Virus record (IMG/VR): IMGVR_UViG_3300032277_000009 | Location: 1 to 46,914 of that record | Length of the DNA: 46,914 nucleotides | Strand: one strand, 5' to 3' | DNA from: a virus | Made by a program: the position numbers and the translations under genes | The notes under the pieces: generated by a model | Database searches by the model: none | What the model saw: the letters and a program-made list of their open reading frames with translations, nothing else | Told to the model about the DNA's origin: nothing | Shown: positions 1-46,914 of the stretch, piece by piece | Layout: every line of letters starts with the position of its first letter | Position numbering within the stretch: position 1 is the stretch's first letter

Positions 1-127
1 CAAACCCAGACACGGACTCAGAAGGCTTGATGCAATGACCAACCAACTCCCCGCCAGTGGCGCAACGCCAGCCCAGCAGATCAACAACCTCGCGAAGCAG
101 GTGACGCGCCTGACCGAGAAGCTCGCA
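1..127. repeat. Terminal overlap copy 1, identical to 46788..46914. Marks a circular or circularly permuted assembly. Bases 1..38 duplicate the 3' end of terS.
   Basis: All 127 nt compared by eye with the last 127 nt and found identical. The repeat cuts through coding sequence. Confidence 0.95.
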
Positions 128-268
128 AGCGCCAAGAAAGAGAACGAAGAGCTGCACGAGATCAACACCGCGCTGCGCAAGGAACGCGACGACATCATCG
201 CGCAGATCGAGGCCGCCGCCGACCCCGAGTCGACCACCGAAGGCGACAGCGATCTCGTCGACGGCTAG
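35..268 (+). CDS. Hypothetical coiled-coil protein (77 aa) between TerS and TerL
   Basis: ATG overlaps the terS stop (ATGA). Heptad-like LAKQVTRLTEKLASAKKENEELHEINTALRKERDDIIAQIE and an acidic C-terminus. Confidence 0.6.
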   Translation: MTNQLPASGATPAQQINNLAKQVTRLTEKLASAKKENEELHEINTALRKERDDIIAQIEAAADPESTTEGDSDLVDG

Positions 269-277
269 AGCGCGGCC

Positions 278-484
278 ATGACGCTCACCGCGGAGCAGAT
301 CGCTGCACTGGTCGTGCAGCGCGACGTCGCCTGGGCCACGCTACGCGAATATGACGGCCCGGGCGGCGTTGCGTATGCGAACCTGCTCGCCGAGAAGCTA
401 GCGGTCGAGCAGAGCTTGGCGACCGCGAAGGCACAGATCGACGACCTGCAGGAGCAGCTCGCCGCGTGCTTGGGTGAAGGCTAG
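278..484 (+). CDS. Hypothetical small helical protein (68 aa)
   Basis: ORF fills the gap up to the TerL start. Coding-like composition, no recognisable motif. Confidence 0.5.
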   Translation: MTLTAEQIAALVVQRDVAWATLREYDGPGGVAYANLLAEKLAVEQSLATAKAQIDDLQEQLAACLGEG

Positions 485-1876
485 TTGAAGATCGAACTCG
501 CATACCAGCCGCGCAGGTGGCAAGCGCAGTGCCACCAATGGCGCCGCCGCTTCAACGTCTTCGTCTTGCACCGCCGCGCGGGCAAGACCGAGATGGCGAT
601 CATGCAACTCATCCACGACGCGATGAGGTGCGAGAAACAGCTCGGCGCGTTCGCCTACATCGCGCCGCTGTTGAAGCAAGCCAAGCGCATCGTGTGGCGC
701 CGGCTGAAGCATCGCCTGCGGCAGTTGATCCAGCACGGCATGGTGGAGGTGAACGAGTCAGAACTGACCATCACCTTCACGCACAACGAAGCCACGATCA
801 GTCTCTACGGCGCCGACAACCCTGACGCGTTGCGCGGCATCTACCTCGACGGCGTCGTGCTCGACGAGGTCGCGCAGATGCAGCCCGAACTGTGGGACGA
901 AGTCGTGCGCCCGACGCTCGCCGACCGCAAGGGTTGGGCGGTGTTCATCGGCACGGTCAAGAGCGTCGACTTGTTCTACGACGTCTACATGCGCGGCCTG
1001 AACTTGCAGGACAAGCCGCGCAAGGATTGGCGCGTCGCGTCGTGGACGTGCTACGAAACAGGCGCGGTCGACGACGACGAGATCGAGTCGATGCGCGACG
1101 AGATGAGTGAGGCCGCGTTCGAACGCGAGCTGCTCAACAACTGGGACGTGCAAGGCGATGATCAGTTGCTCAGCATCGTCGACATTCGCGAGTCGATGGA
1201 GCGTGGCTACCGTCGCGGCGAACTCGACCACGCGCCGGTCGTGTTGGGTGTCGACCCGGCGCGCTTCGGCAACGACCGCAGCGTTATCGTGCGCCGCCAA
1301 GGCCTGCAGGTGTTCGACCCGATCATCAAGCGCGGCGCCGACAACATGCAGCTCGCGCGCATCATCGCGCAAGAGATCGTCGAGCACTCACCCGACGCGG
1401 TGTTCGTCGACAGCGGCGCGGGAGCCGGCGTGATCGACAGGCTGCGACAGCTCGGCCACAAGAGTGTCATCGAAGTTCCGTTCGGCGGCACGGCGGACAA
1501 CGACAAACTGTTCAACAACCACCGCACCGAAATGTGGTGGAAGATGCGCGACTGGATCGTCAGCGGCGGCGCGCTGCCGAACGACGAAAAGCTTCGCATG
1601 GAGTTGGCGACGCCGCTCTACAGCTACGACAAACGCGAGCGTCGGGTGCTCGAAGCGAAGGACGAGATCAAGAAGCGGCTGCCGAAGGCTGGGTCGCCTG
1701 ACATCGCCGACGCGGTCGCCTGCACGTTCAGCTCGGTGATCGAGAAAGAAGAGGATGACGTCGAGCACGAGCTGCCGCAGGTATACGAATCAGGCCGTAA
1801 CCCCGGCAGGAAGCACCGATACGGCAACGTCAGCCCCTTCGACCGGATGCGCTCGCTCAGGTCGAAGCGACGGTAG
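485..1876 (+). CDS. terL: Terminase large subunit
   Basis: 463 aa. Walker A-like HRRAGKTE (aa ~29-36), Walker B-like GVVLDEV, and a C-terminal RNaseH-like nuclease region (VLGVDPARFGNDRS, VFVDSGAGAGVIDRL). TTG start directly after the upstream TAG. There is no in-frame ATG upstream of Walker A. Confidence 0.9.
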   Translation: MKIELAYQPRRWQAQCHQWRRRFNVFVLHRRAGKTEMAIMQLIHDAMRCEKQLGAFAYIAPLLKQAKRIVWRRLKHRLRQLIQHGMVEVNESELTITFTHNEATISLYGADNPDALRGIYLDGVVLDEVAQMQPELWDEVVRPTLADRKGWAVFIGTVKSVDLFYDVYMRGLNLQDKPRKDWRVASWTCYETGAVDDDEIESMRDEMSEAAFERELLNNWDVQGDDQLLSIVDIRESMERGYRRGELDHAPVVLGVDPARFGNDRSVIVRRQGLQVFDPIIKRGADNMQLARIIAQEIVEHSPDAVFVDSGAGAGVIDRLRQLGHKSVIEVPFGGTADNDKLFNNHRTEMWWKMRDWIVSGGALPNDEKLRMELATPLYSYDKRERRVLEAKDEIKKRLPKAGSPDIADAVACTFSSVIEKEEDDVEHELPQVYESGRNPGRKHRYGNVSPFDRMRSLRSKRR

Positions 1877-1914
1877 GTCTTGCTGCGCGGCGGATTTCAA
1901 GGCACCATGCGCCA

Positions 1915-2373
1915 GTGACCCACCACTTGCGGCCAGCCATACCCGACGACGCGGAAGCCATCGCCACGCTCGGCATGGACTTCATCGGCAGGTTGAAGCT
2001 GAACGCGCGACCCAACCTTGAGAACGTCACGAGGTCGGTGCAAGCCATGCTCAACGACGAGTATGGCTGCGGTGTGGTCTTCTTCGTCAACGGCGAGCTG
2101 AAAGGCTTCCTGCTCGGCATCGCCGTGCCGATCTGGTTCGACGTGTCGAACTGGTCCGCGATCGAGCTGGCGTGGTGGATCGACCCCGAACACCGGGGCA
2201 GCCGCCACTCGATCGAGATGGTCAAGATGTTTGAGCAGTGGGCGGCGAACATGGAAGTCAGCCGCGTCGTGCTCTCCGATATCGAGTTCGAAGATCAAGC
2301 GCAGCCTGCCGGCACGCTGATCGAACGGCTCGGCTACACACTGCACGAACGTGCTTTCGTCAAGGTGATCTGA
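1915..2373 (+). CDS. GNAT-family N-acetyltransferase (GTG start; the ATG at 1976 is an alternative)
   Basis: 152 aa. GNAT core pattern ELAWWIDPEHRGSRHSIEMVKMFEQWA, followed by VVLSD...LIERLGYTL. Confidence 0.65.
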   Translation: MTHHLRPAIPDDAEAIATLGMDFIGRLKLNARPNLENVTRSVQAMLNDEYGCGVVFFVNGELKGFLLGIAVPIWFDVSNWSAIELAWWIDPEHRGSRHSIEMVKMFEQWAANMEVSRVVLSDIEFEDQAQPAGTLIERLGYTLHERAFVKVI

Positions 2374-2714
2374 TGCTTTGCTACGCTGTCTCTACCGTCG
2401 CCGCTGTTGTGTCCGCCATCGCCGCTGTCGGCGGTGCGACGACTGCGGCCGTATCCGCTGACCGAGCAAACCGGGCGCGCAAGGCAGGCCGCAAGAAGCA
2501 AGAGGAAGAGCAGTCGCGCGCCGAGCAAGAGACGGCGGCGCAACAGCGCGACCAGCAGCGCGAGCTGCAGCGGCAGAACCGCGATGAGCCTGACATCGCC
2601 GCGCTGATCGCAGGCGCCGAACAGCCAGGCGGATCGAACACCTTCCTCACCGGCCAGCGAGGCACGGCCGGCACTGACGGGCAACTCGGCCGCAACACGC
2701 TGCTCGGCCAGTAA
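2373..2714 (+). CDS. Small membrane-anchored, highly charged protein upstream of the portal (113 aa)
   Basis: ATG overlaps the GNAT stop (TGATG). N-terminal hydrophobic segment MLCYAVSTVAAVVSAIAAVGG, a charged Q/E/R-rich helix, then a TFLTGQRGTAG...NTLLGQ tail. Confidence 0.6.
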   Translation: MLCYAVSTVAAVVSAIAAVGGATTAAVSADRANRARKAGRKKQEEEQSRAEQETAAQQRDQQRELQRQNRDEPDIAALIAGAEQPGGSNTFLTGQRGTAGTDGQLGRNTLLGQ

Positions 2715-4456
2715 TGCCCGCCACGCTCACCCAGAAGCACGCGGAACATACGCGTGATCCTCGCCCGCTGCCGACACGCCAGCAGGAGCGGCTGCAGCAA
2801 CTCAAGAACGAATACAACCAAGGTTGGCGTTCGCATCACGAGTTGCTGTTCGAGAACTTCCTGCCGTTCGGCGGGCGCTTCTTCGTCGACGATCGCAACG
2901 TCGGCGACCGCCGCCACGGCACGATCATCGACAGCACGCCACTGCACTCAGTGCGCACGCTCGCTGCCGGCCTCATGTCGGGCGCGACGTCGCCGGCACG
3001 TGTGTGGTTCCGTCTGCGCTTGAAGCAAGCCGAGCTGAACGAAGACCCGGCTGTGCAAGCGTGGCTCAGCGCGGCGAACGAGATCATGCTCGCGTGGATC
3101 GCGAATTCGAATCTCTACCACGAGCTACACCGCGGTTACGAAGAGATGGCCGTGTGTGGCACGTCGATCATCGTCCTGTTGCCGGACGATGAATCGGTGT
3201 TCCACGCCTACGGCGCAACGGCCGGCCAATACTTCTTGGACGCCGACGCGCGCGGCAAGATCAACACGTGCTACCGCGAGTTTCAACTCACCGTCGCGCA
3301 GGTCGTGCGTGAGTTCGGCTTCGACAACTGCCCTGGCTGGGTCAAGCGCGCGTTCAACGACGAAGAGTTCGGCACCGAAGTGCACGTGTGCCATGCGATC
3401 GAACCGAACGATGACCGCTACGTCGAAGGGTCAGCGCTCAAAGAGCAACTTCGATTCCGCTCGACATACTTCGTGTGGGGCGAGACCGAGAAAGAGAACG
3501 ACGTTGGCGGCCAGTTTCTGCGCGACGGCGGCTTCGATGAGTTCCCAGTGTTGGCGTTCCGCTGGAACGTTAGCGGCGGGGATATTTACGGGAACTCGCC
3601 CGGGATGGAATCGCTCGGGGATGCGATCCAGTTGCAGCACGAGCAGGAACGCAAGAGCGAGAACATCGACTTGCAGACGCGCCCGCCGTTGCAGGTGCCG
3701 CCATCGCTGAAGCACCACGAGGTCGACGGCGAAGCTGGGGGCATCACCACGGTGCCGAACGGTGGCCGTGAGTCGGGCATCCGCACGTTGTTCGAGACGC
3801 GTCTGCAGCTCGACCACTTGCGCGAAGACATCGAAGACGTGCGCATGCGCATCCGTCGCACGATGTTCGTCGACTTGTTCATCATGCTGCAGCAGATCGA
3901 TAAGACGATGACTGCACGTGAGGTGATACAGCGGCAAGAAGAGAAGCTGCTCATGCTCGGCCCGATGCTGGAGCGCCTGTTCGACGACGGGTTGAAGCCG
4001 CTGATCGACTTGATCTTTTACTACCTGGCCGAAGCGGGCATGTTCCCGCCTCCGCCGGAGCAGCTCGCTACCGCAGAGCTTGACGTGCAGTTCGTGTCGC
4101 CGCTCGCGCAGGCGCAGCGCGGTATCGGCATCAACGCCATCGACCGCTTCTTGCAGACCATCGGTGCTCTTGGCAGCTTGAAGCCGAACGCGCTCGACGT
4201 GCTTGACGAAGACGAGACGGCACGCCATTACGCCGACATCCTCGGCATCGATCCGGACTTGCTCAAGGATCCCGAGGTCATCGCACGCATCCGCGCCGAT
4301 CGCGCGAAGCAACAGGCTGCGCTTGAGCAGGCCGACGCGCTGCAGAAGGTTACAGGAGCGCAGAAGAACGTGGCTGATGCTGCCGCCGCAGCGCCAGTCG
4401 ACGCCATCACGCAAGCCACCGGCTACAGCAACCCGAACGCGGCGGTCGGAGTGTGA
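2714..4456 (+). CDS. Portal (head-to-tail connector) protein, T7 gp8-like class
   Basis: 580 aa in the position after TerL. Shows IIDSTPLHSVRTLAAGLMSGATSPARVWFRLRL and GNSPGMESLGDAIQLQHEQERKSENIDLQTRPPLQVP, typical of podovirus connector proteins. TAATG overlap with the upstream gene. Confidence 0.85.
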   Translation: MPATLTQKHAEHTRDPRPLPTRQQERLQQLKNEYNQGWRSHHELLFENFLPFGGRFFVDDRNVGDRRHGTIIDSTPLHSVRTLAAGLMSGATSPARVWFRLRLKQAELNEDPAVQAWLSAANEIMLAWIANSNLYHELHRGYEEMAVCGTSIIVLLPDDESVFHAYGATAGQYFLDADARGKINTCYREFQLTVAQVVREFGFDNCPGWVKRAFNDEEFGTEVHVCHAIEPNDDRYVEGSALKEQLRFRSTYFVWGETEKENDVGGQFLRDGGFDEFPVLAFRWNVSGGDIYGNSPGMESLGDAIQLQHEQERKSENIDLQTRPPLQVPPSLKHHEVDGEAGGITTVPNGGRESGIRTLFETRLQLDHLREDIEDVRMRIRRTMFVDLFIMLQQIDKTMTAREVIQRQEEKLLMLGPMLERLFDDGLKPLIDLIFYYLAEAGMFPPPPEQLATAELDVQFVSPLAQAQRGIGINAIDRFLQTIGALGSLKPNALDVLDEDETARHYADILGIDPDLLKDPEVIARIRADRAKQQAALEQADALQKVTGAQKNVADAAAAAPVDAITQATGYSNPNAAVGV

Positions 4457-4458
4457 GC

Positions 4459-5724
4459 ATGCACGATCTAGCGCTAGAGCAGCTCCGCGGCGACTACCTT
4501 CACAGGTTTGATCGTTTACGGAACGACGCCCGGCGTGCGCAGCGCACACTGCAGGCGACGGACGCGTCGAAGGAAGATGCGGTCGATCAAGTCGTTCGCG
4601 TCACAGCACCTGGACACTTCGGGGCGCTTACGAATGGGGTCTACACGTTGGCTGCAGGCACGACGTATCTTGTCGTGACCGAGGTCGACTTAGGTGGCGC
4701 CCGGCTGGTGGCGTCCGCGAACACGGTAATCAGTGGCTACAGTTCTGAGAACTGCCGAATCAAGAGCACAGGGCTCACAGGGGTGGCGCTCCTTACGAGC
4801 ATCTACACGCTACCCCTGCTCCACATCACGATCGAGGCCGACGTGGCTCTCGATTTGGACGCGGTGGACAGCAACCAAGCGCTCGACTGGGACGGGGTCA
4901 ACTTCACCAACTGCGCGACGGTCGGCACGATCGCTAACTACGGGAACGTCATCTGGCGGGGTTGCGCGTTGCTGTCGTCTGCGAATCTCACGTTCGATGG
5001 TTCGATAGGGACTGTCGGTTTCGACGGGTGCTTGTTTGTCGGCATCGCGGGTCAGACGACGATTGACCTGCCGGCCACGTTCACCGCGACTCGTAGGTTC
5101 CGGGTCATCTACTCAGCTTTCGTTGTATTCGGGGGTGCTACAGGTATCGACGTGGACGTGAGTGCAACCATCCCCGTGGAGAGCTACATACTCGACACGG
5201 TGAACTTCAGCGGAGGTGCGACCTACACTGCCGGCGTCCCCTACAGCGACAACAAAGCGCTGTTCGTCAACAACAAGGGCATATCAAACTCCGCGTCGAT
5301 CGGCGTTATGACGATGACGGGTAACAGCACCGTGACCGCGGTTGCCGTCACCGACGTGGACTACAAGACTGAAGGTGTGACCACGCTCGACGCGGGTGTG
5401 AGCCAAAAGTTCACCATGCCGGTAGACAACCGGTTGACGTATGGCGGGGCGATCAACCGCGAGTTTCGCGTGACGGCGACGGTCACACTGACGTCAGCAA
5501 ACAACACCCAAGTCGGGGTGTCCTTCGCGAAGAATGGGTCGGTGGTTGCATCTAGCGAAGTGCTCACGACGACGGACGGTAACGGGCGCCACGAGAACAT
5601 CATGGCGCAGGCGGTTGTGCCGATGGCAGAGAACGACTACATCGAGGTGTGGGTCAAAAACGCGACCGACACCCGTGATATTACCGTGACCGACTTCAAC
5701 GTGGTGGTCGAGGCGCTCAACTGA
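4459..5724 (+). CDS. Beta-helix-like protein with a C-terminal jelly-roll-like domain (candidate receptor-binding protein or depolymerase)
   Basis: GGAG lies 7 nt upstream of the ATG at 4459 (a GTG at 4453 is also possible). Repetitive short beta-strand segments rich in G/T/V/N (VISGYSSENCRIKSTGLTGVALL..., NFTNCATVGTIANYGNVIWRGCALL...). C-terminus ENDYIEVWVKNATDTRDITVTDFNVVVEAL. GC is visibly lower than in the flanking genes. Confidence 0.6.
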   Translation: MHDLALEQLRGDYLHRFDRLRNDARRAQRTLQATDASKEDAVDQVVRVTAPGHFGALTNGVYTLAAGTTYLVVTEVDLGGARLVASANTVISGYSSENCRIKSTGLTGVALLTSIYTLPLLHITIEADVALDLDAVDSNQALDWDGVNFTNCATVGTIANYGNVIWRGCALLSSANLTFDGSIGTVGFDGCLFVGIAGQTTIDLPATFTATRRFRVIYSAFVVFGGATGIDVDVSATIPVESYILDTVNFSGGATYTAGVPYSDNKALFVNNKGISNSASIGVMTMTGNSTVTAVAVTDVDYKTEGVTTLDAGVSQKFTMPVDNRLTYGGAINREFRVTATVTLTSANNTQVGVSFAKNGSVVASSEVLTTTDGNGRHENIMAQAVVPMAENDYIEVWVKNATDTRDITVTDFNVVVEALN

Positions 5725-5966
5725 TGCCAACAGCTCTGAATCAAAGCACTACGTTCAGTTGGGCCATTCTGCTCACGATGCTCGCCGGGGTCGGCGGCGG
5801 CGCGATGTGGACTGGCAGCGTCAACACCAAGCTCGAACAGCTCGTCCAGGTCAATACGAAGCTGGTGCGGGCGTTCGAGGCCGACAGCAAAGAGCTGGCC
5901 ACACTCGCAGCGAAGGTGGCGGTGCTGGAGCAGCGCATCGTCACGTTGGAGAAGCGCGAGAAGTAA
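5724..5966 (+). CDS. Small membrane protein with one TM helix and a coiled coil (holin or i-spanin-like candidate)
   Basis: 80 aa with TGATG overlap. TM segment FSWAILLTMLAGVGGGAMW, then heptad-like LEQLVQVNTKLVRAFEADSKELATLAAKVAVLEQRIVTLEKREK. Confidence 0.6.
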   Translation: MPTALNQSTTFSWAILLTMLAGVGGGAMWTGSVNTKLEQLVQVNTKLVRAFEADSKELATLAAKVAVLEQRIVTLEKREK

Positions 5967-6012
5967 CGCGTGGGTAACGTCGGTCAGGTTTGGGCATCTG
6001 CTAAGGTTCTAC

Positions 6013-6312
6013 TTGCGGATGCGAAGACAAACACAGGGGTGGGTTACCGTCGGGGCGCTGGGCGTGCTAGCCTTGTTGGCCGCGAGCGGGACTCAGCAGC
6101 TCGCCGGCCTCGACGCCAAGATCGCGTTGTTGGTCGACCAAACACAAACACAAGCATCGGATAAGAGCATGGACACGCTGACCACAGTCGTCGAGAACCA
6201 AGCAGGCGTCACGATCACCGTCAACACCGACCGACTCCCGGGCGAGGAAGACGCGGACCAGCTCACCCGCCACCTGAAGCGCGTCGCGCTCGCGGAAGCA
6301 AGCGGGGGTTAG
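6013..6312 (+). CDS. Small signal-anchored protein (99 aa; TTG at 6013 or ATG at 6019)
   Basis: N-terminal RRQTQGWVTVGALGVLALLAASG hydrophobic anchor followed by a soluble domain. AAGG lies 6 nt upstream of the TTG. Confidence 0.55.
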   Translation: MRMRRQTQGWVTVGALGVLALLAASGTQQLAGLDAKIALLVDQTQTQASDKSMDTLTTVVENQAGVTITVNTDRLPGEEDADQLTRHLKRVALAEASGG

Positions 6313-6316
6313 CGCC

Positions 6317-6592
6317 GTGACGCAGCTGATCGTTCTTGCCGGGCTGACGCTCGCGTGCATCGCGACCGCAGCGGTGCTGCACTTCCTGATGCCCGACTCC
6401 CCGATGCCAGCGGTGATCCTCGGCGTTGCAACAGCTACGCTGATCCCCGGCATCGTCGGCGCCGTCAAAGAACTGAACGAGCGCGAGAAGCGCCGCGAAG
6501 AAGCGGAGCTGCGCGCCAAGCGCGAGACCGAACGCGCCGACAAACTTCTCGAAGAGACCCAGACGTTGAAAGGTCTCAAACTCCCCAAGTAG
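6317..6592 (+). CDS. Two-TM small membrane protein with a highly charged C-terminus (class II holin-like or i-spanin-like)
   Basis: 91 aa, GTG start. TM1 LIVLAGLTLACIATAAVLHFL, TM2 AVILGVATATLIPGIVGAV, then KELNEREKRREEAELRAKRETERADKLLEE. Confidence 0.6.
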   Translation: MTQLIVLAGLTLACIATAAVLHFLMPDSPMPAVILGVATATLIPGIVGAVKELNEREKRREEAELRAKRETERADKLLEETQTLKGLKLPK

Positions 6593-6599
6593 CAACCCC

Positions 6600-6824
6600 A
6601 TGAAACGCGCCCTGTTTCTGTGCGGCCTGTTGGCCGCGTCTTCTTGCACACCGCCCGCCGTCTACACGAAGGCGGACCGTGCAACCTTCGACTCGATCGC
6701 ACCTGAGTATCGCGACTACGTGCTCGGCGACGCGTCGCTCTCCCAGCCCGCTCGGGATCTGCGTTTGCTGAACGTCGAGACGTGGCGCAAGCGTCTCGAA
6801 GCCGCAGAGAAGGTGGTGAAGTGA
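6600..6824 (+). CDS. Small lipoprotein (o-spanin-like candidate)
   Basis: 74 aa. Signal peptide plus lipobox MKRALFLCGLLAASS|C, with a mature part of about 58 aa. Lies directly after the charged TM protein. Confidence 0.65.
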   Translation: MKRALFLCGLLAASSCTPPAVYTKADRATFDSIAPEYRDYVLGDASLSQPARDLRLLNVETWRKRLEAAEKVVK

Positions 6825-7525
6825 TGGTCCAGTTAAAGCAGTGGAAGAGCCACAAGATCATCAGAGCTGCACGCATCGTGTTGGTTTCGTCCGACGAAGA
6901 CTCGGTCGTGTTGATGCTCGACCCGGAGCATGCGACGAGCGACGACGGCACGAGACCGTTCGTCACGGTGCCGAAGACTTGGCCGCCGTTCTTGAACAAC
7001 AAGGTGCTCGTTGGCGGCTACTTCATCCTCTACAGCGACGGCTACGAATCGTGGTCGCCAGCCAAGCCGTTCGAGGAAGGCTACACCGAGGTTGCAGCCG
7101 AAGATGCTCCGGTAGCAGCGCCCGCGCACCCTTGGCGCGAACTCACCGGGCACCAAGTCAACCCCGCCAACGATCGGTTGAAGATCGAAGTTCTCGACGG
7201 GCCGGGCGCAGGTGGCGCGTGCCATCTCTACCACATCACGGGCTTCGACTCAGACACCAACGCGTCTGACCTTTGGAAAGCCCGACACGGCAAACCCGCG
7301 AAGCACTCGACGGTGCTGTTTCAGAACGGCCCGATCAACGAGGTCGGTGTCAACGGCGTCACGCACGAGGCGCTGCTCGCGATCATCATCGACCGGCTCG
7401 AAGGCTTCCAGAAGGGGCCGTTCGCGTGCCCCGAGAACGAGATCGCACTCAACGCGTTTTGGCTGGCGCAACGCGTTTTGGCTGGCGCAACGCACTCTCC
7501 ACCTACGGACCAAGCTGCGCGATGA
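6824..7525 (+). CDS. Two-domain conserved phage protein whose C-terminus is altered by a 19-bp tandem duplication. The inferred ancestral ORF is 6824..7556 minus 19 bp.
   Basis: ATGA overlap with the lipoprotein gene. N-terminal domain WKSHKIIRAARI...GGYFILYSDGYESWSPAKPFEEGY. C-terminal domain GPGAGGACHLYHI...VLFQNGPINEVGVNGVTHEALLAIIIDRLEGFQKGPFACPENEIALNAFWLAQR. The reading frame then leaves the conserved frame. Confidence 0.7.
   Translation: MVQLKQWKSHKIIRAARIVLVSSDEDSVVLMLDPEHATSDDGTRPFVTVPKTWPPFLNNKVLVGGYFILYSDGYESWSPAKPFEEGYTEVAAEDAPVAAPAHPWRELTGHQVNPANDRLKIEVLDGPGAGGACHLYHITGFDSDTNASDLWKARHGKPAKHSTVLFQNGPINEVGVNGVTHEALLAIIIDRLEGFQKGPFACPENEIALNAFWLAQRVLAGATHSPPTDQAAR
7451..7488 (+). 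repeat. Perfect 19-bp tandem duplication (aacgcgttttggctggcgc x2, plus a partial third aacgc)
   Basis: Read directly: 7451-7469 equals 7470-7488. The period is not a multiple of 3. Confidence 0.95.
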
Positions 7526-7552
7526 GCGCGGCGTCGAAGGAACGCACGAGAA

Positions 7553-7819
7553 ATGACAACTCCCGAACTCAAGCAACTCGTCGCCGACATCGAAGCGTCG
7601 ATCACCGATCCCGAACTCAAGCTGATCGCGACCACGCTCGCGACGCAGGTTGTGCGCGTTGCGGCGATCGCGGCGACGGACCCGCAGACCGCTGAGCGCG
7701 AGATGGCGCACGTGAAGTCGGCCACAACCAACCTCACGGCCGCCAGTCTGGCGACGGTCGAGGCCAAGATCCTCGACTACTTCGGCGCCGTTGTCCGCTC
7801 GGCCCTTGGCCTGGCGTGA
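7553..7819 (+). CDS. Hypothetical helical protein (88 aa)
   Basis: Its ATG at 7553 forms ATGA with the stop of the duplication-corrected upstream frame (7554-7556). Ala/Thr-rich helical sequence. Confidence 0.55.
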   Translation: MTTPELKQLVADIEASITDPELKLIATTLATQVVRVAAIAATDPQTAEREMAHVKSATTNLTAASLATVEAKILDYFGAVVRSALGLA

Positions 7820-7964
7820 ACTGGGTCTACGCCCTAGCTGCGGTTCTGACCGCAGTTTGGGCCTTTGCCGTCTGGAGTCTCACGCGCGTGTCTCGTGACC
7901 CAGATCCGGGATCCGATAATTGAGACCCATTTGCGGGACGCGGGAACCGTGGTAGGGTTCCGGC

Positions 7965-8264
7965 ATGCCGCAGACGCGAACCCGACCAGCACCGGCCCGA
8001 TCGGCCGAGAACCGTCGTCGAAAGACTGACGATGAGCTGCGCCTTCGGGAAGACTTCGCCGCGCTGATCTCACACGAGCAAGGCCGCCGCATCGCGTGGG
8101 CCTTCCTTGAGCAGTGCGCCATGCGGCTGCCGGTGTTCAACGCGAACGCCATGGTGATGAGCAACAACGCCGGCAAACAAGAACTCGGTCTGTGGCTCGA
8201 ATCGCAACTACGCGAGTCGAGCCTCGACAACTACCTCAAGATGATTACCGAGAATGGATCCTGA
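7965..8264 (+). CDS. Small conserved protein preceding the scaffold (99 aa)
   Basis: Basic N-terminus, then EQGRRIAWAFLEQCAMRLPVFNANAMVMSNNAGKQELGLWLESQL. Preceded by a 145-bp gap containing small hairpins (ggaacc-N7-ggttcc at 7944-7962). Confidence 0.55.
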   Translation: MPQTRTRPAPARSAENRRRKTDDELRLREDFAALISHEQGRRIAWAFLEQCAMRLPVFNANAMVMSNNAGKQELGLWLESQLRESSLDNYLKMITENGS

Positions 8265-9057
8265 AAATCAAAGCGAAGGAACCGCGGAAGGTGGCCAAGC
8301 CACCGCACCCGAAGACCTCTTGTTCGGCAACGACTCGGAGTCGCAGCCCAGTCAACAAGAGACCCAACCGCAGCCAACACCCGAAGCGGAACCAGCAGCG
8401 TCCGAGCAACCAGGCGAACAGCTTGCAGGCAACGACGATGCTGTCGATGACAGTGGCTCCGCAGCCGACGCACTTGCCGACGATGGCGAGAAGTCGCCTG
8501 CCGAAGCGCTCGGATCGGATGAAGGCGGCGAAGACGGCGAAGGCAGCGAGCCGCGCACCTACGAATCGTTCGAGATCCCGGAAGGGGTCGACACGTTCAC
8601 GGAGCCGGTTGTCGAAGCACTCGGCGAACTCGCCAACGAACTGAACCTGTCACAAGAGCAAGCGCAGAAGATCGTCGATCGTCTGGGTCCTGCTCAACTG
8701 CAGGCCAAAGAAGCGGTCGTCGACAACGCGAACGAATCGTGGGTCAAGGCTTCGCGCTCCGACAAGGAAGTCGGCGGCGCGCAATACAAGCCCAGCCTGC
8801 AGAGTGCGCGACGTGCGATCGATAGGTTCGCAACTCCGGAGTTCCGGAAGTTGATGGTTGGGAAGGGCACTCAGCTCGTGAACCACCCGGAGATGCTCCG
8901 GTTCTTGGCTCGCGTAGGTGCCGCGACTAGCACTGACCGGAAGTTCACTACCGGGAAGAGCACCCCTGCGAAGTCTGTCGCGAAGGTCAACGTGACCGAC
9001 CCGATGGCGACGCAGGACGCAACGGCCGACTTGCTCTTCGGCACGGTCGACGCGTAA
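8254..9057 (+). CDS. Scaffolding protein
   Basis: 267 aa. Very acidic low-complexity N-terminal half followed by a helical C-terminal half. Sits immediately upstream of the major capsid gene. Confidence 0.7.
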   Translation: MDPENQSEGTAEGGQATAPEDLLFGNDSESQPSQQETQPQPTPEAEPAASEQPGEQLAGNDDAVDDSGSAADALADDGEKSPAEALGSDEGGEDGEGSEPRTYESFEIPEGVDTFTEPVVEALGELANELNLSQEQAQKIVDRLGPAQLQAKEAVVDNANESWVKASRSDKEVGGAQYKPSLQSARRAIDRFATPEFRKLMVGKGTQLVNHPEMLRFLARVGAATSTDRKFTTGKSTPAKSVAKVNVTDPMATQDATADLLFGTVDA

Positions 9058-9087
9058 CCCTTCGAAACGAAACCGACTGATCCAACA

Positions 9088-10116
9088 ATGGCACTACTCA
9101 ACGCCACCCGCCTCACCTTGGCCGACAACGCCAAGATGGAGGACCCGACGGGCAAAATCGCAGTCATTGCGAACTTGCTCTCTCAAACGAACGAGATCCT
9201 GACCGACTGCGTCTTCCAGAAGGCGAACGGCAAGACCTACCACCGCGTGTCGATTAGCGTCGGCTTGCCTGAAGTCTACTGGACGCAGGTCAACGTCGGC
9301 ACGCCGCCCAGCAAGGCGAAATACGCGACCGTCGACGAAGGCATCGGCCTGCTCGAAGCGCGTAGCGAGACCGACATTCGCGCCGCCGCGCTCAGCGGCA
9401 ACGTGAACCGCCACCGCATGATGCAGTCGATGCAGCACATGGAGGCGATGAACCAAGAGATGGCCACCACGCTGTTCTACGGCGATACGGGTGTCACCTC
9501 TTCCGCGTTCCTCGGCCTCAGCGGCCGCTACAGCGCGGTCACCAGTGCGCCGAACAGCGCCAACGTCATCTCGAACGGCGGCTCCGCTGCCGGCGCGCAG
9601 ATGTCGGTGTGGCTCGTTGGTTGGGGCCCCGAGACGGTCTTCTGCACCTACCCCGAGGGCTCGACCGCCGGCTTGCAACACCGCAACCTCGGCGAGCAGA
9701 CCGCCTACTTGGCGGACGGCACGCGCATGCAGGTCTACGCCGACCTCTACAACTGGTCGAACGGCGTGGTTGTCAAAGACTGGCGTTACGTCTCGCGCGT
9801 GTGCAACATCGACTCGACGTCGATCGTCGACCTGTCCGGCGTCAACGCGCCGACCAGCACGACGAGCATCTTGCACCGCATGGCGCAGGCCGTCTCGCGC
9901 ATCCCGAACTTCGCGATGTGCCGCCCGGCCTTCTACATGAACCGCACGGTTCACACCGCGCTGATGCGCATCGCGATGGAGAAGAGCAGCGGTGTTCTTC
10001 GCATCAACGAAGCCATCGGCCAGTTCGGCATGAAGGACAACTACTTGTCGTTCATGGGCATCCCGATCCGTCGCTGCGACGCGCTGTCGACGCAAGAGGA
10101 CGTCGTTCCGGCCTAA
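9088..10116 (+). CDS. Major capsid protein (HK97-fold class expected)
   Basis: 342 aa in the position after the scaffold. Its N-terminus (MALLNATRLTLADNAKMEDPTGKIAVIANLLSQTNEILTDCVFQKANGKTYHRV) resembles podovirus major capsid proteins I recall. A stable hairpin follows the gene. Confidence 0.8.
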   Translation: MALLNATRLTLADNAKMEDPTGKIAVIANLLSQTNEILTDCVFQKANGKTYHRVSISVGLPEVYWTQVNVGTPPSKAKYATVDEGIGLLEARSETDIRAAALSGNVNRHRMMQSMQHMEAMNQEMATTLFYGDTGVTSSAFLGLSGRYSAVTSAPNSANVISNGGSAAGAQMSVWLVGWGPETVFCTYPEGSTAGLQHRNLGEQTAYLADGTRMQVYADLYNWSNGVVVKDWRYVSRVCNIDSTSIVDLSGVNAPTSTTSILHRMAQAVSRIPNFAMCRPAFYMNRTVHTALMRIAMEKSSGVLRINEAIGQFGMKDNYLSFMGIPIRRCDALSTQEDVVPA

Positions 10117-10138
10117 GCCTGACGGCTAGGTCTTGACC

Positions 10139-10158
10139 GCCGGGGCTTCGGCTCCGGC
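10139..10158 (+). promoter_or_regulatory. Stable hairpin with a UUCG tetraloop just after the capsid gene (attenuator or mRNA-stabiliser candidate)
   Basis: gccggggc-ttcg-gctccggc forms an 8-bp stem including one G-U pair. No U tract follows. Confidence 0.4.
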
Positions 10159-10186
10159 ACCAACAAACAACCAACCAAGGAACAAC

Positions 10187-11035
10187 ATGATCTCTGACGA
10201 TCTCACGCGGTTGTCCGGAACTCGATCGGTCTCAGCCGGCGTCGTTACCGAAACCCCGCAAGACATCGATCCTGCCGCCGCAGCGACTCCGCTGCTCAGC
10301 GAAAGCTGGATCGACATGGCTGACCGCAACAACCCGCTTCACGGCGGCGACCTTGCGAACGGCAAACTGTGCGGCGTCTTCACGATGAACGAAGAGTCGA
10401 TGCTCAGCGCCGGCAACTCGAACGCGACGGTGCGCTTCCAGCTCATCACGATGCCCCGCACCGTGGCGGCTGGCCAGGTGTTCACCGTCGACGCTACGGA
10501 CGACACCGTGGTCTGCAGCGGCGACTACTTGCCCAACGGCACGTTGGTCACCGTCGCGTCGACCCTGACGCTCCCCGCCGGCCTCGTCGCGGGCAACCAC
10601 CTCTTCGTCTACCGCGACGACACGGCGGCGATCGTGGCCAACCCGCTGACGACGTTCAAGCTGGCCGCGTCCCCCGACGGTGTTGACCGTGCGAGCCCGG
10701 ACGTGTCGACGGTGGTGAACATCACCACGGCAGGCACCGGCGTGCACACGATCACGCACGTGCCGGAAATCATCGCCGACTCCGGCGAGATCCCGCTGCA
10801 ACGTCTTCGCTTGTCGAACGTGCACACGACGACGCCCAACTCGGGCGCGAAGGCGGATCAAGTTCTGATCCGCTCTAACCCGCGCTACTCGGCTCGACCG
10901 CCGCTGCAGCGCTACCTGTTCGCACGCTACGTGGTCTCGCACGACCTCACCGGCGGCAAGTGCTTCTGTGACGTCGGCATTGGCGTGCCGGACAACCACA
11001 GCGTCGCCCACGCCAGCGGGTTCGAAGTCAAATGA
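10187..11035 (+). CDS. Virion structural protein (capsid decoration or tail-associated candidate) carrying one LPxGL...GTGxH repeat module
   Basis: AAGGAA lies 5 nt upstream of the ATG at 10187. The ORF-track start at 10133 would include the hairpin. Contains LPAGLVAGNHLFVY...TFKLAASPDG...ITTAGTGVHTITH. Confidence 0.6.
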   Translation: MISDDLTRLSGTRSVSAGVVTETPQDIDPAAAATPLLSESWIDMADRNNPLHGGDLANGKLCGVFTMNEESMLSAGNSNATVRFQLITMPRTVAAGQVFTVDATDDTVVCSGDYLPNGTLVTVASTLTLPAGLVAGNHLFVYRDDTAAIVANPLTTFKLAASPDGVDRASPDVSTVVNITTAGTGVHTITHVPEIIADSGEIPLQRLRLSNVHTTTPNSGAKADQVLIRSNPRYSARPPLQRYLFARYVVSHDLTGGKCFCDVGIGVPDNHSVAHASGFEVK

Positions 11036-11532
11036 TCCGCGACGCAGCCTTCGCAATGTCCTCGGAACAGTCGCTGGCCTCGCCAGCGACGTTCCCTGCG
11101 ACGTCATCGGTGGGCCACCTCTCGACCGACTACGCCGACCTGTTCGACTACGGGATGAGCGGTGGCCGCGAACAGTTCATCGAACTCGAAATCACCGAGA
11201 CCGTCGACACGGCCATGACGGTCGCGCTCGCCGTATGGCCCGACGCCGGACCTGCTCTGCGCCCAACCGAAGCGTTGGTCGTCGCGGCAGGCCACCGGTT
11301 CATCTCGCAGAAGCAGTTTCTGCTCGCGGATCTGACGGCAGGCTCTCGGCTCTACCTTCCGTTGTGGACGTCGGGCGTCGACTTCATGGATGAGGACAAC
11401 GGCGGGTTGACGTGGCGGTGGTTGAACTTGTTCTACCTCTGCACGGGCACGACGGCCGGTAAGGTGACCGCTCGACTGGTCGATGCGATCACGCACAAGC
11501 CGCGTCGCTTCGACGCCAACAACTTGACCTAG
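11032..11532 (+). CDS. Hypothetical virion protein (166 aa)
   Basis: ATGA overlap with the upstream gene, and position inside the structural operon. Confidence 0.55.
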   Translation: MIRDAAFAMSSEQSLASPATFPATSSVGHLSTDYADLFDYGMSGGREQFIELEITETVDTAMTVALAVWPDAGPALRPTEALVVAAGHRFISQKQFLLADLTAGSRLYLPLWTSGVDFMDEDNGGLTWRWLNLFYLCTGTTAGKVTARLVDAITHKPRRFDANNLT

Positions 11533-11556
11533 ACCGGACTTCTCCAAGGAAGCGAC

Positions 11557-14535
11557 ATGGGACGCACGCTGCTTCTGACGCTGCTCGGGGGCGGCGTGCT
11601 TTTCTTTACATCCTGCGACATCAACATGACCGCCATCGCTGTTCCCCTTCCGACCAAAGACGTGTTGATCAACCTTTCGCAGAGCAACGGGACGACCGTT
11701 GGTGACGCGAAGGGGTTCGAGGACGCAAACCCGCAGATCGCTCTGCGGAACCCGGTAGCCGTCGCGCTGTCGCGGCGCTTCAACCAAGGCTCCGCGCGCG
11801 ACGAGATCACGCTGCCCGACCCCGAGTTCGGTGATCACCGGGTGGTCAACTACCGCGGCAAGGGGTCGCCGACGGTGCGCTACCTGACGTTCTTCAACCC
11901 GACGTCGACGTGCTACGAACGCACGGGCGCGGCGGTGTCGATGCCGACGTATCCGGGCGAGTTCGAGGTCAGCGAGATCACGAACGGCACGACGTTCAAG
12001 ACGAAGATGATCTGGCAGGCTGACCCGACAGGGAAGGTCACGATCACGCGCAGGCGCACCGGTGTTGCCTACACCATCACTGCGTCGTCTCCGATCCCGG
12101 GCGTGTCGTTGACAGCCAACAAGTCGTTCGACCCGCCGCTTGAAGTGGGTGAGCGGTTCACGCACACAGTCGCGGCGATGGACGCCGGCAGCACGACGCA
12201 GGTGCGGTTCTACAACCAGTTCGGCGGGCACCACGATCTCGGCGGCACGTTCGAAGCGACGCTCAACGGCGTCGCCGCAGACTACCCGAACGCGTCGGTC
12301 GGCTCTTACACGCTGTCGGTGTGGGAGACTACGTTCGGCACCGGCACGGGCAAGGTGACGTGTCTCGAACACCCGCTCTATCTCGGCCGCCGCATCCGCT
12401 TCTTGCAACGCACGGGCACGCTGCCGGTCGAGCTGGCGGTGGCGACGGATTACTACATTGTGAGGCTCGACGCTGACGGCAAGAGCGCATACATCAGCGC
12501 CACGCCGGATGGCAGCGAAATCACGTTCTCGGCCGCGTCGGGCGACTTCCAGGTGGCGTTCTACCCGGACGGCCGCGACAGCACGATGGCGGGCATGAAC
12601 CTGCATTGCCTCACTGGCGCCAACGCTGGCGAGGTGCGCGCGATGGGCGACGTGACCCCGAACGCCGCCGGCACCGTGTGGACCGTCAACGTGACCGAAG
12701 CGTTCACGAACGCAGTCACGCAAGACGACACGTTCGAGATCCTCCCGCCCGATGTTGGCGGCGCACCCGTGCCGTTCGACAAGTGGGCCTACTTCCTGCC
12801 GGTGTGCCAACTCAACGGCCGCGAGCAAGGTCTGCCGGCGAAGAGCCCGGTCACGATCACAACGGGCACAGGCACGACGTCGTTCCTCGCGACCGACGGC
12901 AACTACCCAGCGATCGGAGCGACGGCGTTCTACAACGGCTGCCCCGTGCGCTTCTGGCGCAAGGTCTACAGCGACGCCGCCGGCTCAGCGTCTGGCGAAG
13001 TGTGGCCGACGGGGCTGACCGAAGGGGTGGAATACTTCGTCGTCAACTTCAACTCGACGACGGGTTCGTTCCAGGTCTCCGCAACCTACGACGGCACGCC
13101 GATCAGTCTGACCGGCACGACTGCGCAGATTCACTGGGTCACGTTCAGTGAGACGTCGCTGCACATCGACAACCCCGCACCGCCAGGGTTCAACTTCAAC
13201 AACCAGCGGTGTGTTCCGTTCACTTACAACCCGTATCGCGGTGCGACCAACGGCTTGACGCCGGATGTTGAACAACCGAAGGTCGCCTACCACTGGGGTT
13301 GGGCGCAACGCATCGCCGAACGCATCGGTCGGGATGTCTACGTCATCGACTTGGCTGTCGGCGGGTCGACGCTCAGCGAGGTTGTCGTTCCACCGACCAA
13401 CGCAAACGGCGGTATCGGCTGGTTCGACCCCGCGTCGATGAACCACTGGGCGCCAGGTGAAGCAGCGCTTCGCGCTAGGTTCTTGCGCGTGCTCGATGCC
13501 GCGGAGTTGGCCGCCACGCGCGAAGGCGTGCAACTGCGCATCCGCGGCGTGTGCTTCCCGCAAGGTGAGTCTGATTCGGTGACCGTCGACCGCGCAGAAC
13601 GCTACATGGGCAACTCGCTCAGGTTCAAAGCGTTCGTCCGAGCCGAGCTGAAGAAGCGCGGGCTGTGGGACGGCGAAGCAGACGAGCTGCCCTTCTTGCA
13701 CCCTCAGATCCGCACGAGCACGACCGGCCAATGGCCGCAGTCGGCGACGGTCAACAAGTCGATCATCAAGCTGGCGAACGCCGACCCGTTCAGTCGCACG
13801 TGGAACACCGACGCTTACACTCTGTTCGACGAGGTGCACTACGCGGGCGTGTCGCTCGACACCATGGCAAGGTCGGCCGCGGCCAACCTGTTCGACTACC
13901 TCGACGGCGACGACGGCAACGTGCTGCGCATCTGCAAGCTCGCGATGCGCATGGCCGGTGAATCGAGCGTGTTCGACTCGGTGTATCCACCAGACGCGGA
14001 CAGCAAGGAAGCCGAGTTGGCTGCGGCGTTCTACCCCGAGGCGCGCGAGCACATGCTCGATCGCCACGCGTGGGACTTCGCAGTGTTCACCGAGTTGCTC
14101 GAAGAGGCATCGGCCAACGAGCGCACGCACGACTGGCGCCACGCTTACGAGCTGCCGCTGAACCTCCGCGGCGTGATCGGGCTCGGCGAAGATGAAATGT
14201 CCGCGTTCGACATGAAGGCGGTGAAGATCAAACACTCGATCGAGTTGCGGTCCGACTCGACGCGCGTGCTCTACGCGAACCAATCGCCCGACCTCTACAT
14301 CCGATACAAGCTCAACAAGGTCGACCCATCCAAGTTCAGCGCCGCGTTCATCAACGCATGCGCGGCCTACATGGCGTCGATGGTTGTGCGCACGACGATG
14401 AAGGGGGAAGAAGGTATCAAGGCCGGCGCCGCTCTTGAGAAGCGCGCCTACGGCATGTTCAAGGACGCGGCGTCGGTCGACGCCCGCCACACGCGAGACA
14501 CTTCCCAATCGCAGCAAATCGGCTGGCGTCGATGA
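11557..14535 (+). CDS. Tail adaptor (T7 gp11-like tubular protein A) domain at the C-terminus, fused to a large N-terminal SGNH/SASA-like esterase region with inserted repeat domains
   Basis: 992 aa. AAGGAAG lies upstream of the ATG. Esterase-like blocks: LINLSQSNG (aa ~38-45), IDLAVGGSTL (~aa 597-606), CFPQGESDS (~aa 667-675), FDEVHYAG (~aa 757-764). The C-terminal ~200 aa (RICKLAMRMAGE...HAWDFAV...FINACAAYMAS...) follow the gp11 adaptor pattern. The next gene is nozzle-like. Confidence 0.65.
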   Translation: MGRTLLLTLLGGGVLFFTSCDINMTAIAVPLPTKDVLINLSQSNGTTVGDAKGFEDANPQIALRNPVAVALSRRFNQGSARDEITLPDPEFGDHRVVNYRGKGSPTVRYLTFFNPTSTCYERTGAAVSMPTYPGEFEVSEITNGTTFKTKMIWQADPTGKVTITRRRTGVAYTITASSPIPGVSLTANKSFDPPLEVGERFTHTVAAMDAGSTTQVRFYNQFGGHHDLGGTFEATLNGVAADYPNASVGSYTLSVWETTFGTGTGKVTCLEHPLYLGRRIRFLQRTGTLPVELAVATDYYIVRLDADGKSAYISATPDGSEITFSAASGDFQVAFYPDGRDSTMAGMNLHCLTGANAGEVRAMGDVTPNAAGTVWTVNVTEAFTNAVTQDDTFEILPPDVGGAPVPFDKWAYFLPVCQLNGREQGLPAKSPVTITTGTGTTSFLATDGNYPAIGATAFYNGCPVRFWRKVYSDAAGSASGEVWPTGLTEGVEYFVVNFNSTTGSFQVSATYDGTPISLTGTTAQIHWVTFSETSLHIDNPAPPGFNFNNQRCVPFTYNPYRGATNGLTPDVEQPKVAYHWGWAQRIAERIGRDVYVIDLAVGGSTLSEVVVPPTNANGGIGWFDPASMNHWAPGEAALRARFLRVLDAAELAATREGVQLRIRGVCFPQGESDSVTVDRAERYMGNSLRFKAFVRAELKKRGLWDGEADELPFLHPQIRTSTTGQWPQSATVNKSIIKLANADPFSRTWNTDAYTLFDEVHYAGVSLDTMARSAAANLFDYLDGDDGNVLRICKLAMRMAGESSVFDSVYPPDADSKEAELAAAFYPEAREHMLDRHAWDFAVFTELLEEASANERTHDWRHAYELPLNLRGVIGLGEDEMSAFDMKAVKIKHSIELRSDSTRVLYANQSPDLYIRYKLNKVDPSKFSAAFINACAAYMASMVVRTTMKGEEGIKAGAALEKRAYGMFKDAASVDARHTRDTSQSQQIGWRR

Positions 14536-17500
14536 GAACACGCAAACACCAGTATTCGTTCGCCGGTGGCGAAGTCAGCCCGGAGTTCTTCGGGCGCGGC
14601 GACGCGGTGCAGTTCCAGACCGGCCTGGCCGCGGCACGCAACGTGGTCGTCAAGCCGCAAGGCTCTGCACGGACACGCCCCGGCGGCGAGTTCGTTGCCC
14701 GCAGTTTCCGCCAAGGCACAGCGGCGCAGTTGATGTCGTTCACTTACGACATCGACCAAGCGTATGCGATCGAGATCGGGGCGCAGGTGTTCCGGTTCCA
14801 TGCCGCAGGCGCAACGTTGAAGTGGGCCACACCTGTTGACGTTGGGGAGCTAGGGGGTGTCGATACTCTCGACATCGTCTCGCACGTGAACGGCATCCTG
14901 ATCACTGCCGGGCCTCACGGGCTCACGAGCGGCGACGAGGTGCGCGTCACGGTCGAAGCCGTCGGCTCGTTGCCCGGCGGTCTTGCGTCCTTCACCGACT
15001 ACAAGGTGACGGTGCTCGACTCGCGTCGGTTGCAGTTCAGCCTGTCGGCGAGTTACCCAACGCTGATCACGATCGGCCCCGGCTACGGCTCGGGGTTCAT
15101 GCGGATCTTCAAGACGAGCGAACTGCCGCGTGTTTACGTCGAGGCCGAGAACTTCGCGCCGGGCGACGTCAACACGACGTCGGAAGTCATCTCGATCGCC
15201 AACCACCTGTTCCAAGATGGCGACGAGTTCCGCTTCGGCACGAGCGGCACGCTGCCGGCGCCGTTGGTGGCGGGCACCAGCTACTTCGCGGTCAACGTTG
15301 TGGCGGGCGTCTCGTTCCAGGTCTCCGAGACTTCGGGCGGCGCAGCGATCAACCTCACGACGACCGGGACGGGCACACACAACGTCAGCTACCGCTACAA
15401 GCAAGGCGACCTCGCGTTTGTCCCGGTGAACGGCGGACTGTTCAACGCCGGTGAAGTCGTCTACTGCCAGCGTGACAACGACTCTGATTTCCTCTACCCG
15501 AACACCGCGGGCGACTGGTATCTGCAGCCATACGACGGCGCGCTGACTGTCCCGACGCTCTACACCGCGGTGCAGGTCTTCGACCTCAACTGGGATCAAG
15601 CTGGTGACGTGATCTCTCTCGTGCACCCGGAACACCCGGAGCGAGAGTTGCGCCGTCTGTCGAGCTTGAAGTGGGTCGTTGTCGACATCACCACGGGCGC
15701 CACGCTCACTGCTCCCGTGCCGAGCGTGACAGAGGCCTACGGCGAGACGATCAAGTCGTTGAGCTACCAGGCGAAAGGTGGCGTGTCTGGCGAGCCTATC
15801 CTGATGAACACCGACGAGTCGGTGCCAGGAGTGCAGACGGGCACCGCGTTGCTGGTCACGGTGAGCGGGCTCGGTAGTGTCCCCCAAGGGTCGACCGTCA
15901 TCGTCAACGAGGTGATCGCCGGTGGGCCGCCCTACAAGTTCGGCATCCGCGAACTTGGAGGGGACGTGATCACGTCGACCGCCACAACCCCGACGGCGCT
16001 TACGATCGAGTTCGCGTTCACCGATCTGATCGCGGACACCAACGACTACAAGGTATCCGCTGTTGACGGGGCGGGCATCGAGTCGGTGTCGGCAGCCACC
16101 GGAGCGGTCACTAACAACCTGGCGAACCCCGGCGCGTCGAACACGGTGTCGTGGGCGGCGATCGCGGGCGCGGTCCGCTATCGCGTTTACAAGAAGTCAT
16201 CCGGAACAGGCCTCTACGGTTTGGTCGGCGAGACCGACTCACTCTCGTTCACCGACTCTGACATCGCGGCCGACCTAACGAACACGACACCGGTCCCCGA
16301 CACCGACATCAGCAACGCCGCGAACTACTCGCGCGCCACCGCGCGCTTTGAACAGCGGCGGTGCTTCGCCGGCAGCGACCTGTTCCCGCGCCGAATGTTC
16401 ATGTCGCGCAACGGCACCGAGAACGACTTCAGCTCCCGCATCCCGGTGTTGGACGACGACCGGATTTCGATCGAGGTCGCGGCCCGCGAAGCGCACGTCA
16501 TCCGACACATCGTGCCGCTCAACGATCTGGTTTTGCTGACTCAGCTCGGCGAGTGGCGTGTGTTCGCGATCAACAGCGACGCGATCACTCCGACGACGGT
16601 GGCGGTTCGCCCGCAGAGCTACATCGGGGCGTCGACAGTCCGCCCCCTTGTGATCAACAACTCGATGCTCTTTTGCGCGGCCCGGGGCGGACACGTCCGA
16701 GAAATGGGGTTTCAGGCTACACGCCAGGGTTTTGTGACAGGCGATGTGTCACTCCGGGCCGCGCATCTTTTCGACGGCTACGAGATCAAGAGTTCGGCCT
16801 ACCAGAAGGCGCCGGTGCCGATCTGTTGGTTCGTCTCGACGAGCGGGCGTCTGCTCGGCTTTACCTACGTGCCTGAAGAGCGCATCGGCGCGTGGCACCG
16901 CCACGACACAGAAGGCGGCTCGTTCGAGTCGGTGTGCGTCATCCCCGAAGGCGGTGAAGATCGAATTTACGTGACCACGCAGCGCACCGTCGAAGGTGTC
17001 GTTGTGCGGAACGTCGAACGGTTGGCCGCGCTCAACCCGACCGCGCCGCTCGACTCGCCGAGTCTCGACGACTCGCGACGCTACGACGGCGCGGGCGCCG
17101 GCACCGTGACCGTGTCCGGCGGGGCGTTCGCAGGGCAGACCGTGACGGTGACCACCAGCGCCACGACGGCGTTCTCGATCTTCGACGTGGGCAAGCGGCT
17201 CTACATGGGCGCGAACGACACGGCGGTCGAGATCACCGAGTTCGTGACTCAGAACTCGGTCAAGGGTGTGCTCGTCAGCGACCTACCGACGACGGATCGC
17301 AACACGGCCTTGTCGCCGTGGGCGTTCGGCGTCAAGACGATCGGCGGCCTCAGCGAACTCGAAGGGGCGTCGGTGTCCATCGTGCGCAGCGACAGCTCGG
17401 ACGGCCTCGTGACGGTCGAGCAGAACGTGACGGTCACCAACGGTCAGGTAGAGCTGAGCGGCTGGGCGACCATCGCGGACGTCGGCCGCCAATACACACC

Positions 17501-17801
17501 GGAGCAGGAGTTGCTGCCGGTGACGATGCAGATGGACTCCCTCGGCTACGGGCGGGGCAAGGCGCTCAACCACGCGTGGGTCCGCACGTATGAATCCGCG
17601 GGCCTGTCGATCGGCGCGAAGGGCGAAGACACAGTGTTCAAGGTGCCCGACTTGCACGTGCCTGGCGGCCTCGTCACGCAGGAGTCGCGCGCCATCGTGT
17701 CGAACAAATGGGACCCTGACGCGCAGTTGTTGGTTCGACAGACGCTGCCGCTGCCCGCTACCATCGTGTCAGTAACTCTTGAAGTGAGCGTAGCCGAATG
17801 A
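14532..17801 (+). CDS. Tail nozzle / tubular protein B (T7 gp12-like)
   Basis: 1089 aa with ATGA overlap. N-terminus FAGGEVSPEFFGRGDAVQFQTGLAAARNVVVKPQGSARTRPGGEFV is typical of this family. Carries two LPxGL...GTGxH repeat modules. Confidence 0.75.
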   Translation: MRTRKHQYSFAGGEVSPEFFGRGDAVQFQTGLAAARNVVVKPQGSARTRPGGEFVARSFRQGTAAQLMSFTYDIDQAYAIEIGAQVFRFHAAGATLKWATPVDVGELGGVDTLDIVSHVNGILITAGPHGLTSGDEVRVTVEAVGSLPGGLASFTDYKVTVLDSRRLQFSLSASYPTLITIGPGYGSGFMRIFKTSELPRVYVEAENFAPGDVNTTSEVISIANHLFQDGDEFRFGTSGTLPAPLVAGTSYFAVNVVAGVSFQVSETSGGAAINLTTTGTGTHNVSYRYKQGDLAFVPVNGGLFNAGEVVYCQRDNDSDFLYPNTAGDWYLQPYDGALTVPTLYTAVQVFDLNWDQAGDVISLVHPEHPERELRRLSSLKWVVVDITTGATLTAPVPSVTEAYGETIKSLSYQAKGGVSGEPILMNTDESVPGVQTGTALLVTVSGLGSVPQGSTVIVNEVIAGGPPYKFGIRELGGDVITSTATTPTALTIEFAFTDLIADTNDYKVSAVDGAGIESVSAATGAVTNNLANPGASNTVSWAAIAGAVRYRVYKKSSGTGLYGLVGETDSLSFTDSDIAADLTNTTPVPDTDISNAANYSRATARFEQRRCFAGSDLFPRRMFMSRNGTENDFSSRIPVLDDDRISIEVAAREAHVIRHIVPLNDLVLLTQLGEWRVFAINSDAITPTTVAVRPQSYIGASTVRPLVINNSMLFCAARGGHVREMGFQATRQGFVTGDVSLRAAHLFDGYEIKSSAYQKAPVPICWFVSTSGRLLGFTYVPEERIGAWHRHDTEGGSFESVCVIPEGGEDRIYVTTQRTVEGVVVRNVERLAALNPTAPLDSPSLDDSRRYDGAGAGTVTVSGGAFAGQTVTVTTSATTAFSIFDVGKRLYMGANDTAVEITEFVTQNSVKGVLVSDLPTTDRNTALSPWAFGVKTIGGLSELEGASVSIVRSDSSDGLVTVEQNVTVTNGQVELSGWATIADVGRQYTPEQELLPVTMQMDSLGYGRGKALNHAWVRTYESAGLSIGAKGEDTVFKVPDLHVPGGLVTQESRAIVSNKWDPDAQLLVRQTLPLPATIVSVTLEVSVAE

Positions 17802-18436
17802 CTGACGAAATCATCGAACCGGACATCGATCTGGGTTTGGGCGAGAACGAACTCGTCGACAACGCCGTCGACACTCGTTCAGGGCTCGGCAACACGTTCT
17901 GGAACATCGGCGCCGTGGCTGCGATCGGCGGCAGCGTCATCGCGTCGATCGGCGCCTACGCGAGCACGCAGGCCGAGGAAGAGAACCTCAAGTCTGGCGC
18001 GTCCTCGCAGGAGTCGGCCGCCGTGTTCGACGACTACGGTGCGAACCAAGCCCGTATCGCAGCGCAGGACGTCGTTCGTCAAGGTCGGCGGACCAAGGGG
18101 CGCTACCAGCTCCGAGCCGCTCAGGAGCAATCCTCGGCCCGTGCGTCGGCTGCAGCGCGAGGCGTTGAGCAGGTCGGTTCGGCCGCCGAAGTCCAAGCGT
18201 CACTGAAATACGCGCAGGAAGTCGACGAGCTGACGCTCGATTCCAACACGTTGCGCCAGCGGCAGGCGCTCGAACGCCAAGAGCTGTCCCTACGCAACCG
18301 CGCCCGCATGCGTCGCGTCTCGGCCGAGAACATGCGCCGTTCGGCATCAACTATCAGCCCCGGTCTTGCCGCGGCCACCGCGTCGCTGCAAGGGATCGCA
18401 GGCGTTGCCGGCGGCTTCGCTCAGAGGTTTGCGTAA
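17798..18436 (+). CDS. Internal virion (ejection) protein, small
   Basis: 212 aa with ATGA overlap. Hydrophobic segment FWNIGAVAAIGGSVIASIGAY, then a long Q/R/A-rich helical region. Position after the nozzle gene. Confidence 0.6.
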   Translation: MTDEIIEPDIDLGLGENELVDNAVDTRSGLGNTFWNIGAVAAIGGSVIASIGAYASTQAEEENLKSGASSQESAAVFDDYGANQARIAAQDVVRQGRRTKGRYQLRAAQEQSSARASAAARGVEQVGSAAEVQASLKYAQEVDELTLDSNTLRQRQALERQELSLRNRARMRRVSAENMRRSASTISPGLAAATASLQGIAGVAGGFAQRFA

Positions 18437-20484
18437 TGCCTATCCGTGTCCCAGGAGTCGACGGCCGCCCCGTCTCACAGAACCCCGTGCAAGCCGCACC
18501 CGCGCCGGCACTCAACCAAGGTCTGGCGATCGTGGGTGCGCAGTTGCAGAACGCTGGCAACACCGTGCGCCGCGAGGGTGCGCAGGCGATGCGTGTCGGG
18601 CAGCAGTTCATCGACAGCGCGAACGATGCGCGCAGCTCCCAGCAGGCAACGCTGCACGGCGACGCGCTCGACAAGCTCGTGCGCGACTACCAACAGAGTC
18701 TCGCCGCCGATGCACACGACGGCTACGAGCCGCTGAACAAAGAGATCAAGAAGCTGCGCGATCGCTTCTCCGGCAAGCTCGACAACTCGCAGCAAGCGGT
18801 GCTCTACAAGACCAAGGTCGACGCGCAGATCCGTCGGGCGCGCGGCACGGTCGACCGCCACTTCGCGCAGCAAACGCGAGCGTGGGACATCGAGCAGACT
18901 GAGGTCACGCTCAACCGCTACGCGCAGGACTACCAAGAAGCCGCGCTGTTGGGTGACGAGTTCGACGACGAGCGCATGGCGCGCATGACCGTGGCGCGCG
19001 GCGTCATGGAGAAGCTGTTCGACCGACTCGCCGAGATGTCAGGCATGGACCCGAAGACCGCGGCCGAGCAGAAGAAGCAACGTCTCGCCCGCCTGCACAG
19101 CCGCACGCTGGCGGTGTTGTCCGATCAGTCGGCAGAGCAAGCGTCTGACTACCTCGACACGTTCGGCGACGAGATGGACGTTGCGACGCGCACCAAGGCG
19201 AAGGCGCAAGTCGAAGCAGCGACGCTGCAAGACAAGGCGCTCGCACGCATGCGCAAGATGATGGAAAGCGCCGGCCCGAAGGCGACACCCGCGCAGCGCT
19301 TCCAATCCGTGGTCGAGCAGGCCGCGAAGATCACCGACGCCGGCGAGTTCCAAGCCGTGATGTCGATGGCGGGCGCTGAGTATGCCCGGGCGCAGCGCGT
19401 GACGAACGCGCAGCAGAACGAGCTGGTCGACGAGGTCGAGAAGATCGTCTACGCCGAAGGTGGCGAGTTCACGACGTTCTACGACCTGCCGGCGACGATG
19501 CAGCAGCGGCTGCGCGATGAAGGCTTGGTCGACGAGGTGCAAGCCGTCATCGGCCAGCGTGACCGCGTGTCGCAAGAGATGGTCGTGCAGCAGGCGATTC
19601 GCAACCCGGGCGCGTTCCGTGGCCGCGACTACCAAGAGTTCAAGCGCACGCACAAGCCGCGCTTGTCGAAGGGCGACTACGCGACCGTTGAGTCGATCTT
19701 CTTCAGCGTCAACCCCGAGCAGGCGCCGCCGGGAACACCGGTCGCTTCGATCCTCGACGCGAGCGATCTGTTCAACCAAGAGATGGATTTGTCGGGGAAG
19801 ACGAAAGAGGCGCTGGAAGGAAACCCCGATCTGCAGCGCCGCGCACAGAATCTACGCTTTGCGTATCAACGTTTGATCGAATCCGGCGGCATCACCAAAG
19901 AGACGCCCATCGACATGAAGCGGAAGCAGATCCAAGCGCTGTTTCGGCAGGATGCGTCCGTCCCCGGCATCCTCGGGTTCGGCGGTGAGAAGGTGTCGAT
20001 CCACGAGATGGCCGAAGGTGCTGAGATCACCGTTGCTACTCGTGACGGCCGAGTGCGCCAATCGCGCGTCGGTGCCGTGCCGCCGCTGGTCGCGTCCGAA
20101 CTCCAGGTCAGCATGCAACGGTTGTTCAAAAACAAACGGCAACCTACGGAGCACGAGATCCAACAGGCGTGGTTCGAGCTGGACCAACCTAAGTCGGCCA
20201 AGCTGGCGCGCGAACGGTGGGCCAATCAGAGTTTCGTTATGAAGGGCATCGTGCAGTCGTCGCTGGACCGGGAGAAACCCACCGACGAGTTGATGGTCGA
20301 CATGGACCCGTCGGTCCGTTCACGGGTCGACCAGCTCTTCGCGTCCGCAGGGTCGACGATGCAGACCTTCGGCGGGCCTCGATACCTGCTAGGGTTCCTG
20401 CCACCATCGCTCACCACGAAGCAGAAGGACGACGCGCGTCGATACCTCGATCTGCTCGTCAGCAGACAAGGCCGACGTAGATGA
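18436..20484 (+). CDS. Internal virion (ejection) protein, medium
   Basis: 682 aa with TAATG overlap. Mostly helical composition. Position as for T7 gp15-class proteins. Confidence 0.55.
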   Translation: MPIRVPGVDGRPVSQNPVQAAPAPALNQGLAIVGAQLQNAGNTVRREGAQAMRVGQQFIDSANDARSSQQATLHGDALDKLVRDYQQSLAADAHDGYEPLNKEIKKLRDRFSGKLDNSQQAVLYKTKVDAQIRRARGTVDRHFAQQTRAWDIEQTEVTLNRYAQDYQEAALLGDEFDDERMARMTVARGVMEKLFDRLAEMSGMDPKTAAEQKKQRLARLHSRTLAVLSDQSAEQASDYLDTFGDEMDVATRTKAKAQVEAATLQDKALARMRKMMESAGPKATPAQRFQSVVEQAAKITDAGEFQAVMSMAGAEYARAQRVTNAQQNELVDEVEKIVYAEGGEFTTFYDLPATMQQRLRDEGLVDEVQAVIGQRDRVSQEMVVQQAIRNPGAFRGRDYQEFKRTHKPRLSKGDYATVESIFFSVNPEQAPPGTPVASILDASDLFNQEMDLSGKTKEALEGNPDLQRRAQNLRFAYQRLIESGGITKETPIDMKRKQIQALFRQDASVPGILGFGGEKVSIHEMAEGAEITVATRDGRVRQSRVGAVPPLVASELQVSMQRLFKNKRQPTEHEIQQAWFELDQPKSAKLARERWANQSFVMKGIVQSSLDREKPTDELMVDMDPSVRSRVDQLFASAGSTMQTFGGPRYLLGFLPPSLTTKQKDDARRYLDLLVSRQGRRR

Positions 20485-23400
20485 CGAACTCTTTCCTACC
20501 GCCTCTCGACCCACAGAACCCGCAACCCGCATCGCCGGCGCAGGCGCCGCAAGAGACGGTCCTCTCTCAGCTTGTCCAGGGCTGGGAAGAGCAAGAGACG
20601 TCCGCGTTCATGCGTTCGTTCCAAGGCGTGATCGACACGGACCCCGACACGGCCGCCGAGATCAAGCAGATCAGCGCCGCAACGGGTCAGCCGCCGAACG
20701 CCATCGCGAGCGACATCAACTGGGCGCGGCGCTTGATGGCGCAGCGCGACATGCGCTTGTGGCTCGCGGTGAAGGCCAACCCGGTGATCCGGGAGCAGTT
20801 CGCCAACCCTGAGTTCGCGCAGATCGCGTGGGACGACTTGAAGAGCGTCAGCGCGTGGCAGGACATTTCCGGCAACTGGCGTGCAGGCCAACTCGTAGTC
20901 GAACGCGGCAAGATCGGCACGCGCATGATGTCCGGCATCGCGACGGGCGACGACCACAAGCGGCTCGAAGACATCGACCGCATGCTGCAGGAAGAGCTAC
21001 CCAGCGGTGATAGCTGGATCGGCGGCCCGGCGCGGATGTTCGGTCTGATGTCGCAGACGTTGCCGAAGGCGATCGCGCTCGGCTCCGGCACGGCGGCAAC
21101 CGCCGCGGCGCTAGGCAACCTCGGCCCGCAAGCCGCAGTGCCTGAAGAAGTGATCATCGTGCCGGCGGCGTTCGTCTTCGGCATGTCGTCCGGGATGGCG
21201 ATCCAAGCGTTCCAGATCGAAGGCGGCAACGCATACATCGAATACAAGCGCGCAGGGTTCGACGAAGGTCGCGCCCGCGTCGCGGCGCGCAGCGTCGGCA
21301 CAGTGAATGCCGTGCTCGAAGTCGCGGGCCTGAGCATCTTGGCTGCACCAGCGAAGAAGCTCGTGCAGGATCAGGTCAAGCGCAGGCTGGGTGAACGTCT
21401 CGCACGCATGACGCCGTTCGAAGCGTCGACCCGCGCGCTCAAGGGTATCGGGGCCGGTGTTGCTGGCGAGACCGGCCCCGAGGTGCTGCAAGAACTCAGC
21501 ACGATGATCGGCGAGGAAGTCGCCCGCGTCGGCACCGAGACGATGGTGAGCCGTTTGCAAGGTGGGTTCCGTGGCGAGTTCGACGCACCCGGCGGGGGTC
21601 GCATCGAGATCGACGGCCGCGGTCAGATCAGCGTCACGCCTGACGTGTTCAAGCGCGTTCTGGGCCTCGACACCGGCGGCGCCGATGTCGACGCGGTTGT
21701 GTTGGAAGGTGAGACGCGGCGCAAGTTCATAGAGCAATACGACAAGGCTCTGCCGCTGATCTCTGCGATCACCGAAGGTGAGGTCGGCGACCGACTCATC
21801 GACACCGCCATACAAACCGTCAAGGGTGTGTGGTTGCCGGGCGCGATCGGACCTTCGATCCAGCTCATTGGCGACTCGCACCGCATCACGTCGGCGCAAC
21901 GCATGGACAAGGTCTTCGAAGCCGCGACGCAAAACGTCGCCGAAGCCAAGGCCGCTGCACGCGACGCCGACGTGTTTTCCCAATTCATCGCCGGCACGCT
22001 CGACGACTCTGTGGCCGACACGGTCTACGTCTCGAAGGACCGCGTGCGCGAGAAGATGGAGAAGGCCGGCGTCACCGAAGAGCAACTCGAACGCGACGCC
22101 CCTGAGATCCATCGCCAGTTGCGCGAGCCGAACGAGCTGAACGACGACATCGAGGTCCCGATGGGCGACTGGCTCGGCCTCAAGATGAACCAGTCTGATA
22201 TCGGCCTAGCGCTGCGCGAAGACCTACGCATCGCCGGCAAAGATTCGATGTCGCTCGCCGAGGCAGAGCAGGCCGCGAAGACGATCGACGAAGACGTGAA
22301 GGCGCTGCGCGCCAAGCTCGACGAGGACGAAGCCGCGGCGTCGGTGTTCCGCGCGGAAGCCGAACAGATCGAGAAGCGCATTCGCACGGAGATCACCGCT
22401 GCCGGTGTGAACATCTCCGCGGAGCAAGCACGCATCAGTGCGCAGATGCACCGGCGCATTCTCGAAACGCTGTCGCTACGCGCCGGTGTGTCGCCCGCGC
22501 AGTTCGAAGAGCAGTTCGGGCAGATGCAGATCGTGCGCGGTCAAGGTGTCGACGCTGCGACGTTCGCGCAGACCGACGCGTTCAAGGCGTGGTTCGGCGA
22601 CTCGAAGGTTACGGAGATGGTTTCCGGGTCGTCCTCCCGTGACGCCGTGTTCGCCCCTCAAGTGGTCTACCACGCAACGACCGCCAGTTTCGAAGAGTTC
22701 GAGGCTGGTCGCGAGACGGTCAACTCAACGTTCTTCGGCGACGTCAAGACGGAGCGCCACGCCGTCTTCTTCACGCCGACACCAGAGCGTGCCGCCGAGT
22801 ATGTGACCTTCGATGGCGAAACGGATCCAGGTGCGCGCACGATCCCCGCATATCTGTCCGTGCAGAATCCGCTCGACTTCACCGAGCAGGTATCCGACGA
22901 CGTGCTCGGTCAGTTCGAAGCTGAAGGTATCAACCCGCGATGGCTGACGAAGTTCGAGTGGGGGCACCTTGACGGAGATGACGGGAGAGAGCTGGTCGCT
23001 GTGGCCCGGAAGCTCGGCTATGACGGGATCGTCTTCCTCGAAGAAGGCCCCGACTCAGGCAAGGACTTTGAGACTTGGGCGGTGTTCGACCCTGCGCAAA
23101 TCAAGTCGGTGCTCAACCGCGAGCCGACCAGCGACCCGAACATCCTGAAGCAAGACGGCGACGGAGAGCAAACGCCGCGCGGCACGTTCAACCCGCGCGA
23201 CTTCGTCACGAAGTTGTTCGACAAGGCCGACGCGTCGACCTTCTTCCACGAAGCGGCCCACTACTACCTTGAAGCGCTGCTGAACCTCGCGCGCAACGGC
23301 AAGGCGCCGACCGACGTGCTGGCCGACCTCGACGCGCTGGCGAAGTGGGGCGAGATGGAAGGCTGGGAAGACCTCGCCACCGCATCGATCGAAGACCGCC

Positions 23401-26400
23401 GCAAGCTGCACGAGAAGTTCGCCTACCGCTGGGAACGCTACCTCCACGAAGGCAAGCCGGCGTCGGCGGACCGCACGTTGCTTGGCATGTTCCGCCAGGT
23501 GCGCGCGTGGCTGACGCAGGTCTACAAGGACATCACGCGCACGCCCGAAGCGGGCTTTGCTGCAGAGTTCCCCGGCGAACAGTTGCCCGAACTCAGCGAC
23601 GAAGTGCGCGCCGTCATGGACCGGCTCGTCGAGTCGCAGGAAGCAATCGACTACGCGCACAAGGTGCGCAGCGTCGAAGGTCTGTTCGAGCTCGGCGAAG
23701 ACAGCGCGGTGTTGCAGGTCATGCCGTCAGACGAGCGCGACCGGCTGAAGAAGATTCTGTTCGACGCAGACTTCGAAGCAGACGAGAAGCTCGGCGCGGT
23801 GATGATGCGGCAGCTCCGCTACATGAAGAACTTCCGCGGCAAGTTCCTCAAGGAAGTGCAGTCGCAGACGCGCGCCGCGCGCAAGCGCATTCGCGAAGAG
23901 GTCTACGAAGAGCAGCGCAACGAACCGGTGCACCGCGCTCAGCGCTTCTTCAACACCGGTGAGTTCCTCAACGCGCTCGGTGAAGTCGAGCCGATCGGCG
24001 ACATGCCGAAGCGCATCCACGAAGCCGACGGCGCGGGCTTGCCGGACAAGTGGACGTCGCCACGCGGCGCGAGTGCCGACGTGTTCGCGACGGCGTTCGG
24101 ATACCAGTCCGGCCAAGACCTCGTTGACGACCTGCTAGGCGCGTTGACACTCGACGAAGTGGTCGACCAGATCACCGACGAACGACTCGCCGTCGAGCAC
24201 GACGACTTGCTCAACACCGAGATCGTCGAAGAGCGTCTGATCGAAGCGATGAGCGGGCCGGCGTTCCAAAAGCTGATCGCCGAGCAGCTCCGCTTCTACG
24301 ACAAGGGGTTGCCGAACGGGCGGGTCCAACGGGCCGCAGCTCGCGCGGTTGCCCGCCGCGTGATCGGGGGCCGTGTGGTCGGTGATCTTCGTCCGATGCA
24401 CTACTCGCTGGCAGCTAGCAGGGCGCAGCGGGCGGCGAGCAAGGCGCGGCGCGACGGGGACATCCCGGCATATCGCGCAGCCCTTCGATCCGCGCTCTTC
24501 CAAAACGCCATGGCCGAGGCCGCGAGCGAGGCACGCGACGAGATCCGCAAGGGTGAACGCAACGTCAACAAGCGCTACCTCAAGACCGAGAAGAAGCTCG
24601 CCGAAGCGGGCCGCATCCCGGTCTACGTCACGGCGGGCCGTCTGATCCTCAGCCGCTACGGTCTCGTGACGCCGCCACCGGAGTCGATCGACAGCCCAAC
24701 CTACGACCCGTTCGCACCGCTCGAAGATGACGACCCGACGCGCGTTGAGTTGCAGCAGATGGTCGACGCAGAGACGACGGACGCGAAGAACTACCGCGAA
24801 CTGACCGTCGACGAACTGCGCGATATGTTCGAACTGTCGAACAGTCTTTGGTTCCGCAGCAAGCGCGAGAAGCAGGTGTTGATCGATGGCGAGCGCGCTG
24901 AGCTTGAAGACGTGCTTGCGCAGATGGTCGCGAAGCTCGGCGAGCACACGGTCAAGGAACGCAAGGTGGCCGGCGCGCTGACCAAGGGTGAGAAGCGCGG
25001 CCGGTGGGTGCGCAAGCAGCTCGCGCAGTTCAAGCGCATGGAGTTCGCGTTGCAGGCGCTCGACCGGGGAACACCGGGTGGCATCTTCACGAAAGCGATC
25101 TGGCGTCGCGCCAAGGACGCGGCGAATCAAATGCGACTTGTCGAGGCGCGCCAGCTCAAGAAGCTGCAGGCGCTCGTCGATCAGCTCGATCTCAGCGGCG
25201 GCACGATCACAGCCAAGTCGCTCGAAGTGAACGTCGACGGTGTGCCGACGCGCGACTTCGTGTTCGGCCGCGGCGAGGTCAGCGGCAAGGCCGAGATCAT
25301 CATGGCGCTGTTGCACAGCGGCAACGAGTCGAACATGTTCAAGCTCGTCGCCGGCCACAAGTGGGGCCGCTTCGACAAGGCGACCGGCAAGGTCGACGTC
25401 TCGCGCTGGCTCGACTTCATCAACCAGAAGGTCGACGACGGCACGATCACGAAGAAGGACATGGACGTCGTTCAGGCGATCTGGGATCTGAACGAAGAGA
25501 TGAAGCCGGCCGCGCAGCGCGCGCACTACGAGGTCGCCGGCTACCGCTTCCGCGAGATCCAGGCATCACCGCTGGCGCTGGTGTTCCCCGGTGAAGGGCT
25601 CGTCGTCTACAAGGGCGGCTACGTGCCGGCCGCAACCGACCGCGACCAAGTCGTCGACGCTCAGCTCAACGAGCTTGACGACATGCTGAACTTCCAGAAG
25701 AAGCTGCCGATGGTGCCGCGCGGCTTCATGAAGAATCGCGCCTCGCTCTACGCGCGCGAGCTGGACCTCAACCCGATGCGCCTGGCTGAGCACGTGCACT
25801 CGGTGCAGTTGTTCTCGCACATCGCGCCCGCGATGAAGGACATCCGCCGCATCACCGAAAGCCAAGCGTTCAAGACCGCCATCGACAAGGTCGACCCACA
25901 GTTCCGCGCCGAGGTGCTCGTGCCGTGGCTCGAAGCCCTCGCGTCGCAACGCACGACCAAGGCCGGGAAAGACACGTGGGGTTGGCTCAACCGGCTGCGC
26001 GCTCGCGCGGGGCAAGCGGTGATGTTCTTCAACGTGAAGAACTCGCTGCAGAACTACACGGGTATTCCGGTCGCACTCACTGTTGTCGACGGCCGCAACC
26101 TGCGGATGGGTCTCGGCGAAGTGTTGCGCGACCGCGAGGGTGCGTTGCAGCGCGTGGCGGACCAAAGCGACTACATGCGGGACCGCCTCTCGAACACCGC
26201 TGATATCTACGAGGTGCGCGACCGCTTCCAAGGTCTCGTCATCGATCGCGGCAACTTCGGCAACGTGCAAGCGTGGTTCCAGAAGAACGCCTACTGGCTG
26301 CAGCGACTGACTCAAGAACCAATCGACGCCGCCGTGTGGATCGCTTCCTACAACAAGGCGATCGAAGACCAAGGCCCGATCGATGGGTCAAAGGCGCACA

Positions 26401-27095
26401 CCGAAGCGGTGCAGCGCGCAGACGCCGCTGTGCGGCAGACGCAGACGTCGAACAACCCGGAAGACCTCAGCAGCGCAGAGCGCGGCTCAGCGTGGGCCAA
26501 GCTCTTCCTGCAGTTCCGCGGCTGGTTCATCTCCTACGGCAACCTGATTCGCACGCAGATGGGTGTGCGTGCGCAGCGCGACGACCGCATGGCCTCGCTC
26601 GCAGCGCTCTACATGATCGGCATCTTCGCGCCGCTCGTTGCGGCCGAAGCGATCGACGCGCTCGTCGACGGCGACGAGATCGACAAGGACGAAGACGGTG
26701 CTGTCTGGGACGACGTGGCGTGGCGCGCGATGCAGTCGCACCTGCAAGCGATCACCGGTGCAGTCCCGATCTGGGGCGACATCGGGCAGGTTGCGTTCAA
26801 CACGTTGTTCGAGCCGCAGAGCTGGTCGGCCCGCATGCCTGAGCCGGCCGCGATCGGTGCAATGCGCCAAGGCTTGGTCTACTTGCGCAAGGGCGATCTC
26901 GAAAGCGGACGTGGCCTGCGCAGCGTGTTCTCGATGGTCGGCATCATGATCGGCATCCCGATCGAACGCATCATCGGCCCAGCGTTCAGCGGCTACGAGC
27001 TGATGACGGACCAAGCCGACTTCGAAGGTCAGTTCGGGCCAGGTGTCGAAGTGCCGCGGGCGTTGATCACCGGTCGGACCCAACGGCCCCGCTAG
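20481..27095 (+). CDS. Giant internal / ejected polyvalent-type protein with an ART-like module and an HExxH zincin-like module
   Basis: 2204 aa with ATGA overlap. aa ~725-876: VVYHATTASFEEFE...AVFFTPTPERAAEY...GYDGIVFLEE...WAVFDPAQIKSV. aa 923-927: HEAAH within TFFHEAAHYYLEAL, followed by EKFAYRWERYLHEGKP...FRQVRAWLTQVY. Gly/Ala-rich hydrophobic segments occur near aa 190-300 and aa ~2040-2060. Confidence 0.7.
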   Translation: MTNSFLPPLDPQNPQPASPAQAPQETVLSQLVQGWEEQETSAFMRSFQGVIDTDPDTAAEIKQISAATGQPPNAIASDINWARRLMAQRDMRLWLAVKANPVIREQFANPEFAQIAWDDLKSVSAWQDISGNWRAGQLVVERGKIGTRMMSGIATGDDHKRLEDIDRMLQEELPSGDSWIGGPARMFGLMSQTLPKAIALGSGTAATAAALGNLGPQAAVPEEVIIVPAAFVFGMSSGMAIQAFQIEGGNAYIEYKRAGFDEGRARVAARSVGTVNAVLEVAGLSILAAPAKKLVQDQVKRRLGERLARMTPFEASTRALKGIGAGVAGETGPEVLQELSTMIGEEVARVGTETMVSRLQGGFRGEFDAPGGGRIEIDGRGQISVTPDVFKRVLGLDTGGADVDAVVLEGETRRKFIEQYDKALPLISAITEGEVGDRLIDTAIQTVKGVWLPGAIGPSIQLIGDSHRITSAQRMDKVFEAATQNVAEAKAAARDADVFSQFIAGTLDDSVADTVYVSKDRVREKMEKAGVTEEQLERDAPEIHRQLREPNELNDDIEVPMGDWLGLKMNQSDIGLALREDLRIAGKDSMSLAEAEQAAKTIDEDVKALRAKLDEDEAAASVFRAEAEQIEKRIRTEITAAGVNISAEQARISAQMHRRILETLSLRAGVSPAQFEEQFGQMQIVRGQGVDAATFAQTDAFKAWFGDSKVTEMVSGSSSRDAVFAPQVVYHATTASFEEFEAGRETVNSTFFGDVKTERHAVFFTPTPERAAEYVTFDGETDPGARTIPAYLSVQNPLDFTEQVSDDVLGQFEAEGINPRWLTKFEWGHLDGDDGRELVAVARKLGYDGIVFLEEGPDSGKDFETWAVFDPAQIKSVLNREPTSDPNILKQDGDGEQTPRGTFNPRDFVTKLFDKADASTFFHEAAHYYLEALLNLARNGKAPTDVLADLDALAKWGEMEGWEDLATASIEDRRKLHEKFAYRWERYLHEGKPASADRTLLGMFRQVRAWLTQVYKDITRTPEAGFAAEFPGEQLPELSDEVRAVMDRLVESQEAIDYAHKVRSVEGLFELGEDSAVLQVMPSDERDRLKKILFDADFEADEKLGAVMMRQLRYMKNFRGKFLKEVQSQTRAARKRIREEVYEEQRNEPVHRAQRFFNTGEFLNALGEVEPIGDMPKRIHEADGAGLPDKWTSPRGASADVFATAFGYQSGQDLVDDLLGALTLDEVVDQITDERLAVEHDDLLNTEIVEERLIEAMSGPAFQKLIAEQLRFYDKGLPNGRVQRAAARAVARRVIGGRVVGDLRPMHYSLAASRAQRAASKARRDGDIPAYRAALRSALFQNAMAEAASEARDEIRKGERNVNKRYLKTEKKLAEAGRIPVYVTAGRLILSRYGLVTPPPESIDSPTYDPFAPLEDDDPTRVELQQMVDAETTDAKNYRELTVDELRDMFELSNSLWFRSKREKQVLIDGERAELEDVLAQMVAKLGEHTVKERKVAGALTKGEKRGRWVRKQLAQFKRMEFALQALDRGTPGGIFTKAIWRRAKDAANQMRLVEARQLKKLQALVDQLDLSGGTITAKSLEVNVDGVPTRDFVFGRGEVSGKAEIIMALLHSGNESNMFKLVAGHKWGRFDKATGKVDVSRWLDFINQKVDDGTITKKDMDVVQAIWDLNEEMKPAAQRAHYEVAGYRFREIQASPLALVFPGEGLVVYKGGYVPAATDRDQVVDAQLNELDDMLNFQKKLPMVPRGFMKNRASLYARELDLNPMRLAEHVHSVQLFSHIAPAMKDIRRITESQAFKTAIDKVDPQFRAEVLVPWLEALASQRTTKAGKDTWGWLNRLRARAGQAVMFFNVKNSLQNYTGIPVALTVVDGRNLRMGLGEVLRDREGALQRVADQSDYMRDRLSNTADIYEVRDRFQGLVIDRGNFGNVQAWFQKNAYWLQRLTQEPIDAAVWIASYNKAIEDQGPIDGSKAHTEAVQRADAAVRQTQTSNNPEDLSSAERGSAWAKLFLQFRGWFISYGNLIRTQMGVRAQRDDRMASLAALYMIGIFAPLVAAEAIDALVDGDEIDKDEDGAVWDDVAWRAMQSHLQAITGAVPIWGDIGQVAFNTLFEPQSWSARMPEPAAIGAMRQGLVYLRKGDLESGRGLRSVFSMVGIMIGIPIERIIGPAFSGYELMTDQADFEGQFGPGVEVPRALITGRTQRPR

Positions 27096-27418
27096 TCCTC
27101 GATCCGCCGCAGACCCCCTTCGTGGTCGGCGGCGTGCTCATCGCAATATCGGGTGGACGACGAGTTGGTGAGCCACACGGCCCGGGCGCGGCAAGGGTTC
27201 GTCGTGAAGAACCTGTAGTTGCACGTTCGGGCGTGCTCCGGCTCTTGGTCGAGACCCCACCGGAACGGCCGTTTCTTGCGCCGGTAGTATTGCTTCTGCG
27301 GTTTGATCGCCCGGGCGGCCTGCTTCCGCAGCCGCTCTTTCTCCCGGGCCTGCTCGATCCGCTGAGTCCGGTAGCGGCGTTGTGCGGCTGCCTGGCGCTC
27401 CGGGTCCTTGTATGGCAC
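27092..27418 (-). CDS. Small basic protein with an HNH-associated N-terminal repeat motif and a Cys/His cluster
   Basis: 108 aa. YKDPERQAAAQRRYRTQRIEQAREKERLRKQ resembles the repeats of the HNH protein at 36313..36852. C-terminus CNYRFFTTNPC...YCDEHAADH. Confidence 0.55.
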   Translation of the reverse strand: MPYKDPERQAAAQRRYRTQRIEQAREKERLRKQAARAIKPQKQYYRRKKRPFRWGLDQEPEHARTCNYRFFTTNPCRARAVWLTNSSSTRYCDEHAADHEGGLRRIED

Positions 27419-27431
27419 CCGAACGGCCCGC

Positions 27432-28010
27432 CTACCGCTTTCGGACCGTGAGCGCTACGACAGGAGACGTCAGCACGCCTGCGACGGCATCCTTGACCAA
27501 GAGCTGACACCAGATCCGCAGCCCGGCATGCTGCTCGGCGAAAGTCAGGTCTAACCGGACAACACCGCCGGCCTGGGTCAGCCAGTCCACGTCGCCGGGC
27601 CGGAACGTCAGCTTGGGGTTGAGCGGAACCTGCAGCATGCCGCCGCGTGCGCCGGGGATCGCGTGCGCGTCGCCGGGTGGCTCGAAGCTGACGAGCAGGG
27701 CGGTCGACACGTCCGGGAACGGTGCTGTCGGCCGCGTCGTGAACGCCAGCGTGAACGGCTCACCCACGGTCGGGATCTGCGGCGGGACCACAAGCGGCAG
27801 GCCGGCCGCCACGCTCGCCAACTGAGGCATGTGGCGCACGACAGCCCGGCCGGGAACGGGGCCAGCAGACAGCGTCACAGCGCGCGTGGCGCTGTCGGGG
27901 ACCAAACCCCCGGTGTTGCCCGTGCCGACCATCTCGTCGAACAGGGGCGGCGAGGAAGAGCACGCGGCGACGGCCAGCATCGCGGCGCAGATTCGAAGGT
28001 AGTTCTTCAT
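27432..28010 (-). CDS. Lipoprotein (moron-like; candidate superinfection-exclusion or surface-modifying factor)
   Basis: Signal peptide plus lipobox MKNYLRICAAMLAVAA|C. The ATG at 28010 is preferred over the GTG at 28034, which lies inside the terminator hairpin. About 175-aa mature beta-rich domain. Confidence 0.65.
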   Translation of the reverse strand: MKNYLRICAAMLAVAACSSSPPLFDEMVGTGNTGGLVPDSATRAVTLSAGPVPGRAVVRHMPQLASVAAGLPLVVPPQIPTVGEPFTLAFTTRPTAPFPDVSTALLVSFEPPGDAHAIPGARGGMLQVPLNPKLTFRPGDVDWLTQAGGVVRLDLTFAEQHAGLRIWCQLLVKDAVAGVLTSPVVALTVRKR

Positions 28011-28021
28011 GACGTCCGGAG

Positions 28022-28056
28022 CATAAAACAACACCCCGCCGAGGGGGCGAGGTGTT
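28022..28056 (-). terminator. Rho-independent terminator (minus strand) between ORF 28086..28337 and the lipoprotein gene
   Basis: Minus-strand aacacctcgcc-ccctc-ggcggggtgtt (11-bp stem, one mismatch) followed by gttttatg. Confidence 0.6.
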
Positions 28057-28085
28057 ATCGGCGCGAGCGAGCATGCCCGGCAAGC

Positions 28086-28337
28086 TCAAGCCTGAGAATG
28101 GTGTAGCCGGGCTCGCCCCGGCCCGGGTCTGCAGTCTATTCGGGTGAAGTAAACTCTGCCGCAGTTGGTCGTATCGAAGTTGATGTCGGTCCGACCGCGT
28201 AACTTCAAACATGCCTTGCACGTCACGAGGTCCCAGCGACCCGTAACGTCTATCCGGTCTGAATAGACGCCGCGACCGCTGCGGACGCTTACCACCCTGG
28301 GGAAGCCGATCTCAGGAGTGTGGTGGATGGCGGGCAT
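28086..28337 (-). CDS. Hypothetical Cys-containing small protein (83 aa)
   Basis: Starts 4 nt downstream of the tRNA 3' end. CKAC...C...C pattern. Lower GC than its neighbours. Coding status uncertain. Confidence 0.4.
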   Translation of the reverse strand: MPAIHHTPEIGFPRVVSVRSGRGVYSDRIDVTGRWDLVTCKACLKLRGRTDINFDTTNCGRVYFTRIDCRPGPGRARLHHSQA

Positions 28338-28340
28338 TGG

Positions 28341-28417
28341 TGGGTTGACTGACGAGACTTGAACTCGCGACCTTCAGAGTCACATTCCGACGCTCTAACC
28401 AACTGAGCTACAGCCAA
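28341..28417 (-). tRNA. tRNA-His (anticodon GUG) with encoded CCA and no encoded G-1
   Basis: Cloverleaf folded by hand. Acceptor UUGGCUG/CAGUCAA (one G-U pair), U8, D arm GCUC-AGUUGGUUA-GAGC, anticodon arm UCGGA-AU[GUG]AC-UCUGA, variable loop AGGUC, T arm GCGAG-UUCAAGU-CUCGU, discriminator C, CCA. Confidence 0.85.
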
Positions 28418-28424
28418 AGTGAAA

Positions 28425-28477
28425 CCTGGGTGCCGAAGCCGTCAACGCATTTCACCGCTCTGACTTCGGCGCCCAGG
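28425..28477 (-). promoter_or_regulatory. 14-bp inverted repeat hairpin between the HTH gene and the tRNA
   Basis: cctgggtgccgaag (28425-38) and cttcggcgcccagg (28464-77). There is one non-Watson-Crick position: G-U on a plus-strand transcript, A-C on a minus-strand transcript. On the minus strand tttcacttt follows. Confidence 0.4.
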
Positions 28478-28562
28478 GGCGGGCCTTGCACCCGCACGAA
28501 GGTCATGTTTCCGAGAACCTCTAGCTCGCTATTTGCACGGTCCGGGGCCGCACAGGGAACGT

Positions 28563-28883
28563 CTAGTCGAGCAGCTCGGCTTTGCGGCGCTTCCGCTTGC
28601 CTTGCTTCCTGCTCTTGGCGAGCGCCTCGCGAATCACTTCTTGAGGCACATCGAGGCCGCGAGACAGACGGTGAACCGTCCACATCTTCACGGCCGCTGG
28701 GTCTGGTTTGCCGGCCATCATGTCGAACAGATGCGCGCGGCTGATGTTGCACTGCATCGCGATCGTCTCGATCTTGATGTCGGGTTGGTCCGGATCGCGC
28801 CCGATCCGCTGCGCCCGTTGCACGAGGTCGCGCAGGCTCGGATCATTCGGGACGTCGGGGATCTTTGGGTCTCTTTTCTTCAT
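28563..28883 (-). CDS. HTH DNA-binding regulator (XRE-like)
   Basis: 106 aa. IETIAMQCNISRAHLFDMMAGK helix-turn-helix pattern and a basic tail KSRKQGKRKRRK. ATGA coupling to the upstream mini-ORF. Confidence 0.65.
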   Translation of the reverse strand: MKKRDPKIPDVPNDPSLRDLVQRAQRIGRDPDQPDIKIETIAMQCNISRAHLFDMMAGKPDPAAVKMWTVHRLSRGLDVPQEVIREALAKSRKQGKRKRRKAELLD

Positions 28884-28993
28884 CGAACGGTGATCCAAGC
28901 AAAGGCAAAGAAAGCGGCGACAGCCGAAGCTGCGAGCCACACCTGCCAAGGTCGTGTAGTGTCTGCTTGAGTATGGGGCTTCTTGTCTCTCAT
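28880..28993 (-). CDS. 37-aa single-TM peptide translationally coupled between the DNA polymerase and the HTH regulator
   Basis: The ATG lies 2 nt after the polA TAG, with AAGG 6 nt upstream. Hydrophobic WQVWLAASAVAAFFAFAWI. Its stop overlaps the regulator ATG (ATGA). Confidence 0.45.
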   Translation of the reverse strand: MRDKKPHTQADTTRPWQVWLAASAVAAFFAFAWITVR

Positions 28994-28995
28994 GT

Positions 28996-31077
28996 CTAGC
29001 CTTGGAAGTGTTTTGATCGGTAGCCTTCGGTTTTCACGGGGCAGCCGGCAGCCCATTTGGGTTTGTCGCCCATCCAATATTCGAACTCGTCGACGCTGCG
29101 TTCACCGGCGGGGACTTCGGCTGCGGCCGAGTCGTGCACGTGCAGGACGATCGGGAAGCCCTTGTCTTCGAGCTTCACCAACGCATCGCCTAGCAGGTCT
29201 CGCGCGACGGCCTGCGTCACGTTCTCTACGAGCTTCCCACCGTAGGTCGACTCCCACACCATCGACTTCTTGTCCTTGCCGACGGTCTTGAACTGCAGCT
29301 CCATCGACTCGAACTCATGCACGACGAGTTCACCGTCGGCGTCGACAGCGACGATCTCTTTCTTCGCCTTCTTGACGCGCGGCTGCCAGTAGCGCAGCAC
29401 GCGACCGCTCGGCAAACGAATCAGCAGTGCCGATTTCGTGCACCGGATGCGCAGATGCGGGCCAACCTTGATCGGAGTGTTGCGGTTGTTGACGGCGGCC
29501 TGGCACGCGTCTTCGAGTTCCTTCCAGAACTGGACGATCTCGGGGTTGTTCTCCCGCCACGCACGTTGCACTCGATAGGCTTCCTTGCGCGACATCTCGA
29601 CGCGATACGGCGCCTTGCGTGCGGTGTCGATGAACTTCAACACGCCCATGCCGTAGCCGAGCGCGAGCGTGCACACCTTGCCGAGTTGCCGGTCTTGTTT
29701 GGTGACCTTCTCGACAGCGATGTCCATGACCGTCGCGGCGGCCTTGATGTAGATGTCTTCGCCCGCGGCGAACACGTCGAGGATCGGCTTGCTGTCGGCG
29801 AGCCAGGCGACGACGCGCGCTTCGATCGCTGAGTAGTCGGCGGCGATCAGGTCGTGCCCGGGCGCGGCGATCAGCATCGCGCGCAGCGACTCGCTCATCG
29901 CTTCGAGCGGGCGCTCTTCGGTGAGCAACAGCGCGTCGATGTTTTGCGTGCGGATCAGCCTGCGGACATGTTCGCTGCGATCGTCTTCGCGCTTGTCCTT
30001 CGGCATGTTGTGCACTTGGATGCCGCTCGAAGCCCACCGTCCGGTGTGCGCAATGGAATAGCGAAGTGCGCCCCTCAGACGGCCGTCGCTACTGACCATC
30101 TTCGGGACGCGCTTCAGCTTCGCGAGTGACGTGCTCTTGTTGGCTTCGATGCGATTATCCAGCACCGCCCGGACAGCACCGTTGAGGTTGCCTTCGCCGA
30201 GCATCTTCTCGACAGCATCCTTCGATAACGTCTCGACCTTCTTGGTCTCTCCCGCGTTGTTCTTCTTGGCGACGACTGGCAAGTCGACGTCCATCTCTCT
30301 GAGCCACAGCTTCAACGCGTGCGGGTTGGTGCTGTTGGCGCAGAGTGAGCCGGTGATGCGGAACACATCGGACGCGAGCAGTTCCTTGCGCCGTTCCGCC
30401 ATGTTCGCCATTTGCGTGACGAACTCTTGGTCGATCGCGACGCCGCGTTGGTTGATCCGCTGGTCGATGTGCCATAGACGCAGCTCGGTGTTGATCATCG
30501 GCGGCATGCGCCACCACACGAACAGCGTCGCGATCACGTCGTTCTCGCAGTAGGTGATCAGCCGCTTGATCTGCTCGTCGGTTGGCTCGGGATACACGTA
30601 GCGTTGGAACGCGTCGCACCAACTGGCTTTCATCAGCTTGCGCATCTCGGCGTTGCCGGCCATGTCCTTGCCGGGCGAACCCTTGAAGACCTTAGCGACA
30701 CCTTCGAGTGTCACCGGCAGGTTCGCGGCGACGGCGGTGGCTTGCGTGTCGCGCCACTGCTCGATCTTGTAGGCCGGCCAGCCGAACACAGGCGCGAGGA
30801 TGTGCCGCCAGATCGCCATCTCGAAGCCGGCGTTGTGCGCGAGCATCAGCTTGCCGGCGGTGATCCACTTGCGAATCGACGCCGGCAGCTCCATGCCTGG
30901 AACCCAGGTGAACACCGTTGGCTTCTCGCCTTTCTTGCTCGCTGCGGCAAACGACACGCACCACACGCGCGTGCTCTCGTGCTGCGCGTAAGCGTCGTTC
31001 CCCTGCTTGATGTCAGCGGCGCTGCAGGTCTCGATGTCGACGCAGAGGATCTTCAAGATACACCCTTCGCCCTCCAC
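28996..31077 (-). CDS. Family A DNA polymerase with an N-terminal 3'-5' exonuclease (start is the GTG at 31077 or the TTG at 31056)
   Basis: Exo I LCVDIETCS. Motif A DLIAADYSAIEARVVAWL. Motif B RQLGKVCTLALGYGMG. Motif C VLHVHDSAAAEV. Confidence 0.92.
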   Translation of the reverse strand: MEGEGCILKILCVDIETCSAADIKQGNDAYAQHESTRVWCVSFAAASKKGEKPTVFTWVPGMELPASIRKWITAGKLMLAHNAGFEMAIWRHILAPVFGWPAYKIEQWRDTQATAVAANLPVTLEGVAKVFKGSPGKDMAGNAEMRKLMKASWCDAFQRYVYPEPTDEQIKRLITYCENDVIATLFVWWRMPPMINTELRLWHIDQRINQRGVAIDQEFVTQMANMAERRKELLASDVFRITGSLCANSTNPHALKLWLREMDVDLPVVAKKNNAGETKKVETLSKDAVEKMLGEGNLNGAVRAVLDNRIEANKSTSLAKLKRVPKMVSSDGRLRGALRYSIAHTGRWASSGIQVHNMPKDKREDDRSEHVRRLIRTQNIDALLLTEERPLEAMSESLRAMLIAAPGHDLIAADYSAIEARVVAWLADSKPILDVFAAGEDIYIKAAATVMDIAVEKVTKQDRQLGKVCTLALGYGMGVLKFIDTARKAPYRVEMSRKEAYRVQRAWRENNPEIVQFWKELEDACQAAVNNRNTPIKVGPHLRIRCTKSALLIRLPSGRVLRYWQPRVKKAKKEIVAVDADGELVVHEFESMELQFKTVGKDKKSMVWESTYGGKLVENVTQAVARDLLGDALVKLEDKGFPIVLHVHDSAAAEVPAGERSVDEFEYWMGDKPKWAAGCPVKTEGYRSKHFQG

Positions 31078-31358
31078 ACGCGTGCCGGGGTGAACGTTCC
31101 GCGAGCCTCAGCTTTCGAGGCGCGCGCAACCAGAACATCGCCCCAGGAGACTCCGTTGATCACAGCGAAGTCGTGCAGGGCTTGCAGCACGTCTGCGTAT
31201 TCATCGACGTCGCCAGGCGATCGAACCACTTCTGCGACTTCCTCGTGCATCTTGGCCGCGAGCCCTAAGTGCGTCTCGTTCACTGTGGCAGGGCTTACGT
31301 CGCCCTCGGTGGCTTGCATTTGGTTACGGCACAGACCGAATCTCTTGGTTGTGGGCAT
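31053..31358 (-). CDS. MazG-like nucleotide pyrophosphohydrolase
   Basis: 101 aa. LAAKMHEEVAEVV...DEYADVLQALHDFAVINGVSWGDVLVARASKAEARG matches the all-alpha NTP-PPase pattern (EExxE ... D). Confidence 0.65.
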   Translation of the reverse strand: MPTTKRFGLCRNQMQATEGDVSPATVNETHLGLAAKMHEEVAEVVRSPGDVDEYADVLQALHDFAVINGVSWGDVLVARASKAEARGTFTPARVWRAKGVS

Positions 31359-31382
31359 CTTCGATCGAACTCCTGTGAAAAT

Positions 31383-31484
31383 GGGGTGCTCACCCGACTA
31401 CTCGTGTCGTCTCTTGGTGCGTTGCCGCAGCCGTCGGAGAGTGTGGGGAACGGCCGCGGGTCCTGCGGTCGGGTTGAGCACCCC
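31383..31484 (-). ncRNA. Long structured RNA element (16-bp closing stem with one bulge, branched interior) just upstream of the mazG RBS. Candidate RNase III site, 5' UTR regulator or small RNA.
   Basis: ggggtgctca + cccgac (31383-98) pairs with gtcggg + t-bulge + tgagcacccc (31468-84). Inner helices ccgcag/ctgcgg and ccgt/acgg. On the minus strand attttcacAGGAG and the mazG ATG follow. Confidence 0.4.
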
Positions 31485-31620
31485 GGTGTGTCAAAAGAAG
31501 CGGGCCGACGTGGTTAGCGAACCTACAACAAGTAGGTGGCCGTGCTGACCAATGTTGATGGCAGCGTATCGGTCGGTGGGCAACGGTTAGAACCCGCACA
31601 GCCCGGCCCGCAGTGTGATC

Positions 31621-32316
31621 CTAGTCGAGCCAGTCCTCGTCTTCGTCGCTTTCTTCGCCGTCGAGCAACTCGTCGTCATCCTCGAACCCGTCATCACCGG
31701 ACTCGTCATCGAGTTCGTCGAAGACGCTCGGATCACCGGAGCCGCCGATCGAGAACGGTTCATCTTGGCGCACGAGCTGCACCTGCTTGAAGCCGAACGA
31801 GACGCCCTTGCCGAACTTGTTGTCCCACGCGTAGAGGTTGATGTGGAAGCGAACCCAGCAACCCGCAAAGATGCGGCGTTCGGCTTCGGCGATCATCGCG
31901 TCTTGCTCTTCCTGCGTCTTGCCGACGAACTTGTTCAGGTCGAGGATCGGCTTGCGCTTTTGGTCGACGACCAGCGGCGGGTAGTTCGCGCTCAGGTTGA
32001 GGAAGTGCCAACCCTCGGCGAAGCCGTCGTTGTCCTTCTCGGCGGCGTCGTGGATCGGGTAGCGACCTCGAGCGCGCAGCTTCTTGATCACCGCCTTCGC
32101 TTGCTCGCCGAAGGCACGCTTCAGCTCTTGCTGCCACGGCTTGACGAAGTGTTCCTTCACGTCGACGTCGGGCGGGATCAGGCAAACCGCTTGATACGTT
32201 TCCTTGTCGCTGTCCGGCACGCGGCCGGGGCGGAACAGGTGCGGATAGTGGAGCCGCACGGGCGGCGTGATGAACTCGCCTTGTTGCAGGCCAGTCTTCT
32301 TTTTCTGAGTGCTCAT
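31621..32316 (-). CDS. ssDNA-binding protein (DUF2815-like, T7 gp2.5 analogue)
   Basis: 231 aa. N-terminus ITPPVRLHYPHLFRP. Extremely acidic C-terminal tail DELDDESGDDGFEDDDELLDGEESDEDEDWLD. Sits next to the DUF2800-like nuclease. Confidence 0.7.
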   Translation of the reverse strand: MSTQKKKTGLQQGEFITPPVRLHYPHLFRPGRVPDSDKETYQAVCLIPPDVDVKEHFVKPWQQELKRAFGEQAKAVIKKLRARGRYPIHDAAEKDNDGFAEGWHFLNLSANYPPLVVDQKRKPILDLNKFVGKTQEEQDAMIAEAERRIFAGCWVRFHINLYAWDNKFGKGVSFGFKQVQLVRQDEPFSIGGSGDPSVFDELDDESGDDGFEDDDELLDGEESDEDEDWLD

Positions 32317-32336
32317 TTGTCTCCTTGATGTTTGAG

Positions 32337-33503
32337 CTACTTCTCTTCGGGGAACACGCTGGCGTTAGTCAACGCCGGGCGTGGGTCATCGTCCGACACC
32401 AAGGTGGCGCCGGTGATTGGTCGGTCGCAGAACTGATCGATGAACTCTTGCTTCTCTTTGCCGGTCCCATCGGTCAGTGCCTGCTTTGCTTGTGCGGGGC
32501 TGATCGTGCGCTCGGCGATCGGGTTGACGCCGACGTTCTTCAACGCAGCGCGCACCTTCTTCTCGTCCTTCCATTTCCGGTTGCCGACCGAGTTCACGAC
32601 CTTGTAGCCGGGGATCTCAAGACCTGCTTGCATCTGCGTCTTCGCGTGCTTCTCGCACGCCTTGAGCCAGTCGCGCAGCATGTCCGCGTTGTCGAGCACG
32701 GCCTTCAACCGCGTCGGTGACAGCAGGTCTGGCAACGGCGGTGTTGCTGGCTTCTCATCGAGATCACCTTCGGGGAAGACTTCTTCGGCGACGGCCAACG
32801 CTTCCGACTGGAACGCAATGCACTTGCCGAGACGGCCCGGGCAGAACGTGCAGTAGTCGCCCGGAACGAGACGCGCCTTCGGGTCGTTGGTCTTCTCGAT
32901 GCCAGGCATCAGGACCCGATCAGCCCACTGGCGGATCTCGCCGATCGTCATCACCGCGGTCCGAACGAGATCGTCCTCATTGAAGTGGCGTGGCTGCACG
33001 ATCGTCATACGCACCGTCTTGAGTGTGCTCGGCAGATCGTCGAGCGACATGAGCGCGGCGACCGCGTAGTTCATCATCTGCTCGTTCATCTTGGCGCTGA
33101 CGTAGAACCAGCCGAACTTCAAATCGATGATGTCAAGCGTCTCTTCGTCCCAGGCGACGACGTCGCTTGTGCCCCAGTTCTGCTCGGGGTCGACCACGAC
33201 CTTCTGCTCGATCAGCGCCACGTCCGCCATGAACGTGATGTCGTTCACAGCGTCAATGTAGATTTGCAGTGCGTCGGCCAACGTATGGTCCCAGACGAAG
33301 TCGCCGCACTCGCTAGTTACACCGATGAGGTCCTCCGCGCGCTTGCCTTCGTCGAGGCACCTTTGGGCGATGTCGTGCGCGAACGACCCTTCACGGGCCG
33401 GCGCGCTGTCTTCGCTTTCAAGGCCCGCGCAAACAGTGCGGGAACCGGGGCAGTTGAGCCAGCGCTTCGCGGCGCTGGGGGCAAGAACGGCATGGTCAGA
33501 CAT
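32337..33503 (-). CDS. PD-(D/E)xK (Cas4/RecB-like) nuclease, DUF2800-like
   Basis: 388 aa. N-terminus HAVLAPSAAKRWLNCPGS. Nuclease core GTSDVVAWDEETLDIIDLKFGW. C-terminal cysteines YCTFCPGRLGKC. Confidence 0.75.
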   Translation of the reverse strand: MSDHAVLAPSAAKRWLNCPGSRTVCAGLESEDSAPAREGSFAHDIAQRCLDEGKRAEDLIGVTSECGDFVWDHTLADALQIYIDAVNDITFMADVALIEQKVVVDPEQNWGTSDVVAWDEETLDIIDLKFGWFYVSAKMNEQMMNYAVAALMSLDDLPSTLKTVRMTIVQPRHFNEDDLVRTAVMTIGEIRQWADRVLMPGIEKTNDPKARLVPGDYCTFCPGRLGKCIAFQSEALAVAEEVFPEGDLDEKPATPPLPDLLSPTRLKAVLDNADMLRDWLKACEKHAKTQMQAGLEIPGYKVVNSVGNRKWKDEKKVRAALKNVGVNPIAERTISPAQAKQALTDGTGKEKQEFIDQFCDRPITGATLVSDDDPRPALTNASVFPEEK

Positions 33504-33555
33504 CGGTGAACTTCGGGGTTTGTGTTTGCGCGGGTTGGGTGCCTCTCAGCCTCGA

Positions 33556-33972
33556 CTAGTCGTCGAGACCGAGACCGTCGTCATCGTCGTCATCGTCGTC
33601 ATCAGCCAACTCGTCGAGCAGCTTGACGTCGGTCAGGATCGCAGCGAACTGCGTCGCCTTGATGTCCGAGAGCTTCATGACGTCGTGCTTGGCGAAGACT
33701 TCCTTCACCGGGGGTTCGCCGTGTTCCTTGATCGCGGCCTGGACCGCGGCACGCAACTCATCCTTGGTGACCTTGGGCTTCTTCGACGCAGCCTTCTTGC
33801 TGCCACGCTTGCCCTTCGGTTTGGCGGGCGTCTTCGGCTCCGGAACCTCGTCGTCATCTTCGTCGGACGTGGCAGTCGCGGCACCTACACCGGACAACAT
33901 CTCGACGACTTCGAGCGCTTCTTGGATCAGCTCGTCTTTCGACTCGCCGCAGATTGTGATTTGCTTCTTCAT
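33556..33972 (-). CDS. Lys-rich protein with a poly-Asp tail (138 aa), function unknown
   Basis: PKTPAKPKGKRGSKKAASKKPK basic tract and a C-terminal LADDDDDDDDDGLGLDD. Preceded by a 205-bp intergenic region. Confidence 0.6.
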   Translation of the reverse strand: MKKQITICGESKDELIQEALEVVEMLSGVGAATATSDEDDDEVPEPKTPAKPKGKRGSKKAASKKPKVTKDELRAAVQAAIKEHGEPPVKEVFAKHDVMKLSDIKATQFAAILTDVKLLDELADDDDDDDDDGLGLDD

Positions 33973-34177
33973 GGTCTTCTCTGTCTATCAGTCAGGGTTG
34001 GGTGGGGTATGCTAGCGTCTGCGCGCTGCATGTCTAGTGTGAAAAGTGCGACGGTGCTCGTGCGAAACGATCGGCTTTGAAGTCTGGAGAGGTGTAACTC
34101 GGCCCACACCGTCGCGGGCTACTGAGGGTTCGCGGAGTAGAGGACACTCACCCGGTTCGCCGAGGGGGGGTGGATAG

Positions 34178-34540
34178 CTAGTTGCGGGAAGGTGGGGTGT
34201 TCCTGGCGATGACGATCTTGTCGTCGTTGGCGCGTGCCTGCGCAGCTTCGATCTGCACGATCAAGCGCTTCGTGAACATCGGGATCGCCTCGTCGATCTT
34301 ATGGTAGCCAGTCTCATCCATCGTGACAAGCGCTTCGGCCAGCATGTCGCACGACGTCGTCGCGAGCAGGGAGAGGAACGAAGCCACGTCGGGCTTGAAC
34401 TCTTTCTCCATGCGCTTGACGAACTCTTTCGCGAGCCGATTCGCCTTGCCCATTTGAATGCGGGCTTCTTGGATCTGCTGCTTTTGGATCTCGTCGGGGA
34501 TCGGCTCAGAGTCGCCGCCAGGTTGGATGATGTCACTCAT
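34178..34540 (-). CDS. Hypothetical protein (120 aa)
   Basis: ATGA coupling with the upstream ORF. The internal ATG at 34540 is preferred over the ORF-track start at 34645. Confidence 0.55.
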   Translation of the reverse strand: MSDIIQPGGDSEPIPDEIQKQQIQEARIQMGKANRLAKEFVKRMEKEFKPDVASFLSLLATTSCDMLAEALVTMDETGYHKIDEAIPMFTKRLIVQIEAAQARANDDKIVIARNTPPSRN

Positions 34541-34749
34541 TGTTCGGTGGCCTTCTTTGACGCTGTCTGCGAACGTTGCAGAGCGCGACGTGGAAGCGGA
34601 TCGCAAGCTTGCGTCCAACGCGAGTCGCGAGGTTCGCGCACCCACAACGTGCCGTCCGCTTGCACGATGTAGTGATACTCTTCGTTGGTTACAAGGAATG
34701 CGGCGACTACCGGGTTGTCGAGAGTCGTCTTGGACTCGGGTCTCGTCAT
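34537..34749 (-). CDS. Hypothetical protein (70 aa)
   Basis: ATGA couplings at both ends. Confidence 0.5.
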   Translation of the reverse strand: MTRPESKTTLDNPVVAAFLVTNEEYHYIVQADGTLWVREPRDSRWTQACDPLPRRALQRSQTASKKATEQ

Positions 34750-35069
34750 TGCTTCGGCTCCTGTTGTTGCGCGAGCATGCCGGCGATCTCAGCGTAGCCG
34801 GCGATATCGATCAAGTTGTCTTCCTTCGAGTTGTGCGCGTCGCGGCTACACTTGACCAGGATCGACATCAAGCAGACGTCGCGAGCGGTGATCTTGGTGC
34901 CCAAGTAGGTAGACCACAAATCAGCGGTGCGTTGAACGTTCACGCCTGGATCGCCGTAGGTGTGTTGGCGTGGGCCGTGGATCGCGTCCCGCGCTTTGTC
35001 GAGGATAGCGGAGCACTTCGCAGACTTGAGGTCTCCGGCCGCTAGTTTGAGGATGTCGTCGGGGTTCAT
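34746..35069 (-). CDS. DUF6378-like phage protein (107 aa)
   Basis: RQHTYGDPGVNVQRTADLWSTYLGTKITARDVCLMSILVKCSRDAHNSKEDNLIDIAGYAEI matches the YG...W..YL...D...K..R...D..D.AGY pattern as I remember it. ATGA coupling at 35066-35069. Confidence 0.55.
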   Translation of the reverse strand: MNPDDILKLAAGDLKSAKCSAILDKARDAIHGPRQHTYGDPGVNVQRTADLWSTYLGTKITARDVCLMSILVKCSRDAHNSKEDNLIDIAGYAEIAGMLAQQQEPKQ

Positions 35070-35482
35070 TTTTGGTCCTTCGGTTCGGTGCTGGGTGGCA
35101 GCAGTATCGGGGCTTTGCCTAGCCGGAGAGGTTTCAACCCTACGGCCCGCCCGGCATCGTCCCTGGCGGCTTTGTGCCGGAACCCGCAGGCGGTGCAGTA
35201 TGTGGTTTTCCACGGATACACAGGGGTTCCGTTTCTCAGCCCTTTGCATTCGACGGGCTCGCCAAAAAGAGTCCCGGGACACTCGGCGGTTTGGAACTCA
35301 GGCAGTTGCGCGACATCCCCGACAACGCACTGATACTTAGCATACCAGCCGAGCTTGGATCCGCCTTCAGCGGGGTGTCTACGCACGTTCACGAGCAGTT
35401 GACTGCCGCACCGGGCGAGTGCAACACCGTGATGTTTGGCGCCTTCGCAGGTGACGTAAACTTTGACGATGGTGTTGCCCAT
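35066..35482 (-). CDS. Hypothetical Cys-rich protein (138 aa)
   Basis: Long ORF in the operon orientation. Several Cys residues (TCEG, ARCG, QC, ECPG, ECKG, YCTACG). Confidence 0.55.
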   Translation of the reverse strand: MGNTIVKVYVTCEGAKHHGVALARCGSQLLVNVRRHPAEGGSKLGWYAKYQCVVGDVAQLPEFQTAECPGTLFGEPVECKGLRNGTPVYPWKTTYCTACGFRHKAARDDAGRAVGLKPLRLGKAPILLPPSTEPKDQK

Positions 35483-35535
35483 ACAAGTAAGCTAACCCTA
35501 CTTCGGCAGACTGCAACCGACTCTTGTGGTCTTTC

Positions 35536-35814
35536 TCACTTTTTCTTCGGCCGCACTCGACCTTCGATCTCTTCGCAAGGCGTCGCCGGCCCGTCCGGTT
35601 CGTAGCCGAACACGTCGTCGCTGCGGCCGTCGACTTTCACCGATACGCGGCCGTAGACGGCCAACTCGTGCAGTTGCTTTTGGTAGAGCTTCACGCAGTA
35701 GGGGACGTGCCAGCCGTCGAGGTGTTTCAGCTCCGACGAAGACAGCACCAGCAAGTTGCGGCACTGTTCTTCGCGATCGCAGTCGGGGCACGGTTGCCAA
35801 GTCACCGCCCACAC
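35536..35814 (-). CDS. Hypothetical protein (92 aa)
   Basis: CPDC...C...YC pattern. 13-nt overlap with the upstream ORF. Confidence 0.5.
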   Translation of the reverse strand: MWAVTWQPCPDCDREEQCRNLLVLSSSELKHLDGWHVPYCVKLYQKQLHELAVYGRVSVKVDGRSDDVFGYEPDGPATPCEEIEGRVRPKKK

Positions 35815-36323
35815 CTCTTGCGCGGGCGATGAGCCTTGCCACGGTTGTAGCGAGCGTGCCTTTTCAGCCGACGCTTACGCTGGATCTTCTCGCGCCACTT
35901 CTCAGTAGCGGTGAGGCCAACACCGAGTGCGGCCTTCGTGCGCCGCAGCAAGTCGGGGTCTTCCTTCGCGCCGCGTTGCAGGTCGTAGTAGTCGAGCGTC
36001 GCGTCGTAGCGCACGGGGTCGGGCGTCTCGGCCCCGGCGTAGAACTCTTCAGCTCTGCCAACGATCCGTCGCGCTTCTACACTGTTGGGGTCGCCGTGGA
36101 CCTTGCGTTGCATCGGCGACCTGTAGGTGCGGAGCGACGCCATCGCGTCGGCTTCCGTCTCGCCTGGCCGAAGCGGTTCCTCGTCGCGCGGGTCGAACAA
36201 GATGTCTGCCATCTGATCGAGGGTCCGCACGGGGATCCGTTGACGGTGGTGAATGCCGGCGAACTGTTCGCGCTCAATGCGCGTCGTGTCCTTCGGGATG
36301 ACGGGGCTGTTTTCATCTAGCAT
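35802..36323 (-). CDS. Hypothetical protein with a basic C-terminus (173 aa)
   Basis: ORF in the operon orientation. C-terminal KIQRKRRLKRHARYNRGKAHRPRKR. Confidence 0.5.
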   Translation of the reverse strand: MLDENSPVIPKDTTRIEREQFAGIHHRQRIPVRTLDQMADILFDPRDEEPLRPGETEADAMASLRTYRSPMQRKVHGDPNSVEARRIVGRAEEFYAGAETPDPVRYDATLDYYDLQRGAKEDPDLLRRTKAALGVGLTATEKWREKIQRKRRLKRHARYNRGKAHRPRKRCGR

Positions 36324-36852
36324 CAGTAATCTCCTTCACGCCCTTGCTCCAATTCTCGTGAGCCCACAACGGGCGCAGGTTGGTGTAGTGCCAGCACTCC
36401 GGGTCAGCCGGGTCGTCAAAGCTGGCGACGGGTCGGATGTGGTCGATGTGCCATTCGCTGCGGTTGCCCCAGGTCATGCCCGGCTTGAACTGCGCTTCGA
36501 TCCAAGCACGCAGACCTTCGCGATCTGTGCCGGCGAGCGCCACCACGGAGCACGGCTTGGCGCGGCCGTTGATAGCTCGATAGAAGCGCGTGCGGAGCGC
36601 CCTCACAAGGTTAGGGGTCGGCTTGGCGTGGTAGCGCCGATTGGTTTCGCGCACTTTCTCGCGGTTCGCTTCGTAGTAGCGCCGCCTGTATTCGCGCAGT
36701 TTCTCGCGATTCGCTTCGCGGTAGCGTTGCTGAGCCTCTCGCACTTTCTCCGGGTTCGCTTCGCGGTAGCGTCGCTGAGCCTCTCGCACTTTCTCCGGGT
36801 TCGCTTCACGCCAACGGCGCTGGCGTTCGTGCGGGTTGTTTTCATCGATCAT
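36313..36852 (-). CDS. HNH (His-Me finger) endonuclease with an N-terminal 15-aa repeat array
   Basis: EWHIDHIRPVASF...NLRPLWAHENWSKG. Four REAN(P/R)EK(V/L)RE...RRY repeats. ATGA coupling at 36849-36852. Confidence 0.8.
   Translation of the reverse strand: MIDENNPHERQRRWREANPEKVREAQRRYREANPEKVREAQQRYREANREKLREYRRRYYEANREKVRETNRRYHAKPTPNLVRALRTRFYRAINGRAKPCSVVALAGTDREGLRAWIEAQFKPGMTWGNRSEWHIDHIRPVASFDDPADPECWHYTNLRPLWAHENWSKGVKEITDAR
36631..36810 (-). repeat. 4 x 45-bp in-frame tandem repeats inside the HNH gene (the two copies at 36721-36810 are nearly identical)
   Basis: cctctcgcactttctccgggttcgcttc recurs at 36735 and 36780. Encodes EANPEKVREAQ(R/Q)RYR. Confidence 0.85.
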
Positions 36853-37037
36853 TGCACCCGCTCCCCGATGATGTCCCGCACCTTGGCTCGCTGTCTCGAC
36901 GACAGCACTCGATCTGCGTTCAAGGTCCGCACGCAAGACTCGACGAAATCGATCTCCCATGCAGACAGCCCTTCGCCGCGGTCGTCGAGCATCTTGACGG
37001 CGCGGCGGTCTTCCACTTTCTGTTCATCGGCGTTCAT
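36849..37037 (-). CDS. Hypothetical protein (62 aa)
   Basis: Start-stop coupled at both ends. Confidence 0.5.
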   Translation of the reverse strand: MNADEQKVEDRRAVKMLDDRGEGLSAWEIDFVESCVRTLNADRVLSSRQRAKVRDIIGERVQ

Positions 37038-37215
37038 GACACACCTCTTCCGGTTCGTCTTCGATGGTTTCGCCGCAGAGATCGCAGAGCGCCCCTACCG
37101 GCACGTCAATCTCGCACGAGGACACTTCCTCACCAACCCAACACTTGCTGGAGTGGGCTTCGGTGGTGAAGACGCCGCCGCCAGCCGACACAACTTCGAT
37201 GGCTTTCACAGGCAC
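37024..37215 (-). CDS. Small zinc-ribbon-like protein (about 63 aa, GTG start)
   Basis: GGAGG lies 6 nt upstream of the GTG at 37215. [10 protein letters not shown]...CDLCGE pattern. The ORF-track N-terminal extension overlaps the exonuclease gene and is Arg-rich. Confidence 0.45.
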
Positions 37216-37802
37216 GGTGCACCTCCATGTTTGCGCCGCATCTCGCGCAGCATGTTGCAGAACAGTTCGCCCTGCTCGATGGCGTCGTCGACCGCGAGGT
37301 GCGTGTGCGGCTTCTCGCTGAGCCACCGCTTCGGTATAGCCTTCTTGGTCGTCTCGCGGAACGGCTTGTTGAGCAGCACCATCGCCATCGTCTTGATGTC
37401 GAGCGCGCTGAAGCTGAACGGACTACCCCCGGTGAACTTCATCAGATACCAGTAGACGAACGTGAAGTCGAAGCCGGTCGGGTAGCCGACGAACACCGGT
37501 TTGAGTCCTTCGAAGCGCTTGCAGTGTGTCGTCACGTAGCCGACGAAATCGTGCATGACGTCTTCGACGGTGCGCAGGTCTTTGCGGCACGCTTCCCATG
37601 CTTCGGGCTGTGTGCGCCACCATCGCATCGTGTCGGGGTCTTCATCACCGCCGCTCAGTTGGTAGAGGTTGGCGCTGAACGTGCCGACCATGGTGCCGTC
37701 TGCAAGGAACGCAGCGGCGCCGAGGGACAACATCGAGTTCTGGCCGGGGATAGGTCCGTCGGTCTCAACGTCGACAGATACGTAAAGCTCAGTGTGTTTC
37801 AT
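37206..37802 (-). CDS. DEDDh 3'-5' exonuclease (DnaQ-like)
   Basis: Exo [15 protein letters not shown]. Exo [18 protein letters not shown]. Exo [21 protein letters not shown] coupling at 37799-37802. Confidence 0.8.
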
Positions 37803-39034
37803 TTCGTCACCTTGGTTCCGCGCTTGCACAGCTCCAACAACACCGCGTGAACTTCCTTCGGGACAAGACCCATGCTCTTGGACATCGTCAAGTAGGCCAG
37901 CAGCGGCGTATCGTCGGGCTCCAGACGATGCCGCTTTGTCCGGCGCGTTCCGTTCTCGACGAACATGAGCAGTTCGCGCCGCGCTTGCGCCCGATCGTTC
38001 GGCGGGGAGAAGCCAGCCTTGCGGTGAAGCTCGATCACGAAGTTCTCGGCCTCATCGCGACGGGCCTTCGCTTCCTCCAACTCGCCACGCATCTGCCCAA
38101 TCTTCTTGCGGGCGAGTTCGTGTCCCTCGGTTTCCTCGGACAACTCGGCGCGCAGCGTGTTGATCTCCGTTTCCTGATCGTCCACAAACTTCGCGAACTG
38201 CTTGCGCTTCTCGACCACCGCTTCGGCCGAGTCGAGCACCTCGAAGCTACCGTCGGCGAGATACCAGATCCGCTGCTCGGCGCGCAGCTTGTCGCGCTCG
38301 GCTTCTGCCTCGACGAGTTTCTCAGCAAGGTCCGCTTGGATGTCACACAGGCTGTTGATGCGTTCGCTGTCCGGCTTCTCGCGGCCCTTCTCGGCGGCGA
38401 GGGCTTCGCGGAGCTTGGTCATGCACGGCAGCAATGGGCCGCCGTTCAGCCAAGGCTCTAGGACCTCCTCAGCCGCTTCCACCAGCGCGCTCGACGCGGG
38501 GGCGGTGGGGTGCTTGGCGAACTCCAAGACGTCCTTTGCCAGCGACTCACCATCCAGCGAGGCACAGGCGAACGCAGCCTTGCGGCACTCTTTGTCTTCG
38601 CCGCTGTGAGGGTCACGTGCCCGCTCAAGGTGCCCCATCAGGCGCTCTGCGGTGGCGACCAACTCGGCAAGATCCACCGTCTCCGCGATCCGCTCCCCGC
38701 TCAACGGCTCCGGATCGACCAGCGTCTTGAGCGCGGCTCGCTCGGCCGGGGTGTAGGTCGGCTCGCACTTCGCAAGGTCGCGGACGATCTGCTTGGCGGG
38801 CTCGACCGAGTGCAGCCCGATCAGCTTGCCGGGGTTCTCCGTGACCCACGCCTCGGCCCGCTCCACCAGCCCGGCAAACTCCGCCGGCGCGGTGGGGCGC
38901 GAGCGCATGAGGTTGACGGCTAGTTTGAGATCCTTCTCAGGAAGGGCGCGTCGGTTTCGCATGTCGCGCTCCCACGCCTCAACCGCCGCATCGTGCGCGG
39001 ACTGCTTTGTTTTCTTCTTCTTCCGTTCTGTCAT
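37799..39034 (-). CDS. Hypothetical coiled-coil protein (411 aa)
   Basis: Long ORF with ATGA couplings. Central coiled coil ([19 protein letters not shown]..., [37 protein letters not shown]). Confidence 0.65.
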
Positions 39035-40401
39035 GACATCAGTTCCTGCATTGCTGCGACCTTGTTTCGCACGACGTCGGTCAAGAACTCATCGACCGAG
39101 TGCGCCAAAGAAAGAAACCGAACTCGGACAGGTCGCGTCTGCCCGATTCGGTAGATACGGTCGGCGCATTGCATGTTGTCGCCGGGAACGTAGCTCAGCT
39201 CGACGAACATCGCCTCAGCTGCTCTGGTGAGTGTGATGGCGGTGCCGCCGGCAACGTGTTGCACGATCGCAACGTTCGCGGCTCCTTCTTGAAACTGCCG
39301 CACAGCCGCGTCCTTCTTGCGCGCGCCCATGCTGCCGCGGATCACCACCGGACGGTGTTTTTCGAGACCCTTGCGTAACCCTTCGATCACGTCGGTGTGG
39401 TGGGCGAACAGCACGATGCAGTCGAGACCGTTGGCGAACTCAGCGTTGACCATCTCGACGGCCGGTTCGACCTTGGCTTCACCGGACAAGCGGCGGAAGC
39501 GCGCGCCGTCCTCGCTCGATCTCATCGCGCGGAACGCTTCTTCAGGTGTGTCGGCACTCACCACGGCGTCGTGCTTCTCAACGGCGTCTTGTGCTGCCTG
39601 TTGGTCTGGCAACGTGCGATTGAGTTGGTATCGAACCTTCCGCTTGAGCCGCGCCACCAGCTCTTCGAGACCCGGCGGCATCTTCGCCGGCCGAACGCTG
39701 ATCGTCTCGACACGCCGTGGCGGCAGATCGGGCAACACGTTCTTCTTCAACCGACGCAGCATGAAGCCCGCCTGCCGACGCTTCAACTCGGCCATGTTCC
39801 GGTTACCGATCGGCTTGATGCCGTCGCCATGGATCGTGGTTTTTGTGATGTTGTAGCGCGCACGGAAAGCACCGAAGGTTTCGGAGAACTCGTCCGGCAT
39901 CAGCGCGTGCAGCATCGACCACAACTCGCACGCCATACCGTTAGGTGCTGGCGTGCCCGACAACATCCACACGCGGTGAGCGAACGGCACGAGGTTCACG
40001 AACAGGTGGCGGCTGCGCATCGACTCGTGTTCGGTGTTCTTGCGCATGAAGAATTGCGACTCGTCGACGATCAGCAAGTCGGCACGCTTCAACTTCTGGC
40101 GCACATCGTCGCTGAGCACGAGCGAGTGCGACGTGACCATGCTGTCGCTCTGCCACGCATCGATCGCAGCGGCCGTCGAGTCGACGATCACCGCTTGCGT
40201 GCCGTGCCACTTCGCCAGCTCGCGCTGCCAGTTCCACAACGCAACGCTCGGTGCGATGACCTTGATGTTCCGCACGCCGAGCCTCTTCGCAGCGACCGCC
40301 GCACTGATCGTCTTCCCGAGACCTTGGTCATCGGCGAGGCATGCGTGCCGCCGACTCGTCAGGTGTTCGACGGCTTCTTCTTGGAACGGATAGAGCCGCA
40401 T
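39031..40401 (-). CDS. SNF2-family (superfamily 2) helicase/translocase
   Basis: YPFQEEAVEHL. Motif I LADDQGLGKT. Motif II LLIVDESQ. Motif III LSGTPAPNG. Motif VI ADRIYRIGQTRPVRV. ATG at 40401 in a TAATG overlap. Confidence 0.88.
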   Translation of the reverse strand: MRLYPFQEEAVEHLTSRRHACLADDQGLGKTISAAVAAKRLGVRNIKVIAPSVALWNWQRELAKWHGTQAVIVDSTAAAIDAWQSDSMVTSHSLVLSDDVRQKLKRADLLIVDESQFFMRKNTEHESMRSRHLFVNLVPFAHRVWMLSGTPAPNGMACELWSMLHALMPDEFSETFGAFRARYNITKTTIHGDGIKPIGNRNMAELKRRQAGFMLRRLKKNVLPDLPPRRVETISVRPAKMPPGLEELVARLKRKVRYQLNRTLPDQQAAQDAVEKHDAVVSADTPEEAFRAMRSSEDGARFRRLSGEAKVEPAVEMVNAEFANGLDCIVLFAHHTDVIEGLRKGLEKHRPVVIRGSMGARKKDAAVRQFQEGAANVAIVQHVAGGTAITLTRAAEAMFVELSYVPGDNMQCADRIYRIGQTRPVRVRFLSLAHSVDEFLTDVVRNKVAAMQELMS

Positions 40402-40667
40402 TAGTCGGCCAAACCTTCTGGGATGCCGAAATCGGCCAAAGTGTTGAATGGGCAATACACCTTGCCGGGCGGGACGCGCTCAACGTCAATCGTGTCGAGG
40501 ATCTGCTCGAAGTCGGGCATCAGTTTCGGGTCTCTGCGTTCTTGTGCTCGTTTCTTCATGCCTCGCATGATGAGCTTGGCCGACTTACCTTGGGCCTGCA
40601 GAGCGCTGGGCGCGCTGACGACGAAGGTGAGGTTGCCTTCGACTTTGACGATGTAGGTCTGATACAT
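40401..40667 (-). CDS. Hypothetical protein (88 aa)
   Basis: ORF coupled to the helicase start. Confidence 0.5.
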   Translation of the reverse strand: MYQTYIVKVEGNLTFVVSAPSALQAQGKSAKLIMRGMKKRAQERRDPKLMPDFEQILDTIDVERVPPGKVYCPFNTLADFGIPEGLAD

Positions 40668-40671
40668 GGGT

Positions 40672-40923
40672 TCACGACTGCGTGGTCTTCTCGAAGTGGT
40701 AGCGACGGACCGGCGGACACCCGCCGCACTCGCACGGGTTGGCGTTCAAGTCGCCTCTGATGTAGCGCGCGTTGCGTCGCGGCAGACCGCCCGCGGCGAG
40801 GGTCTGCAACGCTTCCACAACGGACATGTTGACAGGGACGAGGATCGTCTCAGGCGTGCCGATCGGCGAGGCAGCCTGCGCACCATCCATGGGGCCGCCG
40901 ATGAACTCGACCAAACTGCTCAC
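40672..40923 (-). CDS. Small GGPxDG-motif protein (about 83 aa, GTG start)
   Basis: GTGA coupling at 40920-40923, with GGAGG 10 nt upstream. EFIGGPMDG motif and C-terminal CECGGC. Confidence 0.5.
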   Translation of the reverse strand: MSSLVEFIGGPMDGAQAASPIGTPETILVPVNMSVVEALQTLAAGGLPRRNARYIRGDLNANPCECGGCPPVRRYHFEKTTQS

Positions 40924-41135
40924 GACCCTGCGGCCTCCACCGCTGCGATCTGCGCGTTTAGCCACGTGTCCATCTTCTCGCAATCTTCGTCGACCTCGGT
41001 GCACTTCGCGACAACGTTGGTGTTGTCGGCTGATTCAGCTAACAAACCTGCGGTTGCGTTGATCGAGCCGCAGGTTGCGTTCAACGCTTGGCACGTGCGC
41101 AGCAACAGCAAGAGATTGTGCTTCGACTCTTTCAT
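40920..41135 (-). CDS. Hypothetical protein (71 aa)
   Basis: ATGA coupling to the HNH stop at 41135. Confidence 0.5.
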   Translation of the reverse strand: MKESKHNLLLLLRTCQALNATCGSINATAGLLAESADNTNVVAKCTEVDEDCEKMDTWLNAQIAAVEAAGS

Positions 41136-41566
41136 CAGAACGGAACTCCTGCGACCGAACAGTCGGTCAACTCCGCGCCGTTGGCTTCGTCGAAGATGGC
41201 GCGGTCTTGTTGGATGTCGCGACGTGCTTCCACACCTTCGCGACTGAAAGCGTCCCGCACGTTGTCGAGCCGTGAACCCCAAGCGAGGTTCGCGAGCCGG
41301 TTGTCGTGCGAGTCGTGGTTGCGGTGGCAGACGTCGGGGCAGCCTTCCGGCCCAGGGCCGAAGAACACCATCAACACCAGCCGGTGAACGAAGAAGTGCT
41401 TGCGCGCGTTGTTCTTCCACAGCGCAGTCTTCATGTAGGTCAGGTGCGGGAAGCCTGCCGGCGACACCTTCCACTGCTTCAGCACACGGCCCGTGCGTCG
41501 ATTGCGCACAGTGCCGTGGTCGCTGACCTCGTAGTTCGGGAAGTCTGGAACGGTGAGCCAGTTCAC
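41135..41566 (-). CDS. HNH homing endonuclease with a NUMOD4-like N-terminus
   Basis: NWLTVPDFPNYEVSDHGTVRNRRTGRVLK (NUMOD4 pattern). HRLVLMVFFGP...VCHRNHDSHDNRLANLAWGSRLDN (HNH_3 pattern). GTGA coupling at 41563-41566. Confidence 0.8.
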   Translation of the reverse strand: MNWLTVPDFPNYEVSDHGTVRNRRTGRVLKQWKVSPAGFPHLTYMKTALWKNNARKHFFVHRLVLMVFFGPGPEGCPDVCHRNHDSHDNRLANLAWGSRLDNVRDAFSREGVEARRDIQQDRAIFDEANGAELTDCSVAGVPF

Positions 41567-42000
41567 AGTCTTGCCTTTGCTGCGGCTTCTTCCAGTGCGT
41601 GCATGTCGCACGAGGGGACTTTGTGATGGTTGACTACGTCTAGTTGAGGTGAGCAGAACACCCCGCGGGCCGTCCTCGGTGACGCGAGCACAACGTCAAC
41701 GGCTTCGAGCAGCGCGGTGCAGTTCTCGCAACGTAGCATCTCGACAGTGCCAGATTCCGTGACGGCCGTTCCAGGTTCGCACTGCAGAGGCTCACCCTTG
41801 GGGTCGGGCTTCACGCCGAAGAGTGGCGGTCGCGTCAACGTGTCCAACGCCAAGCTGGCGAGATCGAGCGCGAGTCGGATCGACCCGCTTTCTTCGAACA
41901 TCGAGCCGAACTTGCCCCTCGGCCCTAGCGCCTTCAGGTCGTCGCGGAACTTCTCGACGCCACCGACGATTTCGAGGCGGGCTTTCCAGTAGGCGTTCAT
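41563..42000 (-). CDS. Hypothetical early protein (145 aa)
   Basis: Second gene of the minus-strand operon. Cys pairs CEPG...CENC. Confidence 0.55.
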   Translation of the reverse strand: MNAYWKARLEIVGGVEKFRDDLKALGPRGKFGSMFEESGSIRLALDLASLALDTLTRPPLFGVKPDPKGEPLQCEPGTAVTESGTVEMLRCENCTALLEAVDVVLASPRTARGVFCSPQLDVVNHHKVPSCDMHALEEAAAKARL

Positions 42001-42335
42001 CAGAGCACCTTACCGCCGAACGTCATGGTCTCGGACTCAGACACCCACGTGCGCAGCATCACACCTGCTCCGTCGACAAGCCCGCTGTCGACGGAGATCC
42101 TCACACCCAGAATCGCCAAGTAGTGGGTCTTCTGCTGTTTGGTGACGACCTCGTCGTCGTAGTCGCTGAGTATCGCGTCGTAGGTCTCCTGCGAGACGAC
42201 GAAATCGCGAGGTCTTGCGTTGTGCCCCAGGCGCTGCAACAACTGGTTGCATGTCGCGATGACTTTCAGGGTGCACGGGCCGGGGGCCAGCGGGGCGGAC
42301 CCTACCGGAAGATTCGGGTCGATGTTGAACTCCAT
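42000..42335 (-). CDS. Hypothetical first early protein (111 aa), possibly translated from a leaderless or near-leaderless mRNA
   Basis: No SD upstream of the ATG. A TTGCAA-17 nt-TATGGT sequence ends 8 nt before the ATG. Confidence 0.55.
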   Translation of the reverse strand: MEFNIDPNLPVGSAPLAPGPCTLKVIATCNQLLQRLGHNARPRDFVVSQETYDAILSDYDDEVVTKQQKTHYLAILGVRISVDSGLVDGAGVMLRTWVSESETMTFGGKVL

Positions 42336-42484
42336 GGAACCCGACCATATGTCTGGTCGAGTCTGGTTGCAACCGCTAGTAACGGATTTCGAAAAGTGCT
42401 ACGGTTCGCCACCCGCCGTCAAAAGACGAGGCCCGCTACGTCCTTTCGGTCGCAGCGGGCCTCGGCAATGAAGTTCTGACACTG
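42336..42484. promoter_or_regulatory. Divergent control region between the two gene arms
   Basis: Perfect palindrome GGTTGCAACC (42365-74). gtctggt repeated at a 10-bp period (42351, 42361). 9-bp inverted repeat gaggcccgc/gcgggcctc (42428-36 / 42455-63), followed on the minus strand by gtctttt. Minus-strand -35/-10-like TTGCAA/TATGGT. Confidence 0.5.
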
Positions 42485-44674
42485 ATGTCAATTACAGATG
42501 CTACGCCGAAGAGCCAATCCCCGCAACGTTTCATCCCCCGCATCTTGCGCGAAACACCTCGCTGGTGCTGCTGGAAGCTCTCCCAGAACCGGGCGGGCGA
42601 CCTGACAAAACGCCCCGACTGCAGCACCAAGGACGAAGACGCGCAACGCGCCTTCGACGCGGTCAAGCAGAAGTGCACCAGCAAGCAAGGCATCGGGTTC
42701 ATCACCGGTGGGCGGGTCAAGACGCCGCGCGGCTACCTCGTAGCCTTCGACTACGACAACTGCCACGACCCCAACACCGGTGGAGTAAGCCCGTGGGCGA
42801 TCGACGCGGTCGAGGCGTTCGGCAACAGCTTCACCGAGATCAGCCCTAGCGGCTACGGCTTGCGGCAGTGGGTGTTGGTCAAGCGCTTGCCCGAAAGGCG
42901 CATCCGGTCGGTGATCCCCGTGACTGGCGGCGGCATCGAAGGGTGCACCAAGAAGGTCGAGTGTCAGCTCTTCGGCATCGGCGCGCACGGCGGTGGCTAC
43001 GTCACGGTAACCGGCAACCACCTGGTCGGCACCGCGACCGAAGTGATGCGCATCGAATCGATCGAGAAGGTCTTCGAGCACTTCGACTTCCCGATCGATT
43101 ACGCAGCCGCTGGAGAAGAACTCGTCGACCTACCCGAAGGCACAGGCGACGAGCCGTCGCTCGACGTGATCGACGTCGCTCTGCGCTCGCAGCCGAACGG
43201 TGTGACGTTGATCGATGGCGACTGGGAAGAAGCCAAGAACGGCCGGAACGAGCTATTCGAGAGCGCCAGCGAAGCCTACTTCGAACTCGAACAACGTGCA
43301 CTCGTCGCTGCGAACGGCCACGGCGAGCAAGCCCTGCAGTTCCTGCTCGATCGCACTGCCTGGGGTCACGGCGACATCGAGAACAGCAAGGACCCGGGCA
43401 AATACGAGCGCGAGGATTGGGTCAGAGAAGAGCTGCTGCGCACGTGCGGCAAGACCTACGTCCTGAACCCCGGCGAGGTCTTCGACGAGATCGACGAAGA
43501 CGAGATGCAAGCGCAGGTCGAGGCGTCGATCAAAGCTGCGAACGATGCGCTCAACAGTGAACGTGCGAAGCAGGCCGCGAAGAGCCCGATCGCGCAGATC
43601 GAAGCGCCGATAGCGATGGGTGTTGAGCCGCCGCGTCGTGTCTACCTGATCAAGCATCCGGATGGCACCGGTCTCCTACCGCTCGGCAAAGCTGGTCTGA
43701 TCAGCGCAGCTGGCGGCACGGGGAAGACCACCGCTCTTGTGCAGCTCGCGATCAGCGTCGCGACTGGCCGGCGCTGGTTCGACCACTTCCGCGTCGGCGG
43801 TGATGACTGCGGCAAGCGCGTGCTGTTCTTGATGGGCGAGGAAGACGTCGACGAGGTCCAGCGCAAGCTGTGGCACACGATGCACGCCATGGGTCTCTCG
43901 CTAGCCGAGCGGGCAGAAGTCGCAGCACGCGTCGAATGCGTGCCCCTCGCCGGCCACGCGCTGCCCTTCCTCAGCCAGAACAAGAACGGCGCCATGCTGA
44001 GCACACCGCACAGCGACGCTCTGATGCAGCGGCTCGACGCGGGTGAAGACTGGGGGCTCGTCATCGTTGACCCGATCAGCCGCTTCTGTGGCGTCAACGT
44101 CGAAGGTGACAACATCCTCGCCACACGCTTCGTGCAGGAGCTCGAGCGCTACGCAGCGGCCCCGGGCAACCCGACCGTGCTCGGCGTCGGCCACACGAGC
44201 AAGGCCGCGAGAGCGCAAGGCAGCGCCGAGCAGCGTGGCGTCACAGGCCTGATCGATGCCGTGCGCTTCGGCGCCTCGATGCTGAGCCGCGACGACGGCC
44301 GCGTGCTGTTCGAGGTCCAGAAGAACAACTACGCGCCACCCAGCCCAGAGCCGGTGTTGCTCATGCGCGGCAAGGAAGGGCACCTGTCAGTCGAGTCGGA
44401 CAGCGACCGCGCAGCACGTGAAGCACTGGACGAGAACCGACGCCGGGAGACGGACGAAGCCAAGATCGACCGCCTGATCGCTGAGTTCGAGAAGGTCGTT
44501 GAAAAGAAGCCGGGCGTCAAACAAGCCGACCTCAAAGCGATGGTCGCCGGACGTAACGTCGACATGAACAAGGCACTCATTGTGGCAGTTGATTCGGGCA
44601 GACTCATCGTCGAGATCGGGCCGAAGAACGCTAAGCTTTTCCGCCTGCCCGAACGGAGCGGGCTACTCGGATGA
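42485..44674 (+). CDS. Bifunctional primase-polymerase (AEP prim-pol) fused to a RecA/DnaB-like P-loop helicase
   Basis: 729 aa. Prim-pol motifs GIGFITGG, LVAFDYDNCHD, TEISPSGYGLRQWV. C-terminal Walker A ISAAGGTGKTTALVQLA and Walker B-like GLVIVDPISRF. Confidence 0.85.
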   Translation: MSITDATPKSQSPQRFIPRILRETPRWCCWKLSQNRAGDLTKRPDCSTKDEDAQRAFDAVKQKCTSKQGIGFITGGRVKTPRGYLVAFDYDNCHDPNTGGVSPWAIDAVEAFGNSFTEISPSGYGLRQWVLVKRLPERRIRSVIPVTGGGIEGCTKKVECQLFGIGAHGGGYVTVTGNHLVGTATEVMRIESIEKVFEHFDFPIDYAAAGEELVDLPEGTGDEPSLDVIDVALRSQPNGVTLIDGDWEEAKNGRNELFESASEAYFELEQRALVAANGHGEQALQFLLDRTAWGHGDIENSKDPGKYEREDWVREELLRTCGKTYVLNPGEVFDEIDEDEMQAQVEASIKAANDALNSERAKQAAKSPIAQIEAPIAMGVEPPRRVYLIKHPDGTGLLPLGKAGLISAAGGTGKTTALVQLAISVATGRRWFDHFRVGGDDCGKRVLFLMGEEDVDEVQRKLWHTMHAMGLSLAERAEVAARVECVPLAGHALPFLSQNKNGAMLSTPHSDALMQRLDAGEDWGLVIVDPISRFCGVNVEGDNILATRFVQELERYAAAPGNPTVLGVGHTSKAARAQGSAEQRGVTGLIDAVRFGASMLSRDDGRVLFEVQKNNYAPPSPEPVLLMRGKEGHLSVESDSDRAAREALDENRRRETDEAKIDRLIAEFEKVVEKKPGVKQADLKAMVAGRNVDMNKALIVAVDSGRLIVEIGPKNAKLFRLPERSGLLG

Positions 44675-44683
44675 TCAATCTTT

Positions 44684-44867
44684 CTGGTAGTTCCCTGGTA
44701 GTTCCCAGGTCGTTCCGGGAACTGGGTTCCGGGTGGAGGAAATCACCCCCAAAAAGGGGAGGTTCCAAACCCCCCTTTAGGGGGGATTTTCCGGAACTAC
44801 CAGGCGGAACTACATCACGTCGCTCGGGAAGCTCTGGTCGTTCCGCCTTCGAAACGGGAACTACCAG
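44684..44867. repeat. Iteron array: at least 7 copies or variants of CTGGTAGTTCC in both orientations
   Basis: Forward copies at 44684-94, 44695-705 and 44706-16 (caggtcgttcc), all at an 11-bp period, plus 44834-44 (ctggtcgttcc). Reverse copies ggaactaccag at 44793-803 and 44857-67, and a partial ggaactac at 44806-13. Palindrome ggaac-tgg-gttcc at 44718-30. Confidence 0.85.
44767..44790 (+). terminator. Rho-independent terminator after the primase-helicase gene
   Basis: aaa-cccccc-ttta-gggggg-atttt. A smaller cccc-aaaaa-gggg hairpin precedes it at 44747-59. Confidence 0.6.
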
Positions 44868-44876
44868 CCACCGGTG

Positions 44877-45275
44877 ATGACAGCAACCATTCGATTGCCG
44901 TGGCCCCCGACGAACAACTGGCCGAACCGAACGAAGAACAGATTCGTGCGTCAGAAGGCGCGCAAAGAGTCGCGTCGAGTCGCCTCGCTCTGCGCGTTCC
45001 AGCAGGACCTGGTGTTGCCCGAAGGCCCGCTGTTCGTGGTGCTGAGATTCCACCCGCCGCGACTCGGCGGCTTCGACATCGACAACGCACACGCGGCGTG
45101 CAAGGGCTACTTGGACGGACTGTTCGAAGTGTGCGGCCAGGACGACGGCGTCATCGACGCAGCGCTGCCCGTGCGGTGTAGCAAGCGCAAGGGTGGTGTG
45201 GTGGTTGCTGAGTTCCGCCCGATGGCTGCGGTGCGTGAGTGGCTCTTCGACAGGCCGTCGAGACTGTTGGACTGA
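44877..45275 (+). CDS. rusA: RusA-like Holliday junction resolvase
   Basis: About 132 aa. LPWPPTNNWPNR...FVVLRFHPPRLGGFDIDNAHAACKGYLDGLF...QDDGVI matches the RusA pattern (D.DN..K...D.L...DD). A GTG at 44874 is an alternative start. Confidence 0.75.
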   Translation: MTATIRLPWPPTNNWPNRTKNRFVRQKARKESRRVASLCAFQQDLVLPEGPLFVVLRFHPPRLGGFDIDNAHAACKGYLDGLFEVCGQDDGVIDAALPVRCSKRKGGVVVAEFRPMAAVREWLFDRPSRLLD

Positions 45276-45278
45276 CCT

Positions 45279-45680
45279 ATGCACACGAAACTTCTCGGTG
45301 ACTGCTTCTCGCTGATGCTCGGACACGAACGGCCTGCGTTGGTCCTGTCGGACCCGCCTTACGGAATCACGCAGCAGGTGTGGGATCAGCCTGTCGACTG
45401 GGAGCGGCCGTCACGATCGAGAAGCACTCACCGCTACTTGACTGATCGGGGCCGATTGTGGCAGACTTTCAGCATGCCGTCCGTCCTGCCGAGCTGCCTG
45501 TCATGCGAACACTGCCAACCCAACCACAGCGAGGGCGCCGGGTATGTGTGCCGTAGGCACCCGCCGTCGTTCGTGACGAACACCGGCCTCAGCCCGGACC
45601 GCGCCGCCTACCCGGTATTGCCCGATACGCGTGGGTGCGGTGAACACAAGCCGTGCACAGCCGAAAGAGAGACCAAATGA
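45279..45680 (+). CDS. Chimeric ORF: N-terminal remnant of a DNA methyltransferase (DPPY motif) joined to a Cys-rich small-protein segment
   Basis: KLLGDCFSLMLGHERPALVLSDPPYGITQQVWDQPVDWE is an MTase N-terminus, but no AdoMet-binding or target-recognition region follows. From the internal ATG at 45474: MPSVLPSCLSCEHC...GYVCRRHPP...DTRGCGEHKPC. Confidence 0.55.
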   Translation: MHTKLLGDCFSLMLGHERPALVLSDPPYGITQQVWDQPVDWERPSRSRSTHRYLTDRGRLWQTFSMPSVLPSCLSCEHCQPNHSEGAGYVCRRHPPSFVTNTGLSPDRAAYPVLPDTRGCGEHKPCTAERETK

Positions 45681-45925
45681 AACCCAACGACGCAGGCATT
45701 TACATGCCGGAGACGGGAGCGATCCCGGGCTTCGTGCGCTTCGACAACGGGGAGAGACACCCGGTCATGTTCAAGGCATCGAACGTGGTCGGCCTCGACG
45801 TCTTGCCGTGGGAAGGCAAGACGACCGTGGTGCGCGTTGCGGTCGCACCCGACGAGGAATACACCATCCACGAGAAGTCGATTGACGAAGTGGCGGACGC
45901 GATCGCCAAGGCTCTGCAACCATGA
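45677..45925 (+). CDS. Hypothetical protein (82 aa)
   Basis: ATGA coupling at 45677-45680. The internal ATG is preferred over the ORF-track start at 45653. Confidence 0.5.
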   Translation: MKPNDAGIYMPETGAIPGFVRFDNGERHPVMFKASNVVGLDVLPWEGKTTVVRVAVAPDEEYTIHEKSIDEVADAIAKALQP

Positions 45926-46296
45926 ACCGCCGAACATTCATCGCTGGTGTGTTGAAGAGCGCAGTCGCTGCGGCCGTGGCGCCGACCGTGCTGCGTGAGT
46001 CAAACACGCCGAGCATCTTTCCTGAAGGCTCGCGCGCGGGCCTCAACGAGCCACTCACAGCGACCGAGGTGCGCGAACTCAACGAAGCTTTCCTGCGCCG
46101 CGAAGTGCCGAAGATGCCCAACCTCTTCAGTGAGATGTATGCAGCGCTGGAGCGTGTGCCGAAGGGTGGGCGCATGGTGAACCGGCCATCTATGTTCATC
46201 ACGAACGAACGCACGTATCGCGCGCTCGAACAGTTGTCGCAGTTGACGCGCACATCGTTGCCGCCGGCACGGCCATGGACACGACTCCATGCCTAG
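45922..46296 (+). CDS. Small protein with a twin-arginine (Tat)-like signal peptide
   Basis: MNRRTFIAGVLKSAVAAAVAPTVL: an RR-x-F-I motif, a hydrophobic h-region and an AxA-like site. ATGA coupling upstream. Confidence 0.55.
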   Translation: MNRRTFIAGVLKSAVAAAVAPTVLRESNTPSIFPEGSRAGLNEPLTATEVRELNEAFLRREVPKMPNLFSEMYAALERVPKGGRMVNRPSMFITNERTYRALEQLSQLTRTSLPPARPWTRLHA

Positions 46297-46825
46297 GAAG
46301 CGCGTAACCAAGAAGGTCGCGTCGCCATCGAAGCACAAGGCGACAAAGCCCCGCAGCGAGTGGCCGATCAGGCCCGACGAGAAGCTCACTGAGTCGTTGA
46401 GCGGTCTGCTCGGCAGCAGCAAGCTCAAGTTCGACCCGAAGGAATGGAAGCCCGTCGTTATCGCGTGGCTCGACTCAGGGCAGATGCTGTCGAAGATGCT
46501 GCGCATGCCGAACACGCCGTCACGGCGCCTGGTCGACATGTGGCGAGCAGACGACGAAGAGTTCGCAAACGACTACCACGCCGCAACCAGCGCGCTCTAC
46601 GACACGCTCGCCGACCAAGTCATCGAGATCGCCGACGGCGAGCCCGAACTCGTGAAGCTGTTCACGGAGATTCGCTACCAGATTGACGCGCGCATCCGCA
46701 TGTTGTCACGTTGGACGCACCGATACGCCGAGAAGCGGCAGGTCGAGCAGACCGGCAATGGCACTGTTCAGATCATCACCGGTGTTCCAAACCCAGACAC
46801 GGACTCAGAAGGCTTGATGCAATGA
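46289..46825 (+). CDS. terS: Terminase small subunit
   Basis: 178 aa with a basic N-terminus. SGQMLSKMLRMPNTPSRRLVDMWRADDEEFANDYHAATSALYDTLADQVIEIAD...IRYQIDARIRMLSRW follows the HTH plus oligomerisation-helix pattern of small terminases. Lies upstream of terL across the junction. Confidence 0.75.
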   Translation: MPRKRVTKKVASPSKHKATKPRSEWPIRPDEKLTESLSGLLGSSKLKFDPKEWKPVVIAWLDSGQMLSKMLRMPNTPSRRLVDMWRADDEEFANDYHAATSALYDTLADQVIEIADGEPELVKLFTEIRYQIDARIRMLSRWTHRYAEKRQVEQTGNGTVQIITGVPNPDTDSEGLMQ

Positions 46826-46914
46826 CCAACCAACTCCCCGCCAGTGGCGCAACGCCAGCCCAGCAGATCAACAACCTCGCGAAGCAGGTGACGCGCCTGA
46901 CCGAGAAGCTCGCA
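46788..46914. repeat. Terminal overlap copy 2, identical to 1..127
   Basis: Exact 127-nt identity with the window start. Confidence 0.95.

What the first reader, a model, noticed from the sequence alone, without database searches (positions are those of the whole stretch)
6824..7556. A perfect 19-bp tandem duplication frameshifts a conserved gene; deleting one copy restores an ORF that ends in an ATGA overlap with the next gene
Positions 7451-7469 and 7470-7488 are identical (aacgcgttttggctggcgc), followed by a partial third copy (aacgc).

- **As it stands.** The gene reads ...NAFWLAQR then VLAGATHSPPTDQAAR* and ends at 7525.
- **With one copy removed.** It reads ...NAFWLAQRTLHLRTKLRDERGVEGTHEK*. 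The stop is then at 7554-7556, overlapping the ATG (7553) of the downstream gene in the same ATGA coupling used throughout this genome. That strongly suggests the single-copy form is ancestral.

The duplication could be a real inactivating or phase-variable slipped-strand event, a population variant, or an assembly or consensus artefact.
Basis: seen in the sequence. Interest (0 to 1): 0.62.

Follow-up and report, generated by a model that had tools for sequence, protein, structure and literature searches.

The report
Frameshifted Tad1 anti-defence gene in phage
A fresh 19-base tandem duplication breaks the end of a phage gene whose product belongs to the Tad1 family, proteins that soak up bacterial immune alarm molecules; it is an ordinary kind of mutation, in a gene that phages are known to gain and lose during the arms race with their hosts.

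Summary
Positions 7451-7469 and 7470-7488 are identical and are followed by AACGC. This is the longest perfect tandem repeat in the window and far beyond chance.

- All 32 aligned homologues end in xLxxRTxxRxxxG(V/T)EGTHxx, which is the ending of the one-copy reading. None shares VLAGATHSPPTDQAAR.
- Three PHROG profiles score 13.7-25.5 bits higher on the one-copy reading.
- A syntenic relative (capsid protein 86% identical) shows a gap of exactly 19 bases at this site.

The gene is a two-domain anti-defence protein in a complete 46.9-kb BPP-1-like uncultured phage genome. It has an uncharacterised N-terminal beta-barrel and a Tad1-family (Thoeris anti-defence 1) sponge domain.

The frameshift removes the last 20 residues. 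These include the equivalents of CbTad1 R109, R113, G120 and N122 and the ligand lid. In CbTad1, R109A/R113A severely reduces gcADPR and 2',3'-cGAMP binding. The sponge pocket is therefore probably dead.

The 6-bp CAACGC microhomology points to replication slippage.

A side lead: the N-terminal domain recurs fused to Tad1, Tad2, Acb4 and Sequestin.

The parts
6824..7525 (+). ORF as it stands (233 aa): N-terminal beta-barrel domain, Ala/Pro-rich linker, then a Tad1-family domain with a frameshifted 16-aa tail
   Evidence: Searches give the ORF and its translation. Searches give phmmer matches to PDB Tad1 chains. One search gives Foldseek matches to 7uaw/8kbf/7uav at E about 4e-6.
6824..7120 (+). 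N-terminal domain of about 95 aa (HKIIRAARI...GGYFILYSDGYESWSPAKPFEEGY). It is a small beta-barrel with no Pfam model and is fused elsewhere to other sponge families.
   Evidence: AF2 pLDDT is about 92-96. There is no significant PDB fold match. The domain has 2380 representative relatives.
7136..7474 (+). The part of the Tad1 domain that is still in frame (aa 105-217): the beta-sheet, helix alpha1 and the first half of helix alpha2. It retains the equivalents of CbTad1 H29, G55, R78, F82, F87 and N92.
   Evidence: Alignment to 7uav_A. Residue roles come from the preprint read.
7450..7493 (+). Perfect tandem duplication: copy 1 at 7451-7469, copy 2 at 7470-7488, partial copy at 7489-7493, bounded by 6-bp CAACGC microhomology
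7475..7525 (+). Out-of-frame tail VLAGATHSPPTDQAAR and premature stop TGA at 7523-7525
   Evidence: No homologue shares this tail.
7494..7556 (+). Displaced but undecayed coding remnant of the conserved C-terminus (TLHLRTKLRDERGVEGTHEK*). It carries the equivalents of CbTad1 R109, R113, G120 and N122 and the lid. Its stop at 7554-7556 overlaps the next ATG.
7553..7819 (+). Downstream 88-aa gene. It is 51% identical to the 88-aa gene at the same position in the relative L084. AAGGA at 7537-7541 is a possible ribosome-binding site of its own.
6600..6824 (+). Upstream 74-aa gene whose TGA overlaps the ATG of the Tad1 fusion gene (TGATG)

Best explanation
The gene at 6824-7556 encodes a two-domain phage anti-defence protein. 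It has an uncharacterised N-terminal beta-barrel and a C-terminal Tad1-family sponge domain. Tad1 proteins sequester TIR-made gcADPR and cyclic dinucleotides, the alarm signals of the Thoeris and CBASS defence systems.

In this genome a very recent slippage event between two 6-bp CAACGC repeats spaced 19 bp apart duplicated 19 bp inside helix alpha2. The reading frame shifts after R217 and the protein ends 16 residues later. The last 20 residues are lost. They hold the second half of alpha2, two arginines that clamp the ligand's diphosphate and adenine, and the C-terminal lid that closes the pocket. The predicted result is a protein with an intact N-terminal domain and a Tad1 domain that can no longer hold its ligand: a fresh loss-of-function allele.

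Shown here: the duplication, the family assignment, the ancestral single-copy state, and which residues are lost. Inferred: the slippage mechanism, the loss of binding, and that the allele is real rather than a consensus error.
For: Repeat and frames.

Family assignment:
- phmmer against PDB gives PhiKZ gp184 (8y6v) E 1.6e-20, CmTad1 (8kbb) 2.4e-13 and CbTad1 (7uav) 4.2e-9.
- Foldseek of the AF2 model (pLDDT 86.5) places 20 Tad1 chains on top at E 4e-6 to 1e-4.
- The precomputed Pfam hit is PF24729, named Acb2_Tad1_hairpin.

Ancestral state: profile scores; 32 of 32 homologue C-termini; exact 19-nt gap in a relative whose capsid protein is 86% identical.

Residues lost:
- The alignment maps R222, R226, G233 and H235 of the one-copy reading to CbTad1 R109, R113, G120 and N122.
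- The Tad1 structure preprint names these as ligand contacts and residues 116-122 as the lid.
- R109A/R113A severely reduces gcADPR and 2',3'-cGAMP binding.

Recency: the two copies are identical. The displaced tail still encodes every conserved residue of the motif seen.

Real rather than assembly noise:
- The record ends in an exact 127-bp overlap. From my own knowledge this is typical of a k=127 de Bruijn assembly, in which a 44-bp tract lies inside single k-mers.
- ORFs of 992, 1089, 682 and 2204 aa are unbroken, so indel error is not general.
Against: No reads could be mapped, so the allele could be a minority variant or a consensus error. No second copy of this phage exists in the collections searched, so there is no independent sighting of either allele. 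Loss of binding is inferred from mutants of a 30%-identical homologue and was not measured. 92% of the protein, including the whole N-terminal domain, is still made and may keep a function.
Confidence: 0.7

Rival explanations
1. Assembly or consensus artefact. The phage population carries only the single-copy gene and the extra 19 bp arose during assembly or polishing.
For: There is a single record with no read support available. The protein cluster has one member on one contig.
Against: The shared sequence between copies is only 25 bp. The exact 127-bp terminal overlap suggests a k=127 graph, in which such a tract cannot form a loop; this rests on my own knowledge of assemblers. All large ORFs are intact, which argues against noisy long-read consensus. 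Perfect 19-bp duplications are not a usual sequencing error type.
Confidence: 0.12
2. Selected and possibly reversible switch-off. Loss of the Tad1 pocket was favoured because the host carries a decoy-signal system, such as Panoptes, that kills cells when a sponge removes its signal. A perfect tandem duplication can collapse back to one copy, so the sponge could be regained.
For: Of 15 T4 escapers of Panoptes, 14 had acb2 mutations, including frameshifting indels. CbTad1 and ColiTad1 co-expressed with OptSE reduced colony formation (review). The TadIV-1 paper proposes the same pressure for natural loss-of-function sponge variants. The mutation spares the N-terminal domain.
Against: The host is unknown, and no Panoptes or Thoeris context is available. 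One allele in one metagenome cannot show selection. Two copies of a 19-bp unit is not the architecture of classical contingency loci. Neutral decay in a host without Thoeris or CBASS fits equally well.
Confidence: 0.1
3. The truncated protein is still a working sponge or has a new function, so the duplication is a tolerated or adaptive C-terminal replacement.
For: Six of the seven ligand-contact residues upstream of the shift are kept. AF2 still models the Tad1 core with high confidence up to about residue 224.
Against: The four C-terminal contacts and the lid are lost. The CbTad1 R109A/R113A mutant alone severely reduces binding. The new tail is modelled as disordered, with pLDDT 41-64, and is found in no homologue. 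The shift falls where CmTad1 and CbTad1 have hexamer-interface residues.
Confidence: 0.05

Closest known systems
Tad1 (Thoeris anti-defence 1) sponges: CbTad1 (PDB 7UAV/7UAW/8SMD), CmTad1 (8KBB-8KBD)
   Same: Sequence and fold homology hold over the whole domain. The layout is a beta-sheet plus two long helices. In the one-copy reading, 9 of the 11 CbTad1 gcADPR-contact residues are identical.
   Different: This protein carries an extra N-terminal domain of about 100 aa. CbTad1 R57 is I and N122 is H. The trinucleotide-site residues R90 and T97 are P and N. As it stands, the gene lacks the last 20 residues.
Pseudomonas phage PhiKZ gp184 (Tad1; PDB 8Y6V chain I)
   Same: It is the best PDB sequence match (E 1.6e-20). 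It is also a protein of about 230 aa with an N-terminal extension ahead of the Tad1 domain. A PhiKZ transposon-mutagenesis preprint calls it Tad1, non-essential, with its N-terminus wedged in the capsid and its C-terminus cleaved and injected. The window gene also lies in the head-gene block.
   Different: The N-terminal parts show no detectable similarity; the alignment covers only gp184 residues 113-227. The phage types also differ: a jumbo myovirus against a 47-kb BPP-1-like phage. Packaging of the window protein is untested.
Loss-of-function sponge alleles selected by decoy-signal immunity (T4 acb2 escapers of Panoptes)
   Same: A frameshifting indel destroys the ligand pocket of a nucleotide sponge.
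   Different: Those were selected in the laboratory on a defined system and affect Acb2, not Tad1. Here the host and the selective agent are unknown.
Fused phage sponges (Acb4-Tad2 of Pasteurella phage Pm86; Sequestin fusions)
   Same: A multi-domain protein that joins a known sponge to another small domain. The N-terminal domain here is found fused to Tad1, Tad2 (PF11195), Acb4 (PF13876) and Sequestin (PF21825).
   Different: The partner domain here has no Pfam model and no assigned function. It does not match the published descriptions of Lockin or TadIV-1, and no solved structure of any sponge appeared among its fold matches.

Membership tests
Tad1 sponge family | Significant sequence similarity to experimentally characterised Tad1 proteins | tested here: met
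   phmmer against PDB gives PhiKZ gp184 1.6e-20, CmTad1 2.4e-13 and CbTad1 4.2e-9.
Tad1 sponge family | Fold: an N-terminal antiparallel beta-sheet followed by two long C-terminal helices | tested here: met
   The AF2 model has strands then helices H181-197 and H203-224. Foldseek places 20 Tad1 chains on top with probability 1.00. Helix alpha2 is cut short in the gene as it stands.
Tad1 sponge family | Conserved gcADPR/cyclic-dinucleotide pocket residues (CbTad1 H29, G55, R57, R78, F82, F87, N92, R109, R113, G120, N122) | tested here: not met
   As it stands the gene keeps only 6 of 11; R109, R113, G120 and N122 lie after the frameshift. In the one-copy reading 9 of 11 are identical (R57 is I, N122 is H).
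Tad1 sponge family | C-terminal lid (CbTad1 residues 116-122) that closes over the ligand | tested here: not met
   The lid is replaced by the out-of-frame tail VLAGATHSPPTDQAAR. It is still present, displaced, at 7494-7553.
Tad1 sponge family | Binding of gcADPR or cyclic nucleotides, and inhibition of Thoeris or CBASS | not testable with these tools
   This needs protein expression and binding or plaque assays.
Phase-variable contingency locus (slipped-strand repeat switch) | An in-ORF repeat tract whose unit is not a multiple of three | tested here: met
   The unit is 19 bp and lies inside the ORF.
Phase-variable contingency locus (slipped-strand repeat switch) | Copy-number variation between reads or isolates | not testable with these tools
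No second genome of this phage was found.
Phase-variable contingency locus (slipped-strand repeat switch) | A repeat tract conserved as a repeat in relatives | tested here: not met
   The relative L084/L085 has no repeat and not even the upstream CAACGC microhomology. Homologue proteins show a single NAxxLAQR-type segment.
PhiKZ gp184-type capsid-packaged Tad1 | An N-terminal domain homologous to the gp184 capsid-binding part | tested here: not met
   Alignments to 8y6v_I and phrog_22140 cover only the Tad1 half.
PhiKZ gp184-type capsid-packaged Tad1 | Presence in virions and cleavage by a head protease | not testable with these tools
   This needs virion proteomics.

The most novel reading that the evidence does not exclude
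The gene is a dual anti-defence fusion. Its N-terminal beta-barrel would be a new, still unnamed sponge or sponge-helper family, since it recurs fused to Tad1, Tad2, Acb4 and Sequestin. The 19-bp duplication would be a naturally selected and reversible switch that turns off only the Tad1 pocket, to escape a decoy-signal system such as Panoptes, while keeping the N-terminal function.
Probability: 0.08. Interest if true: 0.75.

Novelty: new member of a known kind. Interest (0 to 1): 0.38.

Why it matters
Sponge proteins such as Tad1 are central to how phages defeat signalling-based immunity (Thoeris, CBASS). Systems such as Panoptes punish phages for carrying them. A natural phage genome caught with a freshly broken Tad1 pocket is a small piece of field evidence that these genes turn over quickly. 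By itself it is one mutation in one metagenome assembly.

The more useful by-product is the N-terminal domain. It has no Pfam model and no solved structural relative. Yet it is repeatedly fused to four different known sponge families. The same kind of fusion evidence led to the discovery of Sequestin. The domain is therefore a concrete candidate for an untested anti-defence module.

Tried and rejected
- **A second genome of this phage.**
  - The flank pattern in viral contigs gave no hit.
  - The repeat unit in metagenome contigs gave no hit.
  - The exact-protein look-up found nothing on record.
  - Distant blastn against deposited phages gave only a 134-bp, 72%-identical hit in Burkholderia phage FLC9.
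  - The protein's 90% cluster has one member.
- **Pfam on the window protein.** Neither the protein as it stands nor the one-copy reading gave a hit in the local copy. The precomputed tables list PF24729, and a homologue hits it below the cut-off.
- **Function of the N-terminal domain by fold.** There was no PDB match at E <= 0.001. The best were OB-like barrels: lysyl-tRNA synthetase anticodon domains and the phage L decoration protein at TM 0.56. BFVD gave only uncharacterised phage proteins and one 'MazG' fusion.
- **Is the N-terminal domain Lockin or TadIV-1?** Rejected.
  - Lockin was reported absent from deposited phage genomes, whereas this domain is in several PHROGs and named phages.
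  - TadIV-1 is helical.
- **A shared VLAGATHSPPTDQAAR ending.** The one genome-contig hit whose tblastn match seemed to extend over the tail (L098) has the normal ...RMARGVEGRHKV ending.

Full report
**1. The observation**

The window reads caacgcgttttggctggcg caacgcgttttggctggcg caacgc at 7450-7493. Tandem Repeats Finder scores it as period 19, 2.3 copies, 100% identity. A run of 25 matches at lag 19 is the longest perfect tandem repeat in the window. Twenty shuffles never exceeded 13.

The ORF from ATG 6824 ends at TGA 7523-7525 with the tail VLAGATHSPPTDQAAR. Reading from the second copy gives NAFWLAQRTLHLRTKLRDERGVEGTHEK*, whose stop at 7554-7556 overlaps the ATG at 7553 of the next gene. 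ATGA and GTGA overlaps occur at eight or more other junctions.

**2. Where the window comes from**

The window is a complete IMG/VR virus record of 46,914 bp. It has 63% G+C and an exact 127-bp terminal repeat. It has a Bbp19-like protein and a GP7-type major capsid protein, so it is a BPP-1-like phage.

The gene lies between four small membrane-protein genes and the Bbp19/scaffold/capsid genes.

**3. What the gene is**

Pfam gave nothing directly. The other evidence assigns residues 105 onward to the Tad1 family:
- phmmer against PDB matched the C-terminal half to PhiKZ gp184 (8y6v, E 1.6e-20), CmTad1 (8kbb, 2.4e-13) and CbTad1 (7uav, 4.2e-9).
- An AlphaFold2 model built on 33 sequences (pLDDT 86.5) retrieved 20 Tad1 chains as the top Foldseek hits.

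Tad1 proteins sequester TIR-made gcADPR and also cyclic di- and trinucleotides. An earlier first-reader note (e1-3484538) had suggested testing this module as a nucleotide sponge, which these results bear out.

Residues 1 to about 95 form a confidently predicted small beta-barrel (pLDDT 92-96). It has no significant solved structural relative.

**4. The single-copy form is ancestral**

- phrog_2428 matches to profile position 112 of 131 at 68.0 bits on the gene as it stands. On the one-copy reading it matches to 131 of 131 at 93.5 bits. phrog_22140 and phrog_23843 behave the same way.
- In an alignment of 32 homologues, both two-domain and stand-alone, every sequence ends xLxxRTxxRxxxG(V/T)EGTHxx. 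The window's product departs from them exactly at the duplication. Two prophage copies checked by hand have the same ending.
- A syntenic relative was found in two Logan assemblies (L084, L085). It has the same gene order from terminase to adaptor and its capsid protein is 86% identical. Its DNA aligns through this region with a gap of exactly 19 columns.

**5. What is lost**

The alignment to CbTad1 maps the one-copy residues R222, R226, G233 and H235 to CbTad1 R109, R113, G120 and N122.
- The Tad1 structure preprint lists these among the 11 ligand contacts. It describes residues 116-122 as a lid that becomes ordered over gcADPR.
- R109A/R113A severely reduces binding of gcADPR and 2',3'-cGAMP.
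- The shift also falls where CmTad1 and CbTad1 carry hexamer-interface residues.
- Upstream of the shift, six of seven contact residues are identical (H, G, R, F, F, N; R57 is I).
- The trinucleotide-site residues R90 and T97 are P and N here. This clade may therefore rely on the gcADPR/dinucleotide pocket alone (inference).

I conclude that the Tad1 pocket is very probably non-functional in the two-copy allele, while the N-terminal domain is untouched.

**6. Mechanism and age**

The single-copy sequence would contain CAACGC twice, 19 bp apart. Slipped-strand mispairing between such microhomologies is the textbook route to a perfect tandem duplication (established knowledge). The copies are identical, and the displaced tail still encodes every conserved residue, so the event is very recent.

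The downstream gene keeps a possible AAGGA ribosome-binding site 11 nt before its ATG. Polar effects are therefore probably small (inference).

**7. Real or artefact**

Reads could not be consulted, and no second copy of this phage exists in the collections searched. Two points argue against an artefact:
- The 127-bp terminal overlap suggests a k=127 de Bruijn assembly, where a 44-bp tract lies inside single k-mers. This rests on my own knowledge of assemblers.
- ORFs of up to 2204 aa are unbroken.

I put an artefact at about 0.12. A mixed population remains possible.

**8. Why it might be lost**

Neutral loss in a host without Thoeris or CBASS is the simplest reading. A selected loss is also conceivable:
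- Panoptes-type systems kill when a sponge removes their decoy signal.
- T4 escapers carried frameshifts in acb2.
- CbTad1 and ColiTad1 were toxic when co-expressed with OptSE.
- The TadIV-1 paper makes the same argument for natural inactive variants.

Nothing here tests this.

**9. The N-terminal domain**

phmmer of residues 1-104 against 1.84 billion representatives gave 2380 hits at E <= 1e-3.

Among the best 150:
- Half are of stand-alone size (125 aa or less).
- In most longer proteins the domain is N-terminal: 52 cases against 5.
- The only Pfam partners with an assigned function are anti-defence families: Tad2-like (6 members), Acb2/Tad1 hairpin (5), PF13876 (3), PF21825 (3) and the T7 gp5.9 RecBCD inhibitor (1). 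The two other listed families, Ago_N_2 (3) and Tudor_5 (1), are small-domain matches; the one Ago_N_2 hit I located, in homologue P0003, falls inside this N-terminal domain.
- PF13876 is Acb4 and PF21825 is Sequestin. Sequestin was itself discovered through fusions to Tad2 and Acb4.
- Several PHROGs turn out to be such fusions.

In the relative L084, tad1 (136 aa) is a separate gene. It is followed by a 158-aa gene whose first 100 residues are 59% identical to the window's N-terminal domain. Both halves of the window gene resemble stand-alone versions more than the halves of other fused proteins:
- The Tad1 half is 65-77% identical to stand-alone Tad1 proteins, against 57-72% for the Tad1 halves of fused proteins.
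- The N-terminal half is 59% identical to the L084 gene, against 34-46% for the N-terminal halves of fused proteins.

This suggests recurrent, independent fusion (inference).

PhiKZ gp184 offers another analogy, an N-terminal capsid anchor that delivers Tad1. The N-terminal parts are not detectably related, however.

**10. Verdict**

This is a known kind of mutation in a new, two-domain member of the Tad1 family. Interest is moderate to low for the duplication itself. The N-terminal domain deserves its own follow-up.

Noticed in passing
window 6824-7120: The N-terminal domain of about 95 aa (HKxVxAAKI...GGYxVxYxDGYxSWSPAxAFEEGY) has no Pfam model and no significant PDB fold match. In other phages it is fused to Tad1, Tad2 (PF11195), Acb4 (PF13876), Sequestin (PF21825), a T7 gp5.9-like RecBCD inhibitor and a MazG-like protein. 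It is a candidate new sponge or sponge-accessory family.
   Followed up: partly
L084 5001-5887 (also L085): In a syntenic relative whose capsid protein is 86% identical, tad1 is a stand-alone 136-aa gene. It is followed by a 158-aa gene made of the same N-terminal domain plus a helical module (phrog_1761/5120). That helical module also sits in front of the N-domain-Tad1 fusion in homologue P0036. The three modules are therefore shuffled at this locus.
   Followed up: partly
window 1-127 and 46788-46914: The direct terminal repeat is exactly 127 bp.
   Followed up: no
window 7136-7556: The CbTad1 trinucleotide-site residues R90 and T97 are P and N in this protein (R90 also P in its closest stand-alone relatives), whereas many other homologues keep the Arg. 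This subclade may not bind cyclic trinucleotides.
   Followed up: partly
window 36647-36822: A 45-bp tandem array (3.6 copies, 85-89% identity; 45 bp is 15 codons) was reported by TRF and not examined.
   Followed up: no
window 7451-7458 and 7470-7477: Each repeat unit begins with the 8-bp palindrome AACGCGTT, which contains ACGCGT, so the duplication adds a second such site. Its significance is unknown.
   Followed up: no

What the first reader, a model, noticed from the sequence alone, without database searches (positions are those of the whole stretch)
11557..14535. Tail adaptor (gp11-like) domain fused to an SGNH/SASA-type esterase whose catalytic blocks are split by a ~550-aa insertion
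The C-terminal ~200 aa follow the T7 gp11 adaptor pattern and are followed by a gp12-like nozzle gene. Adaptor proteins are normally only about 200 aa, so the ~790-aa N-terminal extension is unusual.

The extension contains, in the correct order, the four SGNH/sialate-O-acetylesterase blocks:
- LSQSNG, aa ~40-45 (nt ~11674-11691);
- AVGGST, aa ~600 (nt ~13354-13375);
- PQGESD, aa ~669 (nt ~13558-13578);
- DEVH, aa ~758-761 (nt ~13828-13840).

Block I is separated from block II by about 550 aa, which contain two copies of the LPxGL...GxGxH repeat module. An enzymatic, possibly receptor-deacetylating, domain built directly into the portal-proximal adaptor is an architecture I have not seen described.

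The ORF also starts with a hydrophobic, signal-like stretch (LLLTLLGGGVLFFTSC). That is odd for a virion protein.
Basis: partly seen in the sequence, partly recalled or inferred. Interest (0 to 1): 0.66.

Follow-up and report, generated by a model that had tools for sequence, protein, structure and literature searches.

The report
Phage neck adaptor carrying an acetylesterase
This phage's head-to-tail adaptor protein carries a sugar-deacetylating enzyme domain interrupted by large inserted domains; the design recurs in hundreds of uncultured phages, is absent from deposited phage genomes, and probably lets the virion strip acetyl groups from the host's surface sugars.

Summary

- **Adaptor:** aa 789-992 are a T7-gp11/BPP-1-Bbp14-type tail adaptor by sequence and fold. 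The gene lies in the adaptor slot, just before the nozzle gene.
- **Esterase:** aa 531-788 are the C-terminal two-thirds of a SASA/CE6 esterase. The missing block I is the N-terminal "SQSN".
- **Family:** an exhaustive profile search found 634 cluster representatives. GQSN sits near residue 11. Its distance to the rest of the esterase ranges from 70 to 1019 aa. Ser, QGE and D..H are kept in about 85-95 %.
- **Fusion partners:** almost all members are fused to a portal-proximal adaptor of one of three types (gp11-like, SU10-like, DnaT_2).
- **Novelty:** no deposited phage genome or searched paper shows this fusion.

Corrections: there are at least two insertions, not one, and block II Gly is not conserved. 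The "signal peptide" lies upstream of the conserved start (M24, nt 11626) and overlaps a covarying terminator hairpin. It still obeys the lipobox rule in six related phages, which is unexplained. I could not measure whether block I reaches the active site in 3D.

Verdict: a new variant of known kinds.

The parts
11557..14535 (+). Longest ORF (992 aa plus stop) as given in the finding
   Evidence: full-length homologues
11626..14535 (+). Probable true CDS (969 aa), starting at M24 ('MTAIAVPLP...')
   Evidence: Homologues P0004, P0006, P0007, P0009 and P0010 start here, and P0011-13 start a few residues later. Across the family GQSN sits near residue 11. No locus has a Shine-Dalgarno sequence before this start.
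11557..11625 (+). 23-codon in-frame leader, MGRTLLLTLLGGGVLFFTSC DIN. It is lipoprotein-signal-like, and AAGGAAG lies 5 nt upstream of the ATG.
   Evidence: The PROSITE-type lipobox rule is met in 6 of the 7 related loci that have a start codon.
11564..11609 (+). 15-bp GC-rich hairpin (11564-11599) plus U-tract (11600-11609): an intrinsic-terminator-like element between the capsid-side genes and the adaptor gene
   Evidence: dG -28.5 kcal/mol, z -6.1; 98 % of cells paired in 7 loci, 3 compensatory pairs. Unrelated hairpins sit at the same site in L002 and L004.
11674..11691 (+). SASA block I, LSQSNG. Q42 is the oxyanion Gln and S43 the putative nucleophile (codon 11683-11685).
   Evidence: PMC9487903
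11875..11958 (+). Conserved core segment VRYLTFFNP...TYPG (aa 107-134), also present in short-insertion relatives
11959..12771 (+). Insertion 1 (aa 135-405): beta-rich domains, including repeat module copy 1 (aa 271-345, nt 12367-12591)
   Evidence: Largely absent from P0015 and P0091.
12784..12825 (+). Conserved core segment WAYFLPVCQLNGRE (aa 410-423)
12877..13146 (+). Insertion 2 (aa 441-530): repeat module copy 2
13147..13920 (+). C-terminal part of the SASA/CE6 esterase fold (aa 531-788): block II AVGGST (13354-13371), block III PQGESD (13558-13575), block V DEVH (13828-13839)
   Evidence: Pfam PF03629; Foldseek 2APJ E 1.9e-5, TM 0.57 on the target
13921..14532 (+). T7 gp11 / BPP-1 Bbp14-type tail adaptor domain (aa 789-992)
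14532..17801 (+). Nozzle (gp12-like) gene. Its start overlaps the adaptor stop (ATGA). It carries two copies of the same repeat module.

Best explanation
The gene encodes this BPP-1-like podophage's only tail adaptor. By homology the adaptor forms a 12-subunit ring that joins the portal to the nozzle.

The N-terminus of the adaptor is extended by about 765 aa. This extension is a SASA/CE6-type carbohydrate O-acetylesterase. Its first strand carries the nucleophile (Q42-S43). That strand is separated from the rest of the fold (block II about aa 600, QGE 669-671, D758/H761) by at least two inserted beta-rich regions. These regions contain a small repeat domain.

The virion would therefore carry about twelve esterase modules around its neck. 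The most likely role is to bind and de-O-acetylate an acetylated surface polysaccharide of the host (capsule, EPS or O-antigen) during adsorption. This would work like esterase tailspikes and like the haemagglutinin-esterases of animal viruses. The inserted domains would act as the sugar-binding part.

**Shown:** the domain identities, the conservation of the catalytic residues, the gene position, and the family-wide fusion to adaptors.
**Inferred:** the copy number, the 3D completion of the active site, the activity, the substrate, and the role in adsorption.

Translation most likely starts at nt 11626. The 23 codons before it overlie an intrinsic terminator. That terminator would lower transcription from the abundant capsid genes into the tail genes.
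For: **Adaptor**
- PHROG 394, E 8.6e-21.
- 8ck1_E connector, E 2.7e-9.
- Foldseek hits to Carin-1, LME-1, KP32 TTPA and T7 gp11.
- Gene order matches BPP-1, where Bbp14 is 223 aa and is followed by the nozzle.

**Esterase**
- PF03629 scores above its cut-off in the window protein and in most homologues.
- Foldseek hits 2APJ, 1ZMB, 7KMM and SIAE.
- The SASA-defining Gln-Ser in block I and the (H)QGE in block III are both present and conserved together.
- D758 and H761 are invariant among the 12 close homologues.
- The N-terminal 31-residue profile returned only NanS block I from 177,635 PDB sequences, at E 0.72.
- In the AF2 models the N-terminal strand followed by a helix starting at the Ser has pLDDT about 80.

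**Family**
- 634 representatives at E <= 1e-3.
- Of 97 analysed, 70 are fused to a gp11-like adaptor, 10 to an SU10-like adaptor and 5 to DnaT_2. The block I to C-half spacing runs from 70 to 1019 aa.
- In locus L006 the fusion occupies the head-tail connector slot of a long-tailed phage.

**Precedents for SGNH folds interrupted by binding domains:** CE20 (PMC8245568), and HE/HEF and Ape1 (PMC9487903).

**Start and terminator:**
Against: - No coordinates were available, so the S43 to H761 proximity was never measured. Foldseek aligned only the C-half (about 210 columns) to 2APJ in both models.
- Pfam does not align the N-terminal segment, and adding it raises the score by only about 1 bit.
- Block II Gly is poorly conserved (59 of 97). 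About 10 % of representatives, including the P0011 lineage (GEGN), lack the Ser. The module can therefore persist without catalysis.
- The models are of modest confidence (pLDDT 70 and 65).
- The inserted domains match no Pfam family, so sugar binding is a guess.
- A separate fibre-like gene exists (4453-5724, phrog_24754, E 7e-9). The adaptor extension therefore need not be the receptor-binding device.
- The substrate and the host are unknown.
Confidence: 0.6

Rival explanations
1. The esterase-like module is mainly structural or a lectin: a neck collar or decoration that binds sugars or stabilises the tail. Under this reading, catalysis is unimportant or lost in this protein.
For: - Block II Gly is variable, and about 10 % of representatives lack the Ser. 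The P0011 lineage (12 member sequences) has GEGN and no block II Gly, yet keeps the whole architecture.
- The Pfam score is only just above its cut-off.
- One relative (L009) has the gene broken at block III.
Against: - The window protein itself keeps Q42, S43, N44, G603, Q669-G670-E671, D758 and H761.
- These residues are kept in about 85-95 % of 97 representatives that are at most 50 % identical to each other. That is hard to explain without selection for catalysis.
Confidence: 0.15
2. The enzyme removes O-acetyl groups from peptidoglycan, like Ape1-type SGNH esterases. This would help the ejected lytic proteins cross the cell wall, rather than acting on a surface polysaccharide.
For: - SGNH enzymes include peptidoglycan O-acetylesterases and O-acetyltransferases; PatB appears among the weak Foldseek hits (PMC9487903).
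- Podophages must breach peptidoglycan. The BPP-1 counterpart of the downstream 682-aa gene is a transglycosylase.
Against: - The signature is that of the SASA family (Gln-Ser plus QGE), not the Ape or GDSL-2 type.
- The module is fused to the portal-proximal adaptor, outside the particle and far from the tail tip. It is not among the ejected internal proteins.
- The same module is fused to connectors of long-tailed phages. In those phages the neck never approaches the cell wall.
Confidence: 0.05
3. Two isoforms are made. Starting at ATG 11626 gives the cytoplasmic virion adaptor. Starting at ATG 11557 gives a form with a lipoprotein signal peptide. That form is exported and lipid-anchored, and it deacetylates the receptor polysaccharide of the infected cell. 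The effect would be superinfection exclusion, or protection of progeny from being trapped on debris.
For: - The leader meets the lipobox rule in 6 of the 7 related loci that have a start codon.
- Cys is kept through a TGC/TGT change. The -1 residue varies but is always A, G or S. Indels are in frame. An Arg lies at positions 2-4.
- A purine-rich SD-like run precedes ATG 11557.
- Simulated terminators read in frame meet the rule in only 0.4 % of cases.
Against: - The same bases form a covarying terminator hairpin directly after ATG 11557. That hairpin should hinder initiation there.
- More distant relatives have no start codon (L002) or have in-frame stops (L004) in this leader.
- Most of the family starts about 10 residues before GQSN.
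- The six loci share ancestry, so they are not independent observations.
- I know of no precedent for a lipidated tail adaptor.
Confidence: 0.12
4. The long ORF is an artefact: a sequencing or assembly fusion of a separate esterase gene with a 200-aa adaptor gene.
For: Cultured relatives have a stand-alone adaptor of about 200-220 aa. One relative (L009) has the gene in two pieces.
Against: - Twelve independent contigs from different samples carry the uninterrupted fusion.
- 85 of the 97 family representatives analysed carry an adaptor-type C-terminal domain fused to the esterase.
- None of these loci has a second adaptor gene.
Confidence: 0.01

Closest known systems
SASA / CE6 carbohydrate O-acetylesterases (Pfam PF03629; E. 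coli NanS 3PT5, Arabidopsis At4g34215 2APJ, C. acetobutylicum 1ZMB)
   Same: - The fold of the C-terminal two-thirds matches (Foldseek).
- Block I GQSN-type motif with a Gln next to the Ser.
- Block III (H)QGE.
- Block V DxxH.
   Different: - Canonical enzymes are contiguous domains of about 230-330 aa. Here block I is about 560 aa upstream of block II, with at least two inserted regions.
- The protein is fused to a virion adaptor.
- The block III His is replaced by Pro.
- Only a partial Pfam match (profile positions 94-212).
T7 gp11-type podophage tail adaptors (BPP-1 Bbp14, Carin-1 connector 8CK1_E, KP32 tail tubular protein A 5MU4, T7 gp11 6R21/7EY7)
   Same: - The sequence and fold of aa 789-992.
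- The gene position between the capsid genes and the nozzle.
   Different: - Known adaptors are about 190-225 aa. This one has a roughly 765-aa enzymatic N-terminal extension.
- From my own knowledge: KP32 TTPA was reported to have polysaccharide-degrading activity within the adaptor fold itself, not through a fused esterase domain.
Esterase-bearing phage tailspikes (epsilon15 tailspike esterase domain, bioRxiv 10.64898/2026.07.31.742079; Moo19/B2 tailspikes, PMC11654681; G7C gp63.1 from my own knowledge)
   Same: A virion-exposed SGNH-type esterase. In those tailspikes it acts on host surface polysaccharide during adsorption; here that role is presumed.
   Different: - Those enzymes sit on trimeric tailspikes that dock to the tail.
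- Here the enzyme is part of the presumably 12-fold adaptor subunit itself, and it belongs to the SASA family.
Haemagglutinin-esterases (HE/HEF) of influenza C, coronaviruses and toroviruses
   Same: A virion surface protein whose SGNH esterase domain is non-contiguous in sequence, because a receptor-binding domain is inserted in it. It acts as a receptor-destroying O-acetylesterase (PMC9487903).
   Different: - No detectable sequence relationship.
- HE uses the classical Asn oxyanion hole, not the SASA Gln/QGE arrangement.
- It belongs to eukaryotic enveloped viruses.
- A receptor-binding function of the inserts in the phage protein is unproven.
CE20 acetylesterases (XacXaeA / XAC1771, 7KMM)
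   Same: An SGNH fold split into two halves by an inserted ancillary domain (PMC8245568). 7KMM is among the Foldseek hits.
   Different: - In CE20 the insertion is about 180 aa and lies between two roughly equal halves.
- Here only about 45 residues (the block I strand plus a helix) precede the first insertion, and the insertions total about 400 aa.
- CE20 enzymes are cellular and soluble.

Membership tests
SASA / CE6 esterase (PF03629) | Profile match above Pfam's gathering score | tested here: met
   27.7 bits against a cut-off of 24.8, aa 627-766, but only profile positions 94-212 of 226. Homologues score 21-44 bits.
SASA / CE6 esterase (PF03629) | Block I with the catalytic Ser preceded by the oxyanion Gln (GQSN) | tested here: met
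   S-Q42-S43-N44 at aa 41-44. The family columns read G87 Q82 S81 N79 out of 91. The N-terminal profile hits NanS block I as the only PDB hit, at E 0.72. The feature is defined in PMC9487903.
SASA / CE6 esterase (PF03629) | Block III (H)QGE motif in place of the GxND Asn | tested here: met
   P-Q669-G670-E671-S-D673. Q, E and S are invariant in the 12 close homologues. The wider family reads Q84 G91 E89 D92 out of 97.
SASA / CE6 esterase (PF03629) | Block V DxxH | tested here: met
   D758-E-V-H761, invariant in the close homologues. D84 and H91 out of 97.
SASA / CE6 esterase (PF03629) | Complete SGNH alpha/beta/alpha fold with block I Ser next to block V His | tested here: inconclusive
   The C-half matches 2APJ (E 1.9e-5, TM 0.57 on the target). 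The N-terminal strand is modelled confidently (pLDDT about 80).
SASA / CE6 esterase (PF03629) | O-acetylesterase activity | not testable with these tools
   Needs an enzyme assay.
T7 gp11-type tail adaptor | Sequence and fold similarity to solved adaptors | tested here: met
   phrog_394 at E 8.6e-21. 8ck1_E at E 2.7e-9, covering 185 of its 222 residues. Foldseek hits to 8ck1, 9efk, 8es4, 8vb4, 5mu4, 7ey7 and 6r21.
T7 gp11-type tail adaptor | Gene lies between the capsid module and the nozzle gene, and is the only adaptor in the genome | tested here: met
   The gene order is identical to BPP-1 and to loci L001, L002 and L004. No other ORF in the structural module hit an adaptor family.
T7 gp11-type tail adaptor | Dodecameric ring bound to the portal in the virion | not testable with these tools
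   Needs cryo-EM or virion proteomics.
Intrinsic (rho-independent) terminator | GC-rich hairpin immediately followed by a U-tract, conserved by structure | tested here: met
   15-bp stem at 11564-11599 followed by TTTTCTTT. dG -28.5 kcal/mol, z -6.1. 98 % of cells paired, 3 compensatory pairs, slid controls 34-54 %. Termination itself was not tested.
Bacterial lipoprotein signal peptide (SPII, PROSITE PS51257-type rule) | K/R in the first 7 residues, an uncharged hydrophobic run, then [LIVMFWSTAG]2-[LIVMFYSTAGCQ]-[AGS]-C with the Cys at position 15-35 | tested here: met
   MGRTLLLTLLGGGVLFFTSC meets the rule, with Cys at position 20. Five related loci also meet it.
Bacterial lipoprotein signal peptide (SPII, PROSITE PS51257-type rule) | The leader is actually translated, exported and lipidated | not testable with these tools
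   The family's conserved start is downstream of the leader. The leader overlaps a terminator hairpin.
Haemagglutinin-esterase (HE/HEF) | SGNH esterase domain interrupted by a receptor-binding lectin domain | tested here: inconclusive
   The interruption is shown. The inserted domains match no known family, and binding is untested. I use HE only as a functional analogy and do not claim membership.

The most novel reading that the evidence does not exclude
The gene makes two products from two in-frame starts. The first is the virion adaptor-esterase, starting at nt 11626. The second is a minor longer form, starting at nt 11557. Its 20-residue lipoprotein signal peptide, encoded on top of the terminator hairpin, would send the same receptor-destroying esterase to the envelope of the infected cell. 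There it would strip the receptor, excluding superinfecting phages and keeping progeny from sticking to debris. The hairpin would set the ratio of the two forms.
Probability: 0.12. Interest if true: 0.8.

Novelty: new variant of a known kind. Interest (0 to 1): 0.6.

Why it matters
Tail adaptors are regarded as small, purely structural rings. If this reading is right, a large and so far undescribed group of phages has turned the adaptor subunit into an enzyme carrier. The group comprises 634 cluster representatives and includes both podophages and long-tailed phages.

This would place about twelve sugar-deacetylating modules at the neck. It extends the receptor-destroying-enzyme strategy to a new position on the particle. 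That strategy is already known from esterase tailspikes and from the haemagglutinin-esterases of animal viruses.

It also gives a natural series of one SGNH/SASA fold that tolerates insertions of 70 to about 1000 aa after its first strand. That series is useful for protein engineering and for annotation, because current profiles see only the C-terminal part and miss the nucleophile. These proteins are therefore labelled 'hypothetical' or only 'tail tubular protein A'.

Tried and rejected
1. **Insertion-deleted construct.** I tried to fold alignment A4 to see whether the N-terminal strand completes the SASA fold. The same alignment against the PDB gave only a 39-residue block III match to 2APJ.
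2. **Pfam on the N-terminal 66-71 aa alone.** No hit. The spliced sequence gained only 1.1 bits and no N-terminal profile coverage.
3. **Second AF2 model of a short-insertion relative (P0091).** The aim was to let Foldseek bridge the gap. The linker (aa 28-140) was modelled poorly, and 2APJ again aligned over about 211 columns only.
4. **Word-indexed profile search with the esterase region.** It returned only the same 14 proteins. The exhaustive search was needed to see the family.
5. **Cultured phages.** tblastn with the window protein, P0016 and P0096 found only adaptor-domain matches or nothing.
6. **Literature.** The Xanthomonas PBR31, Peru-2 and PhiXacm4-11 papers have separate esterases or plain adaptors, not a fusion. 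One search was uninformative because of poorly chosen terms.
7. **'No separate tail fibre, so this must be the receptor-binding protein'.** Rejected: ORF 4453-5724 matches a tail-fibre PHROG.
8. **'The signal-like stretch is simply a terminator read in frame'.** Only partly accepted: simulated terminators meet the lipobox rule in 0.4 % of cases.
9. **Frameshift or fusion artefact.** Rejected.


Full report
**1. The observation**

The window holds an uninterrupted ORF at 11557-14535 on the + strand (992 aa, ATG start).

The next gene, 14532-17801, overlaps the stop codon (ATGA). It is a nozzle protein: phrog_376 at E 1e-141, plus a weak Pfam Phage_nozzle hit.

The window looks like a whole podophage genome of about 47 kb with a BPP-1-like structural module. 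The order is:
- terminase
- a GNAT acetyltransferase
- a T7-type portal (PF12236)
- a fibre-like ORF
- Bbp19-like
- a protease/scaffold-like protein
- a GP7-type major capsid protein
- two ORFs of 300 and 166 aa
- this gene
- the nozzle
- a gp14-like protein
- a 682-aa protein
- a 2204-aa internal-protein-like giant

Replication genes follow on the other strand. The gene order equals that of BPP-1. There the adaptor Bbp14 is 223 aa and the nozzle 681 aa.

**2. Not an artefact**

Twelve full-length homologues (963-1050 aa, 42-70 % identity) from independent metagenomic contigs show the same architecture. One of them is annotated in a Henriciella MAG. The loci I fetched have the same neighbours.

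**3. The C-terminal domain is a tail adaptor**

- aa 789-984 match phrog_394 'tail protein' at E 8.6e-21.
- tblastn finds only this part in cultured phages: BPP-1 Bbp14, Caulobacter phages, and 'tail tubular protein A' genes.
- A family profile hits the Carin-1 connector 8ck1_E at E 2.7e-9.
- The AF2 model (pLDDT 70.4, pTM 0.59) matches Carin-1, LME-1, HRP29, PhiM1, KP32 TTPA and T7 gp11.
- I found no other adaptor gene in the module.

**4. The esterase**

Pfam SASA (PF03629) matches aa 627-766 at 27.7 bits against a cut-off of 24.8. It covers only profile positions 94-212. The model matches the SASA/CE6 structures 2APJ (E 1.9e-5, TM 0.57 on the target) and 1ZMB. It also matches the CE20 esterase XAC1771 and mammalian SIAE.

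The C-terminal part therefore has the fold, but it lacks the first strand with the nucleophile. The question is whether the N-terminal LSQSNG supplies it. The evidence is as follows.

(a) According to the SGNH review PMC9487903, SASA enzymes are set apart by two features. One is a Gln next to the block I Ser. The other is the block III (H)QGE motif, which positions that Gln in the oxyanion hole. Both are present here (Q42-S43 and Q669-G670-E671) and conserved.

(b) Among the 12 close homologues, N44, Q669, E671, S672, D758 and H761 are invariant. S43 is present in 11 of 12.

(c) An exhaustive profile search with the esterase region found 634 cluster representatives at E <= 1e-3 and 78 at E <= 1e-30. 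In 97 of them the columns read:
- G87 Q82 S81 N79, out of 91 with a residue
- Q84 G91 E89 D92, out of 97
- D84 H91, out of 97

(d) In this family GQSN lies near residue 11. The distance to the start of the SASA C-half varies continuously from 70 to 1019 aa, with a median of 346.

(e) A 31-position profile of the N-terminal segment alone returned exactly one hit at E <= 10 from 177,635 distinct PDB sequences. That hit is E. coli NanS, aligned on its block I VLTVAGQSNAMAYG. The E-value is 0.72, so it is weak on its own, but it is the predicted target.

(f) In both AF2 models the N-terminal strand, followed by a helix that starts at the Ser, has pLDDT about 80. This is the SGNH arrangement.

I could not do the direct test. 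Model coordinates are not exposed, and Foldseek aligned only about 210 columns of the C-half. The active-site completion is therefore well supported but inferred.

**5. Anatomy of the 'insertion'**

Alignment with the shorter relatives P0015 (696 aa) and P0091 (575 aa) shows that several segments belong to the conserved core:
- VRYLTFFNP (aa 107-115)
- YPG (aa 132-134)
- WAYFLPxC..G (aa 410-421)
- NPAPPGFN (aa 539-546)

The window protein therefore has at least two large insertions, at roughly aa 135-405 and 424-538. Each contains one copy of a small module (H.L..G..VRF...GTLP.GL..GT.Y[YF]V...F.[LV]S.T..G..I.L...G.G.H). The same module occurs twice in the nozzle and once in ORF 10133-11035.

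These regions are beta-rich in the model and match no Pfam family, even in the longest relatives. Block II Gly is variable in the family.

SGNH folds interrupted by ancillary or binding domains are known. Examples are CE20 (PMC8245568) and Ape1 and the viral haemagglutinin-esterases (PMC9487903).

**6. The fusion is the rule**

Of the 97 representatives, 70 end in the gp11-like adaptor domain. Ten end in a domain that Pfam calls SU10_adaptor (PF24175), and five in DnaT_2 (PF20557). Most of the remaining 12 are truncated.

The DnaT_2 example P0015 sits after a GP7-type capsid gene and before a Phage_tube_2 gene. That is the head-tail connector slot of a long-tailed phage.

BFVD holds a 1084-aa protein of an uncultured virus (A0A516LTA4) that matches the whole model (E 3e-59, TM 0.53).

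In contrast, none of the 50,697 deposited phage records matches the esterase part. None of the paper searches found such a fusion.

**7. Likely function**

By homology the adaptor is a 12-mer, so about twelve esterase modules would surround the neck. Carbohydrate O-acetylesterases on virions are known to act on host surface polysaccharides. Published examples are the epsilon15 tailspike esterase domain and the Moo19/B2 tailspikes (titles and abstracts). G7C gp63.1 is a further example from my own knowledge.

I therefore favour binding and de-O-acetylation of an acetylated capsule, EPS or O-antigen during adsorption or release, in the manner of HE (confidence 0.6).

About 10 % of representatives have lost the Ser, including the P0011 lineage. 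This suggests the module also has a non-catalytic binding or structural role.

A peptidoglycan target is unlikely because of the SASA signature and the position at the neck. A separate fibre-like gene (4453-5724) means the extension is not necessarily the primary receptor-binding protein.

**8. The 'signal peptide'**

Five homologues start at the residue equivalent to M24, and three more start a few residues later. Family-wide, GQSN is near residue 11. The conserved start is therefore ATG 11626.

The 23 codons before it contain a 15-bp hairpin (11564-11599) followed by TTTTCTTT. Its dG is -28.5 kcal/mol with z -6.1. In seven close loci 98 % of cells pair, three pairs show compensatory changes, and slid controls pair at 34-54 %. 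More distant loci have unrelated hairpins at the same site.

This is a terminator-like element between the capsid-side genes and the tail genes. It explains the Leu/Gly/Phe-rich translation.

It does not explain everything. In six loci the leader has an in-frame ATG preceded by a purine-rich run. It also has an Arg at positions 2-4 and an [AGS]-Cys that satisfies the lipobox rule. The Cys is kept through a TGC/TGT change, and the indels are in frame. Simulated terminators read in frame meet the rule in only 0.4 % of cases.

The loci share ancestry, and L002 and L004 lack a usable leader. I therefore give a real second, lipoprotein-type isoform about 12 %. It remains unexplained.

**9. Verdict**

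The parts are known kinds: a SASA esterase, a gp11-type adaptor, and SGNH folds with inserted domains. What appears undescribed is their combination as a widespread, adaptor-borne, multiply interrupted esterase. I rate it a new variant of a known kind, with interest 0.6.

Noticed in passing
window 10133-11035, 12367-12591, 12877-13146, and 14532-17801 (nozzle aa ~120-290): The same small module (…G..VRF…GTLP.GL..GT.YFV…F.LS.T..G..I.L…G.G.H) occurs in three consecutive structural genes. Each of these genes is much longer than its BPP-1 counterpart: 300 vs 140 aa, 969 vs 223 aa, and 1089 vs 681 aa. The module matches no Pfam family.
   Followed up: partly
window 11557-11625: The 23-codon leader overlaps a covarying terminator hairpin. 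It also satisfies the lipoprotein-signal (lipobox) rule in six related phages. The conserved start at 11626 has no Shine-Dalgarno sequence in any locus.
   Followed up: yes
L009 3001-5975: In this relative the adaptor-esterase gene is split into 684-aa and 325-aa ORFs by a frameshift exactly at block III (…CFPKGSRTA… instead of CFPQGESD). This is either a pseudogene or an assembly error.
   Followed up: no
L004 / L005 (P0011, 1011 aa): A lineage seen on 10 contigs has GEGN instead of GQSN and no block II Gly, but keeps QGESD, D..H and the whole architecture. It is probably a catalytically dead, binding-only version.
   Followed up: partly
window 1915-2373: A GNAT acetyltransferase gene (PF13302/PF00583) lies between the terminase and portal genes. 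It is conserved at that place in L001 and L002. This is an unusual gene for a head module, and its target is unknown.
   Followed up: no
window 20481-27095: A 2204-aa gp16-position protein carries an ADP-ribosyltransferase domain (ART-PolyVal, aa 725-883, E 2e-15) and LPD22. It is a possible ejected effector.
   Followed up: no
window 4453-5724: A 423-aa ORF directly after the portal gene matches a tail-fibre PHROG (phrog_24754, E 7e-9). Its counterparts in L001 and L002 differ in length (301 and 197 aa), as expected for a host-range determinant.
   Followed up: partly
P0096, P0121, P0015, P0020, P0037; locus L006 3144-5234: The same esterase module is fused to three different portal-proximal adaptor families: gp11-like, SU10_adaptor PF24175 and DnaT_2 PF20557. 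One example lies in a long-tailed phage. This implies repeated domain shuffling onto the neck position.
   Followed up: partly

What the first reader, a model, noticed from the sequence alone, without database searches (positions are those of the whole stretch)
20481..27095. Giant 2204-aa virion-module ORF looks like an injected polyvalent effector: an ART-like module, an HExxH zincin-like module, and over 1,200 aa with no assignable domain
This is the last gene of the tail/internal-protein operon. In T7-type podoviruses that position is held by the ejected core protein.

- **ART-like module.** aa ~725-876 (nt ~22650-23110) read VVYHATTASFEEFE...HAVFFTPTPERAAEY...GYDGIVFLEE...WAVFDPAQIKSV. This matches my recollection of the YH(G/A)(S/T)...QIKS ADP-ribosyltransferase-like module of the 'polyvalent proteins' described by Iyer, Aravind and colleagues.
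- **Zincin-like module.** About 50 aa later, TFFHEAAHYYLE (H923-E-A-A-H927, nt 23247-23261) plus EKFAYRWERYLHEGKP...FRQVRAWLTQVY resembles their zincin metallopeptidase module.
- **Implication.** Packaged host-modifying or counter-defence enzymes delivered with the DNA would be biologically important. This phage has no RNA polymerase or other obvious takeover genes.
- **Unassigned parts.** The N-terminal ~700 aa (with Gly/Ala-rich hydrophobic segments) and the C-terminal ~1,250 aa carry no motif I can name. They may hide additional effector domains.
Basis: partly seen in the sequence, partly recalled or inferred. Interest (0 to 1): 0.72.

Follow-up and report, generated by a model that had tools for sequence, protein, structure and literature searches.

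The report
Phage ejection protein carrying ADP-ribosyltransferase cargo
The giant gene encodes the largest internal ("ejection") protein of a BPP-1-like short-tailed phage, with a swappable slot that here holds an intact-looking ADP-ribosyltransferase; this is a known type of phage "polyvalent" protein, not a new kind of system.

Summary
The ORF at 20481-27095 is intact (2204 aa), and every quoted motif is at the stated position.

- **ART call, confirmed.** Pfam ART-PolyVal matches aa 725-883 (E = 2e-15, above threshold). H731, aromatic F763 and D848 are in place.
- **HExxH (923-927), real but not shown to be a zincin.** It is conserved with E978 and E985, and the module has more than 11,000 cluster representatives. 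No Pfam, PDB-sequence or Foldseek match to any zincin is significant.
- **Whole protein.** It is colinear with Bordetella phage BPP-1 Bbp10, a published T7-gp16-type internal virion protein (IVP-D). It follows a T7-gp14-family gene.
- **Architecture.** A constant N-module (aa 1-699) and a constant C-module (aa 895-2204) flank one variable slot (aa 700-894). Relatives 65-75% identical on the flanks carry other inserts there. Others have none, or a PBECR1 RNase domain (Bbp10) or an acetyltransferase domain.

The "hidden extra effectors" idea is therefore not supported. Packaging, injection and enzyme activity are inferred, not shown. Verdict: a new member of a known kind; moderate interest.

The parts
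20481..27095 (+). Whole gene: 2204-aa internal virion (ejection) protein of the IVP-D / BPP-1 Bbp10 type, with a polyvalent architecture
   Evidence: ORF intact. Colinear with BPP-1 Bbp10: phmmer E = 5.9e-65 overall, C-module stretch 4e-60. 31 homologs of 1,771-3,695 aa.
20481..22577 (+). Constant N-module (aa 1-699)
   Evidence: 68% identical to P0002 and 51% to P0003/P0004. An N-module HMM hits 125 of 149 representatives.
20622..20855 (+). LPD22 domain (aa 48-125)
   Evidence: Pfam PF18834, 32 bits against a cutoff of 28.6. The same domain in Bbp10 scores E = 3.5e-25.
21033..21365 (+). Gly/Ala-rich hydrophobic stretch (aa ~185-295); possible membrane-active segments
   Evidence: Kyte-Doolittle 19-residue windows reach 1.4-1.8 at aa 217-244 and 271-295. 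Gly is 15% of aa 201-400. The membrane role is inferred.
22578..23162 (+). Variable cargo slot (aa 700-894), here an ART cassette
   Evidence: DNA similarity to relative L007 stops at ORF nt 2098 and resumes at nt 2682. Protein identity to P0002 is 68% / 23% / 75% across N-module / slot / C-module. Relatives have other inserts or none.
22653..23129 (+). ART-PolyVal domain (aa 725-883). Active-site candidates: H731 (nt 22671-22673), F763 (22767-22769), D848 (23022-23024).
   Evidence: PF18760, E = 2e-15. In 67 homologous domains the columns read H 63/67, aromatic F/Y/W 61/67 and D 65/67. In the AF2 model H731 lies in a strand and D848 just before one. Foldseek gives weak hits to tankyrase PARP domains and the NatT toxin.
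23130..23153 (+). Linker S884-DPNILKQ-891, the tail of the ART cassette
   Evidence: A 'FDP.DPNIL.Q' motif follows ART domains in relatives, including where the ART is not next to the HExxH module (P0015, P0024). Its function is unknown.
23163..27092 (+). Constant C-module (aa 895-2204)
   Evidence: PHROG 9880, aa 885-2109. 64-75% identical to P0002-P0004. tblastn hits in 50 phage records. The distance from module start to the C-terminus has an IQR of 1238-1297 aa in 147 representatives.
23172..23696 (+). HExxH module (aa ~898-1072). HEAAH at nt 23247-23261; E978 at 23412-23414; E985 at 23433-23435.
   Evidence: Invariant H923, E924, H927, E978, E985, G991, W1010, Y1015 and R1043 in 26 sequences. 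AF2 model pLDDT 87: a beta-hairpin followed by helices. 11,665 representatives at E <= 1e-3. No significant zincin match.
26583..26990 (+). Two C-terminal hydrophobic segments (aa 2035-2064 and 2146-2170)
   Evidence: Hydropathy maxima of 1.99 and 1.56. Their role is inferred.
17798..18436 (+). Upstream gene: T7 gp14-family internal virion protein (212 aa)
   Evidence: Pfam PF24072, 32.1 bits against a cutoff of 27. PHROG 418, internal virion protein. 30% identical to BPP-1 Bbp12, E = 8e-9.
18436..20484 (+). Upstream gene: 682-aa protein in the gp15 (IVP-C) position
   Evidence: Assigned by position only. Weak PHROG 10475 hit, E = 2.5e-4; no Pfam hit. The same gene order is seen in relatives L007 and L008.

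Best explanation
The gene encodes the largest internal virion (ejection) protein of a BPP-1/epsilon15-type podophage. It is the counterpart of T7 gp16 (IVP-D).

**Layout.** It follows the three-part plan known from the phage N4 virion RNA polymerase:
- a constant N-terminal module (LPD22 plus hydrophobic segments);
- one exchangeable cargo slot;
- a constant ~1,300-aa C-terminal module that begins with an invariant HExxH domain.

**Proposed mechanism (inferred).**
1. The protein is packaged in the capsid core together with the gp14-like and 682-aa proteins.
2. At infection it is ejected through the tail ahead of or with the DNA.
3. It helps build the envelope-spanning conduit.
4. It thereby carries its cargo into the cell.

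**Cargo.** Here it is an ART-PolyVal ADP-ribosyltransferase with an intact H-(F/Y/W)-D site. It would use host NAD+ to modify an unknown host target early in infection.

**HExxH domain.** It is probably a metal-dependent hydrolase. It may cut the polypeptide or a host or envelope substrate.

**Shown here:** domain identities, conservation, the slot boundaries, synteny and homology to Bbp10.

**Inferred:** packaging, ejection, cytoplasmic delivery, ART activity and target, and any proteolysis.
For: **Position and homology.**
- The gene order is tail genes, then a T7_gp14-family gene, then a 682-aa gene, then this ORF. Relatives L007 and L008 and BPP-1 (bbp12, bbp11, bbp10) have the same order.
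- The protein is colinear with Bbp10, C-module E = 4e-60. Bbp10 is listed as an IVP-D homolog. [quoted passage not shown]
- The N4 vRNAP has an N-terminal injection region, a central enzyme and a C-terminal encapsidation region containing HExxH (PMC5512222).

**Cargo slot.**
- Flanks are 65-75% identical to P0002, against 23% in aa 700-894. The DNA breakpoints are sharp.
- Relatives carry PBECR1 (Bbp10), GNAT, DUF7178 or ~1,000-aa inserts, or no insert at all (P0005, P0007).
- The C-terminal remainder is constant at about 1,260 aa, while the module start ranges from 212 to 3236.

**ART domain.**
- Pfam E = 2e-15.
- H731, F763 and D848 sit in columns that are conserved across 67 domains.
- 60 of 149 representatives carry an ART, always upstream of the HExxH module.

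**Structural link.** The top Foldseek PDB hit of the ART+HExxH model is cyanophage A4 gp27 (9k3a_B; E = 4.4e-4, prob 0.99). That protein was shown by cryo-EM and mass spectrometry to sit in the capsid pre-ejectosome (PMC12002296).

**Other.** The 2204 aa contain no cysteine.
Against: - There are no virion proteomics or any experiment for this phage.
- I found no published evidence that Bbp10 itself is in BPP-1 virions. The 2013 BPP-1 cryo-EM paper, the only BPP-1 paper checked, identified only the two capsid bands.
- I did not reproduce similarity to epsilon15 gp17 or to the N4 C-terminal region beyond the HExxH stretch. T7 gp16 itself was not compared. The IVP-D link therefore rests on Bbp10 plus the literature.
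- The A4 gp27 match has a low TM-score (0.22 / 0.10) and no sequence support.
- The HExxH domain has no significant match to any zincin.
- Relatives without cargo keep the HExxH domain, so releasing cargo cannot be its only role.
- The N4 vRNAP is reported to be packaged unprocessed (PMC5512222).
- The ART target is unknown. The fold hits (NatT, PARP) are weak and would also fit an NAD+-degrading activity.
Confidence: 0.75

Rival explanations
1. The ART-fold cargo is not a protein ADP-ribosyltransferase. It would act as an NAD+ glycohydrolase/phosphorylase, or modify DNA or RNA. The aim would be to deplete or redirect host NAD+, or to mark nucleic acids.
For: The best ART-fold structure hits are the NAD+-consuming toxin NatT (8qnl_C / 8qnq_C, prob 0.66-0.75) alongside tankyrase PARP domains. 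The strand-2 position is Phe, not the Tyr named in the family definition. ARTs are described as acting on proteins, nucleic acids and nucleotides (PMC5512222).
Against: The ART-PolyVal / HYD2 clade is grouped by its describers with protein-modifying ARTs. F, Y and W interchange freely at that column (33 / 20 / 8 of 67), so Phe is not a loss-of-function signal. The Foldseek E-values are 0.2-1.5, too weak to choose between activities.
Confidence: 0.2
2. The HExxH module is not a self-processing zincin peptidase. It would be either a structural metal-binding helical domain of the ejection scaffold, or a hydrolase that acts on the cell envelope or on a host protein during penetration.
For: Foldseek of a confident model (pLDDT 87) finds no metallopeptidase in the PDB; the best E-value is 0.8. 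No Pfam zincin model reaches significance in 26 members. The model has only a two-stranded hairpin before the HExxH helix. Relatives without cargo (P0005, P0007) keep the motif. The module always sits at a fixed distance from the C-terminus. No lytic domain was found in this phage's three ejection-position proteins, so an envelope-directed hydrolase would fill a gap.
Against: H923, E924, H927, E978 and E985 are invariant, as expected for a catalytic zinc site of the gluzincin type. Sub-threshold hits all fall on zincins with HExxH in register: Spartan SprT (E = 0.44), Pfam SprT-like (0.039), M78 (0.054) and Tox-MPTase4 (0.17). hhalign to the N4-like vRNAP HExxH region gives P = 0.0064 with the hairpin and motif aligned. 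Iyer et al. assign that N4 region to the zincins.
Confidence: 0.35
3. The protein is a tail or lysis component ('tail protein', 'lysin', 'crystallin motif protein', as relatives are annotated) that stays outside the cell. On this reading the ART domain would be a decayed or repurposed passenger.
For: Database annotations of homologs include 'lysis protein', 'lysin', 'tail protein' and 'crystallin beta/gamma motif-containing protein'.
Against: Those names are automatic or motif-based. The gene sits after a gp14-family internal virion protein gene. No lytic domain is detected. The ART active-site columns are conserved, which argues against decay. The structural analog A4 gp27, although annotated 'tail protein', lies inside the capsid.
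Confidence: 0.05

Closest known systems
Bordetella phage BPP-1 Bbp10 (NP_958679), listed as an IVP-D (T7 gp16-type) homolog of the epsilon15 subgroup
   Same: The two are colinear over the whole length: LPD22 at the N-terminus, a conserved block at aa ~430-690, a slot, an HExxH module, then a ~1,200-aa C-module. The gene order is the same, after the internal virion protein genes.
   Different: Identity is only about 25%. Bbp10 carries a PBECR1 RNase-like domain in the slot (aa 643-729) where this protein has an ART. BPP-1's preceding gene has an SLT lytic domain, which this phage's 682-aa protein lacks.
Polyvalent proteins of phages and conjugative elements (Iyer, Burroughs, Anand, de Souza, Aravind 2017; PMC5512222)
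   Same: A very large late-gene protein combining an LPD domain, an ART-PolyVal domain and an HExxH domain. Orthologs have variable architecture, and ART is the commonest modifying enzyme. This is exactly the described pattern.
   Different: The HExxH domain does not match any Pfam zincin model, so its placement among that paper's 12 MPTase clades is unverified here. This family has one defined slot between two constant modules, not free domain shuffling.
Coliphage N4 virion RNA polymerase gp50
   Same: The plan is tripartite: an N-terminal injection region, a central enzyme, and a C-terminal ~1,400-aa encapsidation region that starts with an HExxH domain. That C-terminal region is reported as an IVP-D homolog. 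The hairpin and HExxH align in register.
   Different: The cargo is a 1,100-aa RNA polymerase, not a 200-aa ART. Similarity is not significant (hhalign P = 0.0064, probability 5.9%), and none was detected beyond the HExxH stretch.
Cyanophage A4 gp27 (PDB 9k3a chain B), a pre-ejectosome component
   Same: It is the largest ejection protein, encoded in the same gene slot. Experiments show it inside the capsid. It is the top structural match of the ART+HExxH model.
   Different: No sequence or profile similarity. It has no HExxH. The pre-ejectosome has four proteins and a disulfide to gp26, whereas this protein has no cysteine.
Phage T4 Alt
   Same: A capsid-packaged ADP-ribosyltransferase injected with the DNA. 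It is the functional model for head-delivered ARTs.
   Different: It belongs to a different ART clade (R-S-E active site), is a separate small protein not fused to an ejection scaffold, and comes from a myovirus.

Membership tests
ART-PolyVal (Pfam PF18760; Tox-ART-HYD2-related clade) | Profile match above the curated threshold | tested here: met
   58.2 bits against a cutoff of 31.2, E = 2e-15, aa 725-883, covering profile positions 5-139 of 140. On the excised segment: 63.2 bits.
ART-PolyVal (Pfam PF18760; Tox-ART-HYD2-related clade) | Active site of His (strand 1), Tyr (strand 2) and Asp (strand 5), as defined in PMC5512222 | tested here: met
   H731 and D848 are present. The Tyr position is F763, but that column reads F 33 / Y 20 / W 8 across 67 homologous domains, so an aromatic residue is the real constraint. 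The model places H731 in a strand and D848 directly before one.
ART-PolyVal (Pfam PF18760; Tox-ART-HYD2-related clade) | ART fold | tested here: inconclusive
   The AF2 model has pLDDT 78-97 over the domain. Foldseek hits to tankyrase PARP domains and the NatT toxin have prob 0.4-0.75 and E = 0.2-1.5. The query had two domains, and no search was run on the ART domain alone.
ART-PolyVal (Pfam PF18760; Tox-ART-HYD2-related clade) | NAD+-dependent ADP-ribosyl transfer | not testable with these tools
   Needs a biochemical assay.
Polyvalent proteins (Iyer et al. 2017) | Large polypeptide combining unrelated enzymatic and LPD domains | tested here: met
   LPD22, ART-PolyVal and an HExxH domain in 2204 aa.
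Polyvalent proteins (Iyer et al. 2017) | Encoded among phage late/structural genes; architecture varies between orthologs | tested here: met
   Structural-operon context. Slot contents differ among relatives.
Polyvalent proteins (Iyer et al. 2017) | Packaged in the virion and delivered into the host | not testable with these tools
   Inferred from position and homology only.
Zincin-like metallopeptidase (MPTase) of polyvalent proteins | HExxH on a helix plus a Glu on a following helix, both conserved | tested here: met
   H923, E924, H927, E978 and E985 are invariant in 26 sequences. HExxH is present in 149 of 153 modules. In the model, HExxH lies on helix 918-938 and both Glu on helix 970-990. 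Their 3D proximity could not be measured, because no coordinates are returned.
Zincin-like metallopeptidase (MPTase) of polyvalent proteins | Core fold: three-stranded sheet with an N-terminal helix before the HExxH helix | tested here: not met
   The model shows only a two-stranded hairpin (aa 901-904 and 909-912) and no preceding helix within the modelled segment. A third strand from outside the segment cannot be excluded.
Zincin-like metallopeptidase (MPTase) of polyvalent proteins | Significant profile or structure match to a recognised zincin | tested here: not met
   Pfam best hits: SprT-like 0.039, M78 0.054, Tox-MPTase4 0.17, each in one member of 26. PDB profile search: Spartan E = 0.44. 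Foldseek against PDB: no peptidase, best E = 0.8. hhalign to N4-like HExxH regions: P = 0.0064, probability 5.9%.
IVP-D / T7 gp16-type ejection protein | Gene position: largest gene, downstream of the gp14- and gp15-position genes, at the end of the structural block | tested here: met
   Relatives and BPP-1 share the order.
IVP-D / T7 gp16-type ejection protein | Homology to an accepted family member | tested here: met
   Bbp10: phmmer E = 5.9e-65. Bbp10 is listed as IVP-D in PMC4819975, Table 2.
IVP-D / T7 gp16-type ejection protein | Direct similarity to T7 gp16 or epsilon15 gp17 | tested here: not met
   The C-module HMM against epsilon15 gp17 gives E = 0.084, not significant. T7 gp16 was not tested. 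The literature needed HMM-HMM matching on joined sets.
IVP-D / T7 gp16-type ejection protein | Present in the capsid core and ejected at infection | not testable with these tools
   Needs virion mass spectrometry or cryo-EM.

The most novel reading that the evidence does not exclude
The invariant HExxH/E/E domain is a metalloenzyme fold not yet represented in the PDB or in the Pfam and NCBIfam copies searched here. It heads the C-module in more than 11,000 protein clusters. It would be an obligatory working part of the ejection machine, for example cutting the polypeptide at the slot boundary after ejection or cleaving an envelope component. The adjacent slot would be a recombination hot spot through which near-identical phages trade injected effectors. 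Here the cargo would have been captured from free-standing ~200-aa phage ART genes, its closest relatives at 43-49% identity. That would make the family a natural, engineerable protein-injection chassis.
Probability: 0.2. Interest if true: 0.6.

Novelty: new member of a known kind. Interest (0 to 1): 0.38.

Why it matters
- **Where to look.** This phage lacks its own RNA polymerase (no RNA polymerase was seen among the ORFs scanned). Its early host manipulation may therefore sit in one exchangeable 195-aa cassette inside a structural protein, not in a separate early gene.
- **A testable case.** Close relatives carry the same scaffold with different or no cargo. That gives a clean natural comparison for asking what a head-delivered ART does, and whether the slot tolerates foreign proteins.
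- **Wider point.** A very abundant HExxH domain in podophage ejection proteins still lacks a curated model and a solved structure.
- **Limits.** None of this changes current concepts. Polyvalent proteins and cargo-bearing IVP-D homologs were described in 2016-2017.

Tried and rejected
1. **Near-identical phage.** Megablast of 25 kb against 50,697 phage records found nothing.
2. **PDB sequence search.** The whole protein gave no hit at E <= 1.
3. **Pfam and NCBIfam.** Six Pfam segments at E <= 10 gave nothing for aa 880-2204. NCBIfam gave nothing.
4. **Cyanophage A4 ejection proteins.** BLAST, phmmer and a C-module HMM found nothing. The ART-looking motif in A4 gp27 (aa ~1423-1600) has no HMM or Pfam support. 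It is kept only as a lead.
5. **epsilon15 gp13-gp17.** C-module, N-module and HExxH HMMs gave no significant hit.
6. **N4 gp50.** HMM search found nothing. Profile-profile comparison of the whole C-module aligned only 26 columns at the HExxH.
7. **Foldseek with the HExxH-only model.** PDB returned no peptidase. The viral library returned only members of the same family.
8. **Top PDB profile hits.** These are designed helical repeat proteins and were rejected as composition artefacts.
9. **Terminator or promoter after the gene.** None was found by the consensus scan.
10. **Recent horizontal origin of the cassette.** GC3 is 77% against 82-85% in the flanks, too small a difference to argue for it.
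11. **Cargo of P0002.** It has a 'LYHVTT...GVYAEY' motif that might be another ART-like domain, but no Pfam hit even at E <= 5.

Full report
**1.

The ORF at 20481..27095 (+) is uninterrupted and encodes 2204 aa. Its start codon overlaps the stop of the preceding 682-aa ORF. The identical protein exists in public metagenome data on a 46,928-bp contig, so the window is essentially the whole contig.

Exact numbering is Y730-H731, F763-F764, D848, Q873-I874-K875-S876 and H923-E924-A-A-H927 (nt 23247-23261).

**2. Domain content.**

- Pfam gives two hits above their curated thresholds: ART-PolyVal (PF18760, aa 725-883, 58.2 bits against 31.2, E = 2e-15) and LPD22 (PF18834, aa 48-125, 32 against 28.6). 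The N-terminus is not entirely anonymous.
- PHROGs places aa 885-2109 in phrog_9880, listed as unknown function (E = 9e-241).
- Nothing else is found in Pfam, even at E <= 10 on six overlapping pieces. NCBIfam gives nothing, and the PDB sequence search gives nothing.

**3. Genomic context.**

- Upstream on the same strand lie large terminase, portal, protease, major capsid protein and two large tail proteins.
- Next come a 212-aa protein of the T7_gp14 internal-virion-protein family (PF24072, above threshold) and a 682-aa protein.
- The giant ORF follows. After it the replication genes (family A DNA polymerase, exonuclease, SNF2 helicase, primase/helicase) are mostly on the other strand.
- No ORF large enough to be a single-subunit RNA polymerase is left unassigned, apart from the 682-aa upstream ORF, which has no confident match and is shorter than the T7 enzyme (about 880 aa, from my own knowledge).
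- The order gp14-like, ~680 aa, giant ORF recurs in two related metagenomic phages (L007, L008). It also recurs in Bordetella phage BPP-1 as bbp12, bbp11, bbp10.

**4. Identity of the whole protein.**

- tblastn finds the C-terminal ~1,200 aa in 50 phage records, including BPP-1, Pseudomonas AF, Xanthomonas CP2, Caulobacter, Vibrio, Limnohabitans and cyanophages, at 23-32% identity.
- BPP-1 Bbp10 (2052 aa) is colinear over three blocks: LPD22, aa ~466-679, and aa 895-2105. phmmer gives E = 5.9e-65.
- Hardies et al. list Bbp10 as an internal virion protein D (T7 gp16) homolog of the epsilon15 subgroup. [quoted passage not shown]
- I could not reproduce a direct link to epsilon15 gp17, or to N4 gp50 beyond the HExxH stretch, with HMM or profile-profile searches. 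T7 gp16 itself was not compared.
- The IVP-D assignment therefore rests on Bbp10, on synteny and on that paper.

**5. Three-part architecture with one exchangeable slot.**

Pairwise comparison with 30 homologs shows two constant modules and a variable middle.

| Relative | aa 1-690 | aa 700-895 | aa 900-2204 | Source |
|---|---|---|---|---|
| P0002 | 68% | 23% | 75% | |

- At DNA level, similarity to the P0002 locus stops at ORF nt 2098 and resumes at nt 2682. In window coordinates that is 22578 and 23162, which brackets the ART cassette exactly.
- Slot contents in relatives:
  - P0002 has an unrelated 265-aa insert with no Pfam hit.
  - P0003 has a short insert with a sub-threshold GNAT signature.
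  - P0004 has about 1,000 aa.
  - P0005 and P0007 have no insert; their N-module abuts the C-module.
  - Bbp10 has a PBECR1 RNase-like domain.
  - Others have GNAT, DUF7178, LPD3, LPD38, GGDEF or several ARTs.
- Among the 149 best cluster representatives carrying the HExxH module:
  - The distance from the module to the C-terminus is nearly fixed (interquartile range 1238-1297 aa).
  - The module's start ranges from residue 212 to 3236.
  - 125 carry the N-module.
  - 60 carry at least one ART-PolyVal-like domain, always upstream of the module.
- The ~1,950 'unassigned' residues are therefore scaffold. They are not a reservoir of further effectors, and the protein has a single cargo.

**6. The ART cargo.**

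- Its closest relatives are free-standing ~200-aa ART-PolyVal proteins at 43-49% identity. The ART domains of the homologous giant proteins are more distant, at 28-40%.
- One of those free-standing proteins lies in an 87-kb phage-like contig.
- Across 67 near-full-length homologous domains:
  - The column of H731 is His in 63.
  - The column of D848 is Asp in 65.
  - The column of F763 is F, Y or W in 61 (F 33, Y 20, W 8).
- This matches the H-Y-D configuration that defines the clade (PMC5512222). Phe is the commonest state at the aromatic position.
- The AlphaFold model of aa 696-1112 (mean pLDDT 80; 78-97 over the ART) puts H731 in the first core strand and D848 immediately before a strand.
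- Foldseek gives only weak ART-fold hits: NatT toxin and tankyrase catalytic domains, prob 0.4-0.75 and E = 0.2-1.5. These are consistent with the fold but not decisive. They do not distinguish a transferase from an NAD+-degrading enzyme.

**7. The HExxH module.**

*Evidence for a real, conserved metal-site motif:*
- A 26-sequence alignment (A2) has invariant H923, E924, H927, E978, E985, G991, W1010, Y1015 and R1043.
- Chance alone gives an HExxH in only 2.1% of shuffles of this protein.
- A profile of the module finds 11,665 cluster representatives at E <= 1e-3, and 5,443 at E <= 1e-30, among 1.84 billion proteins.
- HExxH is present in 149 of 153 of the best modules.
- The stand-alone model is confident (pLDDT 87, pTM 0.76). 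It shows a beta-hairpin, a long helix bearing HExxH, and later a helix bearing both invariant Glu.

*Evidence that it is not yet placed among the zincins:*
- Foldseek against the PDB returns no metallopeptidase; the best E-value is 0.8.
- The viral structure library returns only members of the same family.
- Pfam scans of all 26 members give only sub-threshold, single-member hits: SprT-like 0.039, M78 0.054, Tox-MPTase4 0.17.
- The PDB profile search gives Spartan's SprT domain at E = 0.44, although with HExxH in register.
- hhalign against an alignment of N4-like vRNAP HExxH regions gives P = 0.0064 and probability 5.9%, again in register. Iyer et al. assigned those N4 regions to the zincins.

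*Conclusion.* The motif and its conservation fit a gluzincin-like metal site. Membership in a recognised zincin family was tested and not established.

*Function.* Cargo-free relatives retain the motif, and the N4 vRNAP is reported to be packaged unprocessed. A role limited to releasing cargo is therefore unlikely to be the whole story.

**8. Structural link to a proven pre-ejectosome protein.**

- The best PDB match of the ART+HExxH model is 9k3a chain B (E = 4.4e-4, prob 0.99, 397 aligned columns, TM 0.22 / 0.10).
- That chain is cyanophage A4 gp27, the 1717-aa protein in the same gene slot.
- Cryo-EM and virion mass spectrometry show it forms the outer layer of the capsid-internal pre-ejectosome (PMC12002296).
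- There is no sequence-level support. I treat this as corroboration of the class of protein, not as homology.

**9. Mechanism proposed.**

*Shown:* the domain inventory, the slot, the synteny and the homology to Bbp10.

*Established for the model systems:*
- T7 gp14, gp15 and gp16 leave the capsid and form a channel across the envelope (as summarised in PMC12002296).
- N4 delivers its virion RNA polymerase by the same three-part design.
- T4 Alt is a head-packaged ART that modifies host RNA polymerase.

*Inferred for this protein:*
- It is co-packaged in the capsid core.
- It is ejected through the tail.
- The hydrophobic segments (aa ~217-295, 2035-2064, 2146-2170) engage the membrane.
- The ART reaches the cytoplasm and modifies an unknown host target using NAD+.
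- The complete lack of cysteine would suit a protein that must unfold and pass through the periplasm. That is speculation.

**10. Novelty and score.**

- The architecture LPD22, cargo, HExxH, C-module with ART-PolyVal as cargo is common in metagenomes.
- It fits the published concepts of polyvalent proteins (2017) and cargo-bearing IVP-D homologs (2016).
- This is a new member of a known kind.
- What is mildly new: the sharply mapped single slot between near-identical scaffolds; the closer kinship of the ART cassette to free-standing phage ARTs; and a very abundant HExxH domain that lacks any curated model or structural relative.
- Interest: 0.38.

Noticed in passing
L002 (Anabaena phage A-4L, KF356198) 6117-11270, minus strand; gp27 aa ~1423-1600: A4 gp27 is a solved pre-ejectosome protein (PDB 9k3a_B). 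It contains 'SLYHGT...GSGTYFSKSSQAASDNA...VGVDALTDGD', which looks like the ART-PolyVal motif pattern. It is also the top Foldseek hit of my ART+HExxH model. The A4 paper does not mention ADP-ribosylation. No Pfam or HMM support was found.
   Followed up: partly
window 23172-23696 (aa 898-1072) and homologs P0056-P0204: The HExxH/E/E module has 11,665 representatives at 50%-identity clustering. It still matches no Pfam-A or NCBIfam model and no PDB fold. It is a very abundant phage domain without a curated family.
   Followed up: yes
homologs P0004, P0009, P0014, P0027 (slot regions): Several long inserts share an unmodelled conserved motif, 'VLFVEE(I/V)QSDWGQxGxKKGF', followed by 'GYDxVxF'. 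None of the three scanned (P0004, P0014, P0027) has a Pfam hit over the motif region. This may be a recurrent cargo domain of unknown function.
   Followed up: partly
window 20481-27092: The 2204-aa protein contains no cysteine at all.
   Followed up: no
window 23130-23153 (S884-DPNILKQ-891) and relatives: ART cassettes in this family end with a conserved tail, 'N.G.FDP.DPNIL.Q'. It travels with the ART even when the ART is not next to the HExxH module (P0015, P0024). The free-standing ~200-aa ARTs lack it. It may be a linker or a processing site.
   Followed up: partly
L003 6001-6600 (metagenome contig, 87,053 bp): The nearest relatives of the ART cargo are stand-alone 198-240-aa ART-PolyVal proteins. 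One sits among densely packed small ORFs and a LAGLIDADG endonuclease gene, which looks like a larger phage genome.
   Followed up: partly
window 11557-14535 (+): The 992-aa tail protein carries a SASA carbohydrate-esterase domain (Pfam, E = 2.6e-6). This suggests a receptor-deacetylating tail spike.
   Followed up: no
homolog P0002, aa ~725-1010 (locus L007): The closest relative's insert begins 'EFLYHVTTPDRADSIL...GVYAEYSAGRVFL'. That is reminiscent of an ART-type YH.T / aromatic pattern, but it has no Pfam hit even at E <= 5. It may be a divergent NAD+-utilising domain.
   Followed up: partly
window 18436-20484 (+): The 682-aa protein in the gp15 position has no detectable lytic domain, unlike BPP-1 Bbp11 (SLT) and A4 gp28 (transglycosylase plus M23). 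No peptidoglycan hydrolase was identified in this phage's ejection-protein set.
   Followed up: partly

What the first reader, a model, noticed from the sequence alone, without database searches (positions are those of the whole stretch)
44675..44873. Dense array of 11-bp iterons (CTGGTAGTTCC) in both orientations around a terminator, immediately downstream of the primase-helicase: candidate origin, pac site or operator array
Within about 185 bp there are:
- three head-to-tail copies at an exact 11-bp period, roughly one helical turn (44684, 44695, and 44706 with 2 mismatches);
- a fourth forward variant at 44834;
- two perfect reverse copies (44793, 44857) and a partial one (44806);
- a GGAAC-TGG-GTTCC palindrome (44718-30).

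The array flanks two G/C homopolymer hairpins (CCCC-A5-GGGG and CCCCCC-TTTA-GGGGGG-ATTTT).

A related half-motif, TCTGGT(C/T)G, occurs twice at a 10-bp period in the divergent control region (42351-42368). This is the clearest non-coding organised structure in the genome. Its position next to the prim-pol/helicase favours an origin. A TerS recognition (pac) site or an operator array for the HTH protein (28563-28883) are alternatives.
Basis: seen in the sequence. Interest (0 to 1): 0.62.

Follow-up and report, generated by a model that had tools for sequence, protein, structure and literature searches.

The report
Phage replication origin iteron array
The cluster of short repeats just after this uncultured phage's primase-helicase gene is most likely the site where that enzyme's own DNA-binding tail docks to start genome copying; this is a known kind of origin, seen here in a phage group that has not been studied.

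Summary
The repeats fill the 199-bp gap between the primase-helicase gene (stop at 44674) and the RusA gene (start at 44874).
- There are seven copies of GT(A/C)GTTCC and ten GTTCC cores, against 0.5 expected per 200 bp. There is no second cluster in the 46.9-kb circular genome.
- The "half-motif" at 42352/42362 occurs at chance frequency.

Comparative evidence:
- All 17 related contigs (primase-helicase 39-64% identical) carry the same layout, starting 2-30 bp after the stop codon: 2-3 head-to-tail repeats at 9-11 bp, a C-run/G-run hairpin, usually an A/T-rich patch, then repeats in the opposite orientation.
- The repeat word differs between lineages: GTGGTTCC, ACGGTTCC, CCGTTTCC, GTTGGTCC, CATCTGCC.

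The protein:
- Its last ~75 residues fold as a winged helix.
- This tail diverges sharply between relatives whose repeats differ, while the helicase body stays 80-94% identical.
- Its primase domain is homologous to SaPI5 PriRep5, whose origin has the same layout. Its helicase is like RSF1010 RepA.

The overlapping 68-aa ORF is not conserved.

Verdict: iteron-type replication origin, confidence about 0.65. It is a new member of a known kind. This scan has noted the same pattern on other DNA. No binding or replication data exist, and read-based tests were unavailable.

The parts
42485..44674 (+). Replication protein of 729 aa. It has an N-terminal AEP-type primase, a RepA-like (AAA_25) ring-helicase domain and a C-terminal winged helix.
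   Evidence: Pfam AAA_25 E=1.2e-28. PHROG DNA primase and primase/helicase families. A family profile matches SaPI5 PriRep5 7OLA at E=2e-11 over residues 13-258, NrS-1 primase-polymerase 6A9W at E=3e-10, and RSF1010 RepA 1G8Y at E=6e-9.
44474..44671 (+). Coding region of the C-terminal winged-helix domain, the proposed iteron reader.
   Evidence: AlphaFold2 model with mean pLDDT 83.5, and 90-95 over the H2-H3-wing part. Foldseek top hits are all winged-helix proteins: MarR, Zalpha, CadC, SSV1 F-93. The profile hits SlyA/MarR at E about 1e-3.
44684..44716 (+). Left iteron block: three head-to-tail 11-bp units (CTGGTAGTTCC, CTGGTAGTTCC, CAGGTCGTTCC).
44718..44730 (.). Palindromic pair of iteron cores, GGAAC-TGG-GTTCC.
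44746..44791 (.). Central structured segment. It reads CCCCC-A5-GGGG, then an iteron core GGTTCC (44763-44768), then CCCCCC-TTTA-GGGGGG followed by ATTTT. It is the proposed melting, hairpin-extrusion and loading zone, and may also act as a terminator in this phage.
   Evidence: DNA fold z = -6.9. An equivalent C-run/G-run hairpin is present in all relatives folded.
44793..44813 (-). Right iteron block: one exact reverse copy (44793-44803) and one partial reverse copy (44805-44813).
44834..44867 (.). Convergent iteron pair forming a 34-bp imperfect palindrome: a forward copy with one mismatch at 44834-44844 and an exact reverse copy at 44857-44867.
   Evidence: I1.
44874..45275 (+). RusA-like Holliday-junction resolvase, first gene after the array. 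It marks the right boundary and is not part of the element.
   Evidence: PHROG phrog_34 E=5e-16. A resolvase-annotated gene follows the array in the relatives too.

Best explanation
The 199-bp gap is the phage's iteron-type origin of replication, read by the primase-helicase encoded just upstream.

Proposed mechanism:
1. The C-terminal winged helix of each protomer binds a GT(A/C)GTTCC iteron.
2. On the left, three head-to-tail sites at 11-bp spacing place the bound domains on one face of the helix. On the right, sites in the opposite orientation do the same from the other side.
3. Cooperative binding assembles the RepA-like ring helicase around the central ~75 bp. That segment holds C-run/G-run hairpins with A/T loops and tracts, which melt or extrude.
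4. The fused AEP primase makes the first primers.
5. The phage's own family-A polymerase (28996-31077) extends them.

Shown here: the array exists and is unique in the genome. Its position and layout are conserved in 17 relatives while the repeat word changes. The C-terminal domain has a winged-helix fold, and it diverges where the iterons differ. The primase is homologous to PriRep5 and the helicase to RepA.

Inferred: binding, melting, helicase loading and priming at this site.
For: 1. Uniqueness and density of the repeats.

2. Conserved position. In all 17 related loci the array starts 2-30 bp after the primase-helicase stop codon. The distance to the terminase genes and the number of genes in between both vary.

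3. Conserved layout with a changing word.
- Each locus has 2-3 direct copies at 9-11 bp, inverted copies on the far side and 5-9 copies per gap.
- The words are GTGGTTCC, ACGGTTCC, GCGGTTCC, CCGTTTCC, GTTGGTCC and CATCTGCC.

4. Central hairpin. Folding z-scores are below -2 in 16 of the 17 loci folded, window included.

5. A/T-rich patch. In 13 of 17 relatives the array holds a 30-mer among the lowest 0.5% GC of the locus.

6. The C-terminal domain is a winged helix.

7. The winged helix diverges where the iterons differ.
- Pairs sharing an iteron keep 58-87% identity in the winged helix.
- Pairs with different iterons fall to 8-41% there, although the helicase windows just before are 80-94% identical.
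- L008 (CATCTGCC) against L050 (GCGGTTCC): helicase body 68%, neighbouring resolvase 69%, small protein before terL 55%, winged helix 35%.

8. The primase domain is homologous to SaPI5 PriRep5 (PDB code checked). PriRep5's origin lies immediately downstream of the gene. It has 6-12 iterons on both sides of a central region, in opposite orientation, read by a C-terminal winged helix (PMC9371898).

9. The origin of plasmid pRN1 is a stem-loop 3' of a prim-pol/helicase/winged-helix gene (PMC4234260).
Against: - There is no experimental or read-based evidence.
- The formal test for iteron/winged-helix covariation is only marginal: partial Mantel r=0.25, p=0.056. The pairwise contrasts share lineages and are not independent. 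Several lineages with the same GTGGTTCC word have quite different winged helices.
- The window itself lacks a clear A/T-rich unwinding element. The central segment is 56% GC against a genome mean of 63%.
- GC skew shows no turning point here.
- The gap also lies at the early/late gene boundary, so it must hold transcription signals whatever else it does.
Confidence: 0.65

Rival explanations
1. Transcription boundary element. The hairpin terminates the early primase-helicase transcript, and the repeats are operator or activator sites that control a late promoter for the RusA, terminase and structural-gene operon. This need not exclude the origin function.
For: - The gap separates the replication gene from the co-oriented late genes.
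- In the window the second hairpin is followed by ATTTT.
- Several relatives have a TATAAT-like A/T patch after the hairpin, for example CATATATAATGAG in L005.
Against: - The hairpin is followed by a T-run in only 4 of 17 loci. In six it is followed by an A-run and in the rest by neither.
- The scan found no sigma-70-like promoter, and no plus-strand terminator in the gap.
- Seven to ten sites in both orientations is many for an operator.
- The repeats track the primase-helicase's own DNA-binding tail.
Confidence: 0.15
2. Packaging (pac) site recognised by the Sf6-type small terminase.
For: - TerS (46289-46825) and TerL (485-1876) lie 1.4-2.5 kb downstream on the same strand in a circularly assembled genome.
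- Repeat arrays can serve as TerS binding sites.
Against: - The array abuts the primase-helicase stop codon in every relative. One to four genes and 0.5-1.6 kb separate it from the terminase genes.
- From general knowledge, pac sites of P22, Sf6 and SPP1-type phages lie in or next to terS.
- Between L008 and L050 the repeat word is completely different. Yet the small protein in the terS position is 55% identical overall and better conserved in its N-terminal half.
Confidence: 0.05
3. The repeats simply encode the 68-aa ORF 44671-44877, a real small protein whose start overlaps the upstream stop codon (ATGA) and whose stop overlaps the RusA start.
For: The frame is open across the whole gap and has tidy overlaps at both ends.
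Against: - It has no Pfam or PHROG match.
- No gene was called in the equivalent gap of any of the 11 relatives fetched with gene calls.
- Which frames are open in the gap is inconsistent between relatives, and the closest ones (L005, L006) have stops in every plus-strand frame.
- The genome is 63% GC, so open frames arise easily by chance.
- The repeats occur in both orientations.
Confidence: 0.02
4. Plasmid-prophage partition (centromere) site, or a site for a recombinase or resolvase.
For: - Centromere sites are often arrays of direct and inverted repeats.
- A junction resolvase gene always follows the array.
Against: - No ParA/ParB, integrase or repressor was found among the ORFs scanned. 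The genome looks lytic, with its own polymerase, exonuclease, SSB and helicases.
- RusA-type resolvases are structure-specific, not sequence-specific (general knowledge).
Confidence: 0.03

Closest known systems
SaPI5 PriRep5 and its ori (Staphylococcus aureus pathogenicity islands; self-loading initiator-helicases; PDB 7OLA; PMC9371898)
   Same: - A primase, a helicase and a C-terminal winged helix sit in one polypeptide.
- The origin lies immediately downstream of the gene.
- There are 6-12 short iterons on both sides of a central region, with at least two per side in opposite orientation.
- The primase domains are homologous by sequence profile (E=2e-11).
   Different: - The helicase here is a RecA-fold, RepA-like (AAA_25) domain, not the AAA+ SF3-type motor of PriRep5.
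- The iterons are 8-11 bp rather than 5-6 bp.
- The centre is a pair of G/C-run hairpins with short A/T tracts rather than a plain AT-rich stretch.
- The element belongs to a complete lytic-looking podophage, not a satellite.
Plasmid pRN1 ORF904 and its stem-loop origin, with the similar stem-loop proposed 3' of the Bordetella phage BIP-1 replication gene (PMC4234260, PMC2777425)
   Same: - The protein has the prim-pol, helicase and winged-helix architecture.
- The essential origin lies within about 170 bp 3' of the gene and is built around a conserved stem-loop whose sequence varies between relatives.
   Different: - pRN1 has an SF3 helicase, and no iterons were found in its origin.
- Here the iterons dominate and the hairpin is shorter.
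IncQ plasmid RSF1010 oriV with RepA, RepB' and RepC (PMC8567376; RepA structure 1G8Y)
   Same: - The helicase domain is of the RepA family.
- The origin combines iterons with G/C-rich and A/T-rich parts and hairpin-forming inverted repeats. The detailed oriV layout is from general knowledge.
   Different: - RSF1010 splits the functions among three proteins, with a separate iteron-binding initiator, RepC. Here primase, helicase and DNA-binding domain are fused.
- Similarity to ssiA/ssiB was not tested.
Satellite phage P4 alpha protein with ori and crr
   Same: The primase, helicase and winged helix sit in one protein that binds repeated words at the origin (architecture cited in PMC2777425; ori/crr from general knowledge).
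   Different: - P4 uses a DnaG-type primase and an SF3 helicase.
- P4 needs two separated repeat clusters (ori and crr). Here there is a single cluster.

Membership tests
SaPI/PICI-type Rep-ori module (self-loading initiator-helicase with adjacent iteron origin) | The origin lies immediately downstream of the rep / pri-rep open reading frame. | tested here: met
   The first iteron starts 10 bp after the stop codon in the window, and 2-30 bp after it in 17 relatives.
SaPI/PICI-type Rep-ori module (self-loading initiator-helicase with adjacent iteron origin) | Six to twelve short iterons, with at least two on each side of the centre pointing in opposite directions. | tested here: met
   There are seven copies of GT(A/C)GTTCC: three forward on the left, two reverse plus a convergent pair on the right.
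SaPI/PICI-type Rep-ori module (self-loading initiator-helicase with adjacent iteron origin) | An AT-rich region at the centre of the origin. | tested here: inconclusive
   The window's centre is 56% GC against a genome mean of 63%, with only short A/T tracts. In 13 of 17 relatives the array holds a 30-mer in the lowest 0.5% GC of the locus.
SaPI/PICI-type Rep-ori module (self-loading initiator-helicase with adjacent iteron origin) | A C-terminal winged-helix domain in the helicase that reads the iterons. | tested here: met
   The winged-helix fold is predicted with pLDDT 83.5, and structure and profile hits go only to winged-helix proteins. Reading of the iterons is inferred from the divergence pattern alone.
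SaPI/PICI-type Rep-ori module (self-loading initiator-helicase with adjacent iteron origin) | The helicase motor is of the AAA+ SF3/MCM-like type, as in Rep1, Rep2 and PriRep5. | tested here: not met
   The motor is AAA_25 / RSF1010 RepA-like with a RecA fold. Only the primase domain matches PriRep5.
SaPI/PICI-type Rep-ori module (self-loading initiator-helicase with adjacent iteron origin) | The protein binds its cognate origin and drives replication of an origin-bearing plasmid. | not testable with these tools
   This needs EMSA or footprinting and a replication assay.
P4 alpha / ori-crr origin | Two separated iteron clusters (ori and crr) are required. | tested here: not met
   There is a single cluster in the complete genome.
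P4 alpha / ori-crr origin | A DnaG/Toprim primase fused to an SF3 helicase. | tested here: not met
   The primase is AEP-type and the helicase RepA-like.
IncQ (RSF1010) oriV system | A RepA-family hexameric helicase. | tested here: met
   Pfam AAA_25 at E=1.2e-28. PDB 1G8Y at E=1e-4 with the single sequence and 6e-9 with the family profile.
IncQ (RSF1010) oriV system | A separate iteron-binding initiator (RepC) and ssiA/ssiB priming hairpins. | not tested
   No RepC search or ssi comparison was run. Here the DNA-binding domain is fused to the helicase.
pRN1-type stem-loop origin | A conserved stem-loop 3' of a prim-pol/helicase/winged-helix gene, conserved in structure but not in sequence. | tested here: met
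   The DNA fold z-score is -6.9 for the window gap. Z-scores are below -2 in 16 of the 17 loci folded, each with a central C-run/G-run stem. Inverted iterons contribute to these scores.
Intrinsic (rho-independent) terminator | A G/C-rich hairpin followed directly by a U-tract on the transcribed strand. | tested here: inconclusive
   The window has a 6-bp G/C stem followed by ATTTT. The scan did not call it on the plus strand. Only 4 of 17 loci have a T-run after the hairpin.
pac site of a headful-packaging phage | Location in or next to terS, with packaging-series termini starting there. | tested here: not met
   The location criterion fails: terS starts 1.4 kb downstream, with RusA and three further ORFs between.

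The most novel reading that the evidence does not exclude
The element may be a composite origin that no studied system shows in this form.
- A RepA-type (IncQ-like) ring helicase, fused to a PriRep5-like primase and a winged helix, would load at a C-run/G-run hairpin that presents an iteron core at its tip. That would be a hybrid of the SaPI iteron origin, the pRN1 stem-loop origin and IncQ oriV.
- The same occupancy would gate read-through from the early primase-helicase gene into the late resolvase, terminase and structural operon. Late expression would then be coupled to origin firing.
Probability: 0.15. Interest if true: 0.5.

Novelty: new member of a known kind. Interest (0 to 1): 0.3.

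Why it matters
- It gives a testable origin, and an initiator to go with it, for a family of ~45-kb uncultured aquatic phages. No deposited phage shares more than about 30% identity over part of the primase-helicase.
- The family offers natural specificity swaps: six different repeat words paired with diverged winged helices on otherwise similar helicases. These could be used to study how self-loading primase-helicases read their origins.
- It extends the "origin right after the primase-helicase gene" rule to a RepA-type helicase.
- Beyond that it is an ordinary annotation result. This scan has already noted the same pattern many times on other DNA, though not for this protein family.

Tried and rejected
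- **Run search.** No read-start, coverage-slope or terminus analysis could be done.
- **GC skew.** The profile shows no turning point at the array. AT skew simply follows the direction of transcription. Uninformative.
- **Close relatives in viral contigs.** A single-protein query found none. The alignment query gave only 5 loci. Most relatives came from the search for homologous proteins plus look-up of encoding contigs and from the metagenome scan.
- **Deposited phages.** They hold only distant partial matches, at most about 30% identity over at most 49% of the protein.
- **Half-motif in the divergent control region.** Occurs at chance frequency.
- **Second-densest GTTCC patch, about 3541-3650.** Its flanks are unrelated, so it was rejected as chance.
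- **Iterons in the promoter region of the primase-helicase gene in relatives.** No consistent occurrence, so there is no evidence for autoregulation.
- **Pfam on the N-terminal 300 aa alone.** No hit. Only the family profile against the PDB showed the primase homology.
- **Partial Mantel test of iteron against winged-helix distance.** Marginal, p=0.056. It is reported as such and was not refined further.
- **Homology search with the 68-aa ORF.** Not run. The lack of a conserved frame or a called gene in the relatives was judged sufficient.

Full report
**Setting**

The window is a complete IMG/VR virus record of 46,914 bp. Its two ends repeat the same 127 bases, so it is a circular assembly.
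- Genes run rightward from about 42.4 kb, through the record's ends, to about 28 kb. They run leftward from 42.3 kb back to 28.5 kb.
- The leftward block encodes a family-A DNA polymerase, an Enc34-type SSB, a DUF2800 PD-(D/E)XK nuclease, an exonuclease, an endonuclease VII-like protein, an HNH endonuclease and an SNF2 helicase.
- No integrase, partition protein or repressor was seen among the ORFs scanned.
- The rightward block starts with a 729-aa replication protein (42485-44674). The 199-bp gap under study follows, then a RusA-like resolvase (44874-45275), three small ORFs, an Sf6-type small terminase (46289-46825) and the large terminase (485-1876).

**The observation**

- CTGGTAGTTCC is exact at 44684 and 44695 (forward) and at 44793 and 44857 (reverse). 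It has one mismatch at 44834 and two at 44706.
- A partial reverse copy lies at 44805-44813.
- The palindrome GGAAC-TGG-GTTCC lies at 44718-44730. The two G/C hairpins lie at 44746-44759 and 44771-44786, the second followed by ATTTT.
- GGTMGTTCC matches six times in the genome, all within the array, against 0.9 expected.
- The GTTCC core occurs ten times in 200 bp against 0.53 expected. The next-densest patch has five copies with unrelated flanks.
- The single strand folds far better than shuffles: z = -4.8 as RNA and -6.9 as DNA.
- The "half-motif" at 42352 and 42362 is a word at chance frequency and lacks the core.

**Relatives**

The replication protein has about 25 full-length homologues at 36-63% identity, several on contigs of 38-47 kb. 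I fetched 17 distinct loci.
- Gene order is conserved: SNF2 helicase on the opposite strand, the primase-helicase, a gap of 100-265 bp, a resolvase-annotated gene, then the terminase genes.
- None of the 11 loci fetched with gene calls has a gene called in the gap.
- Every gap holds a repeat array that begins 2-30 bp after the stop codon.
- Each array has 2-3 head-to-tail copies at 9-11 bp (7-10 bp in one locus), usually an inverted pair, a hairpin whose stem is a C-run paired with a G-run, and further copies in the opposite orientation. That makes 5-9 copies per gap in most loci.

The repeat word differs between lineages:

| Word | Loci |
|---|---|
| GTAGTTCC | the window |
| GTGGTTCC | eight loci |
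| ATGGTTCC | L048 |
| ACGGTTCC or CCGGTTCC | four loci |
| GCGGTTCC | L050 |
| CCGTTTCC | L021 |
| GTTGGTCC | L017 |
| CATCTGCC | L008 |

- Folding z-scores of the first 150 nt after the stop are below -2 in 16 of the 17 loci folded, window included.
- In 13 of 17 relatives the array holds a 30-mer within the lowest 0.5% GC of the whole locus, usually right after the hairpin.
- The window is the weak case. Its centre is 56% GC and has only A5, TTTA and ATTTT tracts.
- The G-run is followed by a T-run in only four loci (the window, L005, L010, L012), by an A-run in six, and by neither in the rest. What is conserved is therefore the hairpin itself, not a strand-specific terminator.

**The protein**

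- Pfam finds AAA_25 at residues 382-575. The best solved relative of that part is the RSF1010 RepA helicase.
- A profile of 21 family members matches SaPI5 PriRep5 (7OLA, E=2e-11) over residues 13-258. It also matches the NrS-1 primase-polymerase (E=3e-10). The 7OLA code is confirmed as PriRep5 in PMC9371898.
- The last 100 residues were modelled from an 18-sequence alignment, with mean pLDDT 83.5 and 90-95 over the core. The model is a long helix followed by helix, helix and a beta-hairpin wing.
- Foldseek's top hits are all winged-helix proteins: MarR family, Zalpha, CadC and SSV1 F-93. The sequence profile hits SlyA/MarR at E about 1e-3.

**Does the winged helix track the repeats?**

A partial Mantel test compared iteron distance with winged-helix distance while controlling for the rest of the protein. 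It gave r=0.25, p=0.056. The converse test, iteron against body while controlling for the winged helix, gave r=-0.005. This is marginal.

The identity profiles are clearer.
- Pairs with the same word keep 58-87% identity in the last windows: L005/L006, L005/L012, L015/L050, L015/L051.
- Pairs with different words drop to 8-41% there, although the helicase windows just before are 80-94% identical: window/L005, window/L006, window/L017, L008/L015, L008/L050, L010/L020.
- For L008 against L050 the word is entirely different. The helicase body is 68% identical and the winged helix 35%. The neighbouring resolvase is 69% identical and the small protein before terL 55%.

These pairs share lineages, so the pattern is suggestive rather than proof.

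**The overlapping ORF**

The 68-aa frame 44671-44877 has tidy overlaps at both ends but no family match. Which frames are open in the gap varies between relatives. The closest relatives have stops in every plus-strand frame. It is most likely a chance open frame in 63% GC DNA.

**Interpretation**

The best reading is an iteron origin read by the adjacent gene's own product.

The closest studied system is the SaPI Rep/PriRep-ori module. Its origin lies immediately downstream of rep and has 6-12 iterons split around a central region. At least two iterons per side point in opposite directions, and a C-terminal winged helix reads them (PMC9371898).

Other comparators:
- The pRN1 origin is a stem-loop 3' of a prim-pol/helicase/winged-helix gene. 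The same paper proposes a similar stem-loop 3' of the Bordetella phage BIP-1 replication gene (PMC4234260).
- RSF1010 uses the same helicase family but has a separate initiator and primase (PMC8567376).
- P4 alpha has the same three-part architecture (PMC2777425) but needs two clusters.

As a member of the SaPI type, the locus fails one feature: the helicase motor family.

Rival readings:
- A transcription boundary role is not excluded and may coexist with the origin.
- A pac site is unlikely on position, and on conservation of the protein in the terS position.
- A coding ORF and a partition site are each unlikely.

**Limits**

Nothing here shows binding, melting or initiation. GC skew is uninformative.

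This scan has noted arrays 3' of primase-helicase genes many times on other DNA and reached the same reading.

Noticed in passing
window 44869-44876; right edge of the gap in L005-L007, L009, L010, L015, L018, L020, L021, L048-L051: A short motif, C(C/G)GGTG, sits at the right boundary of the array in nearly all loci. In the RusA-bearing clade its GTG coincides with, or sits beside, the resolvase start codon. In the other clade it lies about 25 nt upstream of the start. Its role is unknown: start-codon context, promoter part or priming site.
   Followed up: no
window 45279-45680: This 133-aa ORF starts like an N6/N4 DNA methyltransferase, with the DPPYG motif near residue 25, and then loses all resemblance. 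Relatives carry full methylase genes at this position (PF00145 in L005, PF01555 in L011). It is probably a truncated or frameshifted methylase remnant.
   Followed up: no
window 36627-36806: Four tandem 45-bp repeats (76-100% identical) lie inside the minus-strand gene 36313-36960, which has an endonuclease VII-like C-terminal part. They would encode a 15-residue repeat.
   Followed up: no
L008-L010, L049-L051 downstream of the array, compared with window 44874-45275: The gene after the array is always annotated as a junction resolvase, but of two different PHROG families: phrog_34 in the window's clade and phrog_244 in the other. The phrog_244 proteins carry an ECK motif.
   Followed up: partly
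window 42352-42369: GTCTGGTCGA/GTCTGGTTGC is a 10-bp direct repeat in the divergent early control region. It is unrelated to the iterons and not enriched genome-wide. It could be an operator for an early regulator.
   Followed up: partly
L008 5380-5525: A run of N (a scaffold gap) is flanked by a duplicated ~60-bp stretch in the related contig just downstream of its array. It looks like an assembly artefact and limits what can be read there.
   Followed up: no
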